A stretch of 64,000 nucleotides of DNA from Limnochordia bacterium (GCA_023230925.1 JALNWK010000005.1:13111-77110); one strand, 5' to 3'. Shown: positions 1-64,000, counted from the first letter of the stretch. A program made the numbers and translations. Notes: generated by a model from the letters alone, not told the origin.

Positions 1-684
1 CCGCCACCCTAGCATCTAATAGCGCGCCATATATTTGGGACTGAACATAATCGGGTATAACACGCTCCAAGATAAACTCAGCAGATGGTTCATAGAGCAC
101 TCCATCAGGATCTGATCCATCAATGGTCGGACTTATTGGAAGCAGAGGCCGCACCTTGATCTCTTGACTGAGTAAGGTTCGCGAGTGCATATAGACCACT
201 GTTAAGGAACCAATGATCCCTTCTTTGAAAAACTCGATAACTAACCTTCCCATATCCTTTGCTTGCTCGTAATCGGGAAAATCACCTATCTGCACATATT
301 GAGCAAGGATCTCCTTCCGACGGAACCGCAGAAAATCCCGGCCCTTCTGTCCTATTATAATAAAGCAAGCATCGGGCTTTGCTGTGTCAACAACATGCCG
401 TAGCAGATTTGCATTATATCCACCGGCCAGACCCAAATCAGAAGAGATAACAAGGTAGCATGGCTTACCTTGGCCCTGCTTAAATAGGTCAAGATCCAAG
501 TACCGACCATCTTGGATTACCAAATTAAGCAGTTCCTCCATTCCTTTATAGTAGGAAAGGTAGCCTTTGAACCGGGCATCAGCCTTTTGCAGCTTCGCCG
601 TTGCAACCAGTTTCATCGCCCTAGTGATCTGCTGAGTACTACTTACGGATTTGATATGCCGCCGTAAATCCCGTGTACTTTCCA
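1..684 (-). CDS. atpG: F0F1 ATP synthase gamma subunit; the 3' end runs off the window
   Basis: Minus-strand translation begins MESTRDLRRHIKSVSSTQQITRAMKLVATAKL with ATG at 684..682 behind a GAGGGAGA RBS. This is the characteristic gamma-subunit N-terminus. The gene sits directly downstream of atpA. Confidence 0.85.
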
Positions 685-717
685 TAGATTATCTCCCTCA
701 GTCAGTGAAAATTTAAC

Positions 718-2226
<1,509 letters not shown>

Positions 2227-2249
2227 CTACACCACCCATTTCGTTCCAG

Positions 2250-2786
2250 TTAACTGTGATAAGCCAGTTTCTTGCTTAGCGTTTGCAGGGCAGACCTAAT
2301 ACTGCCATCAATCACCCGGTCACCGATGGTGATAACCATTCCGCCGATCAGGGCAGGGTCAGTCACCTTCCGCAGGGATACCCGTTTTCCGGTAAGCTGC
2401 TCAAGACGCTGATGCAGTTGACTTTCCAACTCCACAGGCAAATCAATGGCACTGGCTACTTGCACTTCCACAAGATTCTCATAGTCTTTCATTAACCTTG
2501 CAAACTCTTCAGAAACCTGCATAAGCTCCTTGGCCCGCCCCCGCTCAAATAAGAGGACAAGTAGGTTAGCCACTTCCCTACTGAAATGGAGCTCACATAC
2601 TTTCTCCAGGATCTGTACTTTTTCAGCTGGCCTAATCCGCGGATACATCAAAACACGATGCAAAAAGGCGCTCTGTTCCAGTACCACCTTTATAGCGGAG
2701 AACTCAGCTGCATAATGTTCTAATTTAGATTGTTCTTGGCCGCATTCGAATATGGCCCGGGCGTACTTTTTCGCAACGATGGACAT
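2250..2786 (-). CDS. atpH: ATP synthase delta (OSCP) subunit
   Basis: 178 aa with N-terminal AKKYARAIFE, the OSCP/delta signature. It lies between atpF and atpA. Confidence 0.85.
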   Translation of the reverse strand: MSIVAKKYARAIFECGQEQSKLEHYAAEFSAIKVVLEQSAFLHRVLMYPRIRPAEKVQILEKVCELHFSREVANLLVLLFERGRAKELMQVSEEFARLMKDYENLVEVQVASAIDLPVELESQLHQRLEQLTGKRVSLRKVTDPALIGGMVITIGDRVIDGSIRSALQTLSKKLAYHS

Positions 2787-3307
2787 TAGTTTTCACCTGT
2801 CTGTTCGCTGTCAATATGCTGATCTAATTGGTCAATGAACTCCGTTAGCAAATCCTCATGGGTCTTGACATCCAGATTCTTGGAAATGATCTTTCCTGCA
2901 GCAGCCACAGATAAAGCTGCCACATGATCGGTCAATTCGCTAATTGCTTTCTGCTTTTCCTGTTCCAATTCACTTTGGGTACGGTTCTTCAGTCGCACAA
3001 TCTCTTCTTTCGCCTCTGCAACCATTTCCTTTTCCAACTGTTTCGAGCGTTCAACGGCCGCATCAATTATCTGTTGGGCTTCCTCGTGGGCCTGACTTAC
3101 CTTAGCCGCGTACTGACGATGCTCCTCCAACGCTGCCTCCCGCTCTTTCCTTGCTTCCTCTATATCTTTGGCAATACCCTGCTTCCGCTGCTCCATGAAT
3201 TGGCTTAGTGGCTTGTGCAACAGCCAGTACAGCAAAGCGGTTAGTACCAAGAAATTGACCAATTGTTGAAGAAAAACCCAAGGATCTAACAAGCTACTTC
3301 CCTCCAA
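2786..3307 (-). CDS. atpF: ATP synthase F0 subunit b
   Basis: 173 aa. An N-terminal TM helix is followed by a long charged helix, the typical b-subunit layout. Its position between atpE and atpH supports the call. Confidence 0.8.
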   Translation of the reverse strand: MEGSSLLDPWVFLQQLVNFLVLTALLYWLLHKPLSQFMEQRKQGIAKDIEEARKEREAALEEHRQYAAKVSQAHEEAQQIIDAAVERSKQLEKEMVAEAKEEIVRLKNRTQSELEQEKQKAISELTDHVAALSVAAAGKIISKNLDVKTHEDLLTEFIDQLDQHIDSEQTGEN

Positions 3308-3361
3308 TTACCCCCTACAAGGAACCCGCAGCGTCAAGCCGCTGCGGGTCACACATCCCCG

Positions 3362-4366
<1,005 letters not shown>

Positions 4367-4370
<4 letters not shown>

Positions 4371-4789
4371 CTACCATGTTGCGGGTCCTTCTTTAGAAAA
4401 GATGTGACCCACTCTTCAAAGTATAAGCTATAGATTGCGGGTTTAACCAAAAGAAGGCCCACAACTGTAGCCAGGAAACTGATTTCTGAACGTATCAGGG
4501 AAACTAGGATGGCGCCACACGCCAGCGCTGCTCTTTGCAGATAGCTAGTCCGGGCATAACGGACCGCACTCTTCTTAGATAATTTCAGTTGACGTGTTAC
4601 AGATAGTTCCAAGGCCCGAAATTGCAGAAGCGCAGTAATCCCGCCTAGCATGAAACCGTACACCGCTGTTCGTTGTCTGGCAATTAGTGAAAGGAGAACT
4701 AAGAGCGCGCCGAACACCAACATACGCTTTTGCACAGTTCTAATCGTGCATTGATCAGGTCTTTGCATCCGGTTCGTCTGAGTCATCAT
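4367..4789 (-). CDS. atpI: ATP synthase protein I (AtpI)
   Basis: 140-aa small hydrophobic protein immediately upstream of atpB. This is the Firmicutes atpI position. Confidence 0.6.
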
Positions 4790-5018
4790 CGAGATCCCTA
4801 ACCAACCTGAATATTACTGTAATCCCTCCAGCAACACCCAAGATCAAGAAGATACCTGTGAACAAGAACCTTGTTCCCAAGCGAGCATCTAGTAAGCGTC
4901 CCAACCAAACCCCAAATAGGGCGCTCAGTACCATGGTCAGGCCAATCTGGGTCATCAAGGACAGGTAGTATGCAAGCTGGAATCGCTTTCGGCCCATGAA
5001 TCCACCGCCCTGCTTCAT
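4755..5018 (-). CDS. atpZ: AtpZ/AtpI-family small membrane protein of the atp operon
   Basis: 87 aa with two TM helices and an acidic C-terminus. It is the first gene of the atp operon, as in Bacillus atpZ. Confidence 0.5.
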   Translation of the reverse strand: MKQGGGFMGRKRFQLAYYLSLMTQIGLTMVLSALFGVWLGRLLDARLGTRFLFTGIFLILGVAGGITVIFRLVRDLDDDSDEPDAKT

Positions 5019-5147
5019 CTAGAGCTCTCATTACATAATAATAGCGTTCTTTCCACTACGAGTCAATACTTCTAGACCATTTGGTCGATTCGTTGCTAAA
5101 CCTTGCCATCTTTAGACTCCACCTGGCAAGGTTGATTAATCACTAAG

Positions 5148-5186
5148 GATTAGAATAATAACCCCAGCCAAAGAAGCACTGGGGTT
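5148..5186 (-). terminator. Rho-independent terminator downstream of the 5233..6102 gene
   Basis: Inverted repeat AACCCCAG / CTGGGGTT at 5160..5186, followed on the minus strand by TTATTATTCT. A second short palindrome CTTACCG-TTTA-CGGTAAG lies at 5207..5224. Confidence 0.6.
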
Positions 5187-5232
5187 ACTAGTAAGACTAT
5201 AGGACACTTACCGTTTACGGTAAGATAACACA

Positions 5233-6102
5233 CTAACACTCCACGGATCCGTGATTTAGTGTGGTCTCCTCTACCTCGTTGACTATCGTCAGTTCTTCAA
5301 TGTCGACACGTTTGATCTGACCTTGACCCAAACAGATCTGGCGCATTTTCTCTCTGGTATACTTATTTGGTACAGAACCTGTTAGCGTAGCCGTGCAAGT
5401 CTCACAATCATACAGGATCTCTATCTTGGAGTTCTTCAATAGCCCTTCCTGGCGGAACACATCCCGTAAACCCCATTCCATTTCCCGATCCTTGCATTCC
5501 TCCCCTAATTTGCGTAACAGTCGATTATCAAAGTAGCGCCACAGCCAATAGAATAATAGGCCCGAGATAATCCAAAGGGGAATCAATATAATGCCAATAT
5601 CACCAATACCAATGAGAAAAACCGCAATCATGGTCACAATAGGAACTACTATGGCAGCGGTGATTGTATCATAGCCCATCTTAACTGGCCCACCCCGATA
5701 GTCAAAGGTAGGATAGAAGAAGGCATGTTTTAAACCGGACTGTCTGCGCAGAAAGGCTAGGGCCACACCAAATCCCCCAACCAATAGCGCTAGCCACCAG
5801 GTATTCTTAAGATACGCAAGGATGGAGTTAATTGTCTGGATTCGATACTCCCGAATTTGCCACTGAACTGTATCGCCAATCAGTTCTATGCCAATACGTA
5901 ACAACCCATATAAGGCGATAAAGATCACCGGTAAGATCATGATGATAATTCCGGCAAGAAAGCCAGAGATCACCAGAGTCTTTGTGGGTGAATAAGTGGC
6001 CAGAATATCATCAGCAAAGGCCTGGGTATTCACCTTTTTTACATCTTCAATAGAATCATAAAACACAGCCCGTTTTCTTGCTTTGGGATGATCCCTTTTC
6101 AT
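5233..6102 (-). CDS. Hypothetical polytopic membrane protein with a C-terminal Cys-containing soluble domain
   Basis: 289 aa with about 4 predicted TM helices. The C-terminal region carries CETCTATL and ends ...NHGSVEC. No family recognised. Confidence 0.5.
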   Translation of the reverse strand: MKRDHPKARKRAVFYDSIEDVKKVNTQAFADDILATYSPTKTLVISGFLAGIIIMILPVIFIALYGLLRIGIELIGDTVQWQIREYRIQTINSILAYLKNTWWLALLVGGFGVALAFLRRQSGLKHAFFYPTFDYRGGPVKMGYDTITAAIVVPIVTMIAVFLIGIGDIGIILIPLWIISGLLFYWLWRYFDNRLLRKLGEECKDREMEWGLRDVFRQEGLLKNSKIEILYDCETCTATLTGSVPNKYTREKMRQICLGQGQIKRVDIEELTIVNEVEETTLNHGSVEC

Positions 6103-6194
6103 CTATGCTTCACCTCAAAACAATAATCTAATGGATACACCATTTCTATTTTACACAGCCAACCGCAAAATCCTGCTGATTCTCTAACTCCCTA

Positions 6195-7412
6195 CTACTG
6201 GAAAGAAAGGGCAAAGTCCCTGAGTCCCTCTACTTCAACTAGGAGAGTCTGTACAGCCCATGGCACGCCAAAATCCGAGAACAATACCCTCTTCTCACTA
6301 GCCTGATCCATGATCTGTGTTATATCAGCGATTGTCGTTGCCACTGTATTGCCCTCCGGTGCTCTTATGACATATTCTGACGGCAAAGGGACAACCCTTC
6401 TTGCCGAGAGGTAGGCACCGTTTAGGCCACGTACAAAGGGCTCCGTATCCTCAATGGAGCAGTATATTGGAACATCAAAGGCAATTCCATCCAGGAAGTT
6501 CGTGAAGATGAGGTAGTTTTCATCTTCCGGGGGATACTCCCATTGTTCCACCTTACCATTGCGTTTTTCGATAGTAACCACTGGTGGATAGGACCTAAGA
6601 AAGGTTGCTGTCCCTTCGGTACAGTAGATTTTGATATGCGGTGTCTCATCGATAGGAGCACATACCGTTGAGTAGAAATACACCTCTACGTCATTGCCAG
6701 TCCGTGCAAAGACTGCGTTTGTGTCTTCACCCTCAATAGGATGAGCCCGATAAAACTCTGCCTTCACAGACTTAGGAGCAGCAAACCCTCCGACCTTTGA
6801 TGATGCTAAAAACAAACAATTGTTAAACACGTGGGAAAGTGGATTACTTAGGGGGCCATCCAAGACATAGGTACCATTGATCATCAACCTACCAGCCCAA
6901 TTGGCCCGCTCATAGTACGAGTCTGGCCTCTTCCACTTTCCGACACCCACAACCTGCTTTACCTGCCCTAGTTCACCGCTAACTAGATACTCCTGCAACT
7001 TACGCAAAGCAGTACTCGCTATTTGCTGAAAACCTACCGCGCAAATACGCTTTGTTTCCTTTGCTTTCTTCTTTAGTGCCAGAAGCTCCTGTATCAAGAC
7101 TGTTGGTGGTTTCTCCAGGAACACATGGATTCCCCGCTCTAAAGCCGCTATTGCCATCTCATAGTGAAAGGGGATCGGCGTAGCAATAGTAACGGCATCT
7201 AGTTTTTCACAATCCAACATACAGATATAATCCTGGTACACTTGTACTCCATTGGACCGAAGTGTTTCTACCTGTGAAACATTTGCCTGGGGATATTTCT
7301 CGGCAACAGCGACTAACTGAGCCCGTCCATCGTCCTCAGCCTTTTCCACCAACCGCAGGTGTTCCTTCCCGAATCCGCCAATACCGATAATCCCAATCCT
7401 CAATCGTTTCAA
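6195..7412 (-). CDS. Gfo/Idh/MocA-family NAD(P)-dependent oxidoreductase
   Basis: N-terminal Rossmann motif IGIIGIGGFGKEHL and a matching length of 405 aa. Confidence 0.75.
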   Translation of the reverse strand: MKRLRIGIIGIGGFGKEHLRLVEKAEDDGRAQLVAVAEKYPQANVSQVETLRSNGVQVYQDYICMLDCEKLDAVTIATPIPFHYEMAIAALERGIHVFLEKPPTVLIQELLALKKKAKETKRICAVGFQQIASTALRKLQEYLVSGELGQVKQVVGVGKWKRPDSYYERANWAGRLMINGTYVLDGPLSNPLSHVFNNCLFLASSKVGGFAAPKSVKAEFYRAHPIEGEDTNAVFARTGNDVEVYFYSTVCAPIDETPHIKIYCTEGTATFLRSYPPVVTIEKRNGKVEQWEYPPEDENYLIFTNFLDGIAFDVPIYCSIEDTEPFVRGLNGAYLSARRVVPLPSEYVIRAPEGNTVATTIADITQIMDQASEKRVLFSDFGVPWAVQTLLVEVEGLRDFALSFQ

Positions 7413-7429
7413 CTAGAAGTCTCCTCCTC

Positions 7430-8176
7430 CTACCTAGACACAGTCTTTCCTGGGGAGAGATACGTTTCATAGTTCCGCCGCATATGCAGTACTTCCTTAT
7501 ACATTTGCGCCCGGGACTTTACTCCCCGCCGGAAACCGTACTTGCGTTCCTTCATCCAATGGCTGATACCATACAAGTCCAGATAGCTGTAGGGAGCTTC
7601 ATACATCTGGGCTGCCTGGTTCATCAAAACCTCTACGCCGAATCGAACTGGTCTTAGGTCTGGAAGCATCTCAATGAATGCTCTAGTTAGCGCCCTTTGA
7701 CCATTTAGGACTGGAAAATAGCGTTGCGCAAGATCAACGAGGATAAACCCTTTGACAAAACGACCAATGGACATCTGGTTACTTTCCTCGAGCACCCCAT
7801 CAAGAAGCATATTAATGTGATTTTGATGTAAACCGATCAAATCTGCGTCTAAAAACAGGAATATGTCGGCATCCTTAGCATAATCTAGCCCGCTCTGCAA
7901 AGCCGCACCCTTACCTAAATTCTCCTCGTGACGAAGTACCGTCACTGGGTAGGAACCTGCCACTGTTGCTGTATCATCTGCGGATCCATCGTCTATGACA
8001 ACAACCTCATCAATTCGGTTATGCCCGGTTAGCACATCTAGTACCACACCTATGCGTGGTGCTTCATCATAGGCTGGTACTAGGGCGACTACTTTTTTAG
8101 CACACATTCTCAAATCTCCCATATTCTCATCCTGTACATTATACAAAACCACATGCAGCTTTGCAATACGCAGCAA
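7430..8176 (-). CDS. Family 2 glycosyltransferase (DPM/GtrB-like)
   Basis: VALVPAYDEAPRIG...VIDDGSADDT...FLDADL has the GT2 DXD architecture. The true start may be an internal Met at 8122 or 8107. Confidence 0.75.
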   Translation of the reverse strand: MLRIAKLHVVLYNVQDENMGDLRMCAKKVVALVPAYDEAPRIGVVLDVLTGHNRIDEVVVIDDGSADDTATVAGSYPVTVLRHEENLGKGAALQSGLDYAKDADIFLFLDADLIGLHQNHINMLLDGVLEESNQMSIGRFVKGFILVDLAQRYFPVLNGQRALTRAFIEMLPDLRPVRFGVEVLMNQAAQMYEAPYSYLDLYGISHWMKERKYGFRRGVKSRAQMYKEVLHMRRNYETYLSPGKTVSR

Positions 8177-8307
8177 TGCTACCCGACCATGCCGCGCCCC
8201 TAAAACGACAACAAGTTAGAACAAGACAACTTTCCGTAAACACCAAGGAGGAAATAGACCGATCCGTGGCTAATTGCTATTGTATTAAGCATAAGGAGGG
8301 TAAAACC

Positions 8308-8841
8308 GTGACCAAATCCTACGGCCTTGTAATTGGCAGTATCCTTATTTTCGCATTGTTTACGCTAGCCTTGTTTCCTAATCCCAAAGAGGAGAACTTA
8401 CCTGTGGAACGCCTACTAGACTTTTCTCTGGAGTCGGTCCATAGCCTTGAAATCTTTGATGCCCCAACTGGCGAAACCATCTCACTTACCAAAAGGGGCG
8501 GACTTTGGTATTTCGGGAATAAGAAGCTCCGTGACGAGTACATCACCGATCTACTTGCACTGCTTCAGGAAATAAGTGCAAAGGTTAGTACCGACGCATC
8601 GACCTCTGATCAGGACAATAACCCTATTTTCCGGATCACCCTCCAAACAGAAACGGGGGCAACCCTTTGGCTTACCGTGGGCGAAAGAGTATCCAAGTCG
8701 GTCTACTGCACCCGTACATCCCAATCATCGGAACTGTATCTACTGGACGAGTATTCCCTCTGGCAGCTTAGGGACCTACTAAATCAGGCCCTTATGGTGG
8801 AACCACTGTTTCACTCCCCATTACAGCAATTCGCGCCATAA
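8308..8841 (+). CDS. Hypothetical exported/anchored protein
   Basis: A GTG start follows an AAGGAGGG RBS at 8293. An N-terminal TM/signal segment GLVIGSILIFALFTLALF is present. No family confidently recognised. Confidence 0.4.
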   Translation: MTKSYGLVIGSILIFALFTLALFPNPKEENLPVERLLDFSLESVHSLEIFDAPTGETISLTKRGGLWYFGNKKLRDEYITDLLALLQEISAKVSTDASTSDQDNNPIFRITLQTETGATLWLTVGERVSKSVYCTRTSQSSELYLLDEYSLWQLRDLLNQALMVEPLFHSPLQQFAP

Positions 8842-8881
8842 AGGCCTCAAAAATACTATTTCCCCGTTAACTGAAGCAATC

Positions 8882-9148
8882 TTACAAACGCTTCTTTTCC
8901 TCTGCCAACTCACGCTTCAGCTCGACGATCTTTTGTCTTTGCTCAACCATGAGCTTCTTCTTGATACTCTCCCGTTCATACTCGGTATTCCTGATCTCTT
9001 CTAATTTGGCTTCGGCGTCCTCTAATTCACGTTCCAGCATTCGGACACGAGGTCTACGCAAGGTAGCCACCTCCTTTCCAACAGGCCTTCCCTGCAAGAA
9101 GACCCTCTTAGTTATTTTATTCGAGACAAAGAAACCAATCTCCTGCAA
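8882..9148 (-). CDS. Small charged coiled-coil protein; the start is uncertain
   Basis: The ORF is E/K/R-rich with heptad character: LERELEDAEAKLEEIRNTEYERESIKKKL. It may begin at the internal MLERELED. Confidence 0.3.
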   Translation of the reverse strand: MQEIGFFVSNKITKRVFLQGRPVGKEVATLRRPRVRMLERELEDAEAKLEEIRNTEYERESIKKKLMVEQRQKIVELKRELAEEKKRL

Positions 9149-9184
9149 AAGGCGCCACAGGCATTCAGCCAGATAGCTCTTCCG

Positions 9185-9229
9185 ATATAAAATATAAAGG
9201 ACCTATTGCTCTCGCACTAGGCCCTTTAT
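9185..9229 (-). terminator. Probable intrinsic terminator after the HK-RR operon
   Basis: Hairpin AAAGGACCTA...TAGGCCCTTT (9 bp with one mismatch), followed on the minus strand by ATATTTTATAT. Confidence 0.45.
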
Positions 9230-9430
9230 ACCAGATTTCCATTGTCCTCGAACGGCGGGGTTATCCACCCATGCCGTCCAGTCGTTGATCGCTCACCTCC
9301 CCACCTCCCGTTCTCACATCAAGGCCCCACCTATTTGCCTTCTCTAAACCCAAGATTCTTAATCTAACTGAACGGGATTTTTGATAGCATGTTCATTGTA
9401 GCATAGGGATGTTAACAAACTGTTAAGAGG

Positions 9431-11206
9431 CTATGAAATCATCCTTAACGGAAAGGAGAAACTGAACTTAGTACCTACATCAGGCTTGCTTTGTACTGAA
9501 ATGATCAGCCCATGAGCATCCAGAATAGACTTGACAATGGCAAGGCCTAGACCTGTACCATCTCGTCTGGTACGGGACCGATCTGCTTTGAAGAATCTTT
9601 CAAAAATAAGGGGTAGCTCGTCGGGTAAAATACCGCAGCCGGTATCTTCGACCTCAATCATTACCCCTTCGGCTCGATCACACACCCGCACATATATGTC
9701 GCCGTCCGCTGGGGTAAACTTGATCGCATTATCCACGAGGTTGAGTAGTACCTGTCTAATCCGCTTCTCGTCCCCAACCACCACACGCTTTGCACCGGGT
9801 AGACTCCGGTGTAGCCTCACCATTTTGCTATCAGCAAGAACCCCCAGTTGGTTACAGACATCATCCACCACTGCCACGATATCAAAGGGCTCCAATTCCA
9901 GATTGAGCTGTCCCGCCTCAAGACGTGAAAAATCAAGTAACTCATCGATTAGCTTCGATAGGCGAAGGGTTTCGTCCTGGATTATCCGCAAGTACCGACC
10001 CACGGACTCGGAATCGGTAACGGTACCATCAATAACAGGCTGCAAATAACCAGCTATTGCAGTTAAGGGGGTCCGAAGCTCGTGGGAGACATTGGCAAAG
10101 AAATCCCTCCGTAGTTGTTCTGTCTGATGCAGCTGGCTAATATCATGCAGTAGAATAACTACGCCACCGATGGCTCCGCTGGTATCGTGGATCGGTGATG
10201 CAATGATCATAAGAGCTTTTTGTGGTGTAAGATTTACCGTCTGCGTTACCACCGCATCTTCAGTCATCACCCGGTGATAAAGCTCTGGCATTTCGGCTAG
10301 AGAGACGGACTCACAGAGCTTTGTGCCGATGGGTAAATCAACATCCTCCTTAATCCAACGTCGGGCCGGAGCATTTACGAGAAGAATCCTCCCTTGGGGA
10401 TCAACCGCAATCACTCCCTCACTAATACTAAAGATCATGCTCTCAAATTTAGCCTTTTCCTGGTGAAGGGCATCGATAGTATTCTGAAGTCGGCTTGCCA
10501 AATAGTTAAAAGAGCGCCCTAGCTCACCAATCTCGTCTTCCTGCTCAACCGATACTCTTCGACTAAAGTCCCCTTCCGCCATGGCCAACGCCGCACCATG
10601 CATCTGTCGCAAGGGAGAAGAGAAAGTACGGGACAGGTAAAGGCCCAAACCAAAGGCTAGGGTAATCGACAATAAGGCCCCAAGCAATATGAAGTGTCTC
10701 ACCTGGCTGACCGTCTGGGAAACACCCACAACAGGAGAGTGGAGAAAAACTGCCCCGAGTACTGTATCGGATCCGGTACCAAGAATAGGAAGACCAACTG
10801 TGAGCATGGGCTCGGAGAAGTACTTTGATTGTCCCCGATTAGTAATGGTTCTACCCAGGAGCACCTCCTGTAGATCGCCACTACTTAACTGAAAACCTTC
10901 CCAATCGAAGCCCTCTTGGCTGGCGGCAATGATCAAGCCTTGTCGATTCACAATCCAAACCCGGGCATCTATGAAACTATCCATAGCCCGGAGCACACTG
11001 AAAATCGCTGGATCAAAGGAGGTACGTACCACTAGGTGACCCACCACCTTGACCAGCTCCTGCCCTTTATCTAATAGTTCTTGTTCCTTTGCGGTAAAAA
11101 AGTAATTTTCCAACAAATGTGATAAGCAGAAACCCAAAGTAGAGAGGGTCACTAGAATAATGGCCACATAGGTAGACATTAATTTCCCGAAGACAGTCTT
11201 AACCAC
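9431..11206 (-). CDS. Sensor histidine kinase (two TM helices, HAMP, PAS, HisKA, HATPase_c)
   Basis: H-box SHELRTPLTAI plus N, G1 and G2 boxes (DTGCGI, GTGLGLAIV) are present. It overlaps the upstream response-regulator gene by 8 nt. Confidence 0.9.
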   Translation of the reverse strand: MVKTVFGKLMSTYVAIILVTLSTLGFCLSHLLENYFFTAKEQELLDKGQELVKVVGHLVVRTSFDPAIFSVLRAMDSFIDARVWIVNRQGLIIAASQEGFDWEGFQLSSGDLQEVLLGRTITNRGQSKYFSEPMLTVGLPILGTGSDTVLGAVFLHSPVVGVSQTVSQVRHFILLGALLSITLAFGLGLYLSRTFSSPLRQMHGAALAMAEGDFSRRVSVEQEDEIGELGRSFNYLASRLQNTIDALHQEKAKFESMIFSISEGVIAVDPQGRILLVNAPARRWIKEDVDLPIGTKLCESVSLAEMPELYHRVMTEDAVVTQTVNLTPQKALMIIASPIHDTSGAIGGVVILLHDISQLHQTEQLRRDFFANVSHELRTPLTAIAGYLQPVIDGTVTDSESVGRYLRIIQDETLRLSKLIDELLDFSRLEAGQLNLELEPFDIVAVVDDVCNQLGVLADSKMVRLHRSLPGAKRVVVGDEKRIRQVLLNLVDNAIKFTPADGDIYVRVCDRAEGVMIEVEDTGCGILPDELPLIFERFFKADRSRTRRDGTGLGLAIVKSILDAHGLIISVQSKPDVGTKFSFSFPLRMIS

Positions 11207-11879
11207 CGTCGGTCACCTCGAACTTATAGCCAACACCCCAGACGGTTTTGATATACTGTTTGCAGCCTTCGTCCACCTGCCCGATTTTCTCCCGAATTCG
11301 TTTGATATGGACATCAATAGTCCGCCCGTCTCCGAAGTAGTCATAGCCCCACAGCTGCTCTAACAGTTCATCCCTAGTAAAGACCCGACTAGGATTAACC
11401 ATGAGATAATATAGTAATTGGGTCTCCCGGGGAGTCAACTCCACCCTTTGGCCCTTGACCGTAACCGAATACTCCTCGATATTCACTTCTATGTCTTGGG
11501 CCGCCGCTATACTCCTAGGTTTAATCCGTCGTAAGACAGCCTTAGTTCGTTCAAGAACCTCTACAGGATTAAATGGTTTAGTCACGTAATCGTCTGTTCC
11601 CAACTCAAAACCTAGGATCTTCTCATAATCATCGTTTTTGGCCGTTAACATGATAATGGGAATGTCTATACACTGATTACGCAGCTGTGTACAGACCTCC
11701 CAGCCATCTAGCTTAGGCATCATAATATCTAGAATAATCAGGTCGGGACCGGCTGAAACCAGGTCCAAGGTCTGCTGGCCATCGTAGGCGGAAAGGACCT
11801 CATAGCCTTCCTTGCGGAAATATAGGGAGAGAATCTCATGGACATGGGGATCATCATCAGCAATGAGGATACTTGTCAT
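11199..11879 (-). CDS. OmpR/PhoB-family response regulator
   Basis: A receiver domain with ILIADDD...D...K sits N-terminal to a winged-helix domain with C-terminal VWGVGYKF. Confidence 0.9.
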   Translation of the reverse strand: MTSILIADDDPHVHEILSLYFRKEGYEVLSAYDGQQTLDLVSAGPDLIILDIMMPKLDGWEVCTQLRNQCIDIPIIMLTAKNDDYEKILGFELGTDDYVTKPFNPVEVLERTKAVLRRIKPRSIAAAQDIEVNIEEYSVTVKGQRVELTPRETQLLYYLMVNPSRVFTRDELLEQLWGYDYFGDGRTIDVHIKRIREKIGQVDEGCKQYIKTVWGVGYKFEVTDGG

Positions 11880-12138
11880 ATTATCAGCAACCCGGACCCA
11901 CGGCTAAACCGTAGGAAGAGTTGTAGCCCTCCCTTCTTGGCATGCTCCTTATTGAGGCGTTCTGCGGGATGCTTCCAGTCCCGGCAATGTCCTGCCTTAC
12001 TTCTTAGTCCCTCTTGCCGATTGAGCCAAGGGACCTTAAGCCAACGGTAATACTATTCGCTGTCTGGGCACCAACTTCCTTGTGAAGCAAATATCCACAA
12101 CGTTAGCACTAGGTATATACGAGGACCGCATATCTCTC

Positions 12139-12167
12139 GCAGGCAGGAGAATGACTCTCCTGCCTGC
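12139..12167 (-). promoter_or_regulatory. Perfect 12-bp stem-loop immediately downstream of the aminotransferase gene, with no U-tract
   Basis: GCAGGCAGGAGA-ATGAC-TCTCCTGCCTGC. It is not followed by a T-run on either strand. Confidence 0.4.
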
Positions 12168-12173
12168 TACTGC

Positions 12174-13370
12174 TTACTCTAGTCTTGTCACAAAGTCAGC
12201 AATTCGATCTAGGCCTCGTCTTATTTCCTCGAGAGATAGGCAGTATGAAAGCCTTACATGGTCATTTGAGCCAAAGGCAACTCCTGGCACAACCGCAACC
12301 TGTGCTTCCTGAAGCAGACTCTTGGCAAAACCCTCGGAATCCTTGATCACAAACCCATTAATGGCCTTGCCATATAACTCGCTAATATTGGGAAACACGT
12401 AGAAAGCCCCCTCGGGCCTAAAACAACTAATCCCTCTGATTTCGTTCAGTCTATCTACGATATATTGCCTACGTCGGTCAAACTGCTCACGCATTTGATA
12501 CACAGTATCATCAGGACCGACTAAAGCGGCAACAGCTGCCTGCTGTGCAATAGAATTGGGATTAGACGTACTGTGACTTTGTAGATCACAAATAGCCTTA
12601 ATGATCTCCTTAGGCCCTGCCGCATAGCCTATTCGCCAACCGGTCATGGCATAGGTTTTGGACACACCGTTGATGAGAACCGTTCGCTCCTTGAATTCCT
12701 CCACCAAGGAGGGAAAGCTAATGTGTTCCGCATCCCCATAGACCAATTTGCCATAGATCTCATCGGAGATAACTAACAAGTCATTTTCTACAGCTAATTT
12801 CCCAAGAGCAAGCAAAAACTCTTTTTTCAGAACAACTCCGGTAGGATTAGAAGGACTATTGACAATGATTGCCTTCGTACGAGGAGTAATCGCCGCTCGA
12901 ATCGCGCCAAGCTCCGGCTGAAAAGTAATTGTGTCATTCGTCTTAGCAATCACCGGCACCCCATCGGCGAGCTTAATCTGCTCAACATAGCTGACCCAAT
13001 AAGGGGCCATAACGATCACTTCATCGCCGGGGTCACATATGACCTGAAAGAGATTATAGAGGCTGTGCTTGGCCCCACAGGAAATCACGACCTGATCAGG
13101 CTCATAGGCCAGCTGATAGTCCGCCACCATCTTGTTACAGATGGCCTCCCTAAGCTCAATAATCCCGCCCGCTGGAGTATACCGGGTATATCCGGCATCC
13201 AAGGCCGCAATGGCTGCTTCTTTGATATAAAGGGGAGTCTCGAAGTCGGGCTCCCCGGCCCCAAAACCAATCACATCATGACCGGCTTTTCGCATGGCTT
13301 TCGCCATAGCATCCACACTAAGTGTGGCAGATGGAGATATGTTGGCTGCTCTATTCGATATTCTCACCAT
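12174..13370 (-). CDS. PLP-dependent aminotransferase, class I (aspartate aminotransferase-like)
   Basis: 398 aa. The SKTYAMTGWRIGY motif contains the PLP-lysine context of fold-type I aminotransferases. Confidence 0.8.
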   Translation of the reverse strand: MVRISNRAANISPSATLSVDAMAKAMRKAGHDVIGFGAGEPDFETPLYIKEAAIAALDAGYTRYTPAGGIIELREAICNKMVADYQLAYEPDQVVISCGAKHSLYNLFQVICDPGDEVIVMAPYWVSYVEQIKLADGVPVIAKTNDTITFQPELGAIRAAITPRTKAIIVNSPSNPTGVVLKKEFLLALGKLAVENDLLVISDEIYGKLVYGDAEHISFPSLVEEFKERTVLINGVSKTYAMTGWRIGYAAGPKEIIKAICDLQSHSTSNPNSIAQQAAVAALVGPDDTVYQMREQFDRRRQYIVDRLNEIRGISCFRPEGAFYVFPNISELYGKAINGFVIKDSEGFAKSLLQEAQVAVVPGVAFGSNDHVRLSYCLSLEEIRRGLDRIADFVTRLE

Positions 13371-13390
13371 TAAACGCGCATCACAGTCAC

Positions 13391-14254
13391 CTAGAGGGTA
13401 ACTGTAACTCCTCCTCTCCCTTTCGACAGCAAATGCATGTTATCTATTAGTCTAGTTGTACCAACTTTCGCCGCAATAATCAAGAGGTCTTTTTCCGTTG
13501 CCTCGTTGACAAGGGAAAAATCATCCTCACATACAACCGCGGCATAGTCTAGGGAGATCAAGGGATGCTGCATAACTTCCTTCATTTTGCCAGTAATCAC
13601 TTCAGGATTCTTTTCTCCTCCCTGCCACAACTGTAACCCAGCCAGAAGTGCTTGGTAAAGAAGAACAGCTGCTTTGCGTTCTTCCTCGCCGAGATAGATG
13701 TTTCTACTGCTTGCTGCAAGGCCATCCTCTTCCCGAATGATCGGACATGGCACTATGGTCACATCCAGGTTCAGGTCCTTGACCATTCTTCTTAGCACCG
13801 CTGCCTGCTGAGCATCCTTTTGTCCGAAATAGGCATAGTCAGGTCGGATAATATTGAACAACTTGCTAACAACTGTTGCTACTCCTCGGAAATGTCTCGG
13901 CCGAATTGCCCCTTCAAAGGAGCTACTCAGCCCTTCTACCTCAACATAAGTGCTGAATCCCTCAACGTACATCTCTCCACTGTCCGGTGCAAAGACTGCA
14001 TCCACCTTCTCTGCTTCTAGTAGGGCTAAATCTCGCTGCATATCCCGGGGATACCTGGCAAAATCCTCATTGGGACCGAACTGCGTGGGATTGACGAAAA
14101 CACTCACGAACACAACGTCATTTTCCTCTCTTGCCCTGCGCACCAAGCTTAGGTGACCTTCATGCAGGTAACCCATCGTTGGCACCAAAGCGACTCTTCC
14201 TTGGACCTTGTCCCGGTAATCGCGTACTTCTTGAATCGTCCTACAGAGTCTCAA
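13391..14254 (-). CDS. panC: Pantoate--beta-alanine ligase
   Basis: PTMGYLHEGHLSLV (HIGH-like motif) at the N-terminus and a length of 287 aa. Confidence 0.9.
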   Translation of the reverse strand: MRLCRTIQEVRDYRDKVQGRVALVPTMGYLHEGHLSLVRRAREENDVVFVSVFVNPTQFGPNEDFARYPRDMQRDLALLEAEKVDAVFAPDSGEMYVEGFSTYVEVEGLSSSFEGAIRPRHFRGVATVVSKLFNIIRPDYAYFGQKDAQQAAVLRRMVKDLNLDVTIVPCPIIREEDGLAASSRNIYLGEEERKAAVLLYQALLAGLQLWQGGEKNPEVITGKMKEVMQHPLISLDYAAVVCEDDFSLVNEATEKDLLIIAAKVGTTRLIDNMHLLSKGRGGVTVTL

Positions 14255-14266
14255 CTGACACTCCCC

Positions 14267-15040
14267 CTAACGGCCGAACCGTCCTTCTTCAACGTCCGCC
14301 TTGTACTGCGTTAAGCTTTGCCGTATAACAGAAGCCAACTTCGCATACTGCTTGGCATGTTTGGGGACAAAATCCTCCTGCATTCCTAACAGATCGGTGA
14401 TAACCTGCACTTGACCATCGCAGTCTGGACCTGCCGCAATTCCAATCGTGGGAATTCCAACGGAACCAGTGATCCTTGCTGCTAGTTCGCCAGGAATCCC
14501 CTCAAGCACTACAGTAAAAGCCCCACTTTCTTCTAGAGCCTTGGCATCGTCTACTAGTTTCTGGGCCTGTTGCGCTGTCTTCCCCTGGATCCGATAGCCA
14601 CCCTGTTGATTAATCGATTGGGGAAGCAAGCCAATGTGACCCACCACCGGTATACCTGCCTCCACCAAGCGGCGCACTACCCCGGCAACCTCTTGCCCAC
14701 CTTCTAGTTTGACCGCATGGCACCCTCCTTCCTGTAAGAAACGACCAGCGTTCATCAATGCTACTTCCTCGGTAGCATAGCTCATGAAAGGAAGGTCCCC
14801 AACAACCAGAGAGTTACTCACGCCCTGCATGACCGCCCTGGTATGATGCAACATATGCTCCATAGTCACTGGTACGGTAGTGGGTAGACCCATATACGTC
14901 ATCCCAACACTGTCTCCCACTAAAATTAGGGGGATACCTACAGAGTCCACGATCTTCGCCATTAGCGCATCGTAGGCAGTGACCATGGTGATCTTTTTTT
15001 GTCCTTTCATACTGCGAATATCTGTAGTGGTTATACTCAT
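14267..15040 (-). CDS. panB: 3-methyl-2-oxobutanoate hydroxymethyltransferase
   Basis: KITMVTAYD...LVGDS near the N-terminus, 257 aa, adjacent to panC and panD. Confidence 0.9.
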   Translation of the reverse strand: MSITTTDIRSMKGQKKITMVTAYDALMAKIVDSVGIPLILVGDSVGMTYMGLPTTVPVTMEHMLHHTRAVMQGVSNSLVVGDLPFMSYATEEVALMNAGRFLQEGGCHAVKLEGGQEVAGVVRRLVEAGIPVVGHIGLLPQSINQQGGYRIQGKTAQQAQKLVDDAKALEESGAFTVVLEGIPGELAARITGSVGIPTIGIAAGPDCDGQVQVITDLLGMQEDFVPKHAKQYAKLASVIRQSLTQYKADVEEGRFGR

Positions 15041-15042
15041 AT

Positions 15043-15402
15043 CTATGCCTCCTTGGCCTTTTTCGGACGATTATGCTGATCCAGTAATATGATCCGAGGC
15101 TCATACTCACGAGCTGTAGCCTCATCAACCCAAGTGTAGGAAAAAATAATTACAAGATCATCCGGGAAAATAAGACGGGCCGCCGCTCCGTTTATCTGAA
15201 TGCAGCCACTATCCCTCTCACCTGGTATAACGTAGGTTTCAAGTCGTGCCCCGTTGGTCACATCCACAACTTGCACTTTTTCCCACGGCACTAGATCAGC
15301 TAGTTCCATTAATCCCTCGTCTATGGTGATACTACCTTCGTAGTTAACATTGGCATCGGTGACTCTAGCTCGATGCAGCTTGCTTTTAAGCATATTCCGC
15401 AT
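15043..15402 (-). CDS. panD: Aspartate 1-decarboxylase
   Basis: Start trimmed to [28 protein letters not shown]. The pyruvoyl-forming GS site is present. About 120 aa. Confidence 0.9.
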
Positions 15403-16303
15403 TGCCCATCCTCCCTTCTTGTTTAAAGACATCCATGAGGATCTCGTATTGCCTATCTGTTATTGTCCCCTTTTCCCAAGCTACATTCACTGTTAACCGT
15501 CCAAGGGTTACGTATAGGGCCTGCAAATCTGGATTCCCTAGCTCCTGTAGCGCCTTAAGATGCGTAAGGACTGTCCCCGTATCTCCCCGGGCAATGGGTC
15601 CACTCAACGCTTCCTTTGAGCCAACCCGCTGGATATTATCACAGGTAGCTAGGATCAAAGGCAAAAGGGCTTCTAATCCTTCCTCTTGGGTAAACCCAAC
15701 GGTACAGAACAGATCCAATGCCGCGTCAACCAAAGCAACCAGGTAATTAGATGCTATGACTCCACAAATATGGTACAAGACACGCTTCTCTCCGGCAACG
15801 GTCAAGGCCCCTTGACCAATAGCCTCCGCCAAGGAAATCAGAGCATCTTGGAGGGTATCATCATCACTTTCAACTCCAAAGAAAGTCCGTTGAAATCGTT
15901 CTTTACTCAAGCTACGACTAGGAAAGCTACTTAACGGGTGGAACGCTCCCCGCCGACCACCGGCGCTATGCACCGCGCCTAGCACGTCAAGACTATGGGC
16001 TCCGCTACAATGGATTACGATACTTTGCGCGTTCCAAGCTAACTCATCACAGACCTTCTTGATCTGATCATCGGAGACCGTAAGAAACACCGTCTGACAC
16101 AAAGCTACTAGCTCCTCTGGAGTGCAAACCTTTCCTTGTTTGAGCCCATCGGCCAACTCTAATGCCCTAGCCTCGGTGCGGCTGGCAATAGCCACAGGAC
16201 CTAGGCCCGCTTTTTGAAGAGCATAGCCTAGACCAAAACCAACAGCACCAGCACCAATAATGCCGATGTCTCCAAAATAAGTTGCCAATTGACCACTATG
16301 CAT
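15386..16303 (-). CDS. Rossmann-fold NAD(P)-binding protein (DUF2520-like); candidate ketopantoate reductase
   Basis: [17 protein letters not shown] dinucleotide-binding motif, start MHSGQ with RBS GGTGAGGA. It is embedded between coaBC and panD, and no panE is present in the window. The family assignment is from memory. Confidence 0.5.
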
Positions 16304-16310
16304 TTCCTCA

Positions 16311-16348
16311 CCCCCCAAAACAAAAAACCTGCAGTTTGACCGCAGGTT
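16311..16348 (-). terminator. Intrinsic terminator-like hairpin abutting the RBS of the DUF2520 gene
   Basis: AACCTGC-AGTTTGACC-GCAGGTT, followed on the minus strand by TTTTTTGTTTTGGGGGG, which runs directly into GGTGAGGAAATG. Confidence 0.55.
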
Positions 16349-16463
16349 GACTTTACTATCCAGTAAGAACCGTCTCGGTCATTTGGATCCAAGCGGCAAA
16401 CACTATTACTGATACCCAAAGCAATTAGCTTTGTATATTATCTTTTTAATGATACAGCATATG

Positions 16464-17657
16464 CTACTTTTCGGCAAGTAGATTTTGCAGTCGATCTAGA
16501 ATTTTCGTTGCCATCCTTTCTTTCTCCATCATAGGCCAATGCTCCGTGGTGCCTTCTCGATCCATGATCACCACTTGATTGGTCTCAGACTCAAATCCGC
16601 GGCCGGGCTGCCCTACCAAGTTGCCCACGATTAGATCAAGATTCTTCTTGAGTATTTTCTCCTTCATAGCAGGCAACAGATTCTCTGTTTCTGCGGCAAA
16701 ACCAATTTTAATAAAATCACCGTTGGTGCTGGCTAGAATATCCGGGTTCTGGACCAAGTCTATCGTCAGCCGCTCTTGCTTTTTCTGCTTGCTTAAAGCT
16801 GCATTTTCCACCCGATAGTCGGCAACAGCCGCAGACATAATCAACGCATCACAAGACTTAGTATGTTCTTGCACTGCTGCTAGCATTTCCAAGGCAGTCT
16901 CAACCCCAACAAACTCCACGCCAACCGGCGGGGTCAATTCCGTCGGACCTGAGATCAACACGACCTGGGCACCCCGATCCCGCGCCTCCCTGGCTATATA
17001 AACTCCGGTCTTGCCAGAGGAACGATTCCCGATAAAGCGTACCGGATCAATAGGCTCTCGATTGCCGCCCCCAGTGACCACTATTTTTTTCCCGGCCAAG
17101 TCTCCCGCATCCCCGAGGACCAGACGCACCGTATCCACGATCAGGTCCACAGAAGCAAGACGACCTTGTCCAATCATTCCACAGGCCAATCTACCGGAGG
17201 CCGGCTCAACAAAGCGCATCCCCCGGTCTTTGAGTCTTTGGATGTTCTCCTGGGTAATGGAGTTTAGATACATGTTTGTGTTCATTGCCGGAGCGATTAC
17301 CACAGGCGCCTTGGAGGCCAAGACTGTACAAGTTAGTAAATCATCTGCCAGACCTGAAGCCAGCTTTGCCAAACAGTTAGCAGTAGCCGGGGCAATTAGA
17401 ACCAAATCCGCGCTCTGTGCTAAGGATATATGTTCCACATCGTAATTATCTGGTAGAGCAAACATATCCGTGTGCACTTTACTGTTAGCGATGTTCTGCA
17501 ATGTTAGTGGCCCTATAAACTCCATGGCAGCCTTAGTCATGATCACGTCAACTATTGCTCCTGCTTTGACTAGATCACTGCAAATCTGAGCCCCTTTGTA
17601 AGCTGCGATACTTCCGGTGATGCCAAGTACTACTCTTTTACCCTGCATTTCTACCAC
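16464..17657 (-). CDS. coaBC: Bifunctional phosphopantothenoylcysteine decarboxylase / phosphopantothenate-cysteine ligase
   Basis: An N-terminal flavoprotein domain (VVLGITGSIAAYK) and a C-terminal DFP ligase domain, total about 397 aa. Confidence 0.9.
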   Translation of the reverse strand: MVEMQGKRVVLGITGSIAAYKGAQICSDLVKAGAIVDVIMTKAAMEFIGPLTLQNIANSKVHTDMFALPDNYDVEHISLAQSADLVLIAPATANCLAKLASGLADDLLTCTVLASKAPVVIAPAMNTNMYLNSITQENIQRLKDRGMRFVEPASGRLACGMIGQGRLASVDLIVDTVRLVLGDAGDLAGKKIVVTGGGNREPIDPVRFIGNRSSGKTGVYIAREARDRGAQVVLISGPTELTPPVGVEFVGVETALEMLAAVQEHTKSCDALIMSAAVADYRVENAALSKQKKQERLTIDLVQNPDILASTNGDFIKIGFAAETENLLPAMKEKILKKNLDLIVGNLVGQPGRGFESETNQVVIMDREGTTEHWPMMEKERMATKILDRLQNLLAEK

Positions 17658-18418
17658 CCATTCAACTTGGCAATAATTTGTAGTCCTTTCAGGGTCAGCT
17701 CGGGATCATGTGTATACCGATCCTTAAACTCATTGATCAAAACCCCGCCTTGTCCCCCGGTAAAAACAACATAGGGTTCCTCATTAAGTTCGTTGGCAAT
17801 CTTATCTAAGATGTACTCGATTAAACCAATATACCCAAACACAATACCAGACTGCATGCACTCTTCAGTATTGCGTCCGATTGCGCGTACTGGTCGGTTT
17901 AGCTCCACCCGTTTCAGTTTAGCTGTGCGAACAACAAGAGCATCGGATACCATGCCAACACCAGGTGCAATTGCCCCTCCGATATATTCCCCTTTGTCTG
18001 TAACCACATCGAAGCTAATAGCAGTTCCGCAATCGACAACGATCGCTGGCGTTGGATAGAACTGATAGGTGGCTACTGCATTTACAATGCGGTCGGCACC
18101 CACTTCCCGGGGGTTATCCCCGCGCACCTTGATCCCGCTTTTTACTCCTGGACCAACAACTAATGCGTCAACAGCCCAAAGATGCCGTACAGTTTCAGTG
18201 ATAAGGGGAGTAACATTTGGCACTACACTACTTATAACACAACCATGGACTAGACCATTTGAGGAATCTACTTCTTCAAGAAAGGCCCGAAACATTAACC
18301 GATATTCGTCGATTGTCCGGTCTGAGCGGGTGGCTATCCGCCAGGTTTTTAGCAGGCATTCGCCCTTGAACGCTCCGATTGTGATATTAGTATTTCCCAC
18401 ATCGATAGTCAGCAACAC
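17651..18418 (-). CDS. coaX: Type III pantothenate kinase
   Basis: MLLTIDVGNTNITIGAF N-terminus of the ASKHA fold, 255 aa. Confidence 0.9.
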   Translation of the reverse strand: MLLTIDVGNTNITIGAFKGECLLKTWRIATRSDRTIDEYRLMFRAFLEEVDSSNGLVHGCVISSVVPNVTPLITETVRHLWAVDALVVGPGVKSGIKVRGDNPREVGADRIVNAVATYQFYPTPAIVVDCGTAISFDVVTDKGEYIGGAIAPGVGMVSDALVVRTAKLKRVELNRPVRAIGRNTEECMQSGIVFGYIGLIEYILDKIANELNEEPYVVFTGGQGGVLINEFKDRYTHDPELTLKGLQIIAKLNGW

Positions 18419-18946
18419 CAGACAACTCCTCCTTTATAGAATTCATCATATCACACCCCGATAATGCTGCCAAGATATAGAAGGAAAAAGGGCCTGGAGT
18501 GTTGAAGTATTGTAGACTGTAAATCTTTGATGATGAGACGTAAGAGTATAGTACCCACTAATAGAATCAGGCTCACTGTTCAAAGTGGTGACCGGGGTAA
18601 CTTCGATGAGCAGTTACCTAAGGGTACGGTAAATTGGCTTCCGTAGAACTCACCGGGGTCATATCTGTTGGTGATGGGAAAGTCGAAGGCTGTGCAGTAC
18701 CTATCCTACTAGATCTTAGTTGGTGAGGGAAGCGCACAAATGCCAGTATGATTTTCCCATAGTCTAAGGGAATACACAAAGTGTAAATACTAAAGGAACA
18801 GGTCGGTCGTTTTGCCCTCAGCAGACAAGGTTTACCAGGGGTTTCTCAAAGGACACTTTCGAATATGAAGAAGATAGATATGAAGGAGGGAAACCGAGGG
18901 AATCCTGCGTTCCTCGAATCCAAAGACTTGAAATAACGCAACCTCG

Positions 18947-19570
18947 GTGTGTGGAGTGGTCTATACACTGTACAGACTGTTTTGGTCTGTCGTTTTTAAG
19001 ATTAGATATCGATGGGAAATTGTAGGGACAGAATACATTCCGAAGAAGGGTCCCTTTATTCTGGCACCAAACCACGTGACTTTTTATGATTCTATCTTTG
19101 TCTTCATTGCCTGTCCGCGGAAGGTCCACTTCATGGCTAAGCAAGAGTTATTTAACTCCTTCTTTTCCCGGGTCTTTCTCACCATGCTAGGAGGATTTCC
19201 TGTTAAACGAGGGAAAAGTGATCGGAGAGCAATCTGCAAAGCCATATCCCTGTTAAAGGAGGGTAAGGCAGTCGGAATCTTCTTTGAAGGTGAACGTTCG
19301 AACGACTTGTTAGTATACAAGCCTCTGCCCGGGGTTGCAATGCTAGCCACGAGCTTGGAAGTTCCCATCATTCCCTGCGCTATTGTCCCAGAAAAACACA
19401 ACATGCGCGTAGCCTTTGGGCCACCGATTTCGGAGAAAAAACCCCAAGACCCAGCAAAGAAGCATCTTGTCTATGAGCAAGTCAACAAGTTGTTCATAGA
19501 CGAGGTATTACGATTGGGAGATGGAAAACTAACCTATGTCAATCAATTCATCGACCCAATCATCGAATAA
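18947..19570 (+). CDS. plsC: 1-acyl-sn-glycerol-3-phosphate acyltransferase (LPLAT family)
   Basis: Acyltransferase motifs APNHVTFYD (HX4D) and FPVKRG are present. The start is uncertain. Confidence 0.8.
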   Translation: MCGVVYTLYRLFWSVVFKIRYRWEIVGTEYIPKKGPFILAPNHVTFYDSIFVFIACPRKVHFMAKQELFNSFFSRVFLTMLGGFPVKRGKSDRRAICKAISLLKEGKAVGIFFEGERSNDLLVYKPLPGVAMLATSLEVPIIPCAIVPEKHNMRVAFGPPISEKKPQDPAKKHLVYEQVNKLFIDEVLRLGDGKLTYVNQFIDPIIE

Positions 19571-19591
19571 ATCATATCCTTTAAAGCTATA

Positions 19592-20818
19592 TTAGTCGTC
19601 CTGCCTAAAACCCACCTTGCCACCGACCAAGGTCATCCGCGCAGAGTAATCCCGGTTTAGAACCGCGATATCTGCGTCCAACCCCGGCTCGATACGGCCC
19701 TTACTCTGCAGCCCTAGGCGCTTTGCAGGAGTGGTTGAAGCCATCTGCACCGCATTCTCCAGGGGAATACCCACATCACTGACCGCCACACCTAAGCACT
19801 GATTAAGACCCGCTACACTACCTGCAAGCACACCAGGACTATCGGCAAGATTAGCTCTGGAGCCCCGAATCTCAATGTGCTGATCCCAACACTCGTATAC
19901 CCCATCGGGTAGCCCCGCTAGGGGTACACTATCACTGATCAGGATCATCTTGTCCGGTCCTTTTAGCTTGTAGGCGATCTCAATTGCAGCTGGATGCAAA
20001 TGATTACCGTCGGCAATAATCTCGATATACATCTGTTCGGAGTTCAAGAACGCCCCCGCCAGCCCCGGATCCCGTTTCTTGAAATCCGGACAAGCGTTAA
20101 ATGCATGAACCGCATGGTCAGCACCAGAGGCCACTGCCTGCTTTGCGAGTTCATAGGTTGGTTTACAATGACCCAAGGCAGCTATGATCCCCCGCGAGGT
20201 ACACTCCTCAATGAGTTTTAGCGCCCCGGGCAATTCCGGCGCCACAAGCATTATTCGTAGCATGTCCTCACACTCATCTAGAAGTGGTAAGTACTCACCG
20301 GGCACCGGGTTTCGAACATGCTCCAAAGGCTGAGCTCCCCGGTACTCGGGATTCATGTACGGACCTTCGAAGTAAACTCCGAGGATGTTGGCACCACCAT
20401 GACTCTTCCCTTGGGCAATGCGTGCGGCCTTGGTGGTTTGGTACATGGTCTGTAGCCTAGTGGCTGTCAGTGTTGGCAAGAAAGAAGTCACTCCAAACCT
20501 AAGCATGTTCCTTGCTAACTTGGCCATGTCCTGCCAATCTGCAGTCAATACCTCCAACCCACCACTGCCATGGGTATGGATATCGATTAGGCCCGGTAGG
20601 ACAAGACAGCCCAACACATCAATGGTCTCAGAATCCGACGACGCACATAATGCGTCCATCGGTCCTACCTCGGCAATACAGCCATTACTAAGACCCACAT
20701 ATCCTGGGGAGATGATCCCAGTTGGGGTCACTACACTTCCATTGATAATATAAGTTATTCCCCGCAATTCATAGCACCCCTGACTTTTTGGCTCGCTTTT
20801 CAACCTTATACCCGGCAA
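19592..20818 (-). CDS. nagA: N-acetylglucosamine-6-phosphate deacetylase / amidohydrolase-family enzyme
   Basis: GLIDIHTHGSGG metal-binding motif, about 400 aa. The N-terminus probably starts downstream of the listed ATG. Confidence 0.75.
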   Translation of the reverse strand: MPGIRLKSEPKSQGCYELRGITYIINGSVVTPTGIISPGYVGLSNGCIAEVGPMDALCASSDSETIDVLGCLVLPGLIDIHTHGSGGLEVLTADWQDMAKLARNMLRFGVTSFLPTLTATRLQTMYQTTKAARIAQGKSHGGANILGVYFEGPYMNPEYRGAQPLEHVRNPVPGEYLPLLDECEDMLRIMLVAPELPGALKLIEECTSRGIIAALGHCKPTYELAKQAVASGADHAVHAFNACPDFKKRDPGLAGAFLNSEQMYIEIIADGNHLHPAAIEIAYKLKGPDKMILISDSVPLAGLPDGVYECWDQHIEIRGSRANLADSPGVLAGSVAGLNQCLGVAVSDVGIPLENAVQMASTTPAKRLGLQSKGRIEPGLDADIAVLNRDYSARMTLVGGKVGFRQDD

Positions 20819-21608
20819 CCATCAATAAAACCATGGACACAAGAACACTTCCCATACTAGTGAGGAAGGCACCATTGAAGCCAAGAAAATAAGTTCCGAC
20901 AGGGATCCAATGCCAAATCTGAAAGCCCAGGTAGATTACCCCAATCTCGATTAGTGTACTGGCAACACTAACCCAGGAAATCATCTTCTTCAGATCCTCA
21001 TGGCGCCGCTTCTGTATCACTAGATCCACTACATAGGTACCACCTTGGTACATAACCAACGGTGCAGCGATACACAAGAGCACAATCTGAACAATGAAAA
21101 AGACCAGACCTTTTCTCTCTACCGAGTAATCAATCCCTAGGGTAGGCCAAGCCTGCGACGTTGTTCCCGTGTATTTGTAGTGATTCAGGGTACCTTTGGT
21201 TTCCACCGTATGAGAGACAGTGTCTAGGTCACCAGCCAGTTCCCACCCTATGGCGGTATCCACGGTCACCGTACACTCAGTCTCAGCAAATCTTTCAAAC
21301 ACAGACACAATCTCACCTAAAGGCAATGAATAGCTAATACGTCCATCAATACGCGGTGGTCGGCCATATAGGGCACCGCTGTTTTTCTCCGACACCGCGA
21401 TTTTAGTCATGTCCTGGCCTAGAATGCTTTCGACTTTGTCTAGATCTTTAATTACTTCCTGCTGGTCAACGTCTTGAGGATAAATCACCTCAAATACTAG
21501 GTTCGGATATGTATCAATGGTTAATTTCAGCGGCTCAACGGCAAAAGCTAGGTTGGGTAGGAGTACTATACATATTGCCACCACTTGTATCCATTTTCTA
21601 AACATCAC
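20769..21608 (-). CDS. Hypothetical membrane protein (signal peptide, extracytoplasmic domain, 3-4 C-terminal TM helices)
   Basis: N-terminal VAICIVLLPNLAFA; the C-terminal half is hydrophobic. No family recognised. Confidence 0.45.
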   Translation of the reverse strand: MMFRKWIQVVAICIVLLPNLAFAVEPLKLTIDTYPNLVFEVIYPQDVDQQEVIKDLDKVESILGQDMTKIAVSEKNSGALYGRPPRIDGRISYSLPLGEIVSVFERFAETECTVTVDTAIGWELAGDLDTVSHTVETKGTLNHYKYTGTTSQAWPTLGIDYSVERKGLVFFIVQIVLLCIAAPLVMYQGGTYVVDLVIQKRRHEDLKKMISWVSVASTLIEIGVIYLGFQIWHWIPVGTYFLGFNGAFLTSMGSVLVSMVLLMVAGYKVEKRAKKSGVL

Positions 21609-21615
21609 AATCCCC

Positions 21616-22524
21616 CTAATCCCTTGTGGAGCTTAAGACAGCAGCCAAATCTAACGCCAGCTCCTCAATCTCTCTTAATTTCGTGGTTAGCACTTGGCGT
21701 TCCTGTTCTTTAAGAACGATTCTTGGACCCTGATCCAACTGGTGGAAGTACCGCCCAGCTTCATCTAAGGCCTCATTTATCTTCGAGATAACGCTTGCCT
21801 GTTCACTGGCAAGGCGTGGGTTTTGCTCCTGAAGTCGGGGCTGTCTAAACTTTTCAACGGGTCGCACCCGACGAATCGCCTCCATGGGCGTTAGCTTTCT
21901 GTTTTCAATGAGGAGTCTGGATGCCTTTTCTAGATCGCTGCGCGCTAGTTGCTGCTCTTCGGCAAGATCAAGCAGTTGATCCTGGAGTTGATCCTTTTTT
22001 AGACGTCTGGCTGTTCTTTTTGCCACGGCTAGATGCGACAAAGTCAGTACACTAGTTCCTCCCTGGAAGTTATTCACAATTGCCCGCTGATGCCGTTCAC
22101 TCGCCTCCAAGATAAGTAGCCAGTTTAGCATAGTGGTGCGGGGAATGCCTATCTTTTCCGCCAAGGCGTTCTTGGAAAGCCCAGTCTCATTGAGATACTG
22201 CATAATACAGACAGCTCGTTCCAAGGGATCCAGCTCACTTCGCTGCTCGTTTTCAACCAGTTGAAAACGGGTCGCATCAATAGTCTGATCCGCGATAATA
22301 CATTCAATGTACTCAAATCCTAGCAATTTACAGGCTTGAAATCGTCTTTCGCCGGCGATAAGACGATACATATCCCCCTTTAATGGCCTTACTGTGATCG
22401 GATGTAACAGACCCACCTCGGCGATAGAATCAGCTAGGGTCTTGATGCCCTCCTGACTTGCCCTTCTACGTATCTGTCTTGGGGGAATTTCGATCATCTT
22501 AATGGGTACACTCATCACTTTCAT
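21616..22524 (-). CDS. ParB/Srx-fold ParB-like protein (ParB N-terminal domain with GERRxxA box, plus HTH)
   Basis: LIAGERRFQACKLLG has the arginine-rich ParB/CTPase box. An HTH is predicted at LSKNALAEKIGIPRTTMLNWL. No parA gene is adjacent. Confidence 0.7.
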   Translation of the reverse strand: MKVMSVPIKMIEIPPRQIRRRASQEGIKTLADSIAEVGLLHPITVRPLKGDMYRLIAGERRFQACKLLGFEYIECIIADQTIDATRFQLVENEQRSELDPLERAVCIMQYLNETGLSKNALAEKIGIPRTTMLNWLLILEASERHQRAIVNNFQGGTSVLTLSHLAVAKRTARRLKKDQLQDQLLDLAEEQQLARSDLEKASRLLIENRKLTPMEAIRRVRPVEKFRQPRLQEQNPRLASEQASVISKINEALDEAGRYFHQLDQGPRIVLKEQERQVLTTKLREIEELALDLAAVLSSTRD

Positions 22525-22617
22525 CTAACTCGGCTACACAACCACAGATTCTACTCCTAGATGTAGCCCGTCAACACCGCCTTTCACAGCATAGAACAGT
22601 CCGCTATGCTCGTGACT

Positions 22618-23439
22618 TCAAATCTCGTTAGAGCCTTTTAGCCTTCCTAGGATTCTTTGCCACCAAGGGGGCTTTACACCAAACCTCGGCAGGGGAAGGG
22701 GATCTTCAACCTTGACTTCTCGCCCCGCAAGCACTGCCGAGGGATTATCCTCCAAGAGTGCCTTCAAATAATGCGGTTCAATTCGCCCTTGGAGCTCCTG
22801 CTTCACTTGTCCATAACATACTCCCCGATGTCCTGACTTACGATGCATGTCCGAGGCAATAACATGAACCATTTTGGCTTCAAGTAGGGACCAGGCCACT
22901 TCCCTCACCCGTGTCCCGAATACCCCAAGCAGGCTGCCTGCATTAACTTGAAGCAATGCCCCCTGCTCCACTAGCCAATGCAAGAACTCCGGTTGATGAT
23001 ACACCACCGCGTTCCGCTCGGGATGGGCAATGATAGGTATTACTCCTTTAACTAGGACTCGGAATAGGACCTCCTCGACACAGGGCGGAATCTGATTCAA
23101 CGGCAACTCTAATAGCAAATAAACCCCGGTACCTGCAAGGGTCAACGGAGTAACGTCATTGATATTGAGCAGACCGCTATCAAACTCCACTTCAAAGCCT
23201 AAATGAAGGGATATTCCCAGACCATTACCCGCCGCTTGCTTAGTTAGTTCTGCAAAGGACAACTGCGCAGCGTGAATATAGCTTTCCCACTCATCTTTCA
23301 TCAGGAAATGGGGAGTTGCAATCGCGCTAGCAATACCCGCTTCCTCTGCTGTGCGAAGCATTGCCACGGCTTCTTCCATACTATCCGCACCATCATCAAG
23401 GCCCGGAAGAACATGCGTATGAATATCAACTACAACCAT
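22618..23439 (-). CDS. PHP-family Mn-dependent protein-tyrosine phosphatase (CpsB/YwqE type)
   Basis: MVVVDIHTHVLPGLDDGA...ATPHF are the PHP motifs. ATGA overlap with the BY-kinase gene. Confidence 0.85.
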   Translation of the reverse strand: MVVVDIHTHVLPGLDDGADSMEEAVAMLRTAEEAGIASAIATPHFLMKDEWESYIHAAQLSFAELTKQAAGNGLGISLHLGFEVEFDSGLLNINDVTPLTLAGTGVYLLLELPLNQIPPCVEEVLFRVLVKGVIPIIAHPERNAVVYHQPEFLHWLVEQGALLQVNAGSLLGVFGTRVREVAWSLLEAKMVHVIASDMHRKSGHRGVCYGQVKQELQGRIEPHYLKALLEDNPSAVLAGREVKVEDPLPLPRFGVKPPWWQRILGRLKGSNEI

Positions 23440-24143
23440 CAGGCTTGTTCCTCAGTCTGATCATAGTAGTAATAGTAGTAGTAATAATTCCCCTTACTGA
23501 CCTGAACATTGTTTAAGACCGCACCGATGACGTTGGCTTTGGCGTTGTCCAAGGCTGCCTTGGCATCCTTTGCAGCTTGATACTGGGTATGCCCTGCGTT
23601 TACCACAAGAATGACTCCATCTACCTTTGCGGCGAGTATAACTGCATCGGCCACGGCGATTACCGGAGGACTGTCAACTAAAACGATATCCGCCCTCCCC
23701 TTTAGTTCATCAAGTAGGTGTTCCATCCCCGCTGAACCAACAAGCTCCGATGGATTAGGAGGAACTGGTCCTGAATTCAGTAGCGAAAGACCCGGGACAT
23801 CGGTCTTCTGGATAGCCTCATCCACAGACATCTCACCCAAGAGAACGGTGGTTATGCCCACCCGGTTATGCCCTCCACAGATACGATGCAAGGTTGGTTT
23901 GCGCATATCACACCCGACAATAATTGTCTTCTTGCCACTTTGGGCCATTACTACCCCAAGATTGTGAAGGGTCGTCGACTTTCCTTCCTCGGGACCTGCG
24001 CTGGTAATAAGGAGCGTCTTTAACTCCCGATCGATGCCCGCAAACTGAATGTTACTTCTCAGCATACGATAGGCTTCGGCTACCGGCGATTTTGGATCTA
24101 GGTTTGTGATAGCACCACTGGCTCGCTTGTCCAAGCTTCTCAC
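23439..24143 (-). CDS. Cytoplasmic BY-kinase (CapB/YwqD/CpsD type) with C-terminal poly-tyrosine tail
   Basis: Walker A GPEEGKST, Walker A' VGCDMRKP, Walker B VLVDSPP. The C-terminus is YYYYYYYYYDQTEEQA. Confidence 0.9.
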   Translation of the reverse strand: MRSLDKRASGAITNLDPKSPVAEAYRMLRSNIQFAGIDRELKTLLITSAGPEEGKSTTLHNLGVVMAQSGKKTIIVGCDMRKPTLHRICGGHNRVGITTVLLGEMSVDEAIQKTDVPGLSLLNSGPVPPNPSELVGSAGMEHLLDELKGRADIVLVDSPPVIAVADAVILAAKVDGVILVVNAGHTQYQAAKDAKAALDNAKANVIGAVLNNVQVSKGNYYYYYYYYDQTEEQA

Positions 24144-24155
24144 TTCCCGACTCTA

Positions 24156-25613
24156 TCAGATACTACGTTTTGCAGAGCCACTTTTGGGGCTCATTCGTTT
24201 CCTTTTGCGTTTTCGTGGTCTATTGGAATCATCAAAGTTAGGAATCATCCCCAGTACAGGCAATCCCAACAGTTCCTCTACCTCTTCAGCGGTCTTGATT
24301 GTGGTATCAATATACTCTAGGAAGAAGGCTAAACCACAACCAACAAACAGACCCAGAAACCCTGATATAGCCAGGTTCAGTTTCTTTCTTGGCTTGATCG
24401 CATGCTGAGGCACCACCGCTTTATCCACGATCTGCACGTTAGCTGATTTCATGGCTTCGGTGATCCGGATCTCCTCATACTTTGTCAGAAGGAGAGTGTA
24501 CAACTCCTCGGTTACGCTAAGGTTTCGCGTTAGCCTTTGTACTTCCATTTCTGTACTGGGTAGGCCTCCCATAGCCTGCTGCTTGTCCTCCACCAGATCT
24601 TGTAGAGTACTCAACCTAGCCTCAAGAGCAATGACCTCAATTTGCCAGGCAATCAGATCCTGTAGAATACTCTGGTACACTGGGTTTGTCGCCCGGCTTT
24701 CGCTATCAACGACATCTTGAAGGGCGACAGCCATCTGCCGTTTCACCTCATCGATTTGTGCCTCAACAGCTATCACCTGCGGATGAACACCTGTATATGT
24801 TTGTTTCAACGCTGCAAGCTGCACCTCTAAGCGTCCGAGCTCGGCCCGGTGTTCCATTAGGAGCGGATTATCAGTGACCGACCGGGAGGCAATCAGGGTC
24901 TGATCTTGCTGTGTTAACTGCTCCTCTAGTTTAGACATTCGAGTTTTTGCCTCACTAATCTGCACCATCGTCTCGGCCATCATTTTGTCTAGCGCGCTCA
25001 ACTCTGAAACCAATGACGCGCTCTCCTGTAGGGGCGCAATTACCTTATGCTCAGTCCGGTACCTATTTAGCGCCTCCTCCGCGGCCAGTAGATCCTGCTG
25101 TACGATGGTCAGCTGTTCTTCAATAAAGACCCTTGCGTTTCTTGCCTCCTCTTGATTGGCCAGTTGATTCAACTCAATGAAGGCCTCAACTACAGTATTT
25201 GCCACCTCAGCGGCGAACTTAGGATCCGTGGACTGAACACTAATCCGAATCGTATCTGTCCCTTGTACAGGTAGCACACTAATACCTTGCTTAAAACCCA
25301 GAAACTCAGAGGAATGGGGGTCATCTTCTAATCCGAGCTTCGATGCCGCAAACTGAGCCAAATGACGGCTTTTTAGAATCTCGACGTAGTTTTGCACAGG
25401 GTTCTTCCCTGATAACGCCCCCGTATCGAAAAAGGGAATCTCGAGGCTGCTAGTCGGATCACGGATCATAATCGTCGTAGAAGCTTCGTAGACCGGCTCT
25501 GTAAGTTCACTGGCAACATAACTGCTGATGAGCGCGGTCAGGAGCAAAACGATGATGATCTCCTTGCGCCTGACTATGATTCGCCAGTACTCCATGATTT
25601 CCATGCTTTCCAT
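24156..25613 (-). CDS. Wzz/PCP-family polysaccharide co-polymerase with extended coiled-coil periplasmic domain (BY-kinase transmembrane modulator)
   Basis: N-terminal TM IIIVLLLTALISSYVAS is followed by a Wzz-like motif region, a long coiled coil, a C-terminal TM and a polybasic tail RPRKRKRKR. Confidence 0.8.
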   Translation of the reverse strand: MESMEIMEYWRIIVRRKEIIIVLLLTALISSYVASELTEPVYEASTTIMIRDPTSSLEIPFFDTGALSGKNPVQNYVEILKSRHLAQFAASKLGLEDDPHSSEFLGFKQGISVLPVQGTDTIRISVQSTDPKFAAEVANTVVEAFIELNQLANQEEARNARVFIEEQLTIVQQDLLAAEEALNRYRTEHKVIAPLQESASLVSELSALDKMMAETMVQISEAKTRMSKLEEQLTQQDQTLIASRSVTDNPLLMEHRAELGRLEVQLAALKQTYTGVHPQVIAVEAQIDEVKRQMAVALQDVVDSESRATNPVYQSILQDLIAWQIEVIALEARLSTLQDLVEDKQQAMGGLPSTEMEVQRLTRNLSVTEELYTLLLTKYEEIRITEAMKSANVQIVDKAVVPQHAIKPRKKLNLAISGFLGLFVGCGLAFFLEYIDTTIKTAEEVEELLGLPVLGMIPNFDDSNRPRKRKRKRMSPKSGSAKRSI

Positions 25614-25627
25614 GTTTTACTACCCCC

Positions 25628-28600
25628 CTACCACCCAGTAACCAGATCCTTAAACAACTTAACCCCTGTGAGGAACTGAAAGATGGTATTCCAATCTGGG
25701 GATGTCGTTTCGGGTACATAGATAATGTCGCCACCAACCACAATTGGATTTGCTTTCTTTACATCCCCTTCGAATAACAGCTTATCCCCCAAGGACGCCT
25801 CTCCAACCTGGGAAACATCCGCCCCCCGGTAAATCCCCACCGATTGCAGGGCTGCCCGCTCTGTTGGACCGCCAGCCATAGCAATTACATCCATAACACG
25901 GGTATCGGGGCCGATTGAGTACATTCCCGGTTGCTTAACCTGTCCCAATACAACCACTTCCAGTTTTGCTTCGGGGACAAAAATCACATCTCCCTCTTGG
26001 ATCGGATAATTCGTGTTAAGCGCCAGCTGATGGGTCAGAGCATGAAAATCTGCCTGCAAGATAACATCCTGGTCGTCTTCAGTTCTGGTAATGGTGATTT
26101 GGTCTAGACTTGCCCCGGGCAACACTCCTCCAGCCAAACTGATTGCATCCAAGAGCCGAGACCCTTGCGGAAGAAGATAGGCACCTGGACTACGTACTTG
26201 TCCAAGAACCATCACATTACGAGCCCTTGGTACATAGACAATGTCACCGGGGGATATCCGGACATCATCACCCTGCAGCTTGTATAGCGAAAACAAGTCA
26301 AAGACATGGGTTACTGCTCCATCTGCCCTGCTTAGGGTAATGCTTTGGGTATTAGCCCGATCGGTAACCCCTCCCGCTAGGGCAATAATGTCAACTAACC
26401 GATTGTTAGTTCCTAAGGGATAGGCCCCAGGATTGCGTACTTCCCCGAAGACTAAGACCTGTTGTGTTAGCATCGGCACATACACAGCACAGCCTGGACT
26501 AAGTAGGGGACTATCCATTAATCCTGAGGCGATACGGGTTAGACTGTAGATTTCCTCTCCCGATTCGTCCCCGACTATGATGCTGTCTCCGTCAGCATCA
26601 TCCCGCAATCCCCCCGCCTTTGCTACCATATCCAATAGTGAGTCCCCGGTTAAAAGCGTATACTGACCCGGGCGATTCACAGCACCCAATACCGATACCT
26701 GTCTGCGCACGAGGGGGATATAAACCAGATCGCCAGGAAAGACCTCTACGTTGTCGCTGCTATCTGGCTCGTGCAACACTGTTTGCAGATCAACCACAAT
26801 TCTACGAGGTTCCATGGCTGCTTTGCGGACTACAATTGCCTCCCCAAGCTCATCTTGGGCCAGTCCACCAGCCTTGGTAATCAGATTAAACAACCGTTCC
26901 CCTTCTTTGACAGGATACGTTCCCGGGTGACTTACCTCACCGAGAATAAGTGCATCATGTTCCCCTTCGGGCACAATAAGCACATCTCCGCCCTGCACCT
27001 CAATGTTGGAAGTCAAGTCATATTGCTGGCGTACCGCATTCAAATCCATCGTATATATGCGTATCTCGTCTTCGTCTCGGACTAAGGTGACCTTGGAAGG
27101 ATCTGCCTTGGGCGTAATGTCCTTGGCCATGGCTAACACATCTAGGACTCTGGCGCCGGCATCTACTATATAGTAGCCCGGGTTGTTCACTTGACCAAGA
27201 ACTAATACCTGACGATTAGCACGGGGAATGAATACAATATCACCACCGACCAGTAACGGATTGTCCTGATTGACATCACCCATCATCGCCTTAGCATCCA
27301 AGACTTCAGTCCGATCGTCGCGGCTTAAGGACACTCTCTCGAGATCAGCTTGAACAGTGGGCCCTTGGGCCTTTCCAATAAGGTCAAGGAGTGTATCTCC
27401 CGGCTCAGTAAGGTACGTACCTGGACGATTGACTTCACCTAAAATCAATACCCGCCTATTGGCCCTCGGTAGATATAGTACATCGCCGGCCAAAATGTGG
27501 ACAAACCCATCGACGTCTTGGCTAGTTAGCTTGCCAAGATCAGCCGGTATTCTGCAATAACTGCCATCGGCACTCTTACGCAGGATGTAGGCCCCAGAAA
27601 GATCGGCATCTTCCGTTGCCCCGCCTGCCTTACTTAAGAGTTCCAGCGGACCTAGACCCTTCTGATAGCCAAAGTGTCCCGGTCGAGTGACCTCACCTAA
27701 CACGAGGACTTCCCGTTCGTCCCGGGGTACGTAGATCATATCCTGGGGCTTAAGCCCTAGATTGAAGTCGCTATTTGTGAGGGCCTCCACAAAATCTATT
27801 TCCTCTTGCTTACCGTCCGCTCGAATGATTCGCACTGCGTCTTGACGGGCGTTAGCATTCAATCCACCCGCCAATCCAATGATATCCAACAGTCGATCAT
27901 GTCCTGCCGCAATCGTATACCGACCAGGAATTCGTACTTCCCCCAAAACAACAACTTCCCTGTTTTCCTTCGGTATAAAGAGGACATCTCCGCCATGAAT
28001 AACAAGGTTCTCCTTTGGATCACCTTGATAAACCAAGGCCGCTAAGTCAATCGGCAATGGATCTGATTCATTTCCAAACCGACTCAACCGCCCCTGCATA
28101 CTGGCGGTTTGCTCATTTAGACCACCGGCCATGGCAATCAGATCAAGAACACGACTGCCCGGCTCGGGAACGTAATATCCCGGATTTCTTACCTCCCCAA
28201 CAACCAACACACCCTGCCTAGTAGCAGGTACATACACTACCTCACCGCCCACGAGCCTGTTCTGCGGTTGATTCTCCCCGTCTAGACCCACCACTAGGCT
28301 CCGCTCATCTACGTGCACATTGATCTTTGTCGCATCAGCTTTACTGGTTAGTCCTCCCGCGAGGGCAAGAAGCTGCATGATACTCAAACCCTTTTCATCA
28401 ACCTGGAAGACACCAGGATTACGTACCTCACCAAGCACCCATATATGACGTTCCACCCTAGGCACATAAATAACATCCCCACCTCGAACTACATCGGGTG
28501 TGACAAGATCAAATTGGGTCTGAATCGGGGAATACCCTTCGTCAGTTAGCCGACTTATGGTCACCTCTTCGGTATCCGCAAAAAGCGTGAATCCCCCAGC

Positions 28601-31600
28601 CCTTGCCACCACCTCTAACGCAGAAGTAGCACCTTTGATCGCATAGGCACCGGGACTCCTCACTTCACCGAAAATCAACACTTCAGTGGCCATCTGGGGC
28701 ACAACTATGGTCTCCCCGCCACTTAGCATAATGTTCTGAGCAATATTGGGTTGCTGTTCTACTGCTTCGAGATCTATTTTCTCTAACTCAGCACCCTCAG
28801 GACGTGAGAGCATAAGACCACTGGCGTTCGCCTCTTTGGCAAGCCCACCAGCCAGACCTAACACATCAAGAATTGATGCTGATGACTCAAGAGTATAGCG
28901 TCCTGGTCTTGCTACAGCACCAAGGACTGTAACCTGGCGCACCCGCTTGGGAACAAATATGACATCCCCGCCCACTAAGGGTATATTACTACTACCGTCA
29001 TCTTGTAGTAGCGTTTGGCAATTAATCTCTTTGCTTACAAAACTCCCGTTTTCGATTCTCCGTAGGGCAACAGCTTCCACATCAGCAAAGGACGAAAATC
29101 CCTTTGCCTGACCGATAATTTCTAGCAGACCCTGACCCGGCTCTAGGTTATATACACCCGGGGCATTAACCTCGCCAAAGACTACCACCTGGCGTTCTTC
29201 TGCTTTCTCTATGTAGATTACGTCCCCACCGGAAAGAATTGGGTTTAATGGTCCCTTGGGATCTGCCTTTGCCTCAAGGAGGCTGTATCTTTGAGGCTGA
29301 TCCCTATCTTCGCTTGTTAACCAGATTAGGTCAATATCCGCCTCCGGTGTAGTCCCTTCGGCCATAGCAAGTGCGTCAAGGAGTCGAGTAGGTCCAATCA
29401 CCGTATACGTTCCCGGTCGTGTCACTTCCCCAAGCACCGTAATATCCCGTCTAGCCCGAGGAACATAGACCACACCGCCCGGCTCTATAATTGGGCTCAA
29501 CAGTCCATCTGGAGCATCGGACATGGTCTTTTGGACATTGAAGACTCTACGTGTTCCGTCCTTAAGGAGAACATGCACATTTTCCGCATCACCATGTTCA
29601 GCCACGCCGCCGGACATGGCTAGGGCATCGAGTAACCGAATGTCTTCTTGGATATCGAACACACCGGGGCTTTGAACTTCCCCTAACACGACCACTTGCT
29701 TTTGTGCCTTTGGCACATAGATGACGTCCCTAGGTTCTATCGGAAGGTTATCCTCTGGCTTAGTATTGCTCAGAATCGCTGAAACATCTATCGTACACAG
29801 CACTGGCCCTGTGGCTGTCTGCCGAGTCAGACTGACTTCCCCAAGATTTGCCCTTTCCGTAGGCCCTCCCGCTAAGGCGATCATATCCAATAATGTTGCC
29901 TCGGGTAGAATCTCGTATCCCCCTGGCACCCGTATTTCGCCTAAAATGACCACTTGTCGTTCCACCTTGGGAACAATAAGTACCTCACCGCCCTCTAACA
30001 GGCGGTTCGTCTCTGAAAATGGCCGCGCTAACACTTGCTCAAGGTCTATCTCAATCAGGCGAACATCATCGCCGACTCTTAAGCTTAGGCTTGCCGCCGA
30101 CAGGTCCGCTTGAGGAGTAGGACCGCCACCTAGAGCCAAAACGTCTAGTACCGTTAATTCCTTCGCAATCTTGAAGTACCCTGGATTACGCACTTCTCCA
30201 AGGAGCAACACACCCCGGTTGTCTTCGGGGACATACACAACATCCCCTGGCCTAACTAGTACCTCATCACTAACTACCTGACGTAGGGCGTCTCCTAGAT
30301 CCAACTCCTTAATCAGCACTGCATCACTCGTCTGCCGGGTGATGCTGATCTTCGCCTTGTCAGCAGTAACATCCAAACCACCCGCCAACGCCAGGAGTTC
30401 ATAAATGGTGACCCCTTCTTCAACTACATATGTACCAGGATTCCTTACCTCACCTAAGACGATGGCGTGACGTTTTGTCTCAGGAACATAAATGATATCC
30501 CCACCCGACAAATGTGGATTATCCGCTTTCGGCCGTGCAGATATGGCATCTTTCACGTCAACGACCACCGGCTCCGCCTGATCCTTAGAACTAATACTGA
30601 CTTTGGTGGCGTCACCCAACTCGGTAATACCACCAGCGATAGCAATTGCATCCGTAAGCCGACTTCCGGGTCTGAGATCATAGGAGCCTGGACGCTGAAC
30701 CTGACCAAAGACAATAACCTCCCGCTCAGCTTTAGGAACAAAGACAACATCGCCACCGAAAATAGGGATATCCGGCTTGTTCTGATCCTTTTGCAAAATC
30801 GCATCCAGATCGACAACAATGCGCTCTTGTTGCCCTCCTACTTTACGAGTAATACTTATCTGATCTATCAAAGCACCCTCTGTAGTATTTCCTGCCATCG
30901 CAATCAGCTCGAGCAGACTTAAATCACCCATTACCTGGAAGGCTCCGGGATTATTTACCTGACCCAAAATGACTACTTGCTCTGCCTTAGGAACATACAT
31001 AATGTCCCCTGCACATATCTCGATATTGTTGGCCCCACCACCGCTTCTGCGTATTACTTCTAGATCAACTATATGCTGGTCGTCTCCTCTTTGTAACACC
31101 ACCTGACGAAGATCAGCTTCCTTGGAATATCCGCCAGCAAGGCTGAGTAAATCAAGAATCCTGGTACCTTCTCGCACTGTGTAAGCGCCAGGTACATTAA
31201 CCTCACCAAGGACCAGGGCTTTCCTCTCCTTTGGCACAAATACAATATCGCCTGACTCCAGACTAAACTGATCCCGTCTGCCCTCACTGACGATCTGGGC
31301 AAAATCAACGATCTCCAATTGGCCGTCGCGAGTGATCTTAATTTCGCTGATCGACGCCTCCGGGGTCAGTCCTCCGGCCCGAGCAAGCAGCTCTGAGATG
31401 GTTGACTCGGGCTTCAGATCATATAGACCGGGAACCTGTACCTCACCAAATAGCCTTACCTGAATCGTTCTAAACTCCTTAACTACAACGGTTACCCGGG
31501 GACTAACAATTAACTCCTTCATTCGCTCCATCAGTTCATTGGCCAACTGAGAGCTAGACTTTCCCGATGCAACAATATCCCCGGTCAGGGGTGGTACACC

Positions 31601-31771
31601 AATCTTACCATCCGGTCTTATTTGCACAATAGTTAGTAAATCCGGATGACCCCAAACCGAAATCTGCAACACATCGCCGGGCGCTAACAAGTACTCATCG
31701 GCAGCACCATGGGCAGTTGCTGCTAACACACAAACAACGATAATAAGCAAACAATTTACCCTTTTTCTCAT
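25628..31771 (-). CDS. Giant (2047 aa) Wza/KpsD-like polysaccharide export protein with N-terminal Poly_export domain and about 22-23 tandem SLBB domains
   Basis: Signal peptide present. The Poly_export-like N-terminus reads LLAPGDVLQISVWGHPDL...IGVPPLTGDIVASGKSSSQLANEL. The unit V.VLGEV..PG.Y......LLD.IA.AGG then repeats about 23 times at roughly 80-90 aa spacing. Confidence 0.85.
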   Translation of the reverse strand: MRKRVNCLLIIVVCVLAATAHGAADEYLLAPGDVLQISVWGHPDLLTIVQIRPDGKIGVPPLTGDIVASGKSSSQLANELMERMKELIVSPRVTVVVKEFRTIQVRLFGEVQVPGLYDLKPESTISELLARAGGLTPEASISEIKITRDGQLEIVDFAQIVSEGRRDQFSLESGDIVFVPKERKALVLGEVNVPGAYTVREGTRILDLLSLAGGYSKEADLRQVVLQRGDDQHIVDLEVIRRSGGGANNIEICAGDIMYVPKAEQVVILGQVNNPGAFQVMGDLSLLELIAMAGNTTEGALIDQISITRKVGGQQERIVVDLDAILQKDQNKPDIPIFGGDVVFVPKAEREVIVFGQVQRPGSYDLRPGSRLTDAIAIAGGITELGDATKVSISSKDQAEPVVVDVKDAISARPKADNPHLSGGDIIYVPETKRHAIVLGEVRNPGTYVVEEGVTIYELLALAGGLDVTADKAKISITRQTSDAVLIKELDLGDALRQVVSDEVLVRPGDVVYVPEDNRGVLLLGEVRNPGYFKIAKELTVLDVLALGGGPTPQADLSAASLSLRVGDDVRLIEIDLEQVLARPFSETNRLLEGGEVLIVPKVERQVVILGEIRVPGGYEILPEATLLDMIALAGGPTERANLGEVSLTRQTATGPVLCTIDVSAILSNTKPEDNLPIEPRDVIYVPKAQKQVVVLGEVQSPGVFDIQEDIRLLDALAMSGGVAEHGDAENVHVLLKDGTRRVFNVQKTMSDAPDGLLSPIIEPGGVVYVPRARRDITVLGEVTRPGTYTVIGPTRLLDALAMAEGTTPEADIDLIWLTSEDRDQPQRYSLLEAKADPKGPLNPILSGGDVIYIEKAEERQVVVFGEVNAPGVYNLEPGQGLLEIIGQAKGFSSFADVEAVALRRIENGSFVSKEINCQTLLQDDGSSNIPLVGGDVIFVPKRVRQVTVLGAVARPGRYTLESSASILDVLGLAGGLAKEANASGLMLSRPEGAELEKIDLEAVEQQPNIAQNIMLSGGETIVVPQMATEVLIFGEVRSPGAYAIKGATSALEVVARAGGFTLFADTEEVTISRLTDEGYSPIQTQFDLVTPDVVRGGDVIYVPRVERHIWVLGEVRNPGVFQVDEKGLSIMQLLALAGGLTSKADATKINVHVDERSLVVGLDGENQPQNRLVGGEVVYVPATRQGVLVVGEVRNPGYYVPEPGSRVLDLIAMAGGLNEQTASMQGRLSRFGNESDPLPIDLAALVYQGDPKENLVIHGGDVLFIPKENREVVVLGEVRIPGRYTIAAGHDRLLDIIGLAGGLNANARQDAVRIIRADGKQEEIDFVEALTNSDFNLGLKPQDMIYVPRDEREVLVLGEVTRPGHFGYQKGLGPLELLSKAGGATEDADLSGAYILRKSADGSYCRIPADLGKLTSQDVDGFVHILAGDVLYLPRANRRVLILGEVNRPGTYLTEPGDTLLDLIGKAQGPTVQADLERVSLSRDDRTEVLDAKAMMGDVNQDNPLLVGGDIVFIPRANRQVLVLGQVNNPGYYIVDAGARVLDVLAMAKDITPKADPSKVTLVRDEDEIRIYTMDLNAVRQQYDLTSNIEVQGGDVLIVPEGEHDALILGEVSHPGTYPVKEGERLFNLITKAGGLAQDELGEAIVVRKAAMEPRRIVVDLQTVLHEPDSSDNVEVFPGDLVYIPLVRRQVSVLGAVNRPGQYTLLTGDSLLDMVAKAGGLRDDADGDSIIVGDESGEEIYSLTRIASGLMDSPLLSPGCAVYVPMLTQQVLVFGEVRNPGAYPLGTNNRLVDIIALAGGVTDRANTQSITLSRADGAVTHVFDLFSLYKLQGDDVRISPGDIVYVPRARNVMVLGQVRSPGAYLLPQGSRLLDAISLAGGVLPGASLDQITITRTEDDQDVILQADFHALTHQLALNTNYPIQEGDVIFVPEAKLEVVVLGQVKQPGMYSIGPDTRVMDVIAMAGGPTERAALQSVGIYRGADVSQVGEASLGDKLLFEGDVKKANPIVVGGDIIYVPETTSPDWNTIFQFLTGVKLFKDLVTGW
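25700..31500 (-). repeat. Protein-level tandem array of SLBB-like domains; the array period is about 250-270 nt, nucleotide sequences are divergent, and coordinates are approximate
   Basis: The [VI].[VIL][LF]G.V..PG.[YF] motif recurs 23 times in the translated ORF. Confidence 0.7.
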
Positions 31772-31924
31772 CTATCCACACCCCAGATGCTCAATAAAGG
31801 ATTCTTATCCAGATAAACTAGAAATCTCGAGTTAACAATAAGATACTTCTTCTCTGCCAAGAAAGTAACTGGATACAGCATACATCGTCAGGCATGTAGC
31901 AGCGTTCCCCGACAGAACCGTACA

Positions 31925-31966
31925 ACCAGACCAAAAGCTGGGAGCCGCTAGGAAACACGGCTCCCC
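31925..31966 (-). terminator. Intrinsic terminator after the 31993..32919 gene
   Basis: GGGAGCCG-CTAGGAAACA-CGGCTCCC, followed on the minus strand by AGCTTTTGG. Confidence 0.5.
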
Positions 31967-31992
31967 TTAAGAACATCTAAACCTGCATCCAA

Positions 31993-32919
31993 TTAATGGA
32001 ACACAATGCCATTGATATGTAGTTCCGCTACGGTTTCTCCGAGAATAACCGTCCCTACAGGCATGACCACCTCTGCACCCTTGACCACAAACGCCAGACC
32101 AGCGCCTATGGGGGAACCAAGTACAACTAATCCTGCTGTACCTAGTAGCGCAGCCAAACCCACAGCATCCTGACCCTTTTCCACCTTCGCCGATGGGATA
32201 AGATCTACTAGACTACGGTCGATGGCCTTAACGCTTCCTAGTTCCAAGACAACCTGGGCATCCCTTCCTAGCTGCTTGGCCTGGGTCACTTGCTTAACGA
32301 CTCCTGTTCCTAGCAGTCCCTTAGGTATTACTAGGACATCATCGACAAAAACGTTTTCGTTGATCCGGAACTTAATTTCATCGCCGTCTCGATTCTTGGT
32401 AGAATCTATCCCGTCCATCAATTCTAGTTGCACCACCGTTCCAGCGGGGACAACAACGGACTGCATCTGTATATCCGGGAACAGGGCCAACATGCCTTTG
32501 ATGCGGCCATCAAAGGGCCCGGTGAGTACCTTCCCGTAATAGGCGTTTTCCATAAACTCTAGCTGTGTTACCAAGGAACTATGCTCCCGGACCTCGTTGA
32601 AGGTTAACCATTCCACAGCATTCAATGTCATGCTCAAATTACCAGCGACTTCGTCACTAGGCGCAAGCATGTTCCAGATCTTGTCAACTCTTGGTACTAG
32701 ACTTGCTGTTGAACCACCACTTACACCAAAAAGATCACTTTCTAGCTTACTTACCCTCTGAAACGGTGTAAGATCCTTGGCACTGTAATCCTTCCCATAC
32801 ACCATAGTCTCAATCAATGCAATCCTGTCCAACACCCCTTGGCCATAGACGGGAACGCTGGCACATACTAGAACAATACAGAGAACAGAAATAGCGAACC
32901 CTCTCAATTTAACGGTCAT
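31993..32919 (-). CDS. Secreted hypothetical protein
   Basis: Start MTVKLRGFAISVLCIVLVCASVPVYG with RBS GGGGGG. The mature region is a mixed beta-rich sequence. No family recognised. Confidence 0.45.
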   Translation of the reverse strand: MTVKLRGFAISVLCIVLVCASVPVYGQGVLDRIALIETMVYGKDYSAKDLTPFQRVSKLESDLFGVSGGSTASLVPRVDKIWNMLAPSDEVAGNLSMTLNAVEWLTFNEVREHSSLVTQLEFMENAYYGKVLTGPFDGRIKGMLALFPDIQMQSVVVPAGTVVQLELMDGIDSTKNRDGDEIKFRINENVFVDDVLVIPKGLLGTGVVKQVTQAKQLGRDAQVVLELGSVKAIDRSLVDLIPSAKVEKGQDAVGLAALLGTAGLVVLGSPIGAGLAFVVKGAEVVMPVGTVILGETVAELHINGIVFH

Positions 32920-32955
32920 GCTTGTCCCCCCCACAGGAAATATTAAAACATTTAC

Positions 32956-34515
32956 TTAAAACCTAATAGTAAACTCCGCACTCGCCCGATTGGACTTCGA
33001 GGCCACATCCCCAGAAAAGTCAACCATCTCATATCCTAGGTGGAGCAAAGCATTGCCTCCCACCTCGAACCCAAGGCCGAATGACGTTGTCAAAGTGTTT
33101 ACATTTCCCGACTGCAGACTAATATCTGCTAGCAACTTACGGTCGTTACCCAGCAAATACTCTAGGCCGGCCGTTGTTGTCTGCATGGTACTTAGGACCT
33201 CCAGATCATTATCGCGTTCCCCTTCAAACAACAGACCCGCTTTTACCTTGCCTTGAGGAATCAGAACGTCAAGACCCACTGAGGTTTTCGAACGAGAAGG
33301 TCCCAGTTTCTTATTAAGAAGACTATCAAGATCAACGTACTCATAACCGGCATGTAAAACGCCTACATTATCCACCGTGTAGTTTACGCCTACCGATGTG
33401 GTCTTACTAATTGCCGTTTCTCCATCATAGGCGTTTTCGTTATGCCCAAGCTCAGTTATGAAACGTAGATCACCCATTTTCAACTCCATCTGGTACAAGG
33501 CCAAGTCACCTTCCTGGGTAATCTCACTACTCAAATGACTGTATCCATCGAGAACTCGATTGTACCAGCCAGCAAGCTCCATTATCTCATTGGTGAAAAG
33601 TGCGCCAATGCGAAATGAGCTTCCGCTATCATCGGATGCCGCCGATTGAGAAAACTCTCCAATCAACTCAAGGCCACCGCCTAGTACCCAGCTACCCCCA
33701 AGACTAGTTAGAAACTTCGCTTTTTCCTGATCCCAGACTCCTGAAGGTGCTTTCAAGGCGTAACTGGCGTCAAGCATAATCTGATCAGTCAATCGAAAGG
33801 AGCCATCTAACGCGGCCATATAGTCGTTTTGATCTCTTTGTTTTGACTGGGCAACTAACAACTGCGAATTCCAGAAATTCGTCTGCACACTACCGGGCAA
33901 CCACTTATTGACTTCTGACCAAGGACCGTCCCCTAAGGGAATCATACTCAATACGAGGGGACTGGCTGGACCATTCAGGACATCATTCAGAGGAAACACC
34001 ACTCCTTTGTGCCCTTCTTCCCCAGCCAATAGCTGCGAAATCCTATACAAAACACGACCGTCTTGCCCATTACCTCCGAAAACGTAAAACGTATTCGCGG
34101 TTTCGCCTATGTCAACGGCGCGCCAGTTCTGCAACGAATAGACTGCCAACTCCGTATCCAGACCAAGCAACTTTAGTTCAGGCCGAAACTCCTTCTCTAA
34201 CCGTAGCAATAAACCAGCACTAGCCCGATTCAGCGCCTGGATCTGAAATCCTTGCTCCTCCCAGGAATCAATGTTTAGACTACTGAAAATCCTAGAAACA
34301 AGCAACGCCATCTCGTATCGGCTTACGGTCTGACCATCTTGAAACCCGCTGGAATAGACCTCATCGATTAGGCCATAGCCGGCCAGTTCTCTAAACGCGG
34401 TATATGACCAATGCTCCTTCGGCACATCGCTCAAGGAATCTAGGGCGGACACGGGCCCGGCAATTAATAGGATACAAATGAGAATAACCAATGGATACAC
34501 ATTACGTCCTCGCAT
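32956..34515 (-). CDS. OmpM-like outer-membrane protein: N-terminal SLH domain plus C-terminal beta-barrel
   Basis: Signal peptide, then SLH motif DVPKEHWSYTAFRELAGYGLIDE...GFQDGQTVSRYEMALLVSRI. The C-terminus ends ...AEFTIRF, a terminal aromatic typical of OMP barrels. RBS AAGGAGGG. Confidence 0.75.
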   Translation of the reverse strand: MRGRNVYPLVILICILLIAGPVSALDSLSDVPKEHWSYTAFRELAGYGLIDEVYSSGFQDGQTVSRYEMALLVSRIFSSLNIDSWEEQGFQIQALNRASAGLLLRLEKEFRPELKLLGLDTELAVYSLQNWRAVDIGETANTFYVFGGNGQDGRVLYRISQLLAGEEGHKGVVFPLNDVLNGPASPLVLSMIPLGDGPWSEVNKWLPGSVQTNFWNSQLLVAQSKQRDQNDYMAALDGSFRLTDQIMLDASYALKAPSGVWDQEKAKFLTSLGGSWVLGGGLELIGEFSQSAASDDSGSSFRIGALFTNEIMELAGWYNRVLDGYSHLSSEITQEGDLALYQMELKMGDLRFITELGHNENAYDGETAISKTTSVGVNYTVDNVGVLHAGYEYVDLDSLLNKKLGPSRSKTSVGLDVLIPQGKVKAGLLFEGERDNDLEVLSTMQTTTAGLEYLLGNDRKLLADISLQSGNVNTLTTSFGLGFEVGGNALLHLGYEMVDFSGDVASKSNRASAEFTIRF

Positions 34516-34607
34516 CTTCCGCCCTCCTTTAGCAGTACTCACTAGGTTGTGATATTCGCCATGCTTATCTTGTTTTCCTTGTTCGATACTATGATCACAG
34601 ACTGGAT

Positions 34608-34997
34608 TTAAAACTTGCAGTGAAGAAAAAAACGTTCGGCTAAAATTTCGGCCACTATATCGTCATAGGGCTCTGGCGGGACCTGCAGGGAGGTTGGTAA
34701 TAACCGACGCCATCCAGTGGGTTTGTTGTACCTCCAATACCGTCTTCGCGCTTCCTCGCTGGAACGATGCTCATCCACAAACTCAATAGGCAAACCATTA
34801 CCAACCAACTGGGCTATTTCTCTAGCACCAGTGCGATTTCCGATAACAATCACCTCTGGACCATATCTCGCCATCAATCCTCTAGCAAACTCGCCAATCG
34901 CATCGACACCTACAACCCCTCGCAAGATTGTACCATGTTGGTCGGCTACGGCAATGCCGCATTTAGACGTACCTGGGTCTATTGCCAAAATCCGCAA
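34608..34997 (-). CDS. RuvX/YqgF-like RNase H-fold putative Holliday-junction resolvase / pre-16S rRNA nuclease
   Basis: MRILAIDPGTSKCGIAVAD N-terminus, 129 aa. Confidence 0.6.
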   Translation of the reverse strand: MRILAIDPGTSKCGIAVADQHGTILRGVVGVDAIGEFARGLMARYGPEVIVIGNRTGAREIAQLVGNGLPIEFVDEHRSSEEARRRYWRYNKPTGWRRLLPTSLQVPPEPYDDIVAEILAERFFLHCKF

Positions 34998-35170
34998 TTA
35001 TTCTTCCCCTCTAAGTTATGTCATACTTCAAACGGCTAGAAATAAATGATAAACAATGCAGGAAAGCCAATAAGTCCCTTGTACGAAGTATACTCCATAG
35101 CATCCTAACCGTCAACCGCTTTCGACTGGCCTTTTAAGACCGTTATTCCCTCTCTATACACTGGGTTAGA

Positions 35171-35204
35171 CCAAAAAAAGCCCCCGGATAAATCACCCGG
35201 GGGC
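35171..35204 (-). terminator. Strong intrinsic terminator after the giant SLH protein gene
   Basis: GCCCCCGG-ATAAATCA-CCGGGGGC, followed on the minus strand by TTTTTTT. Confidence 0.8.
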
Positions 35205-35222
35205 CTACGTTCTCGATTACCT

Positions 35223-38200
35223 TTAGAAGCTGAACCCAACTGTCGCAAGGGCTTCCCATACCTGATAATCTTCATCAACGTTGGTATCCCAGCACAGCTC
35301 AGCATAGTTACTGCTCAGCGAAATGTTAAAACCGTTACCGATTGGGTAAACATACTTCATGTCAGCAGTTCGAGCGCTAAAGCGATCTGATTTCTTGGTA
35401 TCAAGCCCAGCACTCTGCTTTGCAGCTAGACTTAAGCTACCACCGTAAAGCTGACGATCAGCCGTAAGTGAAAGCTTACTCTCTGGAGCAAGACTAGCAT
35501 TGGTAAGCAAATCAGTACTCTGACCGTACTCAACACCAACACCCACCTTGGCATTGAGCAATTCTCCAGTATAATCAAGTCCGATACTGGCAGTCCCTAC
35601 CTTATCCGTTACAGTAGAGCTAAGCAAGTCCTCCGTTGTGGTAACACGATACCCAGCAGCAAACATCAAGCCATCACCGGCATCAATGACCGACCTCAAT
35701 CCACCTACGGTCTTGCGGTTCTCCTGCCACTTATCCAGTTCGGTCCACTTGTTATCTACGATTTCCCTCGTAGTCCACTGATACGTTGCATCAAGACTGA
35801 CTCCGGGACCTACTGGCATCTTATCGATATTCAGTGCCACTTGATAGTGCTGCCTATCATCGACACCAAGCTCCTTCAAATTAGCCACATCTAAATCAAG
35901 TACTACAGGCAAATCGAAGGGCGCTATCTTTCTGGAAACAGATAGTTTGCCGATAGAGTGATCCAGCTCGTCAGTGGTGGAGAAATCTCTGGTGAAGTAT
36001 GCACCATACAGGTCAAAGTCGAGTATATTCCGCTTAGCATCCAAAAGATTCTCTATCTTGGAGCTTTCACCACCGTCATCCTTGGTCGTGATATCCCTGC
36101 GCTCATAGCCAAGCTCGGCTCCAAAAACGTCGACGTTCTTCAAAGTGGTAATATTAGATAGTTCGTAATGGCCTTTCGTCACACTAGTATCTAGTCTACC
36201 AACTTGTTGAGTAAGCTTTGCACCAAACACAGGAGCCGAGGCCGTTAAGACATACTTCCTTTGATCCGGTAAAAGATCCCCGTCTTTGCTCTTGAAGTCC
36301 TTCGCATATTTCGGAGCAAATCCCTCAGCAACGTTTCCATAGTCGAAACCAATATCTATAATCCCAACGTTGGTCCCAAGTTTGACGTCGGTTGCGGTAA
36401 CGCTATCTGCCTTGTACGAATCTACCGTATACTTTAGGTCATAGTCAATATTACCAATCGAGCCTACAGTACCAATCTGGCCCACCCGGTCACGAGCATA
36501 TGCTGGTGCCCCGGCGCCAACATGGGGGTCTGTGAACCAACTTACCAGTCGAGTATACAGTTTCCCAGTTGCAACATCAAATTCACCGTAAACAGCAGCT
36601 AGATACTCACCCACATTAAGCCGTGAGAAGTACACATCAGCCCTTACAGTATCGCTAAAGGCGAGTTTGGAACTAACACCAAACATCTTCAGTGGCTCGA
36701 TCTTCTTCTTGTTAATGGTGTATTTGTCAAAGGAACCAGCGATCTCGTCATGGCTCAGTGAGCCAAAGTAAGCTAGTCTAAGCACATCGGGAGTTTCCAC
36801 CCTGACACTCATATCCGACAGACGCACGTTAAAGTCCGGATCGCTGCCGAAGAAGTTGGTCACCGTTGCCAAGCTTCCCTTAACCAGTACGTTATCACTA
36901 GGATAAGCCTCAAAACCAAAGGTTAACTTGTGTGCGAATCTGCTCACAGCAGGATCGTACAGCTTCGGATTGGAGGTCTTTGTATCCCTTACATGAGGAT
37001 CTTTGTATAGCTTTGCAGCATCCCCTGCCACGACAGCCCTGTTAACTAACTCTAGGCTAGTATCACCAAAGAACCTGACCTTCCCAAACTTAGCCGCGAA
37101 CTCCTCAAAGGAACCAGATAGAGCATCGTGGTCCTTGCGCAGATCTTGCTGCTGTGCTGCCAACTTTCCGGTGGCATCCTCAAGATCTCCCACGGCCACT
37201 CGCAGTTCCTGTTGTCCTTGCTCGACCTTTGCCAACCGGCTACTCAGGAGTTCCTGGGTGCTCTCAATGTTCTTAACCTCAGTATCCAGCGCCACCACGA
37301 AGGAGCGTAGATCATCTAATCCTGTAGCACCGGTCTGCAACTCGGCCTTGAGTTCACTGATCGTGGCCTCGATTCGATCGGCACGTTTGTTGGTGCGTTC
37401 TATCCTAAATAGGAGATCACCCATCTTTGAGTCTAGCACTGCATTACGAGACTCAAATAACGAAAGCATACCCTTTATGCCATCAAATTCTTCCTGCAAT
37501 TCTGCCTCAGTCAGATCCAGTTTCGCTTCGATTCGCTCAACCTGTTTGTTTGCTCGTCCAATTCTAAACAAAAGATCGCTTAACTTCGAATCGATCACGG
37601 CATTCTTCGAGTCCAAAACAGAAATTGCACTCTTTACAGCAACGATCTCGTCTTCTAGTTCCGCATTGGTGGCATCAAGCTGCTTCATGATGGAAGCTGT
37701 TTTCAGATCGATTAGTGCCTTTAGACCGTCCACATCCTTAGACATGGCCGCCAGTTGCACGTCAAAAAGACCCATTTGGTCATTGAGTAGGTCTGTGACC
37801 TGCTGTAGCTTGGTGGCTACTTCGGATGCTTCAAGTGCGGTCTGCTCGGCGGTCTTACTGATCTCCAGTCCTTCCTTTGCCACAGTTAGTGCTTCAGCGG
37901 CGGAAACCTGTGCCTCTTGCCCCAACTTGACTGCCTTCTCGCCAAGGGCCTTGGCCTCCTCGGAATATGCAACAGCCTCAGCAGATCTGGTTAGGGCCGC
38001 ATCACTATTCTTAACAGCGGTCTGCGCCATTTCTGCAACTTCAGGGCCGGTAGTATCGGTGCTTTGTTGAACCTTCAATGCGATTGCTTCGGCCCGACTA
38101 GCGGTTTCTGCTGTTGCATCGCTTAGTGCCTTAAGTTCCTCCAGCACTTTGGCAATTTCAGCACTCTGGTCCTTAGCCTCAGCAGCTGTGGAGTAGGCCC

Positions 38201-39095
38201 CGTTTCCAATTCGCATGGCTTCTTCAGCTGTATTTCTGCTGGCAGCCGCTACCTCGCTGCTAGCCTTAGCAATCTCCAATGCCCGTTCAACCGAAGCCTG
38301 AGCCTCTGCCAATGCGTTACCATAGTCAGCCAGTTCCTTCTCAAGCAGATCAGTTTTGTTGCTAGCAAGCTCTGCAATAACCTTGACTTGGTCCAGCTGA
38401 TTGGTCAGCCCAGCGATCTCATCACTGTTAAGCTTTAACATCTCCAAGGCGTCCTCTTTGGATAGCCCGGGGGTTAGTTCACTCAATCTTTCAGCAACGA
38501 GATCTGTTACCAACGCCCGAACATATGCCTCGGTTTCCTTTTCGAAGGCATCCTGATCGGCTGTAAGTTGATCCACAAGCACCGCCTGTGCGGAATCAAA
38601 ATCCGCTTTCAAACCAAGCTTTGCCTTTTCCAGACATTCTCTGATCTCTTCTTTTTGGTCGATAGAAGCCTTATCTAGGACTGCCATGGCTTCGGCAAAT
38701 TTCGCAGAAAGAGTATCAAGTTCTGCTGCGATAGCTTCGTCAAGCTTGTCCCCAAGCTCTCCGGCGACTCTCTTAGTAATTCGCTCCTCAAAGGAATCTA
38801 GGCTTTGACCCAGTTGCCACTCGATCTCTGATGAAGCGTATTCCTCAATATCCGAAATGAGTCTCGACATTACCATAGCCATTTCGTATCTAGTGAATGA
38901 ATTGCTTCCCTTGTATTCCCCATCAGGGTAGCCAATAACAATACCCGTTGCAGCCAGCTCAGCAATGGCATCATATGCCCAGTGGTTCTCTGCTACATCC
39001 GGAAATGGCATTTTTGATGCATAGGTAGTAAAAACTAAGCCTACCACAAGAGAACATATCGCAACAACAATTACAGGTGTTGTACGTTTGAACAT
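35223..39095 (-). CDS. Giant (about 1291 aa) envelope protein: signal/TM, SLH domain, roughly 700-aa Ala/Glu/Leu-rich coiled coil, C-terminal beta-barrel-like domain
   Basis: Start trimmed to MFKRTTPVIVVAICSLVVG. SLH motif FPDVAENHWAYDAIAELAATGIVIGYPDGEYKGSNSFTRYEMAMVMSRL. Long heptad-repeat region, then a beta-rich region with alternating hydrophobics ending ...EALATVGFSF. Confidence 0.8.
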   Translation of the reverse strand: MFKRTTPVIVVAICSLVVGLVFTTYASKMPFPDVAENHWAYDAIAELAATGIVIGYPDGEYKGSNSFTRYEMAMVMSRLISDIEEYASSEIEWQLGQSLDSFEERITKRVAGELGDKLDEAIAAELDTLSAKFAEAMAVLDKASIDQKEEIRECLEKAKLGLKADFDSAQAVLVDQLTADQDAFEKETEAYVRALVTDLVAERLSELTPGLSKEDALEMLKLNSDEIAGLTNQLDQVKVIAELASNKTDLLEKELADYGNALAEAQASVERALEIAKASSEVAAASRNTAEEAMRIGNGAYSTAAEAKDQSAEIAKVLEELKALSDATAETASRAEAIALKVQQSTDTTGPEVAEMAQTAVKNSDAALTRSAEAVAYSEEAKALGEKAVKLGQEAQVSAAEALTVAKEGLEISKTAEQTALEASEVATKLQQVTDLLNDQMGLFDVQLAAMSKDVDGLKALIDLKTASIMKQLDATNAELEDEIVAVKSAISVLDSKNAVIDSKLSDLLFRIGRANKQVERIEAKLDLTEAELQEEFDGIKGMLSLFESRNAVLDSKMGDLLFRIERTNKRADRIEATISELKAELQTGATGLDDLRSFVVALDTEVKNIESTQELLSSRLAKVEQGQQELRVAVGDLEDATGKLAAQQQDLRKDHDALSGSFEEFAAKFGKVRFFGDTSLELVNRAVVAGDAAKLYKDPHVRDTKTSNPKLYDPAVSRFAHKLTFGFEAYPSDNVLVKGSLATVTNFFGSDPDFNVRLSDMSVRVETPDVLRLAYFGSLSHDEIAGSFDKYTINKKKIEPLKMFGVSSKLAFSDTVRADVYFSRLNVGEYLAAVYGEFDVATGKLYTRLVSWFTDPHVGAGAPAYARDRVGQIGTVGSIGNIDYDLKYTVDSYKADSVTATDVKLGTNVGIIDIGFDYGNVAEGFAPKYAKDFKSKDGDLLPDQRKYVLTASAPVFGAKLTQQVGRLDTSVTKGHYELSNITTLKNVDVFGAELGYERRDITTKDDGGESSKIENLLDAKRNILDFDLYGAYFTRDFSTTDELDHSIGKLSVSRKIAPFDLPVVLDLDVANLKELGVDDRQHYQVALNIDKMPVGPGVSLDATYQWTTREIVDNKWTELDKWQENRKTVGGLRSVIDAGDGLMFAAGYRVTTTEDLLSSTVTDKVGTASIGLDYTGELLNAKVGVGVEYGQSTDLLTNASLAPESKLSLTADRQLYGGSLSLAAKQSAGLDTKKSDRFSARTADMKYVYPIGNGFNISLSSNYAELCWDTNVDEDYQVWEALATVGFSF

Positions 39096-39432
39096 GTGAT
39101 AGTACCCTCCCTCATAAGCATGTACGACTTGATTACGTAGAAATCTCCCTATGTATGTCAATGCAGCCATAGGGTGCAGGTTAATTCTGATCTATACTTG
39201 ACAGCCCGGCCGGTAGTTGCCCGGCGACTAACAAGAGCACCCCCCCTTTCGGCAATATACCTGCCGGACGCTAGAATAGAGGTAGCATGGATACAACATC
39301 CGACACTTCAATATCACATTCGCTAGTAACCTGCAAAATCCTTCTTGAAAATCAACATATCTTCCAGATAGTTGTGTCCATCGCCGTTGTGTTGGATAAT
39401 GTAGCAAATCTTATCAAAACCATGGAGACCCA

Positions 39433-40092
39433 CTAATCTACTTGCAATCGATCGAGTTGATTACGGGGCCCAATCACAATTAGCACATCCCCTTCCATTA
39501 ACATATCTGTTGCTCCAGGCGAAATGTTTAGGCCCTCACCTCTTTTTACAACTAACACGTTGATACCATAGTTCTTCCTTAGATCTATCTCCCCAAGGGT
39601 CTTATTAGCAAATCTTTGGGGCACAATTGTTTCCGCAATGCTATAGTCTGGAGCCACCTCAATGTAGTCGAGCAGATTTACGGAAACCAAGCTATGGGCA
39701 ACTCGGACCCCCATGTCACGTTCAGGGTAGACAACCCGATCGGCTCCCACCTTTTCAAGTACCCTACCGTGTAGTTCATTCTGTGCTTTCGCCCAGACTT
39801 TTTTCACACCCATACTCTTGAGCTGAAGGGTTGTCAGAATACTGGCTTGAACGTCTTGACCAATACTTACAATGGCCACGTCTACGTTCTTTATCCCCAT
39901 TTTCTCCAGGGCCCGTTCATCGGTGGTATCCGCCTGAACCGCTTGAACAACAACATCCGCCACATCTTGAACTCTCTCTGAATCCTTATCTACAGCAACA
40001 ACTTCATACCCTATTTCACTCAGTTCCCGGGCCACACTGCTTCCAAATCGGCCAAGACCGAGTACGGCAAAGATTCTCCATCTCACCCTCAA
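39433..40092 (-). CDS. ktrA: K+ uptake system NAD-binding regulatory subunit (TrkA/KtrA)
   Basis: VLGLGRFGSSVA Rossmann motif of the TrkA-N domain, followed by a TrkA-C domain. Confidence 0.85.
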   Translation of the reverse strand: MRVRWRIFAVLGLGRFGSSVARELSEIGYEVVAVDKDSERVQDVADVVVQAVQADTTDERALEKMGIKNVDVAIVSIGQDVQASILTTLQLKSMGVKKVWAKAQNELHGRVLEKVGADRVVYPERDMGVRVAHSLVSVNLLDYIEVAPDYSIAETIVPQRFANKTLGEIDLRKNYGINVLVVKRGEGLNISPGATDMLMEGDVLIVIGPRNQLDRLQVD

Positions 40093-40108
40093 ATACCCCC
40101 ATCCAAAA

Positions 40109-41467
40109 CTAGCCTACAACAACAGGTCCCTCGGGATACCGAACCCCATCCCCTTCAGGAGCCACAAGTCTTCGTCCAAGAGCAAGAGCCAAGGTAACTG
40201 GCCCAATTCTTCCTGCAAACATGACCATCATGATCAGGAGCTTGCCTAGACCAGACAATACTGGTGTAATACCAGTAGATAAACCAACCGTACCGAAGGC
40301 AGAAACGACTTCAAACAAGACGGGCAGGATGGGCAGGTCTTCAATAGCTAAGAGCACCATAGTTACAGTGACTATTAGGGCTAAGGCCAATACCATGATG
40401 CTTAGAGACCTCCGGACGGTCCTCTCTGAGATTCGACGATAGAACAACACATTATCATTCTGTCCTTTAATGGAGTTCCCAACGGCAACCATAATACAAG
40501 CGAAGGTTGTCGTCTTGATACCACCACCGGTGGACCCAGGTGATGCCCCGATAAACATCAGTAGTAATATAAAAAACAAGGTGACTGGACGCATTTGCCC
40601 TACGGGTACCGTATTGAACCCGGCAGTACGTGGGGTCACGGCCTGAAAAAATGCGGCTGTAACCTTTGCCCCAGGATCCAATGGCCCTAGTGTCATCGGA
40701 TTATGGTACTCGGCGACCAGAACAAAAATAAAGGCCCCGGCAATAAGAACTAGCGTACTAACTAGAACTATCTTTGAATGCAAGGATAGCATGCGAAACC
40801 TACGCTTAACAGTGGCCTCTCTTAGCACAAAAAAACCTAGTCCCCCGGCAATAATCAAAAATGAGATCACGAGATTGACAACAACGTCACCCACAAATCC
40901 TTCAAGGCTTGTTCCGAAAAGATCAAACCCTGCATTGTTAAAGGCAGATATTGCGTGGAACACCGCGAAGAAAAAGGCACGACCTGCTGGCATGTCCCCG
41001 ACCCAATGAAGAAAGAGAATCACAGCACCAATGCCTTCAAATATCAGCGCGATCTCGATGATCAGTCGCGCCATTCTGACTACGCCTGAAACAGATATGT
41101 TATTCAGATCCTCTTGAATCAGCTGTCTTTGACGAATACCAATTCTTTTGCCAAGGAGCAAGGCAAACAACGTGGACATGGTCATAATCCCAAGTCCCCC
41201 GATTTGAACTAGAATCATTATGATCGTTTGACCAAACCGGGAAAATCCAGTGGCAGTATTTAGTACACTCAAGCCCGTAACACAGGTGGCCGAAGTGGCC
41301 GTAAAAGCTGCATCAAGAACGGATAACTCGACACCCGGGCGAGTTGCTATAGGCAGTTTCAGTAGTAGTGTGCCTACTACAATTACGGAGAAATATCCAA
41401 GACCTAATACCTGAGCTGGTGTTAGTCTTTCAATGGAAAAAACCCAATGTCTTTTTCTATGCATCAT
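40109..41467 (-). CDS. ktrB: K+ transporter membrane subunit (TrkH/KtrB family)
   Basis: 452-aa polytopic protein with repeated pore-loop GLG/GGG motifs. Confidence 0.8.
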   Translation of the reverse strand: MMHRKRHWVFSIERLTPAQVLGLGYFSVIVVGTLLLKLPIATRPGVELSVLDAAFTATSATCVTGLSVLNTATGFSRFGQTIIMILVQIGGLGIMTMSTLFALLLGKRIGIRQRQLIQEDLNNISVSGVVRMARLIIEIALIFEGIGAVILFLHWVGDMPAGRAFFFAVFHAISAFNNAGFDLFGTSLEGFVGDVVVNLVISFLIIAGGLGFFVLREATVKRRFRMLSLHSKIVLVSTLVLIAGAFIFVLVAEYHNPMTLGPLDPGAKVTAAFFQAVTPRTAGFNTVPVGQMRPVTLFFILLLMFIGASPGSTGGGIKTTTFACIMVAVGNSIKGQNDNVLFYRRISERTVRRSLSIMVLALALIVTVTMVLLAIEDLPILPVLFEVVSAFGTVGLSTGITPVLSGLGKLLIMMVMFAGRIGPVTLALALGRRLVAPEGDGVRYPEGPVVVG

Positions 41468-42777
41468 TCGTTTCCTTTAGTCTCGGCTACCACAAGCTCG
41501 ATTTGGAGCTTACCTGTATTCCACGTATCATGTTGGGCAACAGCATTTACGATAAGGGTTCCTTCACTATCCCGCACCGCAGCTATTGCTTTGAAAAACT
41601 CCTCACCGCTTGTTTGCCCAACTCGTCCTTCGGTATCGGTGACCATACCCTTTGCAATGGCCAACTCATTAACTTGCCGTAGCAAGGACAAAATAACGTC
41701 CTCTATATTTTGGGTATCACCGCCGAGAACCTCCACACTGGCCAGCACTTCCCCTTTTTGGAACACCTTCTGCCTGGGTTTGATATCAAACCAAACAACT
41801 ACCCCTTCTCCTAATACAGTGTTTCCGTGGGCCACCGCCCGGACAACGTATTGGCCGCTTTCCTCTCCGAGAACACGCACCACTTGATCAAAGTGTTCTT
41901 CTGAATATAGCATAATCGCGTAGTTATCCTTGCCTTCAATTCGTGCCCCTCGACCGAGGGCTACTTGGTTGGCACGTAACAAAAACTGCACTAGATCCAA
42001 TTGTGCGGCGTCTTGTCCTTTTCCGCCCTCCATCACTTGAGCAAAGACTATCTCGTTTGCTTTGAATGCAAGATGTCCGTACCTCATCTGTTCGTTAAAT
42101 CGTTGATATGCCTCATCAAGCTTTTGATATTGTTCCAAAAGATTGACAATCTTAGTCTCAAGCAAGGTCTCCCGTTCCTGAAGCTCCCTAACCTTTGCTT
42201 GGATCATCTCACTTGCATCCTTAAGGTTCTCCACTCTTTCCTTCTCAAACTCCAGATCCTTCTCTGTAGTGGCAAGATCCTGTTTTGCCTGTAAATAAGC
42301 GCCTTGGATATCCTGAAGCTGCTGAATCACTATAGCCCTCTCTTGACGCGCTTCTTCTAGTTCCCGCATAGCTTCATTGCGCTGTTCCTCCATGAATGAT
42401 AATTCTTGTGCCTTCACTGTCACCTCAGACCGCAACGATTCCACCCTTAGTTGCTGTTCAGCGAGAAGGTCTTCGGCGTCTTCCAATAGTCTCTGGCTTT
42501 CCTCATAGCGACTCTCGCTTGTAGCTAGGGCCTGTTTTACTTCTTTCATGTGGAAAAGAGCTGTTCTGACATCCTCGGAGACTATCGACATTACCGTTAC
42601 ACTTGCCGCTGCAATGACCACACCGGTAAGAACAGTAATTATCATAGAGGTATATCTGGGTCGCATACCTAGAAGGGTTAGTCGTTTTTTACCAATCTTC
42701 ATCCCAATCCGATCCCCAATAAAGGCAATAACTCCACCGGTAATGATCAGTAATACAACTAACACAAAACCGCCCAC
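41464..42777 (-). CDS. Membrane-anchored coiled-coil protein (DUF3084-like)
   Basis: N-terminal TM helices followed by about 200 aa of coiled coil and a C-terminal globular domain. The family assignment is from memory. Confidence 0.5.
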   Translation of the reverse strand: MGGFVLVVLLIITGGVIAFIGDRIGMKIGKKRLTLLGMRPRYTSMIITVLTGVVIAAASVTVMSIVSEDVRTALFHMKEVKQALATSESRYEESQRLLEDAEDLLAEQQLRVESLRSEVTVKAQELSFMEEQRNEAMRELEEARQERAIVIQQLQDIQGAYLQAKQDLATTEKDLEFEKERVENLKDASEMIQAKVRELQERETLLETKIVNLLEQYQKLDEAYQRFNEQMRYGHLAFKANEIVFAQVMEGGKGQDAAQLDLVQFLLRANQVALGRGARIEGKDNYAIMLYSEEHFDQVVRVLGEESGQYVVRAVAHGNTVLGEGVVVWFDIKPRQKVFQKGEVLASVEVLGGDTQNIEDVILSLLRQVNELAIAKGMVTDTEGRVGQTSGEEFFKAIAAVRDSEGTLIVNAVAQHDTWNTGKLQIELVVAETKGNE

Positions 42778-42807
42778 GGTCCGACCCTCCGTATCTATCC
42801 GATCACA

Positions 42808-43896
42808 TTACTTTTTTGCCCTAATTAGCAGTATAACAGCTGCAATTCCCACAAATAAGTTGGGTAGCCACGCACCGAGAAACGGCGCCAAGGCCCCACT
42901 CTCTCCTAGAGCCAGTCCAAAGGTCATCACAATATAGTAGACTAAAATAATTGCCATACTCATGCCAAAACCCACTGATGACGCTGAACGATGAGACTGA
43001 ATACCAAGTGGTGCTCCGACAAGAGAAAACATTAATGTGGCGGCTGGAGTTGCAAATCGGGCATGCAATTGGGTGAGTAATTTGGGATCAACATAACCTT
43101 GCCCACGTAAAATATCGATATGATCCTTTAGTTCCTTAGCGGTCATTTCATCGGGATGTTTCTGGTTCCTGGCAATATCCGTCGGTCGAAACGCGATATC
43201 CGCTGGCTGCCGTCCCTGACCAAACTGCATGGAAGCAAGTCCATCATCGGCATCATGATAGTACACTACAGCATCACTCATATACCATTGTTCAGAGTCC
43301 CATATCACCGATGTAGCATAAGTGGTACGCTGGGGCTTACCATTAGATAAATCCATCATGGTCACATCTCGCATGACCTTCTCTTGCCCATCGAATTCCG
43401 CCGCATAAAGAAACCAAGTCATTCGTTGCCTATCGTACCTCTTCAGAATAACATTTCTTTGGACCATTGACAAGTTTGTCCCTTTGACCTCCTCAGCTAT
43501 GATCCTGGAGGACTCAAGGTTGGCTGCGGGTAGAACATATGCATTAACTCCCAGGGCAAGGATGGTACCAACAATCCCTGCCACAATGGCAGGTCGGGTA
43601 ATCTGATAAAAGCTAATTCCCGCGGCACGCATCGCCACGACTTCACTAGCGGCGGACAGCTGGCTTAAGGATAGCAAAACACCTAGTAATACAGCCATGG
43701 GTAAGACCCAAACAATGATCTGGGGTAATCCCAGCAACAACAGACGTCCAGCAGTATTCCACGAAGCCCCATATTCCGTAACATAGCGGATCACCTTCAT
43801 GATGTCACTGCCAATAAAGATACTGCTAAAAACACCAATCCCAAACAGAATAGGAGGGACCAACAGTCTTATTAAATACCGATCCAATAGTTTCAT
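42808..43896 (-). CDS. lptG: LPS export ABC permease, LptF/LptG (YjgP/YjgQ) family
   Basis: [10 protein letters not shown]...[18 protein letters not shown]-terminal signature of LptF/G, 362 aa. Confidence 0.8.
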
Positions 43897-44609
43897 AGAC
43901 TAAACCGATCCCCCAAGTAGAACTTTCTGGCCACGGGATCCAATGCAATCTCCGAAGACGGTCCTTCAACCAGAACCTTTCCCTGATGCATAATATAGGC
44001 GCGATCAGTTATACTGAGGGTCTCACGCACATTATGATCTGTAATCAAAAGGCCCAGTCCCTTATCCTTGAGCATAGCAATAATGCCTTGAATATCCGCA
44101 ACGGCAATGGGATCCACCCCTGAAAACGGCTCATCCAGTAACATGTATCGAGGCCGTGCCGCTAGAGCTCTAGCAATCTCGACCCTTCGCCTTTCCCCTC
44201 CGGAAAGAACATATCCTCTTTGCTTGCGTATAGCAGCAATATCAAACTCATCGAGTAGCTCCTCAAGTCGATCAGTTCGCTGCTTTGGTGTCAGATCCAG
44301 CAGCTCCAGAACAGCCACAATGTTGTCCTCGACACTGAGCTTGCGAAATATGGAAGCTTCTTGGGCTAGATATCCGATGCCAAACCGTGCCCGTTTATAC
44401 ATTGGCCAGCTGGTCACATCGGTTCCATCAACGGATATTCTCCCGGCAGAAGGTCTTTCTAAACCAACAATCATGTAAAAGGTCGTGGTTTTACCGGCAC
44501 CGTTAGGTCCTAACAACCCGACAATTTCACCGGGTTCCACTTGAAGACTGACTTCATTGACAACTTTTCGCCTACCATAGCACTTGATCACCTGTTCTAC
44601 AACAATCGC
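43893..44609 (-). CDS. lptB: LPS export ABC transporter ATP-binding protein
   Basis: Start trimmed to MAIVVEQ. Walker [10 protein letters not shown] and signature [19 protein letters not shown] overlap with the lptFG-family gene. Confidence 0.85.
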
Positions 44610-44740
44610 CATATTGCCATGCTCCCCGCAGCATTCCTGTCCATGATGATATGCTTTTATTATAGCATCACTCCCGTTAACGGCAAAGGGCCCCGCCGAA
44701 TCAGGAGGGGCCCTTCTTCTCAAGTCTATGAAGCAACTCA

Positions 44741-47700
44741 CTACTTGCTGCTAATCGGAGTACCTGTTACCAAACTCATGAACGCCGTCATCAAGGCTTC
44801 GCTAGCCCTATTCCAATCAGGGATCTCATAATCTGCAACTTGCCCGATTGCACTAGGAAGTATTTCCGTACTTAGGCTTTCCCACAATTGCCGTGCTTCA
44901 GCCGCAACCTGATTAACATCATGGCGCTCCTCTAAGGACCGTTGAATAGTGAGTAATGTCCCCAAGGGATCCTGCAGCAGTGTCTCGAGGAAAACCTGCT
45001 CATTCTCATCAAGCGCATTCCAACTCCAGTCCCGACGGTCCACATCGAATCTCCAGTCTAACCCCGCTAGGGTTTCATCGAAGGCTGCCGCTACGGTGGT
45101 CATGTTTAGTGCCTCGGCTCTGGCACGGAAATCAACCATGGCGATATCTACAACTTCGGGCATCCGCTTGATTTCCTCCTTTACCCCAATCAGATGCCTT
45201 GCAGCTCCGATTAGCAAAGCGGCTTGCTCTACATCCAACGTTCTGACCTGGTTAGATGCCTCAATCAAGATACTATTTGCTGTGGCATAGCCAACATTCT
45301 GACCTCGATCGGATATGGTCTTTAGGGCAGCTGAGGTGGTGTTCATGATCGTCTGCAACCGACCACCAAGTGAAGTCTCACCTACCCAAAGCGTCTCAAA
45401 TACAAACGTATTGATTGCCTCGGCCGTTTCAGGAAAACCATCGGATGTGGCAACTGCTGCTAGTTCCTCATATAGTATGAACTGTGTTTCCCTTAATAGA
45501 GGAATCACATTGGCCGCATTAAGCTGTTGGCTACACAGTTGCTCTATACAACGATTAAAGACACCTCGAGCGTCCTCTTCCGTAATGCCCACTTCACTCA
45601 ACCGCGCAAACAGGTTCGGCTCCAACTCGCTATAGGTCGTCTTTACCTCGCTAATTGTACTGTTCAATCCGGTATTCAGTGCTGTGTAAACTTCATCAAC
45701 CAGTTGCTCAGTTAGATTCAGGTCAGGATAGGCGATGAGCGCATCAGATAAAGTCATGAAGCAGTCCGCCATATAGCTTTGGATTTGTGCTTCAGTGTAG
45801 CCAGACCCAAAAGCACAGCTTAGCCCATCACCCAATACAAGTATAGCCGCTTCTACATCACCAACCAAAACCTTCGTGGTTGCCAATACTCTGTAGTTAT
45901 CCACCGTCGGGAACTCAGTCACCAACTGTTCAGCATATTCCAAAGCAGAATTGAAGTCTTGAGTCTCCTCCAAGCAGATCCTAATGATCAAGTGCAAATC
46001 AGCTTCTTCTAATACGGCACCGGGCCAGTGAATCGCCTTATCCAAGGAGGCAATCGCCTCTTCAAACTTGTCGAGGTTATACTTAGCTACACCCATCATT
46101 GAGTGCATACGAGCAGTCTGATCGCTGTCGCTAAGTAGCCCTAGGGCTTGCTCCAAATCTGCCTCCGCTAAAGCCCACTCTGTCGAACTCACTTCCATTT
46201 CCGCACGACGTACATACGCCCACCCAAGGTCCACAGCATAACTAGCATCTAACCCATGGGCACTGGTTAGATAAGAGATAACATTATCAATCTCCTCGGC
46301 TCCTTGGGCAAGCATGTAGTAACACAGGGCTTGCTTTTCATTGTACAGAGCGGAGCCTGCGGGATAATCAAGGGCTGCCAGTTGGTACTTCTCGATAGCC
46401 CCTTGGTAATCCTCACTTGTAAATAGAGCCTCTGCCCATGCGGCATAGGCTTGCCCCCGGGCGGTTTTGTTCTCTTCACTATCTACAAGGGTAATGGCAT
46501 CGGTATATGCACCAATCGCTTGCTCATAGAAAGCTCCGTCCAAATACAGAGCACCAAGGGCTAGATATACATCCGCCTTACTTGCGATGTACTCAATCTC
46601 CCCGGTGGGATTTACGTATATGGCCAAGTCAAGCTTTGTTAGGGCTTGCTGCAAGGACTCCAAAGTCCCAAGTTCAACAAGCTCCAAAGCCCACTGGTAA
46701 TAGGCTAATCCATGGGCCTGGTTGTATTCTGTCTTTTGATCTGACTGCACTGCCATGGCAAAGTAGTTAACTGCATCAGCCCAATTCTCTGCTGCCATTT
46801 CCAGATTACCCAGGGCGAAATAGACCGCCGCCTTATTGGCAACATAGCCTGCTTCGCCATCAGGATGAATGGCAATAGCTAAGTTAAGTTTCTCTAAGGC
46901 CAGTTGCAGACTAGCTTCATCCCCTGCTACCGCCAATTGCAGTGCCCAATCACGATAGGTCTCGCCAAACGCTTGACGATTCTCCTCCAGCAATGCGGGC
47001 CAGAGCGCAAAGGCTTGGTTGTAGTAGTCTATAGCTGTTTCGTACTGACCGGCTGACTTGGCTGCAATCGCTTGATTGACTAGATTGCGGGCCTTTTGTT
47101 CATCGCTTGGCCAAAGATCCTCAATGGGTGTGCGAGTTACTAGACTCATAAAGGCTTCCATTAAGGCCGTTGCAGCAGTATTCCACTCTTCTACGGTGAA
47201 GTCCGGAATTTGGCCAATGGCCTCGGGAAGAATCTCGGTACCTACACTGTGCCAAAGGGCCATGGCCGCTGCGGCTGAATCATTTACATCATCATGTTCT
47301 TCCATTGCTCTTTGGATTACTAGTAGGATGCCCACTGGATCCTTCAGAAATGTCTCCAGAAATGCCTGTTCGTTTTCCTCTAGGCTATTCCAGTCCCAAT
47401 CCCGACGGTCTACATCAAACTTCCAATCATTGGCTGCTAAGACTTCATCAAAGGCTGTGGCAATTCCACCAAGCTGTAGCGCCTCAGCCCGCTCTTTGAA
47501 TTCTGCCAAAGCTATTTCAATAGCCCGGGGCATCTTCCGGATCTCATCACGGACGCTAATAATATGCCGTGTCGCTCCAATGAGTAACACTGCTTGCTCC
47601 ATATCCAAGTCGTAACCAACATAATCTGCACAATCCCAAAGGAGGTTCACAGCTACAGCTGAACCCAGAACCTCATTTCGATCAGATATGCCCCGCAAGG

Positions 47701-49483
47701 TTGTTACTGCGGTATCCATAATCGTTTGTAGCCGACCCCCGAGGGAGGCCTCACCAACCCAAAGGGTCTCAAATATGGCTTGGTTCACTGCTTCCGCTGT
47801 TGCTGCGAAATCACCGGTTGCCAAGGCAAGTAGCTCATCATACAGCTGGAATTGGGTCTCCCTTAAAAGAGGAATGATATTTGCCGCATTGAGATCTTGG
47901 CCTAACAAATGATCAATGCAGGTATCAAAAACTGTCCTTACCTGCTCTTCGGTAATCCCAACTACAGCTAGTTCGCTAAGGAAGTCCCCTTCTACCACAT
48001 CATAGGTGCTGACCACTTCCTCAATGCTAGCAGACACTGCATCGTAAAATACACTACCGATTTGCGCCAATAGCTCTTCCTCTAATCCCAAATCTGGATG
48101 AATGAGAAATGCATAGGCAGCAATATCGAAGTAATTACTAATGTAGTACTGAATGTCCTCATCGGTATAGTCTTCGCTAGCCAAGACCAACTTTAGTCCG
48201 TCAAGATAAGTAAATAGCCCTTCCTCAATGTTGCCATTAACCAAGTTTGCACAGGCCAGAATCTGATAACTGAATCCACCCGGGAATAACAGGACTGCTT
48301 GTTCTGCCACCATCAAGGCCGTATCTAGATCCTGTGCAACCTCAACACAGTACAGGAACACACTATAGTAATAATAAACATCAACTTGAACATCAGGGGC
48401 ATTAAGCCAACGCAGCCAGTATTCTACCGCTGTTGAGTAATCCTCTACCCCATTAGCTGTGGCAGCCATCAAGTACCATAGTTCTGAATTCTGTTCCTGT
48501 TCCGGAATCAAGCCAAGGGCAATGTTCATATCATCGTAAGCTGCCTCATATTCTGAAAGGCCGAGGTGTTCTGCCGCCCGCTCTGCATAGGCAAAACCTA
48601 AGTCGGCAGCGTAGCTAGGATCCAATTCATGGGCACTAGTGAGGTAAGAGATGACATCATCAGTCTCCTCGGCTCCTTGGGCAAGCATGTAGTAACACAG
48701 GGCTTGCTTTTCATCGTATAGAGCGGAGCCTGCGGGATAATCAAGAGTCGCAAGTTTGTATTTATCAATGGCACCTAAGTAATCTTCAGTTAGGAAAAGA
48801 GCCTCTGCCCAAGCAGCATAGGCTTGGCCCCGGGCGGTTTTGTTTTCCTCACTATCCACAAGGGTAATGGCATCGGTATATGCACCAATCGCTTGCTCAT
48901 AGAAAGCTCCGTCCAAATACAGAGCACCAAGGGCTAGATATACATCCGCCTTACTTGCTATATACTCAATCTCCCCAGTGGGATTAGCCGATATGGCCAG
49001 ATCAAGCTTCGTCAGGGCTTGCTGCAGGGACTCCAAAGTCCCAAGGTCCACAAGCTCCAAAGCCCACTGGTAGTAAGCTGATCCATGGGCCGCATCATAT
49101 TCCGTCCTTTGGTCCAGCTCAACTGCCAAGGCAAAGTAGTCAACCGCATCAGCCCAATTCTCTGCTGCCATTTTCAGATTACCCAGGGCGAGATACACCG
49201 CCGCCTTATTGACCACATATCCGGATTCGCCAGCGGGATGAATGTCTATGGCTAAGTCAAGCTTTTCTAAGGCCAGTTGCAGATTAACGTCTTCGCCAGT
49301 TGCAGCTAATTGAATCGCCCATTCAAAATAGACTTCGCCTACTGCGGCCCGATTCACCTCTAACAGGCTCTGTTCTAGATCAAAAGCCTGTTGGTACAGA
49401 CTCAGAGCTTCAGCATACTGTCCTTTACCCTTGGCCAACCGTGCCGCGGCTAGGAGCTTCTCAGCTTCTGTCGGAGCTGTATC
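44741..49483 (-). repeat. Intragenic tandem duplication, two units of about 2.37 kb each, boundaries approximate
   Basis: Nucleotide blocks at about 46255..46720 and about 48630..49090 are roughly 90% identical, including a stretch of about 100 nt with perfect identity (gggtaatggcatcggtatatgcaccaatcgcttgctcatagaaagctccgtccaaatacagagcaccaagggctagatatacatccgccttacttgc). The offset is about 2370 nt. Confidence 0.85.
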
Positions 49484-50545
49484 CTTTTCCGGCGGTTCAG
49501 GTACCGGTAGCACTAAATCAGCAACTGCATCAATATCTCCACCGGCACCAATGACATCACTTAGCGTATCAAGTGCGGCATTGATCTGGGAGAGAGATTC
49601 ACCATTTCGTACAATGTTGGAAAGAACTGAAGTAGTCCTTGTCATTTCCTGTCCCGACATACCCATATCCGCGGCATCCTGAAAAAGGGCCTGTAAGCGA
49701 CTAAGTAAACCTTCCACTTCTGCTGCACTCACCGATTGTCCGATTGCAGAGGAAAGGGCGGATAGAAGGTTCTCAAGTCCGGTGTCGGATATCCCAAGCT
49801 CCGCTCCATCTACAACAAGACCCGTGATCTGGGCAATCAACCGATGGACTTCATCTGCCGTGTTACACCGGAGGGATGCCTCATACAAAGCCTGGATGGT
49901 ACCTCTTACTACACTTGAACCGCCCATCTGTCCTAGGAAATCCTGTAGATACTCGATAACCTGCAACATATTAGTAGCATCACCTAGGGAAGCCACTATT
50001 TCCATAACGCTTAGCGTATCTTCGAGCGTCTGCTGACTATAATCAAGATCACCCATTTGCGTAAGAAAACCACTCAAGCTGGTGACGACATCACTAAGCT
50101 GATCAGGATCCTGGGTTGTCTTGCCGGTATTACCAAGCACCGCGGATACCTGGATAACGATCGTTGCACTTTGCTTCTGCTTGATCAAGTGAGTCACGAA
50201 TAACTCCACGTCATCGTCCCTGCCGTACTGGCTGGCGATGATCAAGTTCGATGCAACCTGCCCTGCTGTAGTAACAGAATAGCCTTCTTCCAGGACTGCT
50301 GGCACCGTATCCCCAATAATACCTTGGGGTATGACGGGATTTGACACATCAGCCAATGCCGCAGCTAGTGTGTTTGATACACTTTGCCAGAGAGCTAATT
50401 CTCTAAAGTAGTCGAGGTTAAGTGCTTCTACCTCCGACTGCACTTGGACCCATTGGGAATCAGAGAGCCCCTGTGCATTCACAATAGAACATAATAGGGT
50501 AAATAGTAACATAACGATAACGGGAATAGAGCTACGTCTTCTCAA
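44741..50545 (-). CDS. Giant (1934 aa) secreted TPR-like repeat protein composed of a unique N-terminus plus two copies of a roughly 790-aa unit
   Basis: Signal peptide [29 protein letters not shown]-like helical repeats of the form [13 protein letters not shown]. The second half repeats the first with long identical stretches. Confidence 0.85.
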
Positions 50546-50611
50546 TATAAATTCCCTCCTTAGTACTTACACCGTACCTTCCGCTTTACTATAACCTTGA
50601 AAACTCTCCCG

Positions 50612-51793
50612 CTAAAAACGGTAATCTACGCTCAAACCACCGCCCCATGATTTCTTAAAAAAGTCGGAACTAGATAAACAAAAGTCAATCTCAACTGGTC
50701 CCACTTTTTTACCAGCTCCAAGCCCAATAACCATACCCTCAAGACTGGTCATTCCCACTTTCATCCTGCCCGTTGTCCCAGAGGGTAAAATTCGCTCAAG
50801 GCCAAGTCGTATATCAACGTTAGCGTTCTTCTCTATTCGACGAACAAACTCCGTGTAGACGGCACCACTTTGACCAGCTCTGGCTACATAGGCCACTCGA
50901 AGTGTAGGCGTGCGAACCTCAATAGATTCATAGTCCTGTATCACTTCCTCCTCTTGTTGCCGGACTCCCTTCCATTCAACCCGTGTATACAAATCATCAA
51001 TAGCAATGCCAAAATCCGATTCCCCTGTTCCGTGGTAAAACGCAGCAACATCGATACCAACACCGCGACCAGACACATTCTCACTGGCATACTTGGACAA
51101 CTCGTATAACCCCATCAGATACCTTTCACCGGCAACTCCTTTCACTCTCCCACCGATGGTAATACGCTGGGTCTGTAACTCGTGAGAGAAGGCGGCAGCA
51201 AAGGTATCCAGATCCGTATACCCGATCTGAATATCAAGACCTGTCATGGAAATCACCGATTCCTGTTGCTTAATATGGGTTAGATTTCGTTGTTCTGAAC
51301 CGGAATAAGCAGTTACCCAGTTCAAATGATAGCGAAAGGGCATCGATACCAAAAGCTTTGCTAGGGTCATCTCATATTCCTCTAGAAAACCGTCTAGGTC
51401 AAAGGTATCCGCCGTCTGCAGATCACCAAGCATAACTAACAGTTCCGAAGCTACTTCCACATTAGTTACTCTTGCAGACAATCCAGTAACCACGACGGGC
51501 CGTATCTCTATGTTTTCTTTATGTAATCTTTGGCGAGGTGGAGGTGGAACGACGTTTAGCTCCCGCACTTCGCCTGTGCGGGGGTCCTTAAATCTTTGAG
51601 ATATTCTGATGATGGGCCTGGGTGTTTCGTTTAAAGTACGTGATGCCGCAGACCACAAGGGTCCACCTGCACTGCCAAGAAATCCCCAAGAGTCTCCTTC
51701 GAGACTCCAGGCACCGGGCCCGAAATCCGCATAGGTGATTTCCGTAATTAGACCGAAAAGAACAAGACAAATTAATGTCCACGTCTTGCGCAT
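50612..51793 (-). CDS. Hypothetical outer-membrane beta-barrel protein
   Basis: Signal peptide MRKTWTLICLVLFGLITEITYA. Alternating hydrophobic beta-strand pattern. The C-terminus ...GGGLSVDYRF has the terminal Phe typical of BAM substrates. Confidence 0.55.
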   Translation of the reverse strand: MRKTWTLICLVLFGLITEITYADFGPGAWSLEGDSWGFLGSAGGPLWSAASRTLNETPRPIIRISQRFKDPRTGEVRELNVVPPPPRQRLHKENIEIRPVVVTGLSARVTNVEVASELLVMLGDLQTADTFDLDGFLEEYEMTLAKLLVSMPFRYHLNWVTAYSGSEQRNLTHIKQQESVISMTGLDIQIGYTDLDTFAAAFSHELQTQRITIGGRVKGVAGERYLMGLYELSKYASENVSGRGVGIDVAAFYHGTGESDFGIAIDDLYTRVEWKGVRQQEEEVIQDYESIEVRTPTLRVAYVARAGQSGAVYTEFVRRIEKNANVDIRLGLERILPSGTTGRMKVGMTSLEGMVIGLGAGKKVGPVEIDFCLSSSDFFKKSWGGGLSVDYRF

Positions 51794-51890
51794 ATAGTGC
51801 CACTCCGTTATGCGTAAAGTGCCGAACCCTGCATTACTTGATTGATCTATTCGTCGTCTATCCTGGTTTTACCTTCTTTAACCGCGTTCT

Positions 51891-53129
51891 TTATGGTGAA
51901 ATAGTATTATAATTAGACGAAACCTCCCGGATATACTGTCCAATCCTTTGTGCTCCACCAGGGCTGCCCATCCTTTTCTTGCCGCACGTAGCCATGCGTC
52001 GATATGTATCAGGATCATCTAGAATGGCCTCTACTTGCTTAGCTACACTAATAGGTGAAGGATCCACTAAGCTCACCGCATCACCTAGTAACTTCTTCTG
52101 GGCCAGGGCAAACTTTCTGGTAAACTGAACACCTTTTCCGGGAAAGGTAATAACAGGCTTGCCCAAACCTGCGGCTTGCTCGTTTGCTGTGCCCGCAAGT
52201 CCAATCACAAGATCACAAGCTCGGAGCAGGCCTCCAAAACATCCCTTCAGGAAAATAACCTCTGACTGATCACCAAGAATGATCTTACCTACCATCCCTG
52301 CGGACTGCTCATCGAATCCAGTCTCCTTGTAATACCAGCGACCATTGTCATATCCTTCTAAGCTAATCAGACTCGTAATCTGTTCAAAGGAGAGGCTCGA
52401 AGCCAAGGGGACAGCAAACTCGTATTGCGTGTCTCTTTGTGCAATTGCATCAACACACGCAAGCAAGTCCCCAAGATTGAGATAGGCATCACCCCTGCTA
52501 CCAGGTAGTAGACAGATCAATGGGGTGGTTGGGGTTTGGGGATAGACGGATCCATCCTGCATGAGCATATCCATCATTAGATTGCCGGCAAAATCAGCTT
52601 CTACACCGTGCCGAACCATGGCATCAGCGGTATATTGATCCCGGGCGTAGACCCTCTGACAATATCGACGCATTAGCTTATACTCCAACTCATAATGCCC
52701 ACTGATGAACTCTGTCTTAGCAGTAGCCACAAAGATCATGGGACGTTGGAGAAACCAACCCCCTAGAAGTACCGGATAGATATCTCCCACACAAACAACA
52801 AAATCTATAAACTCACGTGCCTTCCTTAAGGCGGATATCTGTGCTACAGTAAGCCCTACTAGACCAGCCTTGACGTCTTTCCAAAACTGCTTCAAGCCCA
52901 ATCTTGTAAAGCCGCCAGAGGGCATTTCCGCCCTAGGTCCAATGACCTCAATACCCTGCTTCCGGTAGGCTTCACCTAATCCCACCAAGGGAAGTGCGCA
53001 GATCTGGCTTTGCAGCGACAAGAGTTCCTCGAGAAGGACCGCGGCAATGGCATCCTCCCCGTGACCGTTACTCAAAAACAGAATTCTCTTATGCTGTACC
53101 CTCTCCATGATACTCTCTCTCCCACTCAC
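51891..53129 (-). CDS. LpxB-related GT-B glycosyltransferase (lipid-A-disaccharide synthase-related family)
   Basis: N-terminal ILFLSNGHGEDAIA Gly-rich loop analogous to LpxB AGEPSGD, 412 aa, immediately downstream of msbA. Confidence 0.5.
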   Translation of the reverse strand: MSGRESIMERVQHKRILFLSNGHGEDAIAAVLLEELLSLQSQICALPLVGLGEAYRKQGIEVIGPRAEMPSGGFTRLGLKQFWKDVKAGLVGLTVAQISALRKAREFIDFVVCVGDIYPVLLGGWFLQRPMIFVATAKTEFISGHYELEYKLMRRYCQRVYARDQYTADAMVRHGVEADFAGNLMMDMLMQDGSVYPQTPTTPLICLLPGSRGDAYLNLGDLLACVDAIAQRDTQYEFAVPLASSLSFEQITSLISLEGYDNGRWYYKETGFDEQSAGMVGKIILGDQSEVIFLKGCFGGLLRACDLVIGLAGTANEQAAGLGKPVITFPGKGVQFTRKFALAQKKLLGDAVSLVDPSPISVAKQVEAILDDPDTYRRMATCGKKRMGSPGGAQRIGQYIREVSSNYNTISP

Positions 53130-54851
53130 CTACCCGGCAAACTGAGTGCTATAAAGCCTTCTATAAAGCCCCATGCTGCGCATCAGTTCTTCATGGGAGC
53201 CACTTTCGATAATTCTTCCATCCTCTAAAACAAGGATCCTAGTGGCATTAATAATCGTCGAAAGTCTGTGTGCAATCACAAAGGTCGTCCGTCCTTCCAT
53301 GAGTCGACCCAAGGCTTCCTGTACTAAGCATTCCGACTCGGAATCCAAGGCTGATGTAGCCTCGTCTAGAATTAGGATTTGAGGTTGTTTAAGCAAGGCC
53401 CTCGCAATGGCAATACGTTGTCTTTGTCCCCCAGATAAGCAAAGACCCCGCTCTCCCACGTGGGTCTCATATCCTTCTGGAAAGCTTGTGATAAACCCGT
53501 GGGCGTTGGCCGCCTTAGCGGCGTCCTGGATCTCCTGCAATGAGGCGTCTGGCTTACCGTAGGCAATATTCTCCAAAACGGTACCCGAAAACAGAACCGT
53601 ATCCTGAGGGACTATCCCTACTTGACGACGAAGCCACTTTAGACCTAGGGTTCGCAGGTCTTGCCCATCCAAGAGAATGACACCTGCACAAGGATCATAA
53701 AACCGCGGTATAAGATTTACTAAGGTGGTCTTTCCTGCTCCACTAGGTCCCACCAAGGCAGTCACATCCCCAGGCGCAACACAGAAGTCAACATCCTTCA
53801 AGACCAGCTCCTGTTCATTGTAGCTGAAGCTAACACGTTCAAACTGTACATGACCTTCAACCTTTGGTAGCGTGACTGGGTTCTTAACCTCAAGGATACT
53901 TGAGGAAGTATCCAACACTTCAAAAATCCTCGCTGCAGCTCCAAGGCTCTGTTGAAACAAATTGTTTGTTCGGACCAATGTATTGATCGGCCCCGACGCC
54001 ATGGCAATATACGTCAGAAACGCTACTAATTCACCAGGGGTCAGATTACCTTGGAGTACCTCTCTGCCGCCGTACCAGATTAAGACAAGCATTCCGCTGA
54101 CTAACATCAGCTCAACAATGGGAACTACGCTGGCCATCAGCCGCACAGCCTTCATACTAGCTTGGAAGCTCTGCTCGTTGCCCTTCCTAAAGCGCTTTTT
54201 CTCTTCTTCCTCCATGGCAAATCCCTTCACAACCTTAATTCCAGTCAAGGTCTCCTGGGCCATGCCTCCGATATCCGCCACCTTATCTTGCACCGTCCGG
54301 GAATACTGGCGGATCCGTTTGCCGTAGGCACCAACTGCTGCTGCAATCAGGGGAAAGAGAGCCAGCGTAAATAGCGACAACTGCCAATGCAAGTAAAAAG
54401 CAAGGGCTAACACGCCCACAAGCATGGCGGCATTGTGCAATAGATCACTTAGCCCGACGCTAAGAACGTTCTGAAGCAGAGTAACATCATTGGTTACCCG
54501 GGCAATGAGTTCACCACTGCGGTGTTTCTCATGGTATGCTAAGGGTAAATCCTGTAGCTTATTGTATACCTGCTGCCTAATATCCATCGTTGCCCTATGA
54601 CCGCAATAGGAGAACATCCAGTACTGCAGATAGTAAAACACACCCATAACTGCATAGATGCCGATCCCCATGAGCATCACTCGACTAAGCAAACCCAGAT
54701 CCTGGTGCATAATCAGCACCTGATCCACCAGTTGTGTACCAACTTGTAAAGGCAAAACTGATTTAGCCCCCACCGAAATCAAGCTACTGATGCTTCCTAA
54801 AAGTAGGTACGGCCAGTATGGGGTAAGATAAGTAAGAAGTCGACGGCCCAA
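53130..54851 (-). CDS. msbA: Lipid A/LPS flippase-type ABC exporter (MsbA-like; fused TMD and NBD)
   Basis: A 6-TM exporter domain is followed by an NBD with Walker A GPSGAGKTT and signature LSGGQRQRIAIARAL, 573 aa. Confidence 0.8.
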   Translation of the reverse strand: MGRRLLTYLTPYWPYLLLGSISSLISVGAKSVLPLQVGTQLVDQVLIMHQDLGLLSRVMLMGIGIYAVMGVFYYLQYWMFSYCGHRATMDIRQQVYNKLQDLPLAYHEKHRSGELIARVTNDVTLLQNVLSVGLSDLLHNAAMLVGVLALAFYLHWQLSLFTLALFPLIAAAVGAYGKRIRQYSRTVQDKVADIGGMAQETLTGIKVVKGFAMEEEEKKRFRKGNEQSFQASMKAVRLMASVVPIVELMLVSGMLVLIWYGGREVLQGNLTPGELVAFLTYIAMASGPINTLVRTNNLFQQSLGAAARIFEVLDTSSSILEVKNPVTLPKVEGHVQFERVSFSYNEQELVLKDVDFCVAPGDVTALVGPSGAGKTTLVNLIPRFYDPCAGVILLDGQDLRTLGLKWLRRQVGIVPQDTVLFSGTVLENIAYGKPDASLQEIQDAAKAANAHGFITSFPEGYETHVGERGLCLSGGQRQRIAIARALLKQPQILILDEATSALDSESECLVQEALGRLMEGRTTFVIAHRLSTIINATRILVLEDGRIIESGSHEELMRSMGLYRRLYSTQFAG

Positions 54852-56099
54852 TCAACTCATCCCCTTCAATCCATATTGCTCAATTAGTAAATCCACAATA
54901 ACAGAAGCAGTATCCCTGGTCGGGGCAATCGCTGCAAGCTGCTCCCGCATCTTCTCGAGTTGTGCTGAATTTTCTAGTATATTCTGCACACAACATACCA
55001 CATCTTCAGCCCTTAAGCTACCCTTGCACTCAGGCATAATCTCGCAATCCACCCATCTATTGGGTAAGGCCAGATAGGGATTTCTCTGTAAGTAAGCTCT
55101 TATAGCCAGCTCTTTAATTAATGGCCCCATCAAAGGCACCTTCCCAATCCACTGAATCAGCCCGGGCATGGGAATAATCTCCGGCCGATTTAAGGGCACA
55201 ACAACAACCGTAGGCACATGAAGATAGCCCAGTTCCGCTGTATTCGTGCCGGGAATTGTAAGAGCAAGGTTGGTCCTTCTCATCATACCATATCTTTGTC
55301 CCCAGACCGCTTTAACTAGCCGTCCTTGCTCCGTAGTCAGAGACCAAATTCTTTGGCTGTCCCCGGATTCTTTTTTCTCCAGACATGTAGCCGTACTTCC
55401 GCCAAGAATCGACGATCTGTTTGAGGTAGCCTCTGCAAATAGCTCTTCGTCAATGAAGGGTGACATAACCATGACAAACTGCGCGTTTATACCCTTAAGC
55501 AACTCCACCACTTCGAAGAAAAAGGGGACTAAGTGGCGCACCTGCCAGGGACGACTCCCTGGAAAAAGACTGATCACAATATCCTCTTCACCAAGATCAA
55601 GTCGCTCAGACAATTCCCTATCGTCTTGGTAGTGATTCACCGCAGAAGCCATCAAGTTACCAACCATATTCACGTTACGATGTCCCCGGGATGTAAGCTT
55701 TTCTGCAACTTCGTCATCCGATGCAAAATAGGCATCAAAACTCAAGCGTCCTGCCATCCGCTCAATGTACATCGCAGCCGGATACCCCAGCCGTCGCGCC
55801 AGTTTCACAGCATAGGCCGGATCACCACCGAGGAATAAGACCACGCCACGGGCCGTAAAACTAGCTGGCCGTTTTCTTACCAAAAGCCCTAGAGCTTGAT
55901 CAGGACCTATAACCTGAGCCACGTGGGGCAAGTTCTTCACGATCTCCACTTCGGCACCACTAGCAAAAGGACATGGAGGAATAACCACACAGACTGGAGC
56001 CTCAGGAAGCCTAGACTCCAATCGGAGCAGCACCGGGAATAACCAAGCGGAGACTTCACCGGGACTGTTAACCGTAATCACAATTGTGGGTTGGCTCAT
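54852..56099 (-). CDS. Second LpxB-like (GT19-like) paralog of unknown specificity
   Basis: N-terminal VITVNSPGEVSA loop. The C-terminal half aligns with the authentic LpxB C-terminus: GTNTAELGYLHVPTVVVVPL / LALPNRWVDCEIMPE against GTATLEAALFQVPMVTMYRL / VALPNIIAGKCIVPE. Confidence 0.5.
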   Translation of the reverse strand: MSQPTIVITVNSPGEVSAWLFPVLLRLESRLPEAPVCVVIPPCPFASGAEVEIVKNLPHVAQVIGPDQALGLLVRKRPASFTARGVVLFLGGDPAYAVKLARRLGYPAAMYIERMAGRLSFDAYFASDDEVAEKLTSRGHRNVNMVGNLMASAVNHYQDDRELSERLDLGEEDIVISLFPGSRPWQVRHLVPFFFEVVELLKGINAQFVMVMSPFIDEELFAEATSNRSSILGGSTATCLEKKESGDSQRIWSLTTEQGRLVKAVWGQRYGMMRRTNLALTIPGTNTAELGYLHVPTVVVVPLNRPEIIPMPGLIQWIGKVPLMGPLIKELAIRAYLQRNPYLALPNRWVDCEIMPECKGSLRAEDVVCCVQNILENSAQLEKMREQLAAIAPTRDTASVIVDLLIEQYGLKGMS

Positions 56100-57250
56100 C
56101 AGGTACTACACCTCGCCCCAGCTGCCAGGTTCAGCACCACATCCGCACAACGCTCTACAGCTCCAGGGGGACCTAGTAATTCCCGGACTCGGCGTAGTTC
56201 ATGGATTTGACGCTCTCGTTTTGCTCCCTGTAACAATTGGACCGCCTCATGGGCAATATTTGGAGCCGTTACATCATGCTGAATCAATTCTGGGACGATG
56301 CATTTACCAGCAATAATGTTCGGCAGGGCTACATGGGGAATTTGTACGAGTATCTTGGCGATATGGTATGTGATCCTAGACAAACGATACATGGTAACCA
56401 TGGGCACCTGAAACAAAGCAGCCTCTAAAGTGGCAGTCCCACAGCTAATTAATGCTAAGTCCGCTACCGATAACAGATCATATTGGTACCCATGCACCAA
56501 CCGCAGGTTCAGACCACACCCCTTATTGGCAACAAACCCTCGGATTAGCGCATCATCAATACTAGCTGCCACCGGAACTAGGTATTGTACTGGTCTTAAG
56601 GAATTTGCCTGGATTAACCGCGCGGCTTCGAGCATGATTCCAAAGAGGGACTCAACTTCTTGCTGCCTACTGCCGGGCATTAGAGCAATCTGTAAAGCAT
56701 CTGGGTCAATGTTCAAGAAGCGGTAGACTTCCTCCCTGCCCATGGAAGGGTGTGCAGCATCTAATAGGGGATGTCCCACGTATTCCACATTGGCTCCAGC
56801 TTCTTGATAAACCGAAGCCTCAAAGGGGAACACCGAAGCAACCAGATCGATCAGTCCTGCTACTTTCTTGGCGCGTCCCCGACGCCAAGCCCAGGCCGAA
56901 GGACTAAAATAGTATACACTAGGTACTCCCATATCCTTGGCTGTCTTGGCCAACCTCATATTAAACCCTGGAAAGTCTATAAACACAATTGCGTCGGGGC
57001 GTTCTTCTTTGAGCTTTCCGGCCGTTCTATGGAGCAGCTTCAGAAGAAACCTAAAATGGCTAACTACCTCAGCGAAGCCAATGAAACTCATCGATGTAGG
57101 ATCCTCGAACAACTCCACTCCTGAGCTAGCCATTAACGGACCACCCAGACCAAAAAGGTAAACATGTGGGTTTTTCTTTCTAATTGCTACAGCCAGCTTC
57201 GAACCGTGGAGATCACCCGACGGCTCACCGGCGGCTAACATAATCTTCAT
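56099..57250 (-). CDS. lpxB: Lipid-A-disaccharide synthase
   Basis: MKIMLAAGEPSGDLHGSKLA, the canonical LpxB N-terminus, 383 aa. Confidence 0.9.
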   Translation of the reverse strand: MKIMLAAGEPSGDLHGSKLAVAIRKKNPHVYLFGLGGPLMASSGVELFEDPTSMSFIGFAEVVSHFRFLLKLLHRTAGKLKEERPDAIVFIDFPGFNMRLAKTAKDMGVPSVYYFSPSAWAWRRGRAKKVAGLIDLVASVFPFEASVYQEAGANVEYVGHPLLDAAHPSMGREEVYRFLNIDPDALQIALMPGSRQQEVESLFGIMLEAARLIQANSLRPVQYLVPVAASIDDALIRGFVANKGCGLNLRLVHGYQYDLLSVADLALISCGTATLEAALFQVPMVTMYRLSRITYHIAKILVQIPHVALPNIIAGKCIVPELIQHDVTAPNIAHEAVQLLQGAKRERQIHELRRVRELLGPPGAVERCADVVLNLAAGARCST

Positions 57251-57282
57251 TATCTATAGATACAGTGCCACCTCTCCGTCCA

Positions 57283-58098
57283 TCATGGAATACATACAAT
57301 GGCGATGTTTGCTTTTTCGGCAGTCCCTAGAATCTTTTCGCGCTCTAGCAGCAATGTCCCCGACGCGAACACCAAAGCAGTTAACTTAGCTGCGGCCATG
57401 GTAGCAAGTGTCTGGGGCCCAATACACGGGATATCAAAACGCTGGTCTTGGTTTTTGCGCTTCATCTTTACCAAAACCCCACCCCCACCGGTAAGGGCTG
57501 CAGCCCGATTAATCGTCGCATCGGTTTGCTCCATCGCCTCCACTGCCACCACTGCAGTATCCTTAGCGATTACGGTCTGACCAATATCTAGGTCGGTTAG
57601 CACACCTGCTGCCCTTAGCGCTATCTCAATATCTCTTTCCTCCCGAACGGTCGGCTCCCTGACCCACTGTCCAGGCTCACATACTAACGCACCTACTAGT
57701 TCAGTCTGCGCTCCCACGGTAAACCCTTCTTGTTCTAGGTCTGCCGTCAATCCGTATAGAATTTGGGAATCGCTTAAAGTGGGCAAAGAGGCAAGCAAAG
57801 AAGCAAGGCGTTCATCTGGAATTCCACCACTAATGAAAAGAACTTCCTTCTTTACCTCTCCTAAGAAATATATGTTTGACACACGGTGTGTGTGTAAAAC
57901 CTCAATAACCTTACCCCACTGCATCGGGCTTAGCTCATAAATCTGATTGGTGTAATCCCTAAACCGCTGCCCCTGTTGGGTGAGATCTATTACCGTCAAG
58001 TCATATCCGGATTCGGTAGCAAATCTCGCTCCCACTTCAGGCAGTAGCCCTGAACCTGCAATCAAACCAATACGCAATTTAGTTCCTTCTTCCATCAT
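57283..58098 (-). CDS. lpxI: UDP-2,3-diacylglucosamine diphosphatase, LpxI type (DUF1009)
   Basis: LRIGLIAGSGLLP N-terminus, about 270 aa, located between lpxA and lpxB. Confidence 0.75.
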   Translation of the reverse strand: MMEEGTKLRIGLIAGSGLLPEVGARFATESGYDLTVIDLTQQGQRFRDYTNQIYELSPMQWGKVIEVLHTHRVSNIYFLGEVKKEVLFISGGIPDERLASLLASLPTLSDSQILYGLTADLEQEGFTVGAQTELVGALVCEPGQWVREPTVREERDIEIALRAAGVLTDLDIGQTVIAKDTAVVAVEAMEQTDATINRAAALTGGGGVLVKMKRKNQDQRFDIPCIGPQTLATMAAAKLTALVFASGTLLLEREKILGTAEKANIAIVCIP

Positions 58099-58135
58099 CT
58101 AGCATTTCTTGGCGACGTCTAGCCATCCTTTTCCT

Positions 58136-58960
58136 CTAACCGCAGATACCCCGCTGGCTGCCCCGCAAGAACCGAAGCAAGTGATCGATCTCTGGAACGC
58201 CAGTCAGCTCCTGCTCCATCTGTTCAATCGCTTGGGTTACATTCAGATTAGAACGATACAATATCTTAAAGGCATGCTTAATCTGAGCGCGCACTTCAGG
58301 AATAATACCATTCCTGCGCAGTCCCACAATGTTTATTCCATAGACCTTCGCCGGATTCCCATCCACCATGAAAAAAGGAGGAACATCCATGGTAACCATA
58401 CTATGGGCTCCAAGCATAGCCATTTTTCCAATCTTCGTAAACTGATGTACTCCCGAAAGCCCACCAATTACAGCGGAGTCCTCTATTATAACATGACCAC
58501 CAATACCCGTTCCGTGGGAAATGATCACGTTATTGCCAATTTGACAGTCATGGGCCACATGGACATAGGACATAATCAAATTATGGTTACCTAGGCGGGT
58601 CTCACCACCGCCATCTTGAGTACCCACACTAATAGTCGCATATTCCCGTATGATATTTCCGTCACCGATGAACAGATAGCTTTTCTCCCCTTTGTATTTT
58701 AGATCCTGGGGCTCATTTCCGACCACTGCACCGGCATAAATGCGGTTGTTGGCTCCGATTCTTGTCCACCCTTCAATCACACAATGGGGACCAATGATCG
58801 TATTATCGCCAATCTCAACATTATCGCCTACGATAGCATAGGGTCCGATCTCTACATTCTTGCCTAGTACAGCTCTGGGGGACACAATCGCAGTTTGATG
58901 TATCTTCCGATGAATGTGTACCACATTACCACTTTTTACTTGCCTAGCTTGTTCTTCCAC
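58136..58960 (-). CDS. lpxA: UDP-N-acetylglucosamine O-acyltransferase
   Basis: Left-handed beta-helix hexapeptide repeats and near-colinear similarity to E. coli LpxA, including the C-terminal KHAFKILYRS helix. The start is probably downstream of the listed ATG. Confidence 0.9.
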   Translation of the reverse strand: MEEQARQVKSGNVVHIHRKIHQTAIVSPRAVLGKNVEIGPYAIVGDNVEIGDNTIIGPHCVIEGWTRIGANNRIYAGAVVGNEPQDLKYKGEKSYLFIGDGNIIREYATISVGTQDGGGETRLGNHNLIMSYVHVAHDCQIGNNVIISHGTGIGGHVIIEDSAVIGGLSGVHQFTKIGKMAMLGAHSMVTMDVPPFFMVDGNPAKVYGINIVGLRRNGIIPEVRAQIKHAFKILYRSNLNVTQAIEQMEQELTGVPEIDHLLRFLRGSQRGICG

Positions 58961-58973
58961 AGTCTCGCCACCC

Positions 58974-59399
58974 TTATTCTTCAGAAGCCATCATGAAAAG
59001 CAGCTCTGCCTCCGCGGCCAAGTCGCCATCCACATAAGCTTTCCCTTGGATCTTGGCCACTTTTCTACGGGCCTGCAGTACTTCGACTTCCAAGATTAAC
59101 TGATCACCAGGCCCCACCACTCTACGGAACTTAGCTTTGTCCACACCGGCGAAAAGCGGTACAACATTGGCGTCTTCAGGCAATACCACTACGCCTGCGG
59201 CTTGAGCCATAGCCTCTAAGATCAATACCCCAGGCATGATTGGATTACCAGGATAATGGCCTTGAAAATGGGCCTCATTCATGGTCACATTCTTCAGTGC
59301 CTTCGCTCTTCGGCCCGGCTCTAGTTCCACAATGCGATCTACCAACAAAAAAGGGTAACGATGGGGTATCTTGTCCATTATTTGACGTATATCAAGCAA
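58974..59399 (-). CDS. fabZ: 3-hydroxyacyl-ACP dehydratase
   Basis: [17 protein letters not shown]...[16 protein letters not shown] hot-dog fold signature. Confidence 0.9.
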
Positions 59400-59447
59400 C
59401 CATATTCCTCCTAGTCCTGGATACTACAAGGCAAACAACGGCCTTGC

Positions 59448-60284
59448 CTATGCTAAACACAAGTTGCTGCGCATTTGCTTAGCAAGAGAGATATTCAACC
59501 GATGTCCGGATTTGATCGCAATAATATGGGCGGAGACCTGACCTAACAGACTCATATCGCCAATAATATCCAAAACCTTATGCCGCACGATCTCATTAGA
59601 AAACCGTAATTCATTCACATAACGGTCTTCGCCCACAACCACTGCCACATTCAAACTACCACCCATGGCCAACCCCGCCTCTTGCATTTTCGCAATTTCG
59701 TGAGCGAATCCAACGGTTCGTGCCGGAGCTATCTCACTACGAAAACTGCCTTTCCCCAAGGTGTACTCCATGAATTGGTTACCCACTACCGGGTGGTCGG
59801 AAACAAAGGAGTAACTGATTCGCAATTCCGGATAGGGCAGGGCAACCATATGGGAATCTCCGCTGGATACCCAACAAGGTTTTTCCAGCGTAAAACGTCG
59901 ACCCGGTTCATTATAGACGATTGTCCCAGCAGATTCAATCAATTCACAAAAAAGGGCAGCAGAACCATCTGCGATGGGTACTTCTTCCCCATCTATATCA
60001 ATCTGGGCATTATCGATCCCAGAGGCTTGCAAAGCCGCAAGCAAGTGTTCTACGGTCTTTACATAAACCCCCTCCCCACCGAGGGTGGTGCATCTGTTGG
60101 TTTCCATCACATTGTCAACAACCGCCTGGATCAGGGGCTGACCCGGTAAATCAACTCGACATAATATATATCCGGTATTTGGTCCTGCTGGTTTAATCGT
60201 AATAGTTGTCGATTGGCCTGTATGTATACCTGTTCCGGTATACGATATTTCCCTACCAATCGTTGTTTGCAGGGAGGACATCAA
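59448..60284 (-). CDS. lpxC: UDP-3-O-acyl-N-acetylglucosamine deacetylase
   Basis: QTTIGREISYTGTGIHTG N-terminus, 278 aa, first gene of the lpxC-fabZ-lpxA block. Confidence 0.9.
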   Translation of the reverse strand: MMSSLQTTIGREISYTGTGIHTGQSTTITIKPAGPNTGYILCRVDLPGQPLIQAVVDNVMETNRCTTLGGEGVYVKTVEHLLAALQASGIDNAQIDIDGEEVPIADGSAALFCELIESAGTIVYNEPGRRFTLEKPCWVSSGDSHMVALPYPELRISYSFVSDHPVVGNQFMEYTLGKGSFRSEIAPARTVGFAHEIAKMQEAGLAMGGSLNVAVVVGEDRYVNELRFSNEIVRHKVLDIIGDMSLLGQVSAHIIAIKSGHRLNISLAKQMRSNLCLA

Positions 60285-60399
60285 CGGTCGCCTCTCTATC
60301 TATTGCTTATCTCCATTAGTACCTTTACAAAAGGCAGCAAAACAACCAATGAATCTTATTAGCAATTTCGCCATTACCCAAGTAATTCCTGCTTAGTTC

Positions 60400-61119
60400 T
60401 TATGAAACCAGCAAACGCTTGTACTTCCTGCCGATATCCGACTGGGGTTCTTCAAAGATCCGATCGGGGGTACCAGTCTCCACAACCCTCCCCTTGTCCA
60501 TGAGGACGATCCGATCTGCTACCCGGCGTGCAAAGGACACTTCATGGGTGACAATGATCATAGTAGTGTTACTTGTCGCGATTAGCTCCTCCATTACGTC
60601 AAGAACCTCGCGCACCAATATGGGATCCAAGGATGCGGTTGGTTCGTCCCACAACATAAGTTGTGGTTCCATGGCTAGGGCTCTAGCAATCCCAACCCTC
60701 TGCTGTTGACCACCGCTGAGCTCTGCTGGCTTCTGCTGCCAGGACTCATCCATGCCCACTCTACTCAGGGCAAGCATGGCCCGGTCCCTAGCTAATTTTT
60801 CATCTTTTCCGTCCATAACAAGGCCAAACATGACGTTTTCCAAAACGTTAAAGCGACCGATCAAATTGAAACCTTGGAAGACGTAACCTATTTTCTTCCG
60901 CAAAGCCAAAAGATCCCTGCGGTTCATATCTAGTACTGACTGTTCCTGCAGTAATATGCGCCCGTGATCCGGCTCCACAAGACGGTTTATGCACCGAACA
61001 GAGGTGGATTTCCCGCAACCACTGGGCCCCATAATAACGACGGTTTCCCCCTCTTCAACATCTAGCATAAATCCATCCAGGGCCGTGATTTTCCCATAGT
61101 GTTTGATCAAATCAATCAT
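60400..61119 (-). CDS. ABC transporter ATP-binding protein of the polar-amino-acid (GlnQ/HisP) family
   Basis: Start trimmed to MIDLIKHYGK. GPSGCGKST...RCINRL...LSGGQQQRVGIARALA...VTHEVSFARRVADR is near-colinear with GlnQ. Confidence 0.8.
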   Translation of the reverse strand: MIDLIKHYGKITALDGFMLDVEEGETVVIMGPSGCGKSTSVRCINRLVEPDHGRILLQEQSVLDMNRRDLLALRKKIGYVFQGFNLIGRFNVLENVMFGLVMDGKDEKLARDRAMLALSRVGMDESWQQKPAELSGGQQQRVGIARALAMEPQLMLWDEPTASLDPILVREVLDVMEELIATSNTTMIIVTHEVSFARRVADRIVLMDKGRVVETGTPDRIFEEPQSDIGRKYKRLLVS

Positions 61120-61148
61120 TCGCAAAAACACAGAACAACCCCCTACGC

Positions 61149-63242
61149 TCAGCACTTTTTTCGCCGTTGATTTATGGTCTGCACAATACCAGGTCTGCCA
61201 GCGGGAATTACAATCTCTCGCAGGATCTGCGCGTAGGATAGCCCCAAAGCCTCTGCAGCTAGTATCTCTTCTCCGTTAACAGGGCTAATCCGCTCGGCAA
61301 GCAAAGCCATAACAGTACCAATCAAAGCACCTAGGACAAACACCAAGAAGGTATTTAGGTGAGGAATGTTTCCCCCACTTAACCAGTAGATGGCGCTCAG
61401 CAATAAGGATCCTGAAGCTGCACCGAATAGCACCGTTGGAACTAACGTTCTTAGCCTACGTCGATTACCTCTACAGCTGTTAAGCAACAGTCGTCTAGCT
61501 GCATTAAGAATAGTGGCCTGATCCAAAAGAAACACCAAAACGACAAAGACAATACTGAGCAGGCCCGCGATGATACCACGGACTTCACTAAGCACATTGA
61601 ATAAGACTGAGATGGCACTTGGCATGATCACTCCAACGGGTAAGGTAAACACATCAATGTGCTCAAATCCGTCAAGTCCTTGTAGGGAATGCTCTAGTTC
61701 CTGGTAAGGTATATTCCCGTCAAGCAAGAACTCGATTTTGCTCCCTGGGATTACATCGCCGCCAAGATATTGATCAATCAAGGCCACAGACTGACCGATT
61801 TCCTCATCGGCCAGCTGGGGCAGGCTATCTTTCACAAAGCGAATCTGCTCAATTATCTGCTCTAGGTCAATGGTTGAGATAGCACCGATTCTAGTGGAGA
61901 TGCTTTCCAATGTATCTTGCATCGCCGCCACATCTAGATCCTTGAAAGAACCCACAGGATCATCACCAGCACCCATGGCTTCCTTAAACAAGTTGTTCAG
62001 TAGTAACGTCAATAGTAGTTCAGTGCCTTGCGGAGTACCGTTAGGGCTTTGACTTAATTGGGTAAGCTGCTGCTGCAGTTGACCTAACTGAACCAAGGCG
62101 CGCTGGAAGGTCTTTAGTGTCTGTTCAGCATTGGAAACCGCAGTGTCGGCATCCTCAGCAAGTCCCTCCAGTTCTTGAAGCAGTTCGACACTATCATCAA
62201 TGGCCTGGGCTAACCGGTATCTTTCATTACTGATCGTAACGGTACCGACTTGTTCGCCTACCTGATCCTGGGGCAGTAATCTGTAGATTGGCATGCATTC
62301 TAAAGACGCCGTCATGTTTGAGGCATCACCGACAATAACCAACGCCGAAGCCAGTCTTTCATTCACCTGGAGTACTTCTACCACCAGATCCCCGGTATCA
62401 CCGTTTGTAACCATCAAACGTTCCCCTGGATGCACATCGTTAGCTTCGGTAAGGGTGATTTCCACCCGGGAAGCATAAGTCAACAGAAAGCTCTTCATTT
62501 CATGAAGTACTTTACGAAATGACTGCACACTCTGGTCATCTTCTCCGGATGAGATGTCCTTGAGAACACGAGGCTGAAACTTTGCGGTAATCTGCTCCTG
62601 CAAAGTAGCCGACAATCCTTGTATATCCTGGGGATCAGTATCTAGGGGCAAACGAAACTCAATCAGTTGATAGGACTCAAGCAACCCAGTGATCCTTTCC
62701 CGCACACGACTGCTTTCATCTACTGTTTCCAATAGGACATAGACATCGGAACCTTTAGTGAAAGCACAGCGCACATTGTCGAACAGCTCTATCTCACTGA
62801 CTAATTCCTGACGGACCCCTTGATTGACACCACTAATAACAATGGAAGGCTCGGCAACAATGGTTACACCGGAAAAACCGGAGACCCCGGCAAAATATGA
62901 CGCTAAATTCTGAAAAATGTCTGCGGAATAATACTCATCTGGCAGCCCTAAAAACAAGTTGGTCTTTCCCGCGATGGTTATTCCTTCTTTCCACTTGGCT
63001 CCCGGCAGACTCTCCTCAATGATTCTTTTGAACTCAGGAATCGCCGCTTCTTTGGCCTCCTTCCTGATATGTATCACCGCATCATACTGTCCCAATTCCC
63101 CTACTAATCCTGCCGCGGTATCACCAAAGTACGTATCCACTGCCCAAGCTCCACCGGCCGCAAGCAAAGACCCTACGAGAATTGTAACAATAAAGATACT
63201 TAACAGATCTTTTGCAAAACCATCTGAAAATACGGTGAGCAT
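61149..63242 (-). CDS. Atypical ABC membrane component: N-terminal TM, roughly 500-aa extracytoplasmic domain with coiled coil, three C-terminal TM helices, and a terminal EAA coupling loop
   Basis: Start trimmed to MLTVFSDGF. The C-terminus EEILAAEALGLSYAQILREIVIPAGRPGIV matches the EAA-x3-G...I.LP motif of amino-acid ABC permeases. The protein ends 28 aa later and overlaps the ATPase gene. Confidence 0.6.
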   Translation of the reverse strand: MLTVFSDGFAKDLLSIFIVTILVGSLLAAGGAWAVDTYFGDTAAGLVGELGQYDAVIHIRKEAKEAAIPEFKRIIEESLPGAKWKEGITIAGKTNLFLGLPDEYYSADIFQNLASYFAGVSGFSGVTIVAEPSIVISGVNQGVRQELVSEIELFDNVRCAFTKGSDVYVLLETVDESSRVRERITGLLESYQLIEFRLPLDTDPQDIQGLSATLQEQITAKFQPRVLKDISSGEDDQSVQSFRKVLHEMKSFLLTYASRVEITLTEANDVHPGERLMVTNGDTGDLVVEVLQVNERLASALVIVGDASNMTASLECMPIYRLLPQDQVGEQVGTVTISNERYRLAQAIDDSVELLQELEGLAEDADTAVSNAEQTLKTFQRALVQLGQLQQQLTQLSQSPNGTPQGTELLLTLLLNNLFKEAMGAGDDPVGSFKDLDVAAMQDTLESISTRIGAISTIDLEQIIEQIRFVKDSLPQLADEEIGQSVALIDQYLGGDVIPGSKIEFLLDGNIPYQELEHSLQGLDGFEHIDVFTLPVGVIMPSAISVLFNVLSEVRGIIAGLLSIVFVVLVFLLDQATILNAARRLLLNSCRGNRRRLRTLVPTVLFGAASGSLLLSAIYWLSGGNIPHLNTFLVFVLGALIGTVMALLAERISPVNGEEILAAEALGLSYAQILREIVIPAGRPGIVQTINQRRKKC

Positions 63243-63344
63243 CGGGCTCCCTCCCCAAGATATGGATAATGCGTTTGACTTTTGCATTAGCATTATACCA
63301 TAGGTGGAAAGGGAGCAGAACAAGCAAATTGGGCTACTTATGTC

Positions 63345-63983
63345 TTAAAGTGTAAAGTCCAAACGCCCCGGCCCAGTTCCAATAATACTCTCATTGTCAA
63401 GATCAATGGTGAAACTTGCACCTCGCCATGTTCCTTGTTCGGTGATCAGGCTTGCGTTACCTGTTAGGAAAACAACTTCCTCAGCATCTAGGTAGGTCAC
63501 TACATCTGCACGGCCCTCTCGATCCTTATTGAAGAAGACCACATCTTCCTGGGCAATCATCTTGTTCTCGGTGTCAAAATACTCAAGGTATCCTGACCTA
63601 AGCTCAACTTTTGTCCCTTCCCCAGCAGACTCTCGTTGCACCAGATGAACATTCCCACTGATTATGTATCGTTCTTCATCAAACAGGGCCTCGACCTTAT
63701 CTGCCGTGATGACGCTGTCTTCTTTCACCACGCGAACCTGGCCAGTAATCAGTGCCCGCTGCTCTTTTCCAAAGTATTCCACCCGGGTTGCAGTTATTTC
63801 CATACGTTCAAAGGTAATCCGCACATAGCCGGCCTTTGGAGCAATAACCCAGATGTCTTCCTTTAAGTCTCCGGTCACCGACGTGTCATCGATTGGCGCA
63901 TCGATTACCTCAATGGTGACTTGTTTGCTTTCCTGCGCGTATACCCCAATACTAAGCAATCCAACTAGCAAAACCACCCACAC
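63345..63983 (-). CDS. Periplasmic OstA-like (LptA/LptC family) protein
   Basis: Signal peptide, then repeated beta-jellyroll motifs (ITADKVEALFDEERYIISGNVHLVQ; VVTYLDAEEVVFLTGNASLITEQG) typical of LptA/LptC OstA_N domains. GTG start at the window edge. Confidence 0.6.
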   Translation of the reverse strand: MWVVLLVGLLSIGVYAQESKQVTIEVIDAPIDDTSVTGDLKEDIWVIAPKAGYVRITFERMEITATRVEYFGKEQRALITGQVRVVKEDSVITADKVEALFDEERYIISGNVHLVQRESAGEGTKVELRSGYLEYFDTENKMIAQEDVVFFNKDREGRADVVTYLDAEEVVFLTGNASLITEQGTWRGASFTIDLDNESIIGTGPGRLDFTL

Positions 63984-64000
63984 TGATATTCTTAAAGTTT

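Follow-up and report, generated by a model that had tools for sequence, protein, structure and literature searches.

A half-permease ABC module with a large predicted periplasmic domain, found beside LPS genes in diderm Bacillota

What does an ABC module do if its ATPase is of the amino-acid importer type, while its membrane subunit ends shortly after the loop that couples to that ATPase? This question is raised by a locus in a Limnochordia genome, seen here in a stretch of 64,000 nucleotides (the window; positions are counted from its first letter). The membrane subunit is called X below, and its ATPase is also referred to as the NBD.

Diderm Firmicutes are the main model for the gain or loss of the outer membrane in bacteria. 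Their envelope machinery is known to be reduced compared to that of E. coli, with no LptE, no Lol system in Negativicutes and a minimal Mla. The X-ATPase module is present in all three diderm Firmicutes classes and, bar four suspect records, was found only there. An obvious possibility is that it supplies a missing step, or a point of control, in the assembly of LPS or the outer membrane. The searchable literature does not mention the module, and the surveys PMC5007114, PMC5491611, PMC10665443 and PMC13018214 do not list it.

Gene layout and the ATPase

The OstA-like gene, X and the ATPase gene are all on the minus strand. In the window, the LptA-like (OstA-fold) gene is directly upstream of X and the ATPase gene directly downstream (Table 1). 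The OstA-like protein matches LptD_N (PF03968) with an E-value of 1.2e-13, and the LptA model TIGR03002 with 1.4e-11, which is under the cut-off of that model.

Table 1 Features of the locus and of the X protein, with positions in the window.
Feature	Position	Strand	Basis or remark
LptA-like OstA-fold periplasmic protein, 212 aa, N-terminal signal or anchor	63345-63983	-	LptD_N match
X, membrane subunit of the ABC module, 697 aa	61149-63242	-	Stop codon 61149-61151
X residues 2-47: TM1, prolonged as a long helix or stalk into the periplasm	63102-63239	-	AF2, hydropathy
X residues 48-542: periplasmic module, ~500 aa	61617-63101	-	AF2 secondary structure
X residues 340-493: helical hairpin / coiled coil with QLGQLQQQLTQLSQ	61764-62225	-	AF2
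X residues 543-652: TM2, TM3, TM4	61287-61616	-	AF2, hydropathy
X residues 653-697: EAA coupling loop and short basic C-terminal tail	61152-61286	-	hhalign, family conservation
ABC ATPase partner of X, 239-251 aa depending on start	60400-61131	-	Polar-amino-acid-importer type
lpxC	59448-60284	-	Translation
fabZ	58974-59399	-	Translation
lpxA	58136-58960	-	Translation

The open reading frame of X is 61149-63323. The start used in every homologue is ATG 63242 ("ML.F..DGF"), with a ribosome-binding site (GGGGAGGGAG) 5 nt upstream. This gives the length of about 697 aa that was proposed earlier from the sequence alone. For the ATPase the longest reading frame is 60400-61155, and there are candidate starts at GTG 61155, GTG 61131 and ATG 61119. 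Homologues and ribosome-binding sites favour one of the latter two, leaving a spacer of 17-29 nt after X. The sequence-only reading had the two genes overlap, which requires the start at GTG 61155; this overlap is probably not real. Its other point stands: whichever ATPase start is used, there is no space for two extra TM helices after X, and lpxC then follows at 60284.

The lpxC-fabZ-lpxA genes are probably co-transcribed with the module. A terminator scan gave no terminator-like sites above chance between these genes, and a promoter scan of the locus likewise gave no signal above chance.

The ATPase motifs are intact: Walker A GPSGCGKST, Q-loop VFQGFNL, signature LSGGQQQR, Walker B LMLWDEPTASLD and H-loop VTHE. 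The protein matches PF00005 with an E-value of 2.7e-35 and has the hallmarks of the ABC ATPase superfamily, including the catalytic Glu. Its earlier assignment to the polar-amino-acid family is borne out by the closest solved structures, which are the polar-amino-acid ABC ATPases 4u00 (6.5e-61), 4yms, ArtP and HisP. The best NCBIfam model is GlnQ (NF007027), at 243.5 bits against an equivalog cut-off of 379, and the ATPase reaches none of the NCBIfam equivalog cut-offs. By sequence it is GlnQ-like, and not GlnQ. It comes without a C-terminal regulatory domain.

The ATPase is 56% identical to the Orenia gene at the same position, and 30% identical to the LptB of the window. This canonical LptB (TIGR04406, 363 bits) lies at 43893-44741, with an LptG-like gene at 42808-43896. 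Given these genes elsewhere, and the identity of 30%, X-ATPase is rejected as the Lpt engine. Nor does LptB appear in the top 25 NCBIfam models of the ATPase.

In six clusters, including one from the cultured Carboxydochorda subterranea, X and an ABC_tran domain are naturally fused in frame. X is therefore the membrane partner of this ATPase.

The membrane subunit X

The topology of X was taken from a hydropathy scan and a high-confidence AlphaFold2 (AF2) model with a pLDDT of 89.3; the two methods agree. The distribution of charges over the loops, as read from the sequence, supports it as well. The model was read through its secondary structure and its Foldseek matches. As the sequence-only reading had it, there is one N-terminal TM helix, then a large extracytoplasmic region with a coiled coil, and then three TM helices. 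The first helix (2-47, block pLDDT 80-98) has its hydropathy peak at 13-31, and the other three are at 543-589, 595-622 and 631-652. The loop between TM2 and TM3 is basic, and therefore cytoplasmic, and TM2 holds an invariant residue, Asp574. After TM4 come three short helices on the cytoplasmic side (657-665, 670-681 and 686-691), and residue 697 is the last.

In the model the periplasmic module starts with two beta-alpha-beta-beta-alpha-beta units (55-128 and 133-197). These are followed by a helical pair, a small beta-barrel (259-338), the helical hairpin and a final beta-alpha-beta-beta unit (502-540). The hairpin is made up of helix 340-398 and return helices and is about 9 nm long in the window protein; the length of this region varies from 93 to 292 aa over 97 family members. 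Against PDB sequences it yields only generic coiled-coil matches. X falls outside all Pfam and NCBIfam families. Foldseek matches it at the level of domains only, to ACT/ferredoxin-like tandems, an eIF2-gamma-domain-III-like barrel and the coiled-coil RND pumps MmpL4/5. The periplasmic part is predicted to combine ferredoxin-like domains with a small beta-barrel and a helical hairpin whose length varies.

The C-terminus carries the EAA motif, here of the form E..A....G.......R....P..RPG. It was said to lie 28 residues before the end of the protein, which is approximately right: X ends 13 residues past AAEALGLSYAQILREIVIPAGRP (residues 662-684) and 30 past the invariant Gly667.

Using hhalign, the X-family alignment was compared with ten E. 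coli type-I permeases (MetI, ArtM/Q, PotB/C, HisM/Q, GlnP, PstA/C). The EAA loop aligns over 43 columns with 95.3% probability and an E-value of 2e-8, which places X 645-688 on MetI 106-148. With relaxed settings TM2-4 of X are colinear with TM1-3 of MetI, at low confidence outside the EAA loop, and MetI 157-217 has no counterpart in X. An NCBIfam model search relates X to PstC at 0.006, and the top PDB sequence matches of X are PotC (the best), MetI and an Art-type permease. The sole recurrent Pfam match in the family is BPD_transp_1 (PF00528). It is seen in 22 of 29 members, always below threshold, with a best E-value of 1.2e-4. The TMD segment of the window protein scores 15.4 bits, where the gathering score of 26.4 is not reached, and full-length X has no BPD_transp_1 match. 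On the strength of these alignments, the coupling loop of X is homologous to the EAA loop of type-I importers, and the suggested importer-type coupling holds.

The matches cover only positions 43-111 of the 184 in the BPD_transp_1 profile. The two usual TM helices after the EAA loop, noted as missing from the start, are absent family-wide. This includes the NBD fusions, where the NBD comes directly after the loop. A small membrane protein that escaped detection could supply these helices.

Might X still be part of a solute importer? The periplasmic module would then be a tethered receptor, and the pore would be formed by an eight-helix dimer, or by the dimer and a 2-TM partner, with an envelope precursor or a polyamine as possible cargo. 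Both the NBD and the EAA loop are of importer type, PotC leads the PDB matches, and IMG labels one X member an arginine-transport permease. However, the post-EAA part of BPD_transp_1 is missing from every member, fusions included, and there is no SBP fold or family in the periplasmic module, nor an SBP gene among the conserved neighbours of X. We consider an importer very unlikely. The related idea of a fused solute-binding domain, which the sequence-only reading had listed as a check, is rejected: searches by family, fold and PDB sequence find no solute-binding protein in the module. No substrate-binding feature was identified in X.

Family, neighbours and what they say about function

The unusual ending of X might in itself suggest a frameshifted or decaying gene for a canonical permease. 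That ending is all that speaks for an artefact. The X family has 232 cluster representatives at E<=1e-3, with the same architecture. In the roughly 95 of 162 fetched sequences in which the motif was located, which come from three bacterial classes, X usually ends 12-13 residues after RPG. Identity to the copies in GTDB species genomes is 25-45% along the full length, there is no spare DNA downstream, and the six fusions are in frame. No frameshift restores a permease; the truncation is the design of the family. A frameshift or pseudogene is rejected on these grounds, and we give an artefact practically no credence.

GTDB species genomes were scanned with a degenerate DNA pattern that was designed by hand around the EAA motif. 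The neighbours of X were counted in 107 genomes, of Limnochordia and Negativicutes; Halanaerobiales were added by protein searches. The scan finds the family in Sporomusa, Pelosinus, Dendrosporobacter, Lucifera and Selenomonadales. True X matches are labelled Bacillota only, except for four PRJNA950955 records, labelled Betaproteobacteria, Bacteroidota or Patescibacteria. These four are suspected to be mis-binned.

X is followed by the ATPase in 104 of the 107 genomes, and lpxC comes next in 64 of these 104. In most of the genomes the genes that follow the pair are lpxC-fabZ-lpxA. On longer contigs the same cluster appears in Limnochordia, Halanaerobiales and Negativicutes-type loci. The order lptD-like, lptC, lptA, X is kept in relatives, and in Negativicutes an LpxL-like gene takes the place of lptA upstream of X. 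Of the trio that had been proposed, the X-ATPase pair is therefore conserved, and the OstA-like gene is replaced in part of the range. Among the neighbours it is lpxC that is conserved best, and not the OstA-like gene. The conserved neighbours (lpxC-fabZ-lpxA, and lptA/lptC or LpxL) do bear out the envelope or LPS context, and broaden it.

There are also X copies outside LPS clusters, in the loci L008 and L012 and as second copies in Sporomusaceae. The role is therefore not necessarily strictly LPS-linked. In L008, the pair of small proteins encoded upstream of X are multi-TM paralogues, and are rejected as OstA-like. A protein of 717-729 aa upstream of lptC is a divergent LptD; it shows no similarity to X and is rejected as a paralogue.

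Halanaerobiales lack Mla, and few Limnochordia have it (PMC10665443). X-ATPase is nevertheless rejected as an Mla replacement, given that the X family coexists with Mla in Negativicutes.

The neighbours also bear on two further readings. Under the first, the pair is an FtsEX-like regulator. The ABC engine would switch the conformation of the periplasmic module and its coiled coil, and in this way turn on or place an enzyme or tether in the periplasm, such as a peptidoglycan hydrolase or an OmpM/SLH tethering system, without moving lipid. FtsX grips the coiled coils of EnvC/PcsB. The built-in hairpin of X recalls these, and AF2 gives X the same 4-TM topology as FtsX. An FtsEX/LolCDE-like nature had been suggested on first inspection, and as far as topology goes this is correct. 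Membership by sequence is not: FtsX (PF02687) and MacB_PCD give no match at E<=1 with full X, or at E<=10 with 29 TMD segments. In addition GlnQ outscores FtsE as a model for the NBD, and the neighbours are LPS genes, with no hydrolase or LytM/CHAP gene conserved beside the pair. This regulator is an unlikely reading.

Under the second, the module senses the state of LPS or the outer membrane and the ABC engine tunes the level or activity of LpxC, as a functional counterpart of the E. coli PbgA(YejM)/LapB/FtsH control. The tightest kept adjacency is indeed X-NBD-lpxC. Two papers describe LpxC as the committed step in making lipid A, and as one that is regulated (Antunes 2016, PMC5007114; PMC13333357). 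Conversely, ABC engines normally send energy outward from the NBDs and not signals inward, Pfam, NCBIfam and Foldseek show no PbgA- or LapB-like domain, and some genomes have fabZ or lptB directly after X-NBD, and lack an lpxC in the vicinity. Such a homeostasis device is improbable to a similar degree.

What we hold to be somewhat probable is that X and its ATPase form a homodimeric (X2-NBD2), non-importing ABC machine, as a part of the LPS/outer-membrane gene cluster of diderm Bacillota. Half an importer permease with a periplasmic domain of some 500 residues probably does mechanical envelope work, and not nutrient import. The engine would descend from a polar-amino-acid type-I importer, as the GlnQ/ArtP-like NBD and the genuine EAA loop suggest. 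The membrane domain would have kept the helices before the EAA loop, lost the two later ones, which normally help line the solute pathway, and gained the periplasmic module, which sits between TM1 and TM2 with long helices on either side.

For such an X2-NBD2 complex, in which no solute would be imported, we infer the following cycle. ATP binding and hydrolysis at the NBD dimer would move the EAA helices and the TM helices, and the extensions of TM1 and TM2 would relay this movement to the periplasmic module. The work done there may be the extraction or hand-over of a lipid of the LPS pathway or the outer membrane. Alternatively, it may control a partner in the periplasm or the outer membrane. 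Either activity would keep pace with lipid A synthesis (lpxC-fabZ-lpxA).

More tentatively, and with some doubt, X2-NBD2 may be a new ABC structural class: half a type-I permease turned into a periplasm-facing mechanotransducer. It would be an ancestral part of the LPS/outer-membrane assembly of diderm Bacillota that has so far gone unnoticed. If true, it could fill a known gap in these organisms, for instance the missing LptE, the Lol system that most lineages do without, or the control of LpxC. It would also be a marker gene that was lost along with the outer membrane in monoderm Firmicutes.

Comparison with known systems

Type-I polar-amino-acid importers (HisQMP2, Art(QN)2, GlnPQ) have the closest NBDs. 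Their EAA loop is homologous to that of X and in register with MetI 106-148, and the helices before it are colinear with those of X. These importers however have TM helices after the EAA loop, whereas X has none, and lacks roughly the last 40% of the BPD_transp_1 profile. They work with an SBP, where X has a non-SBP module of about 500 aa between TM1 and TM2. Finally, they serve nutrient uptake, while the genomic context of X is LPS biosynthesis.

The best whole-chain Foldseek matches of X are the MmpL5/MmpL4 pumps (9mvz_D, E 4.8e-4; 9syt_B, 1.7e-3). These share porter-like alpha/beta subdomains with X, and also an inserted long helical hairpin that projects into the periplasm. Unlike X they are proton-driven 12-TM RND proteins, and TM-scores are around 0.1. 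As far as the model goes, the likeness is in modules and not in overall fold, and implies no homology.

With LptB2FGC and MlaFEDB the link is one of context, since lpt and lpx genes are found in the operon of X. It is plausible that X, like these systems, acts at the inner membrane on its periplasmic face. Pfam finds no LptF_LptG, MlaE (PF02405) or MCE (PF02470) domain in X, and neither a beta-jellyroll nor an MCE domain ties the periplasmic module to the known lipid bridges. The single MCE-protein match in the PDB (13hr_I, E 0.003) covers the coiled coil only.

Type-VII systems (MacB, LolCDE, FtsEX, BceAB) come closest in layout. Like X they have four TMs per subunit, a large periplasmic domain between an extended TM1 and TM2, alpha/beta (ferredoxin-like) periplasmic subdomains, no obvious transmembrane pathway and an envelope-related role. 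Foldseek gives a weak match between X and FtsE/FtsX/EnvC (8tzk_C, E 0.14). Type-VII systems couple through a helix between TM2 and TM3, while X does so through its C-terminal EAA loop; their NBDs are of the MacB/LolD/FtsE type, while that of X is of the importer type. X would then be a case of convergence on the FtsX/MacB topology from a different ancestor. It would mean that the engine of a type-I importer, NBD and EAA loop included, can be kept while the solute pathway gives way to a large periplasmic module.

X and its ATPase

The 697-aa membrane protein of the window, here called X, starts at ATG 63242 and not at an upstream TTG, because all homologues begin "ML.F..DGF" and a Shine-Dalgarno sequence, GGGGAGGGAG, lies just upstream. 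Its nearest named relative, from Candidatus Darwinibacter acetoxidans, is 40% identical. The sequence-only reading had described an unusual "permease" that stops after its EAA loop, the coupling loop of type-I importer permeases. This observation is confirmed: there are 4 TM helices, and the chain ends at 697.

An AlphaFold2 model built on 14 sequences was poor (pLDDT 63.5), while 97 diverse family members as input gave a pLDDT of 89.3 and a pTM of 0.70. In the latter model, a long helix (2-47) consists of TM1 plus an extension, followed by a periplasmic region of residues about 48-542. TM2-4 are helices 543-589, 595-622 and 631-652, and three short helices lie within 657-691. The loops are acidic after TM1, strongly basic between TM2 and TM3 (RRLLLNSCRGNRRRLR) and basic in the tail, charges that fit an N-in/C-in topology.

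The 14 close homologues from a word-indexed search are all of full length (697-707 aa). When 1.84 billion cluster representatives were searched exhaustively with a profile, 232 matched at E<=1e-3, among them 143 at E<=1e-30. The C-terminal motif E..AG..LGLS...IMREIV(I/V)P.(G/A)RPGLL..LNRR...F could be located in about 95 of 162 fetched sequences, and in these the chain usually ends 12-13 residues after RPG. The truncation of X is a family-wide design. In six representatives, 932-996 aa long, X runs straight into an ABC_tran domain; one of the six is encoded by Carboxydochorda subterranea, a cultured member of the Limnochordia (WP_324716177.1). These fusions identify X as the ATPase's membrane partner and show that EAA loop and nucleotide-binding domain (NBD) follow each other with nothing missing. 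That X is explained by an artefact is extremely improbable.

The translated ATPase has a complete set of catalytic motifs. It scores 243.5 bits against the NCBIfam GlnQ model, under the equivalog cut-off, and matches 4u00, 4yms, ArtP and HisP in the PDB at E 1e-54 to 1e-61. Its nearest kin are the NBDs of polar-amino-acid importers. The Orenia ATPase in the equivalent position is 56% identical to it, and 30% to the LptB of the window. The two genes had been thought to overlap, which needs a start at GTG 61155. The ribosome-binding site and the homologues favour 61131 or 61119, leaving a spacer of 17-29 nt. Whichever of these starts is used, 61155 included, there is no room for further helices between X and ATPase.

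Descent and periplasmic module

No Pfam or NCBIfam model covers X. Full-length X has no Pfam match, and the sole NCBIfam hint is PstC (E 0.006, in the EAA region). A profile of the C-terminal 170 residues has PotC, MetI and Art-type permease sequences as its five best PDB matches, in register at the EAA loop and none significant individually (E 0.03-0.2). Scanned singly, 22 of 29 TMD segments match BPD_transp_1, no other family being matched by more than 2; the match spans positions 43-111 of a profile 184 positions long. Compared profile to profile with ten type-I permeases of E. coli, X aligns at 95.3% probability and E 2e-8, its residues 645-688 pairing with MetI 106-148, the EAA loop. Under relaxed settings TM2-4 of X are colinear with TM1-3 of MetI, at low confidence outside the EAA loop, and MetI 157-217 (TM4-5) has no counterpart in X. 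The helices said to be lacking after the loop are also absent in the NBD fusions. These profile matches mean that the EAA loop of X is homologous to that of type-I importers, with the five-helix core incomplete. X is related by descent to type-I importers.

In such importers, part of the translocation pathway is built by the helices that follow the EAA loop, which makes a canonical pore unlikely in the X module. There is no binding protein either, and neither Foldseek against the PDB nor the family sequence profile found a solute-binding fold in X. The descent of the loop speaks for an unusual importer; three of the four defining importer features that were tested are missing from the module, and this reading is very unlikely.

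Foldseek with the AlphaFold2 model gave no convincing whole-chain match in the PDB. The best are the RND pumps MmpL5 (E 4.8e-4) and MmpL4 (1.7e-3), which have periplasmic coiled-coil domains, at a TM-score of about 0.1. Single domains match ACT/ferredoxin-like tandems and an eIF2-gamma-domain-III-like barrel. The PDB matches of the whole-family sequence profile are generic coiled coils only, in region 335-500. The helical region ranges from 93 to 292 residues among 97 family members, and in some longer members checked (proteins P0019 and P0024) the extra residues map just after profile position about 400. At 1.5 Å per residue, the helix of 59 residues in the X of this window would measure about 9 nm.

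Gene cluster and occurrence

Genes of the region in transcription order, and structural units of X (residues, AlphaFold2 secondary structure)
Feature	Position	Strand	Remark
OstA-fold gene, LptA-like	63345-63983	-	PF03968 E 1.2e-13
X, large membrane protein	61149-63242	-
ABC ATPase	60400 to about 61131	-
lpxC, fabZ, lpxA, LpxI-like gene		-
lpxB	56099-57250	-
LpxB-like glycosyltransferase, msbA, TIGR03492 lipid-A-disaccharide-synthase-related gene, unknown 393-aa gene		-
1934-aa TPR protein	44741-50545	-	TPR repeats are sole Pfam matches
lptB, bona fide	43893-44741	-	TIGR04406 363 bits, cut-off 240
LptG-like permease	42808-43896	-	next to lptB
DUF3084 protein	41464-42777	-	adjoins LptG-like gene and lptB
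X: two beta-alpha-beta-beta-alpha-beta units	55-128, 133-197
X: helical pair			between 133-197 unit and all-beta domain
X: all-beta domain	259-338
X: 59-residue helix and return helices	340-398, returns up to 493
X: final beta-alpha-beta-beta unit	502-540

Throughout the region the genes are on the minus strand, and a scan of the window found no terminator-like site above chance between lptA, X, ATPase and lpxC. By its gene content (lpt, lpx and msbA genes), the window is the LPS/outer-membrane cluster of a diderm Bacillota. The canonical Lpt engine, lptB with the LptG-like gene, is encoded separately from X-ATPase.

The window holds further curiosities. Two extra LpxB-related genes flank msbA (54852-56099 and 51891-53129), one a weak LpxB match and the other a TIGR03492 match of 349 bits; the arrangement is kept in three relatives (L005, L006, L010). 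The DUF3084 gene sits beside the LptG-like gene and lptB in L002 and L010 as well. Antunes et al. 2016 (PMC5007114) flagged this still uncharacterised family as a candidate new outer-membrane-related gene. A Wza-like polysaccharide-export protein (25628-31771, minus strand) has Poly_export and about 20 SLBB repeats (751 bits), and its length, 2047 aa, exceeds what is usual for outer-membrane polysaccharide exporters. Downstream of it, at 22618-25613, follow Wzz/GNVR, a tyrosine-kinase-like ATPase and a CpsB phosphatase. Apart from an SLH domain at its N-terminus, a 1315-aa protein (35223-39170, minus strand) has no Pfam match; it is possibly S-layer- or outer-membrane-tether-related.

The loci of Limnochordia-type and Halanaerobiales (Orenia) relatives, with identities as low as about 28%, share the order bamA, skp, lpxD, YjbH-like, lptF/G, divergent lptD, lptC, lptA, X, ATPase, lpxC, fabZ, lpxA, lpxI, lpxB, msbA. 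The gene between lptF/G and lptC (L002 6557-8710; L003 6078-8267; L009 5697-8381; L007 345-2789) encodes 717-894 aa with marginal LptD_N, LptD or DUF3769 matches only. It is a very divergent LptD, left unnamed by standard annotation. Its place is just past the end of the window.

A degenerate DNA pattern written for the EAA motif was run over one genome per GTDB species. Among the matches listed, hmmsearch recognises 107 of 120 as true X-family members, so there are at least 107 loci. Of these listed loci, 104 have an orthologous ATPase after X, X lying at the locus edge in the other 3; lpxC comes next in 64. Upstream of X, again among the matches listed, are lptA/lptC in Limnochordia-type genomes and an LpxL-like acyltransferase in Negativicutes-type ones (also L011). 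The listed members are labelled Limnochordia, Darwinibacter, unclassified Bacillota and Negativicutes, the last with Sporomusa malonica, S. rhizae, S. acidovorans, Pelosinus, Dendrosporobacter, Lucifera, Massilibacillus and Selenomonadales. Protein searches added the Halanaerobiales Orenia, Halonatronum, Halanaerocella and Natroniella.

Several Sporomusaceae/Selenomonadales carry a second X-ATPase copy outside the LPS cluster (L024, L029, L061, L076, L101, L109, L122, L135), and the copies at L008 and L012 also lie outside such clusters. The position before lpxC suits an LpxC/LPS-homeostasis device, a reading that is unlikely. At L008 the pair follows two multi-TM proteins, paralogues of about 200 aa that lack a family assignment.

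Some records look wrong. Four from PRJNA950955 (L054, L091, L102, L104) bear the labels Betaproteobacteria, Bacteroidota or Patescibacteria. Mis-binning of these MAG contigs is probable, because they carry the X family, accompanied by lpt or lpx genes wherever the neighbours can be seen. The label of a "Syntrophothermus sp." bin of that project (L057), with a full LPS cluster, may also be wrong. L001 and L002 encode an identical X protein (P0012) in different surroundings. In one of the two places, on the 1.86-Mb contig of GCA_900198705.1, the LptD-like gene upstream is shortened to 219 aa and has unrelated flanks, a sign of a chimeric join in the assembly.

Proposed mechanism and known systems

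X and ATPase form one ABC module, coupled by a type-I EAA loop. ABC systems require their two NBDs to dimerise; the simplest unit is therefore X2-NBD2, with eight TM helices in all. NBD closure would move the EAA helices and TM2-4, the long extensions of TM1 and TM2 would carry this movement to the periplasmic module, and the module would act on an envelope lipid or protein. We consider this general mechanism somewhat probable. The task may be LPS or outer-membrane lipid handling, or control of that handling, given the link to lpxC-fabZ-lpxA and lptC/lptA.

Unfused X is mostly named "hypothetical protein" among the database entries seen, with a PGAP "ABC transporter permease", an IMG arginine-permease and a phasin label as exceptions. 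Fusions are called "ATP-binding cassette domain-containing protein". The pair is absent from the envelope-gene surveys of diderm Firmicutes by Antunes 2016 (main text and supplement), Poppleton 2017 (PMC5491611) and Grasekamp 2023 (PMC10665443); an earlier mention in Taib et al. 2020 is possible. The accessible part of a 2026 Acetonema longum study (PMC13018214) does not mention it. X-ATPase is an ABC system whose membrane-domain architecture is new, with a candidate envelope role.

The module belongs to an LPS/outer-membrane cluster. It is a different system from MsbA and Mla, and it is neither LptB2FG nor MlaFEDB. A replacement of Mla is refuted, as the X family occurs in Negativicutes, which possess Mla. 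The envelope role of FtsEX/LolCDE kind proposed earlier is partly supported: conservation and LPS context strengthen it, and in topology the module is most like the type-VII systems MacB, LolCDE and FtsEX. However, X is outside their sequence families, and coupling element and NBD type differ. An FtsEX-like regulator, to which the topology would lend itself, is unlikely.
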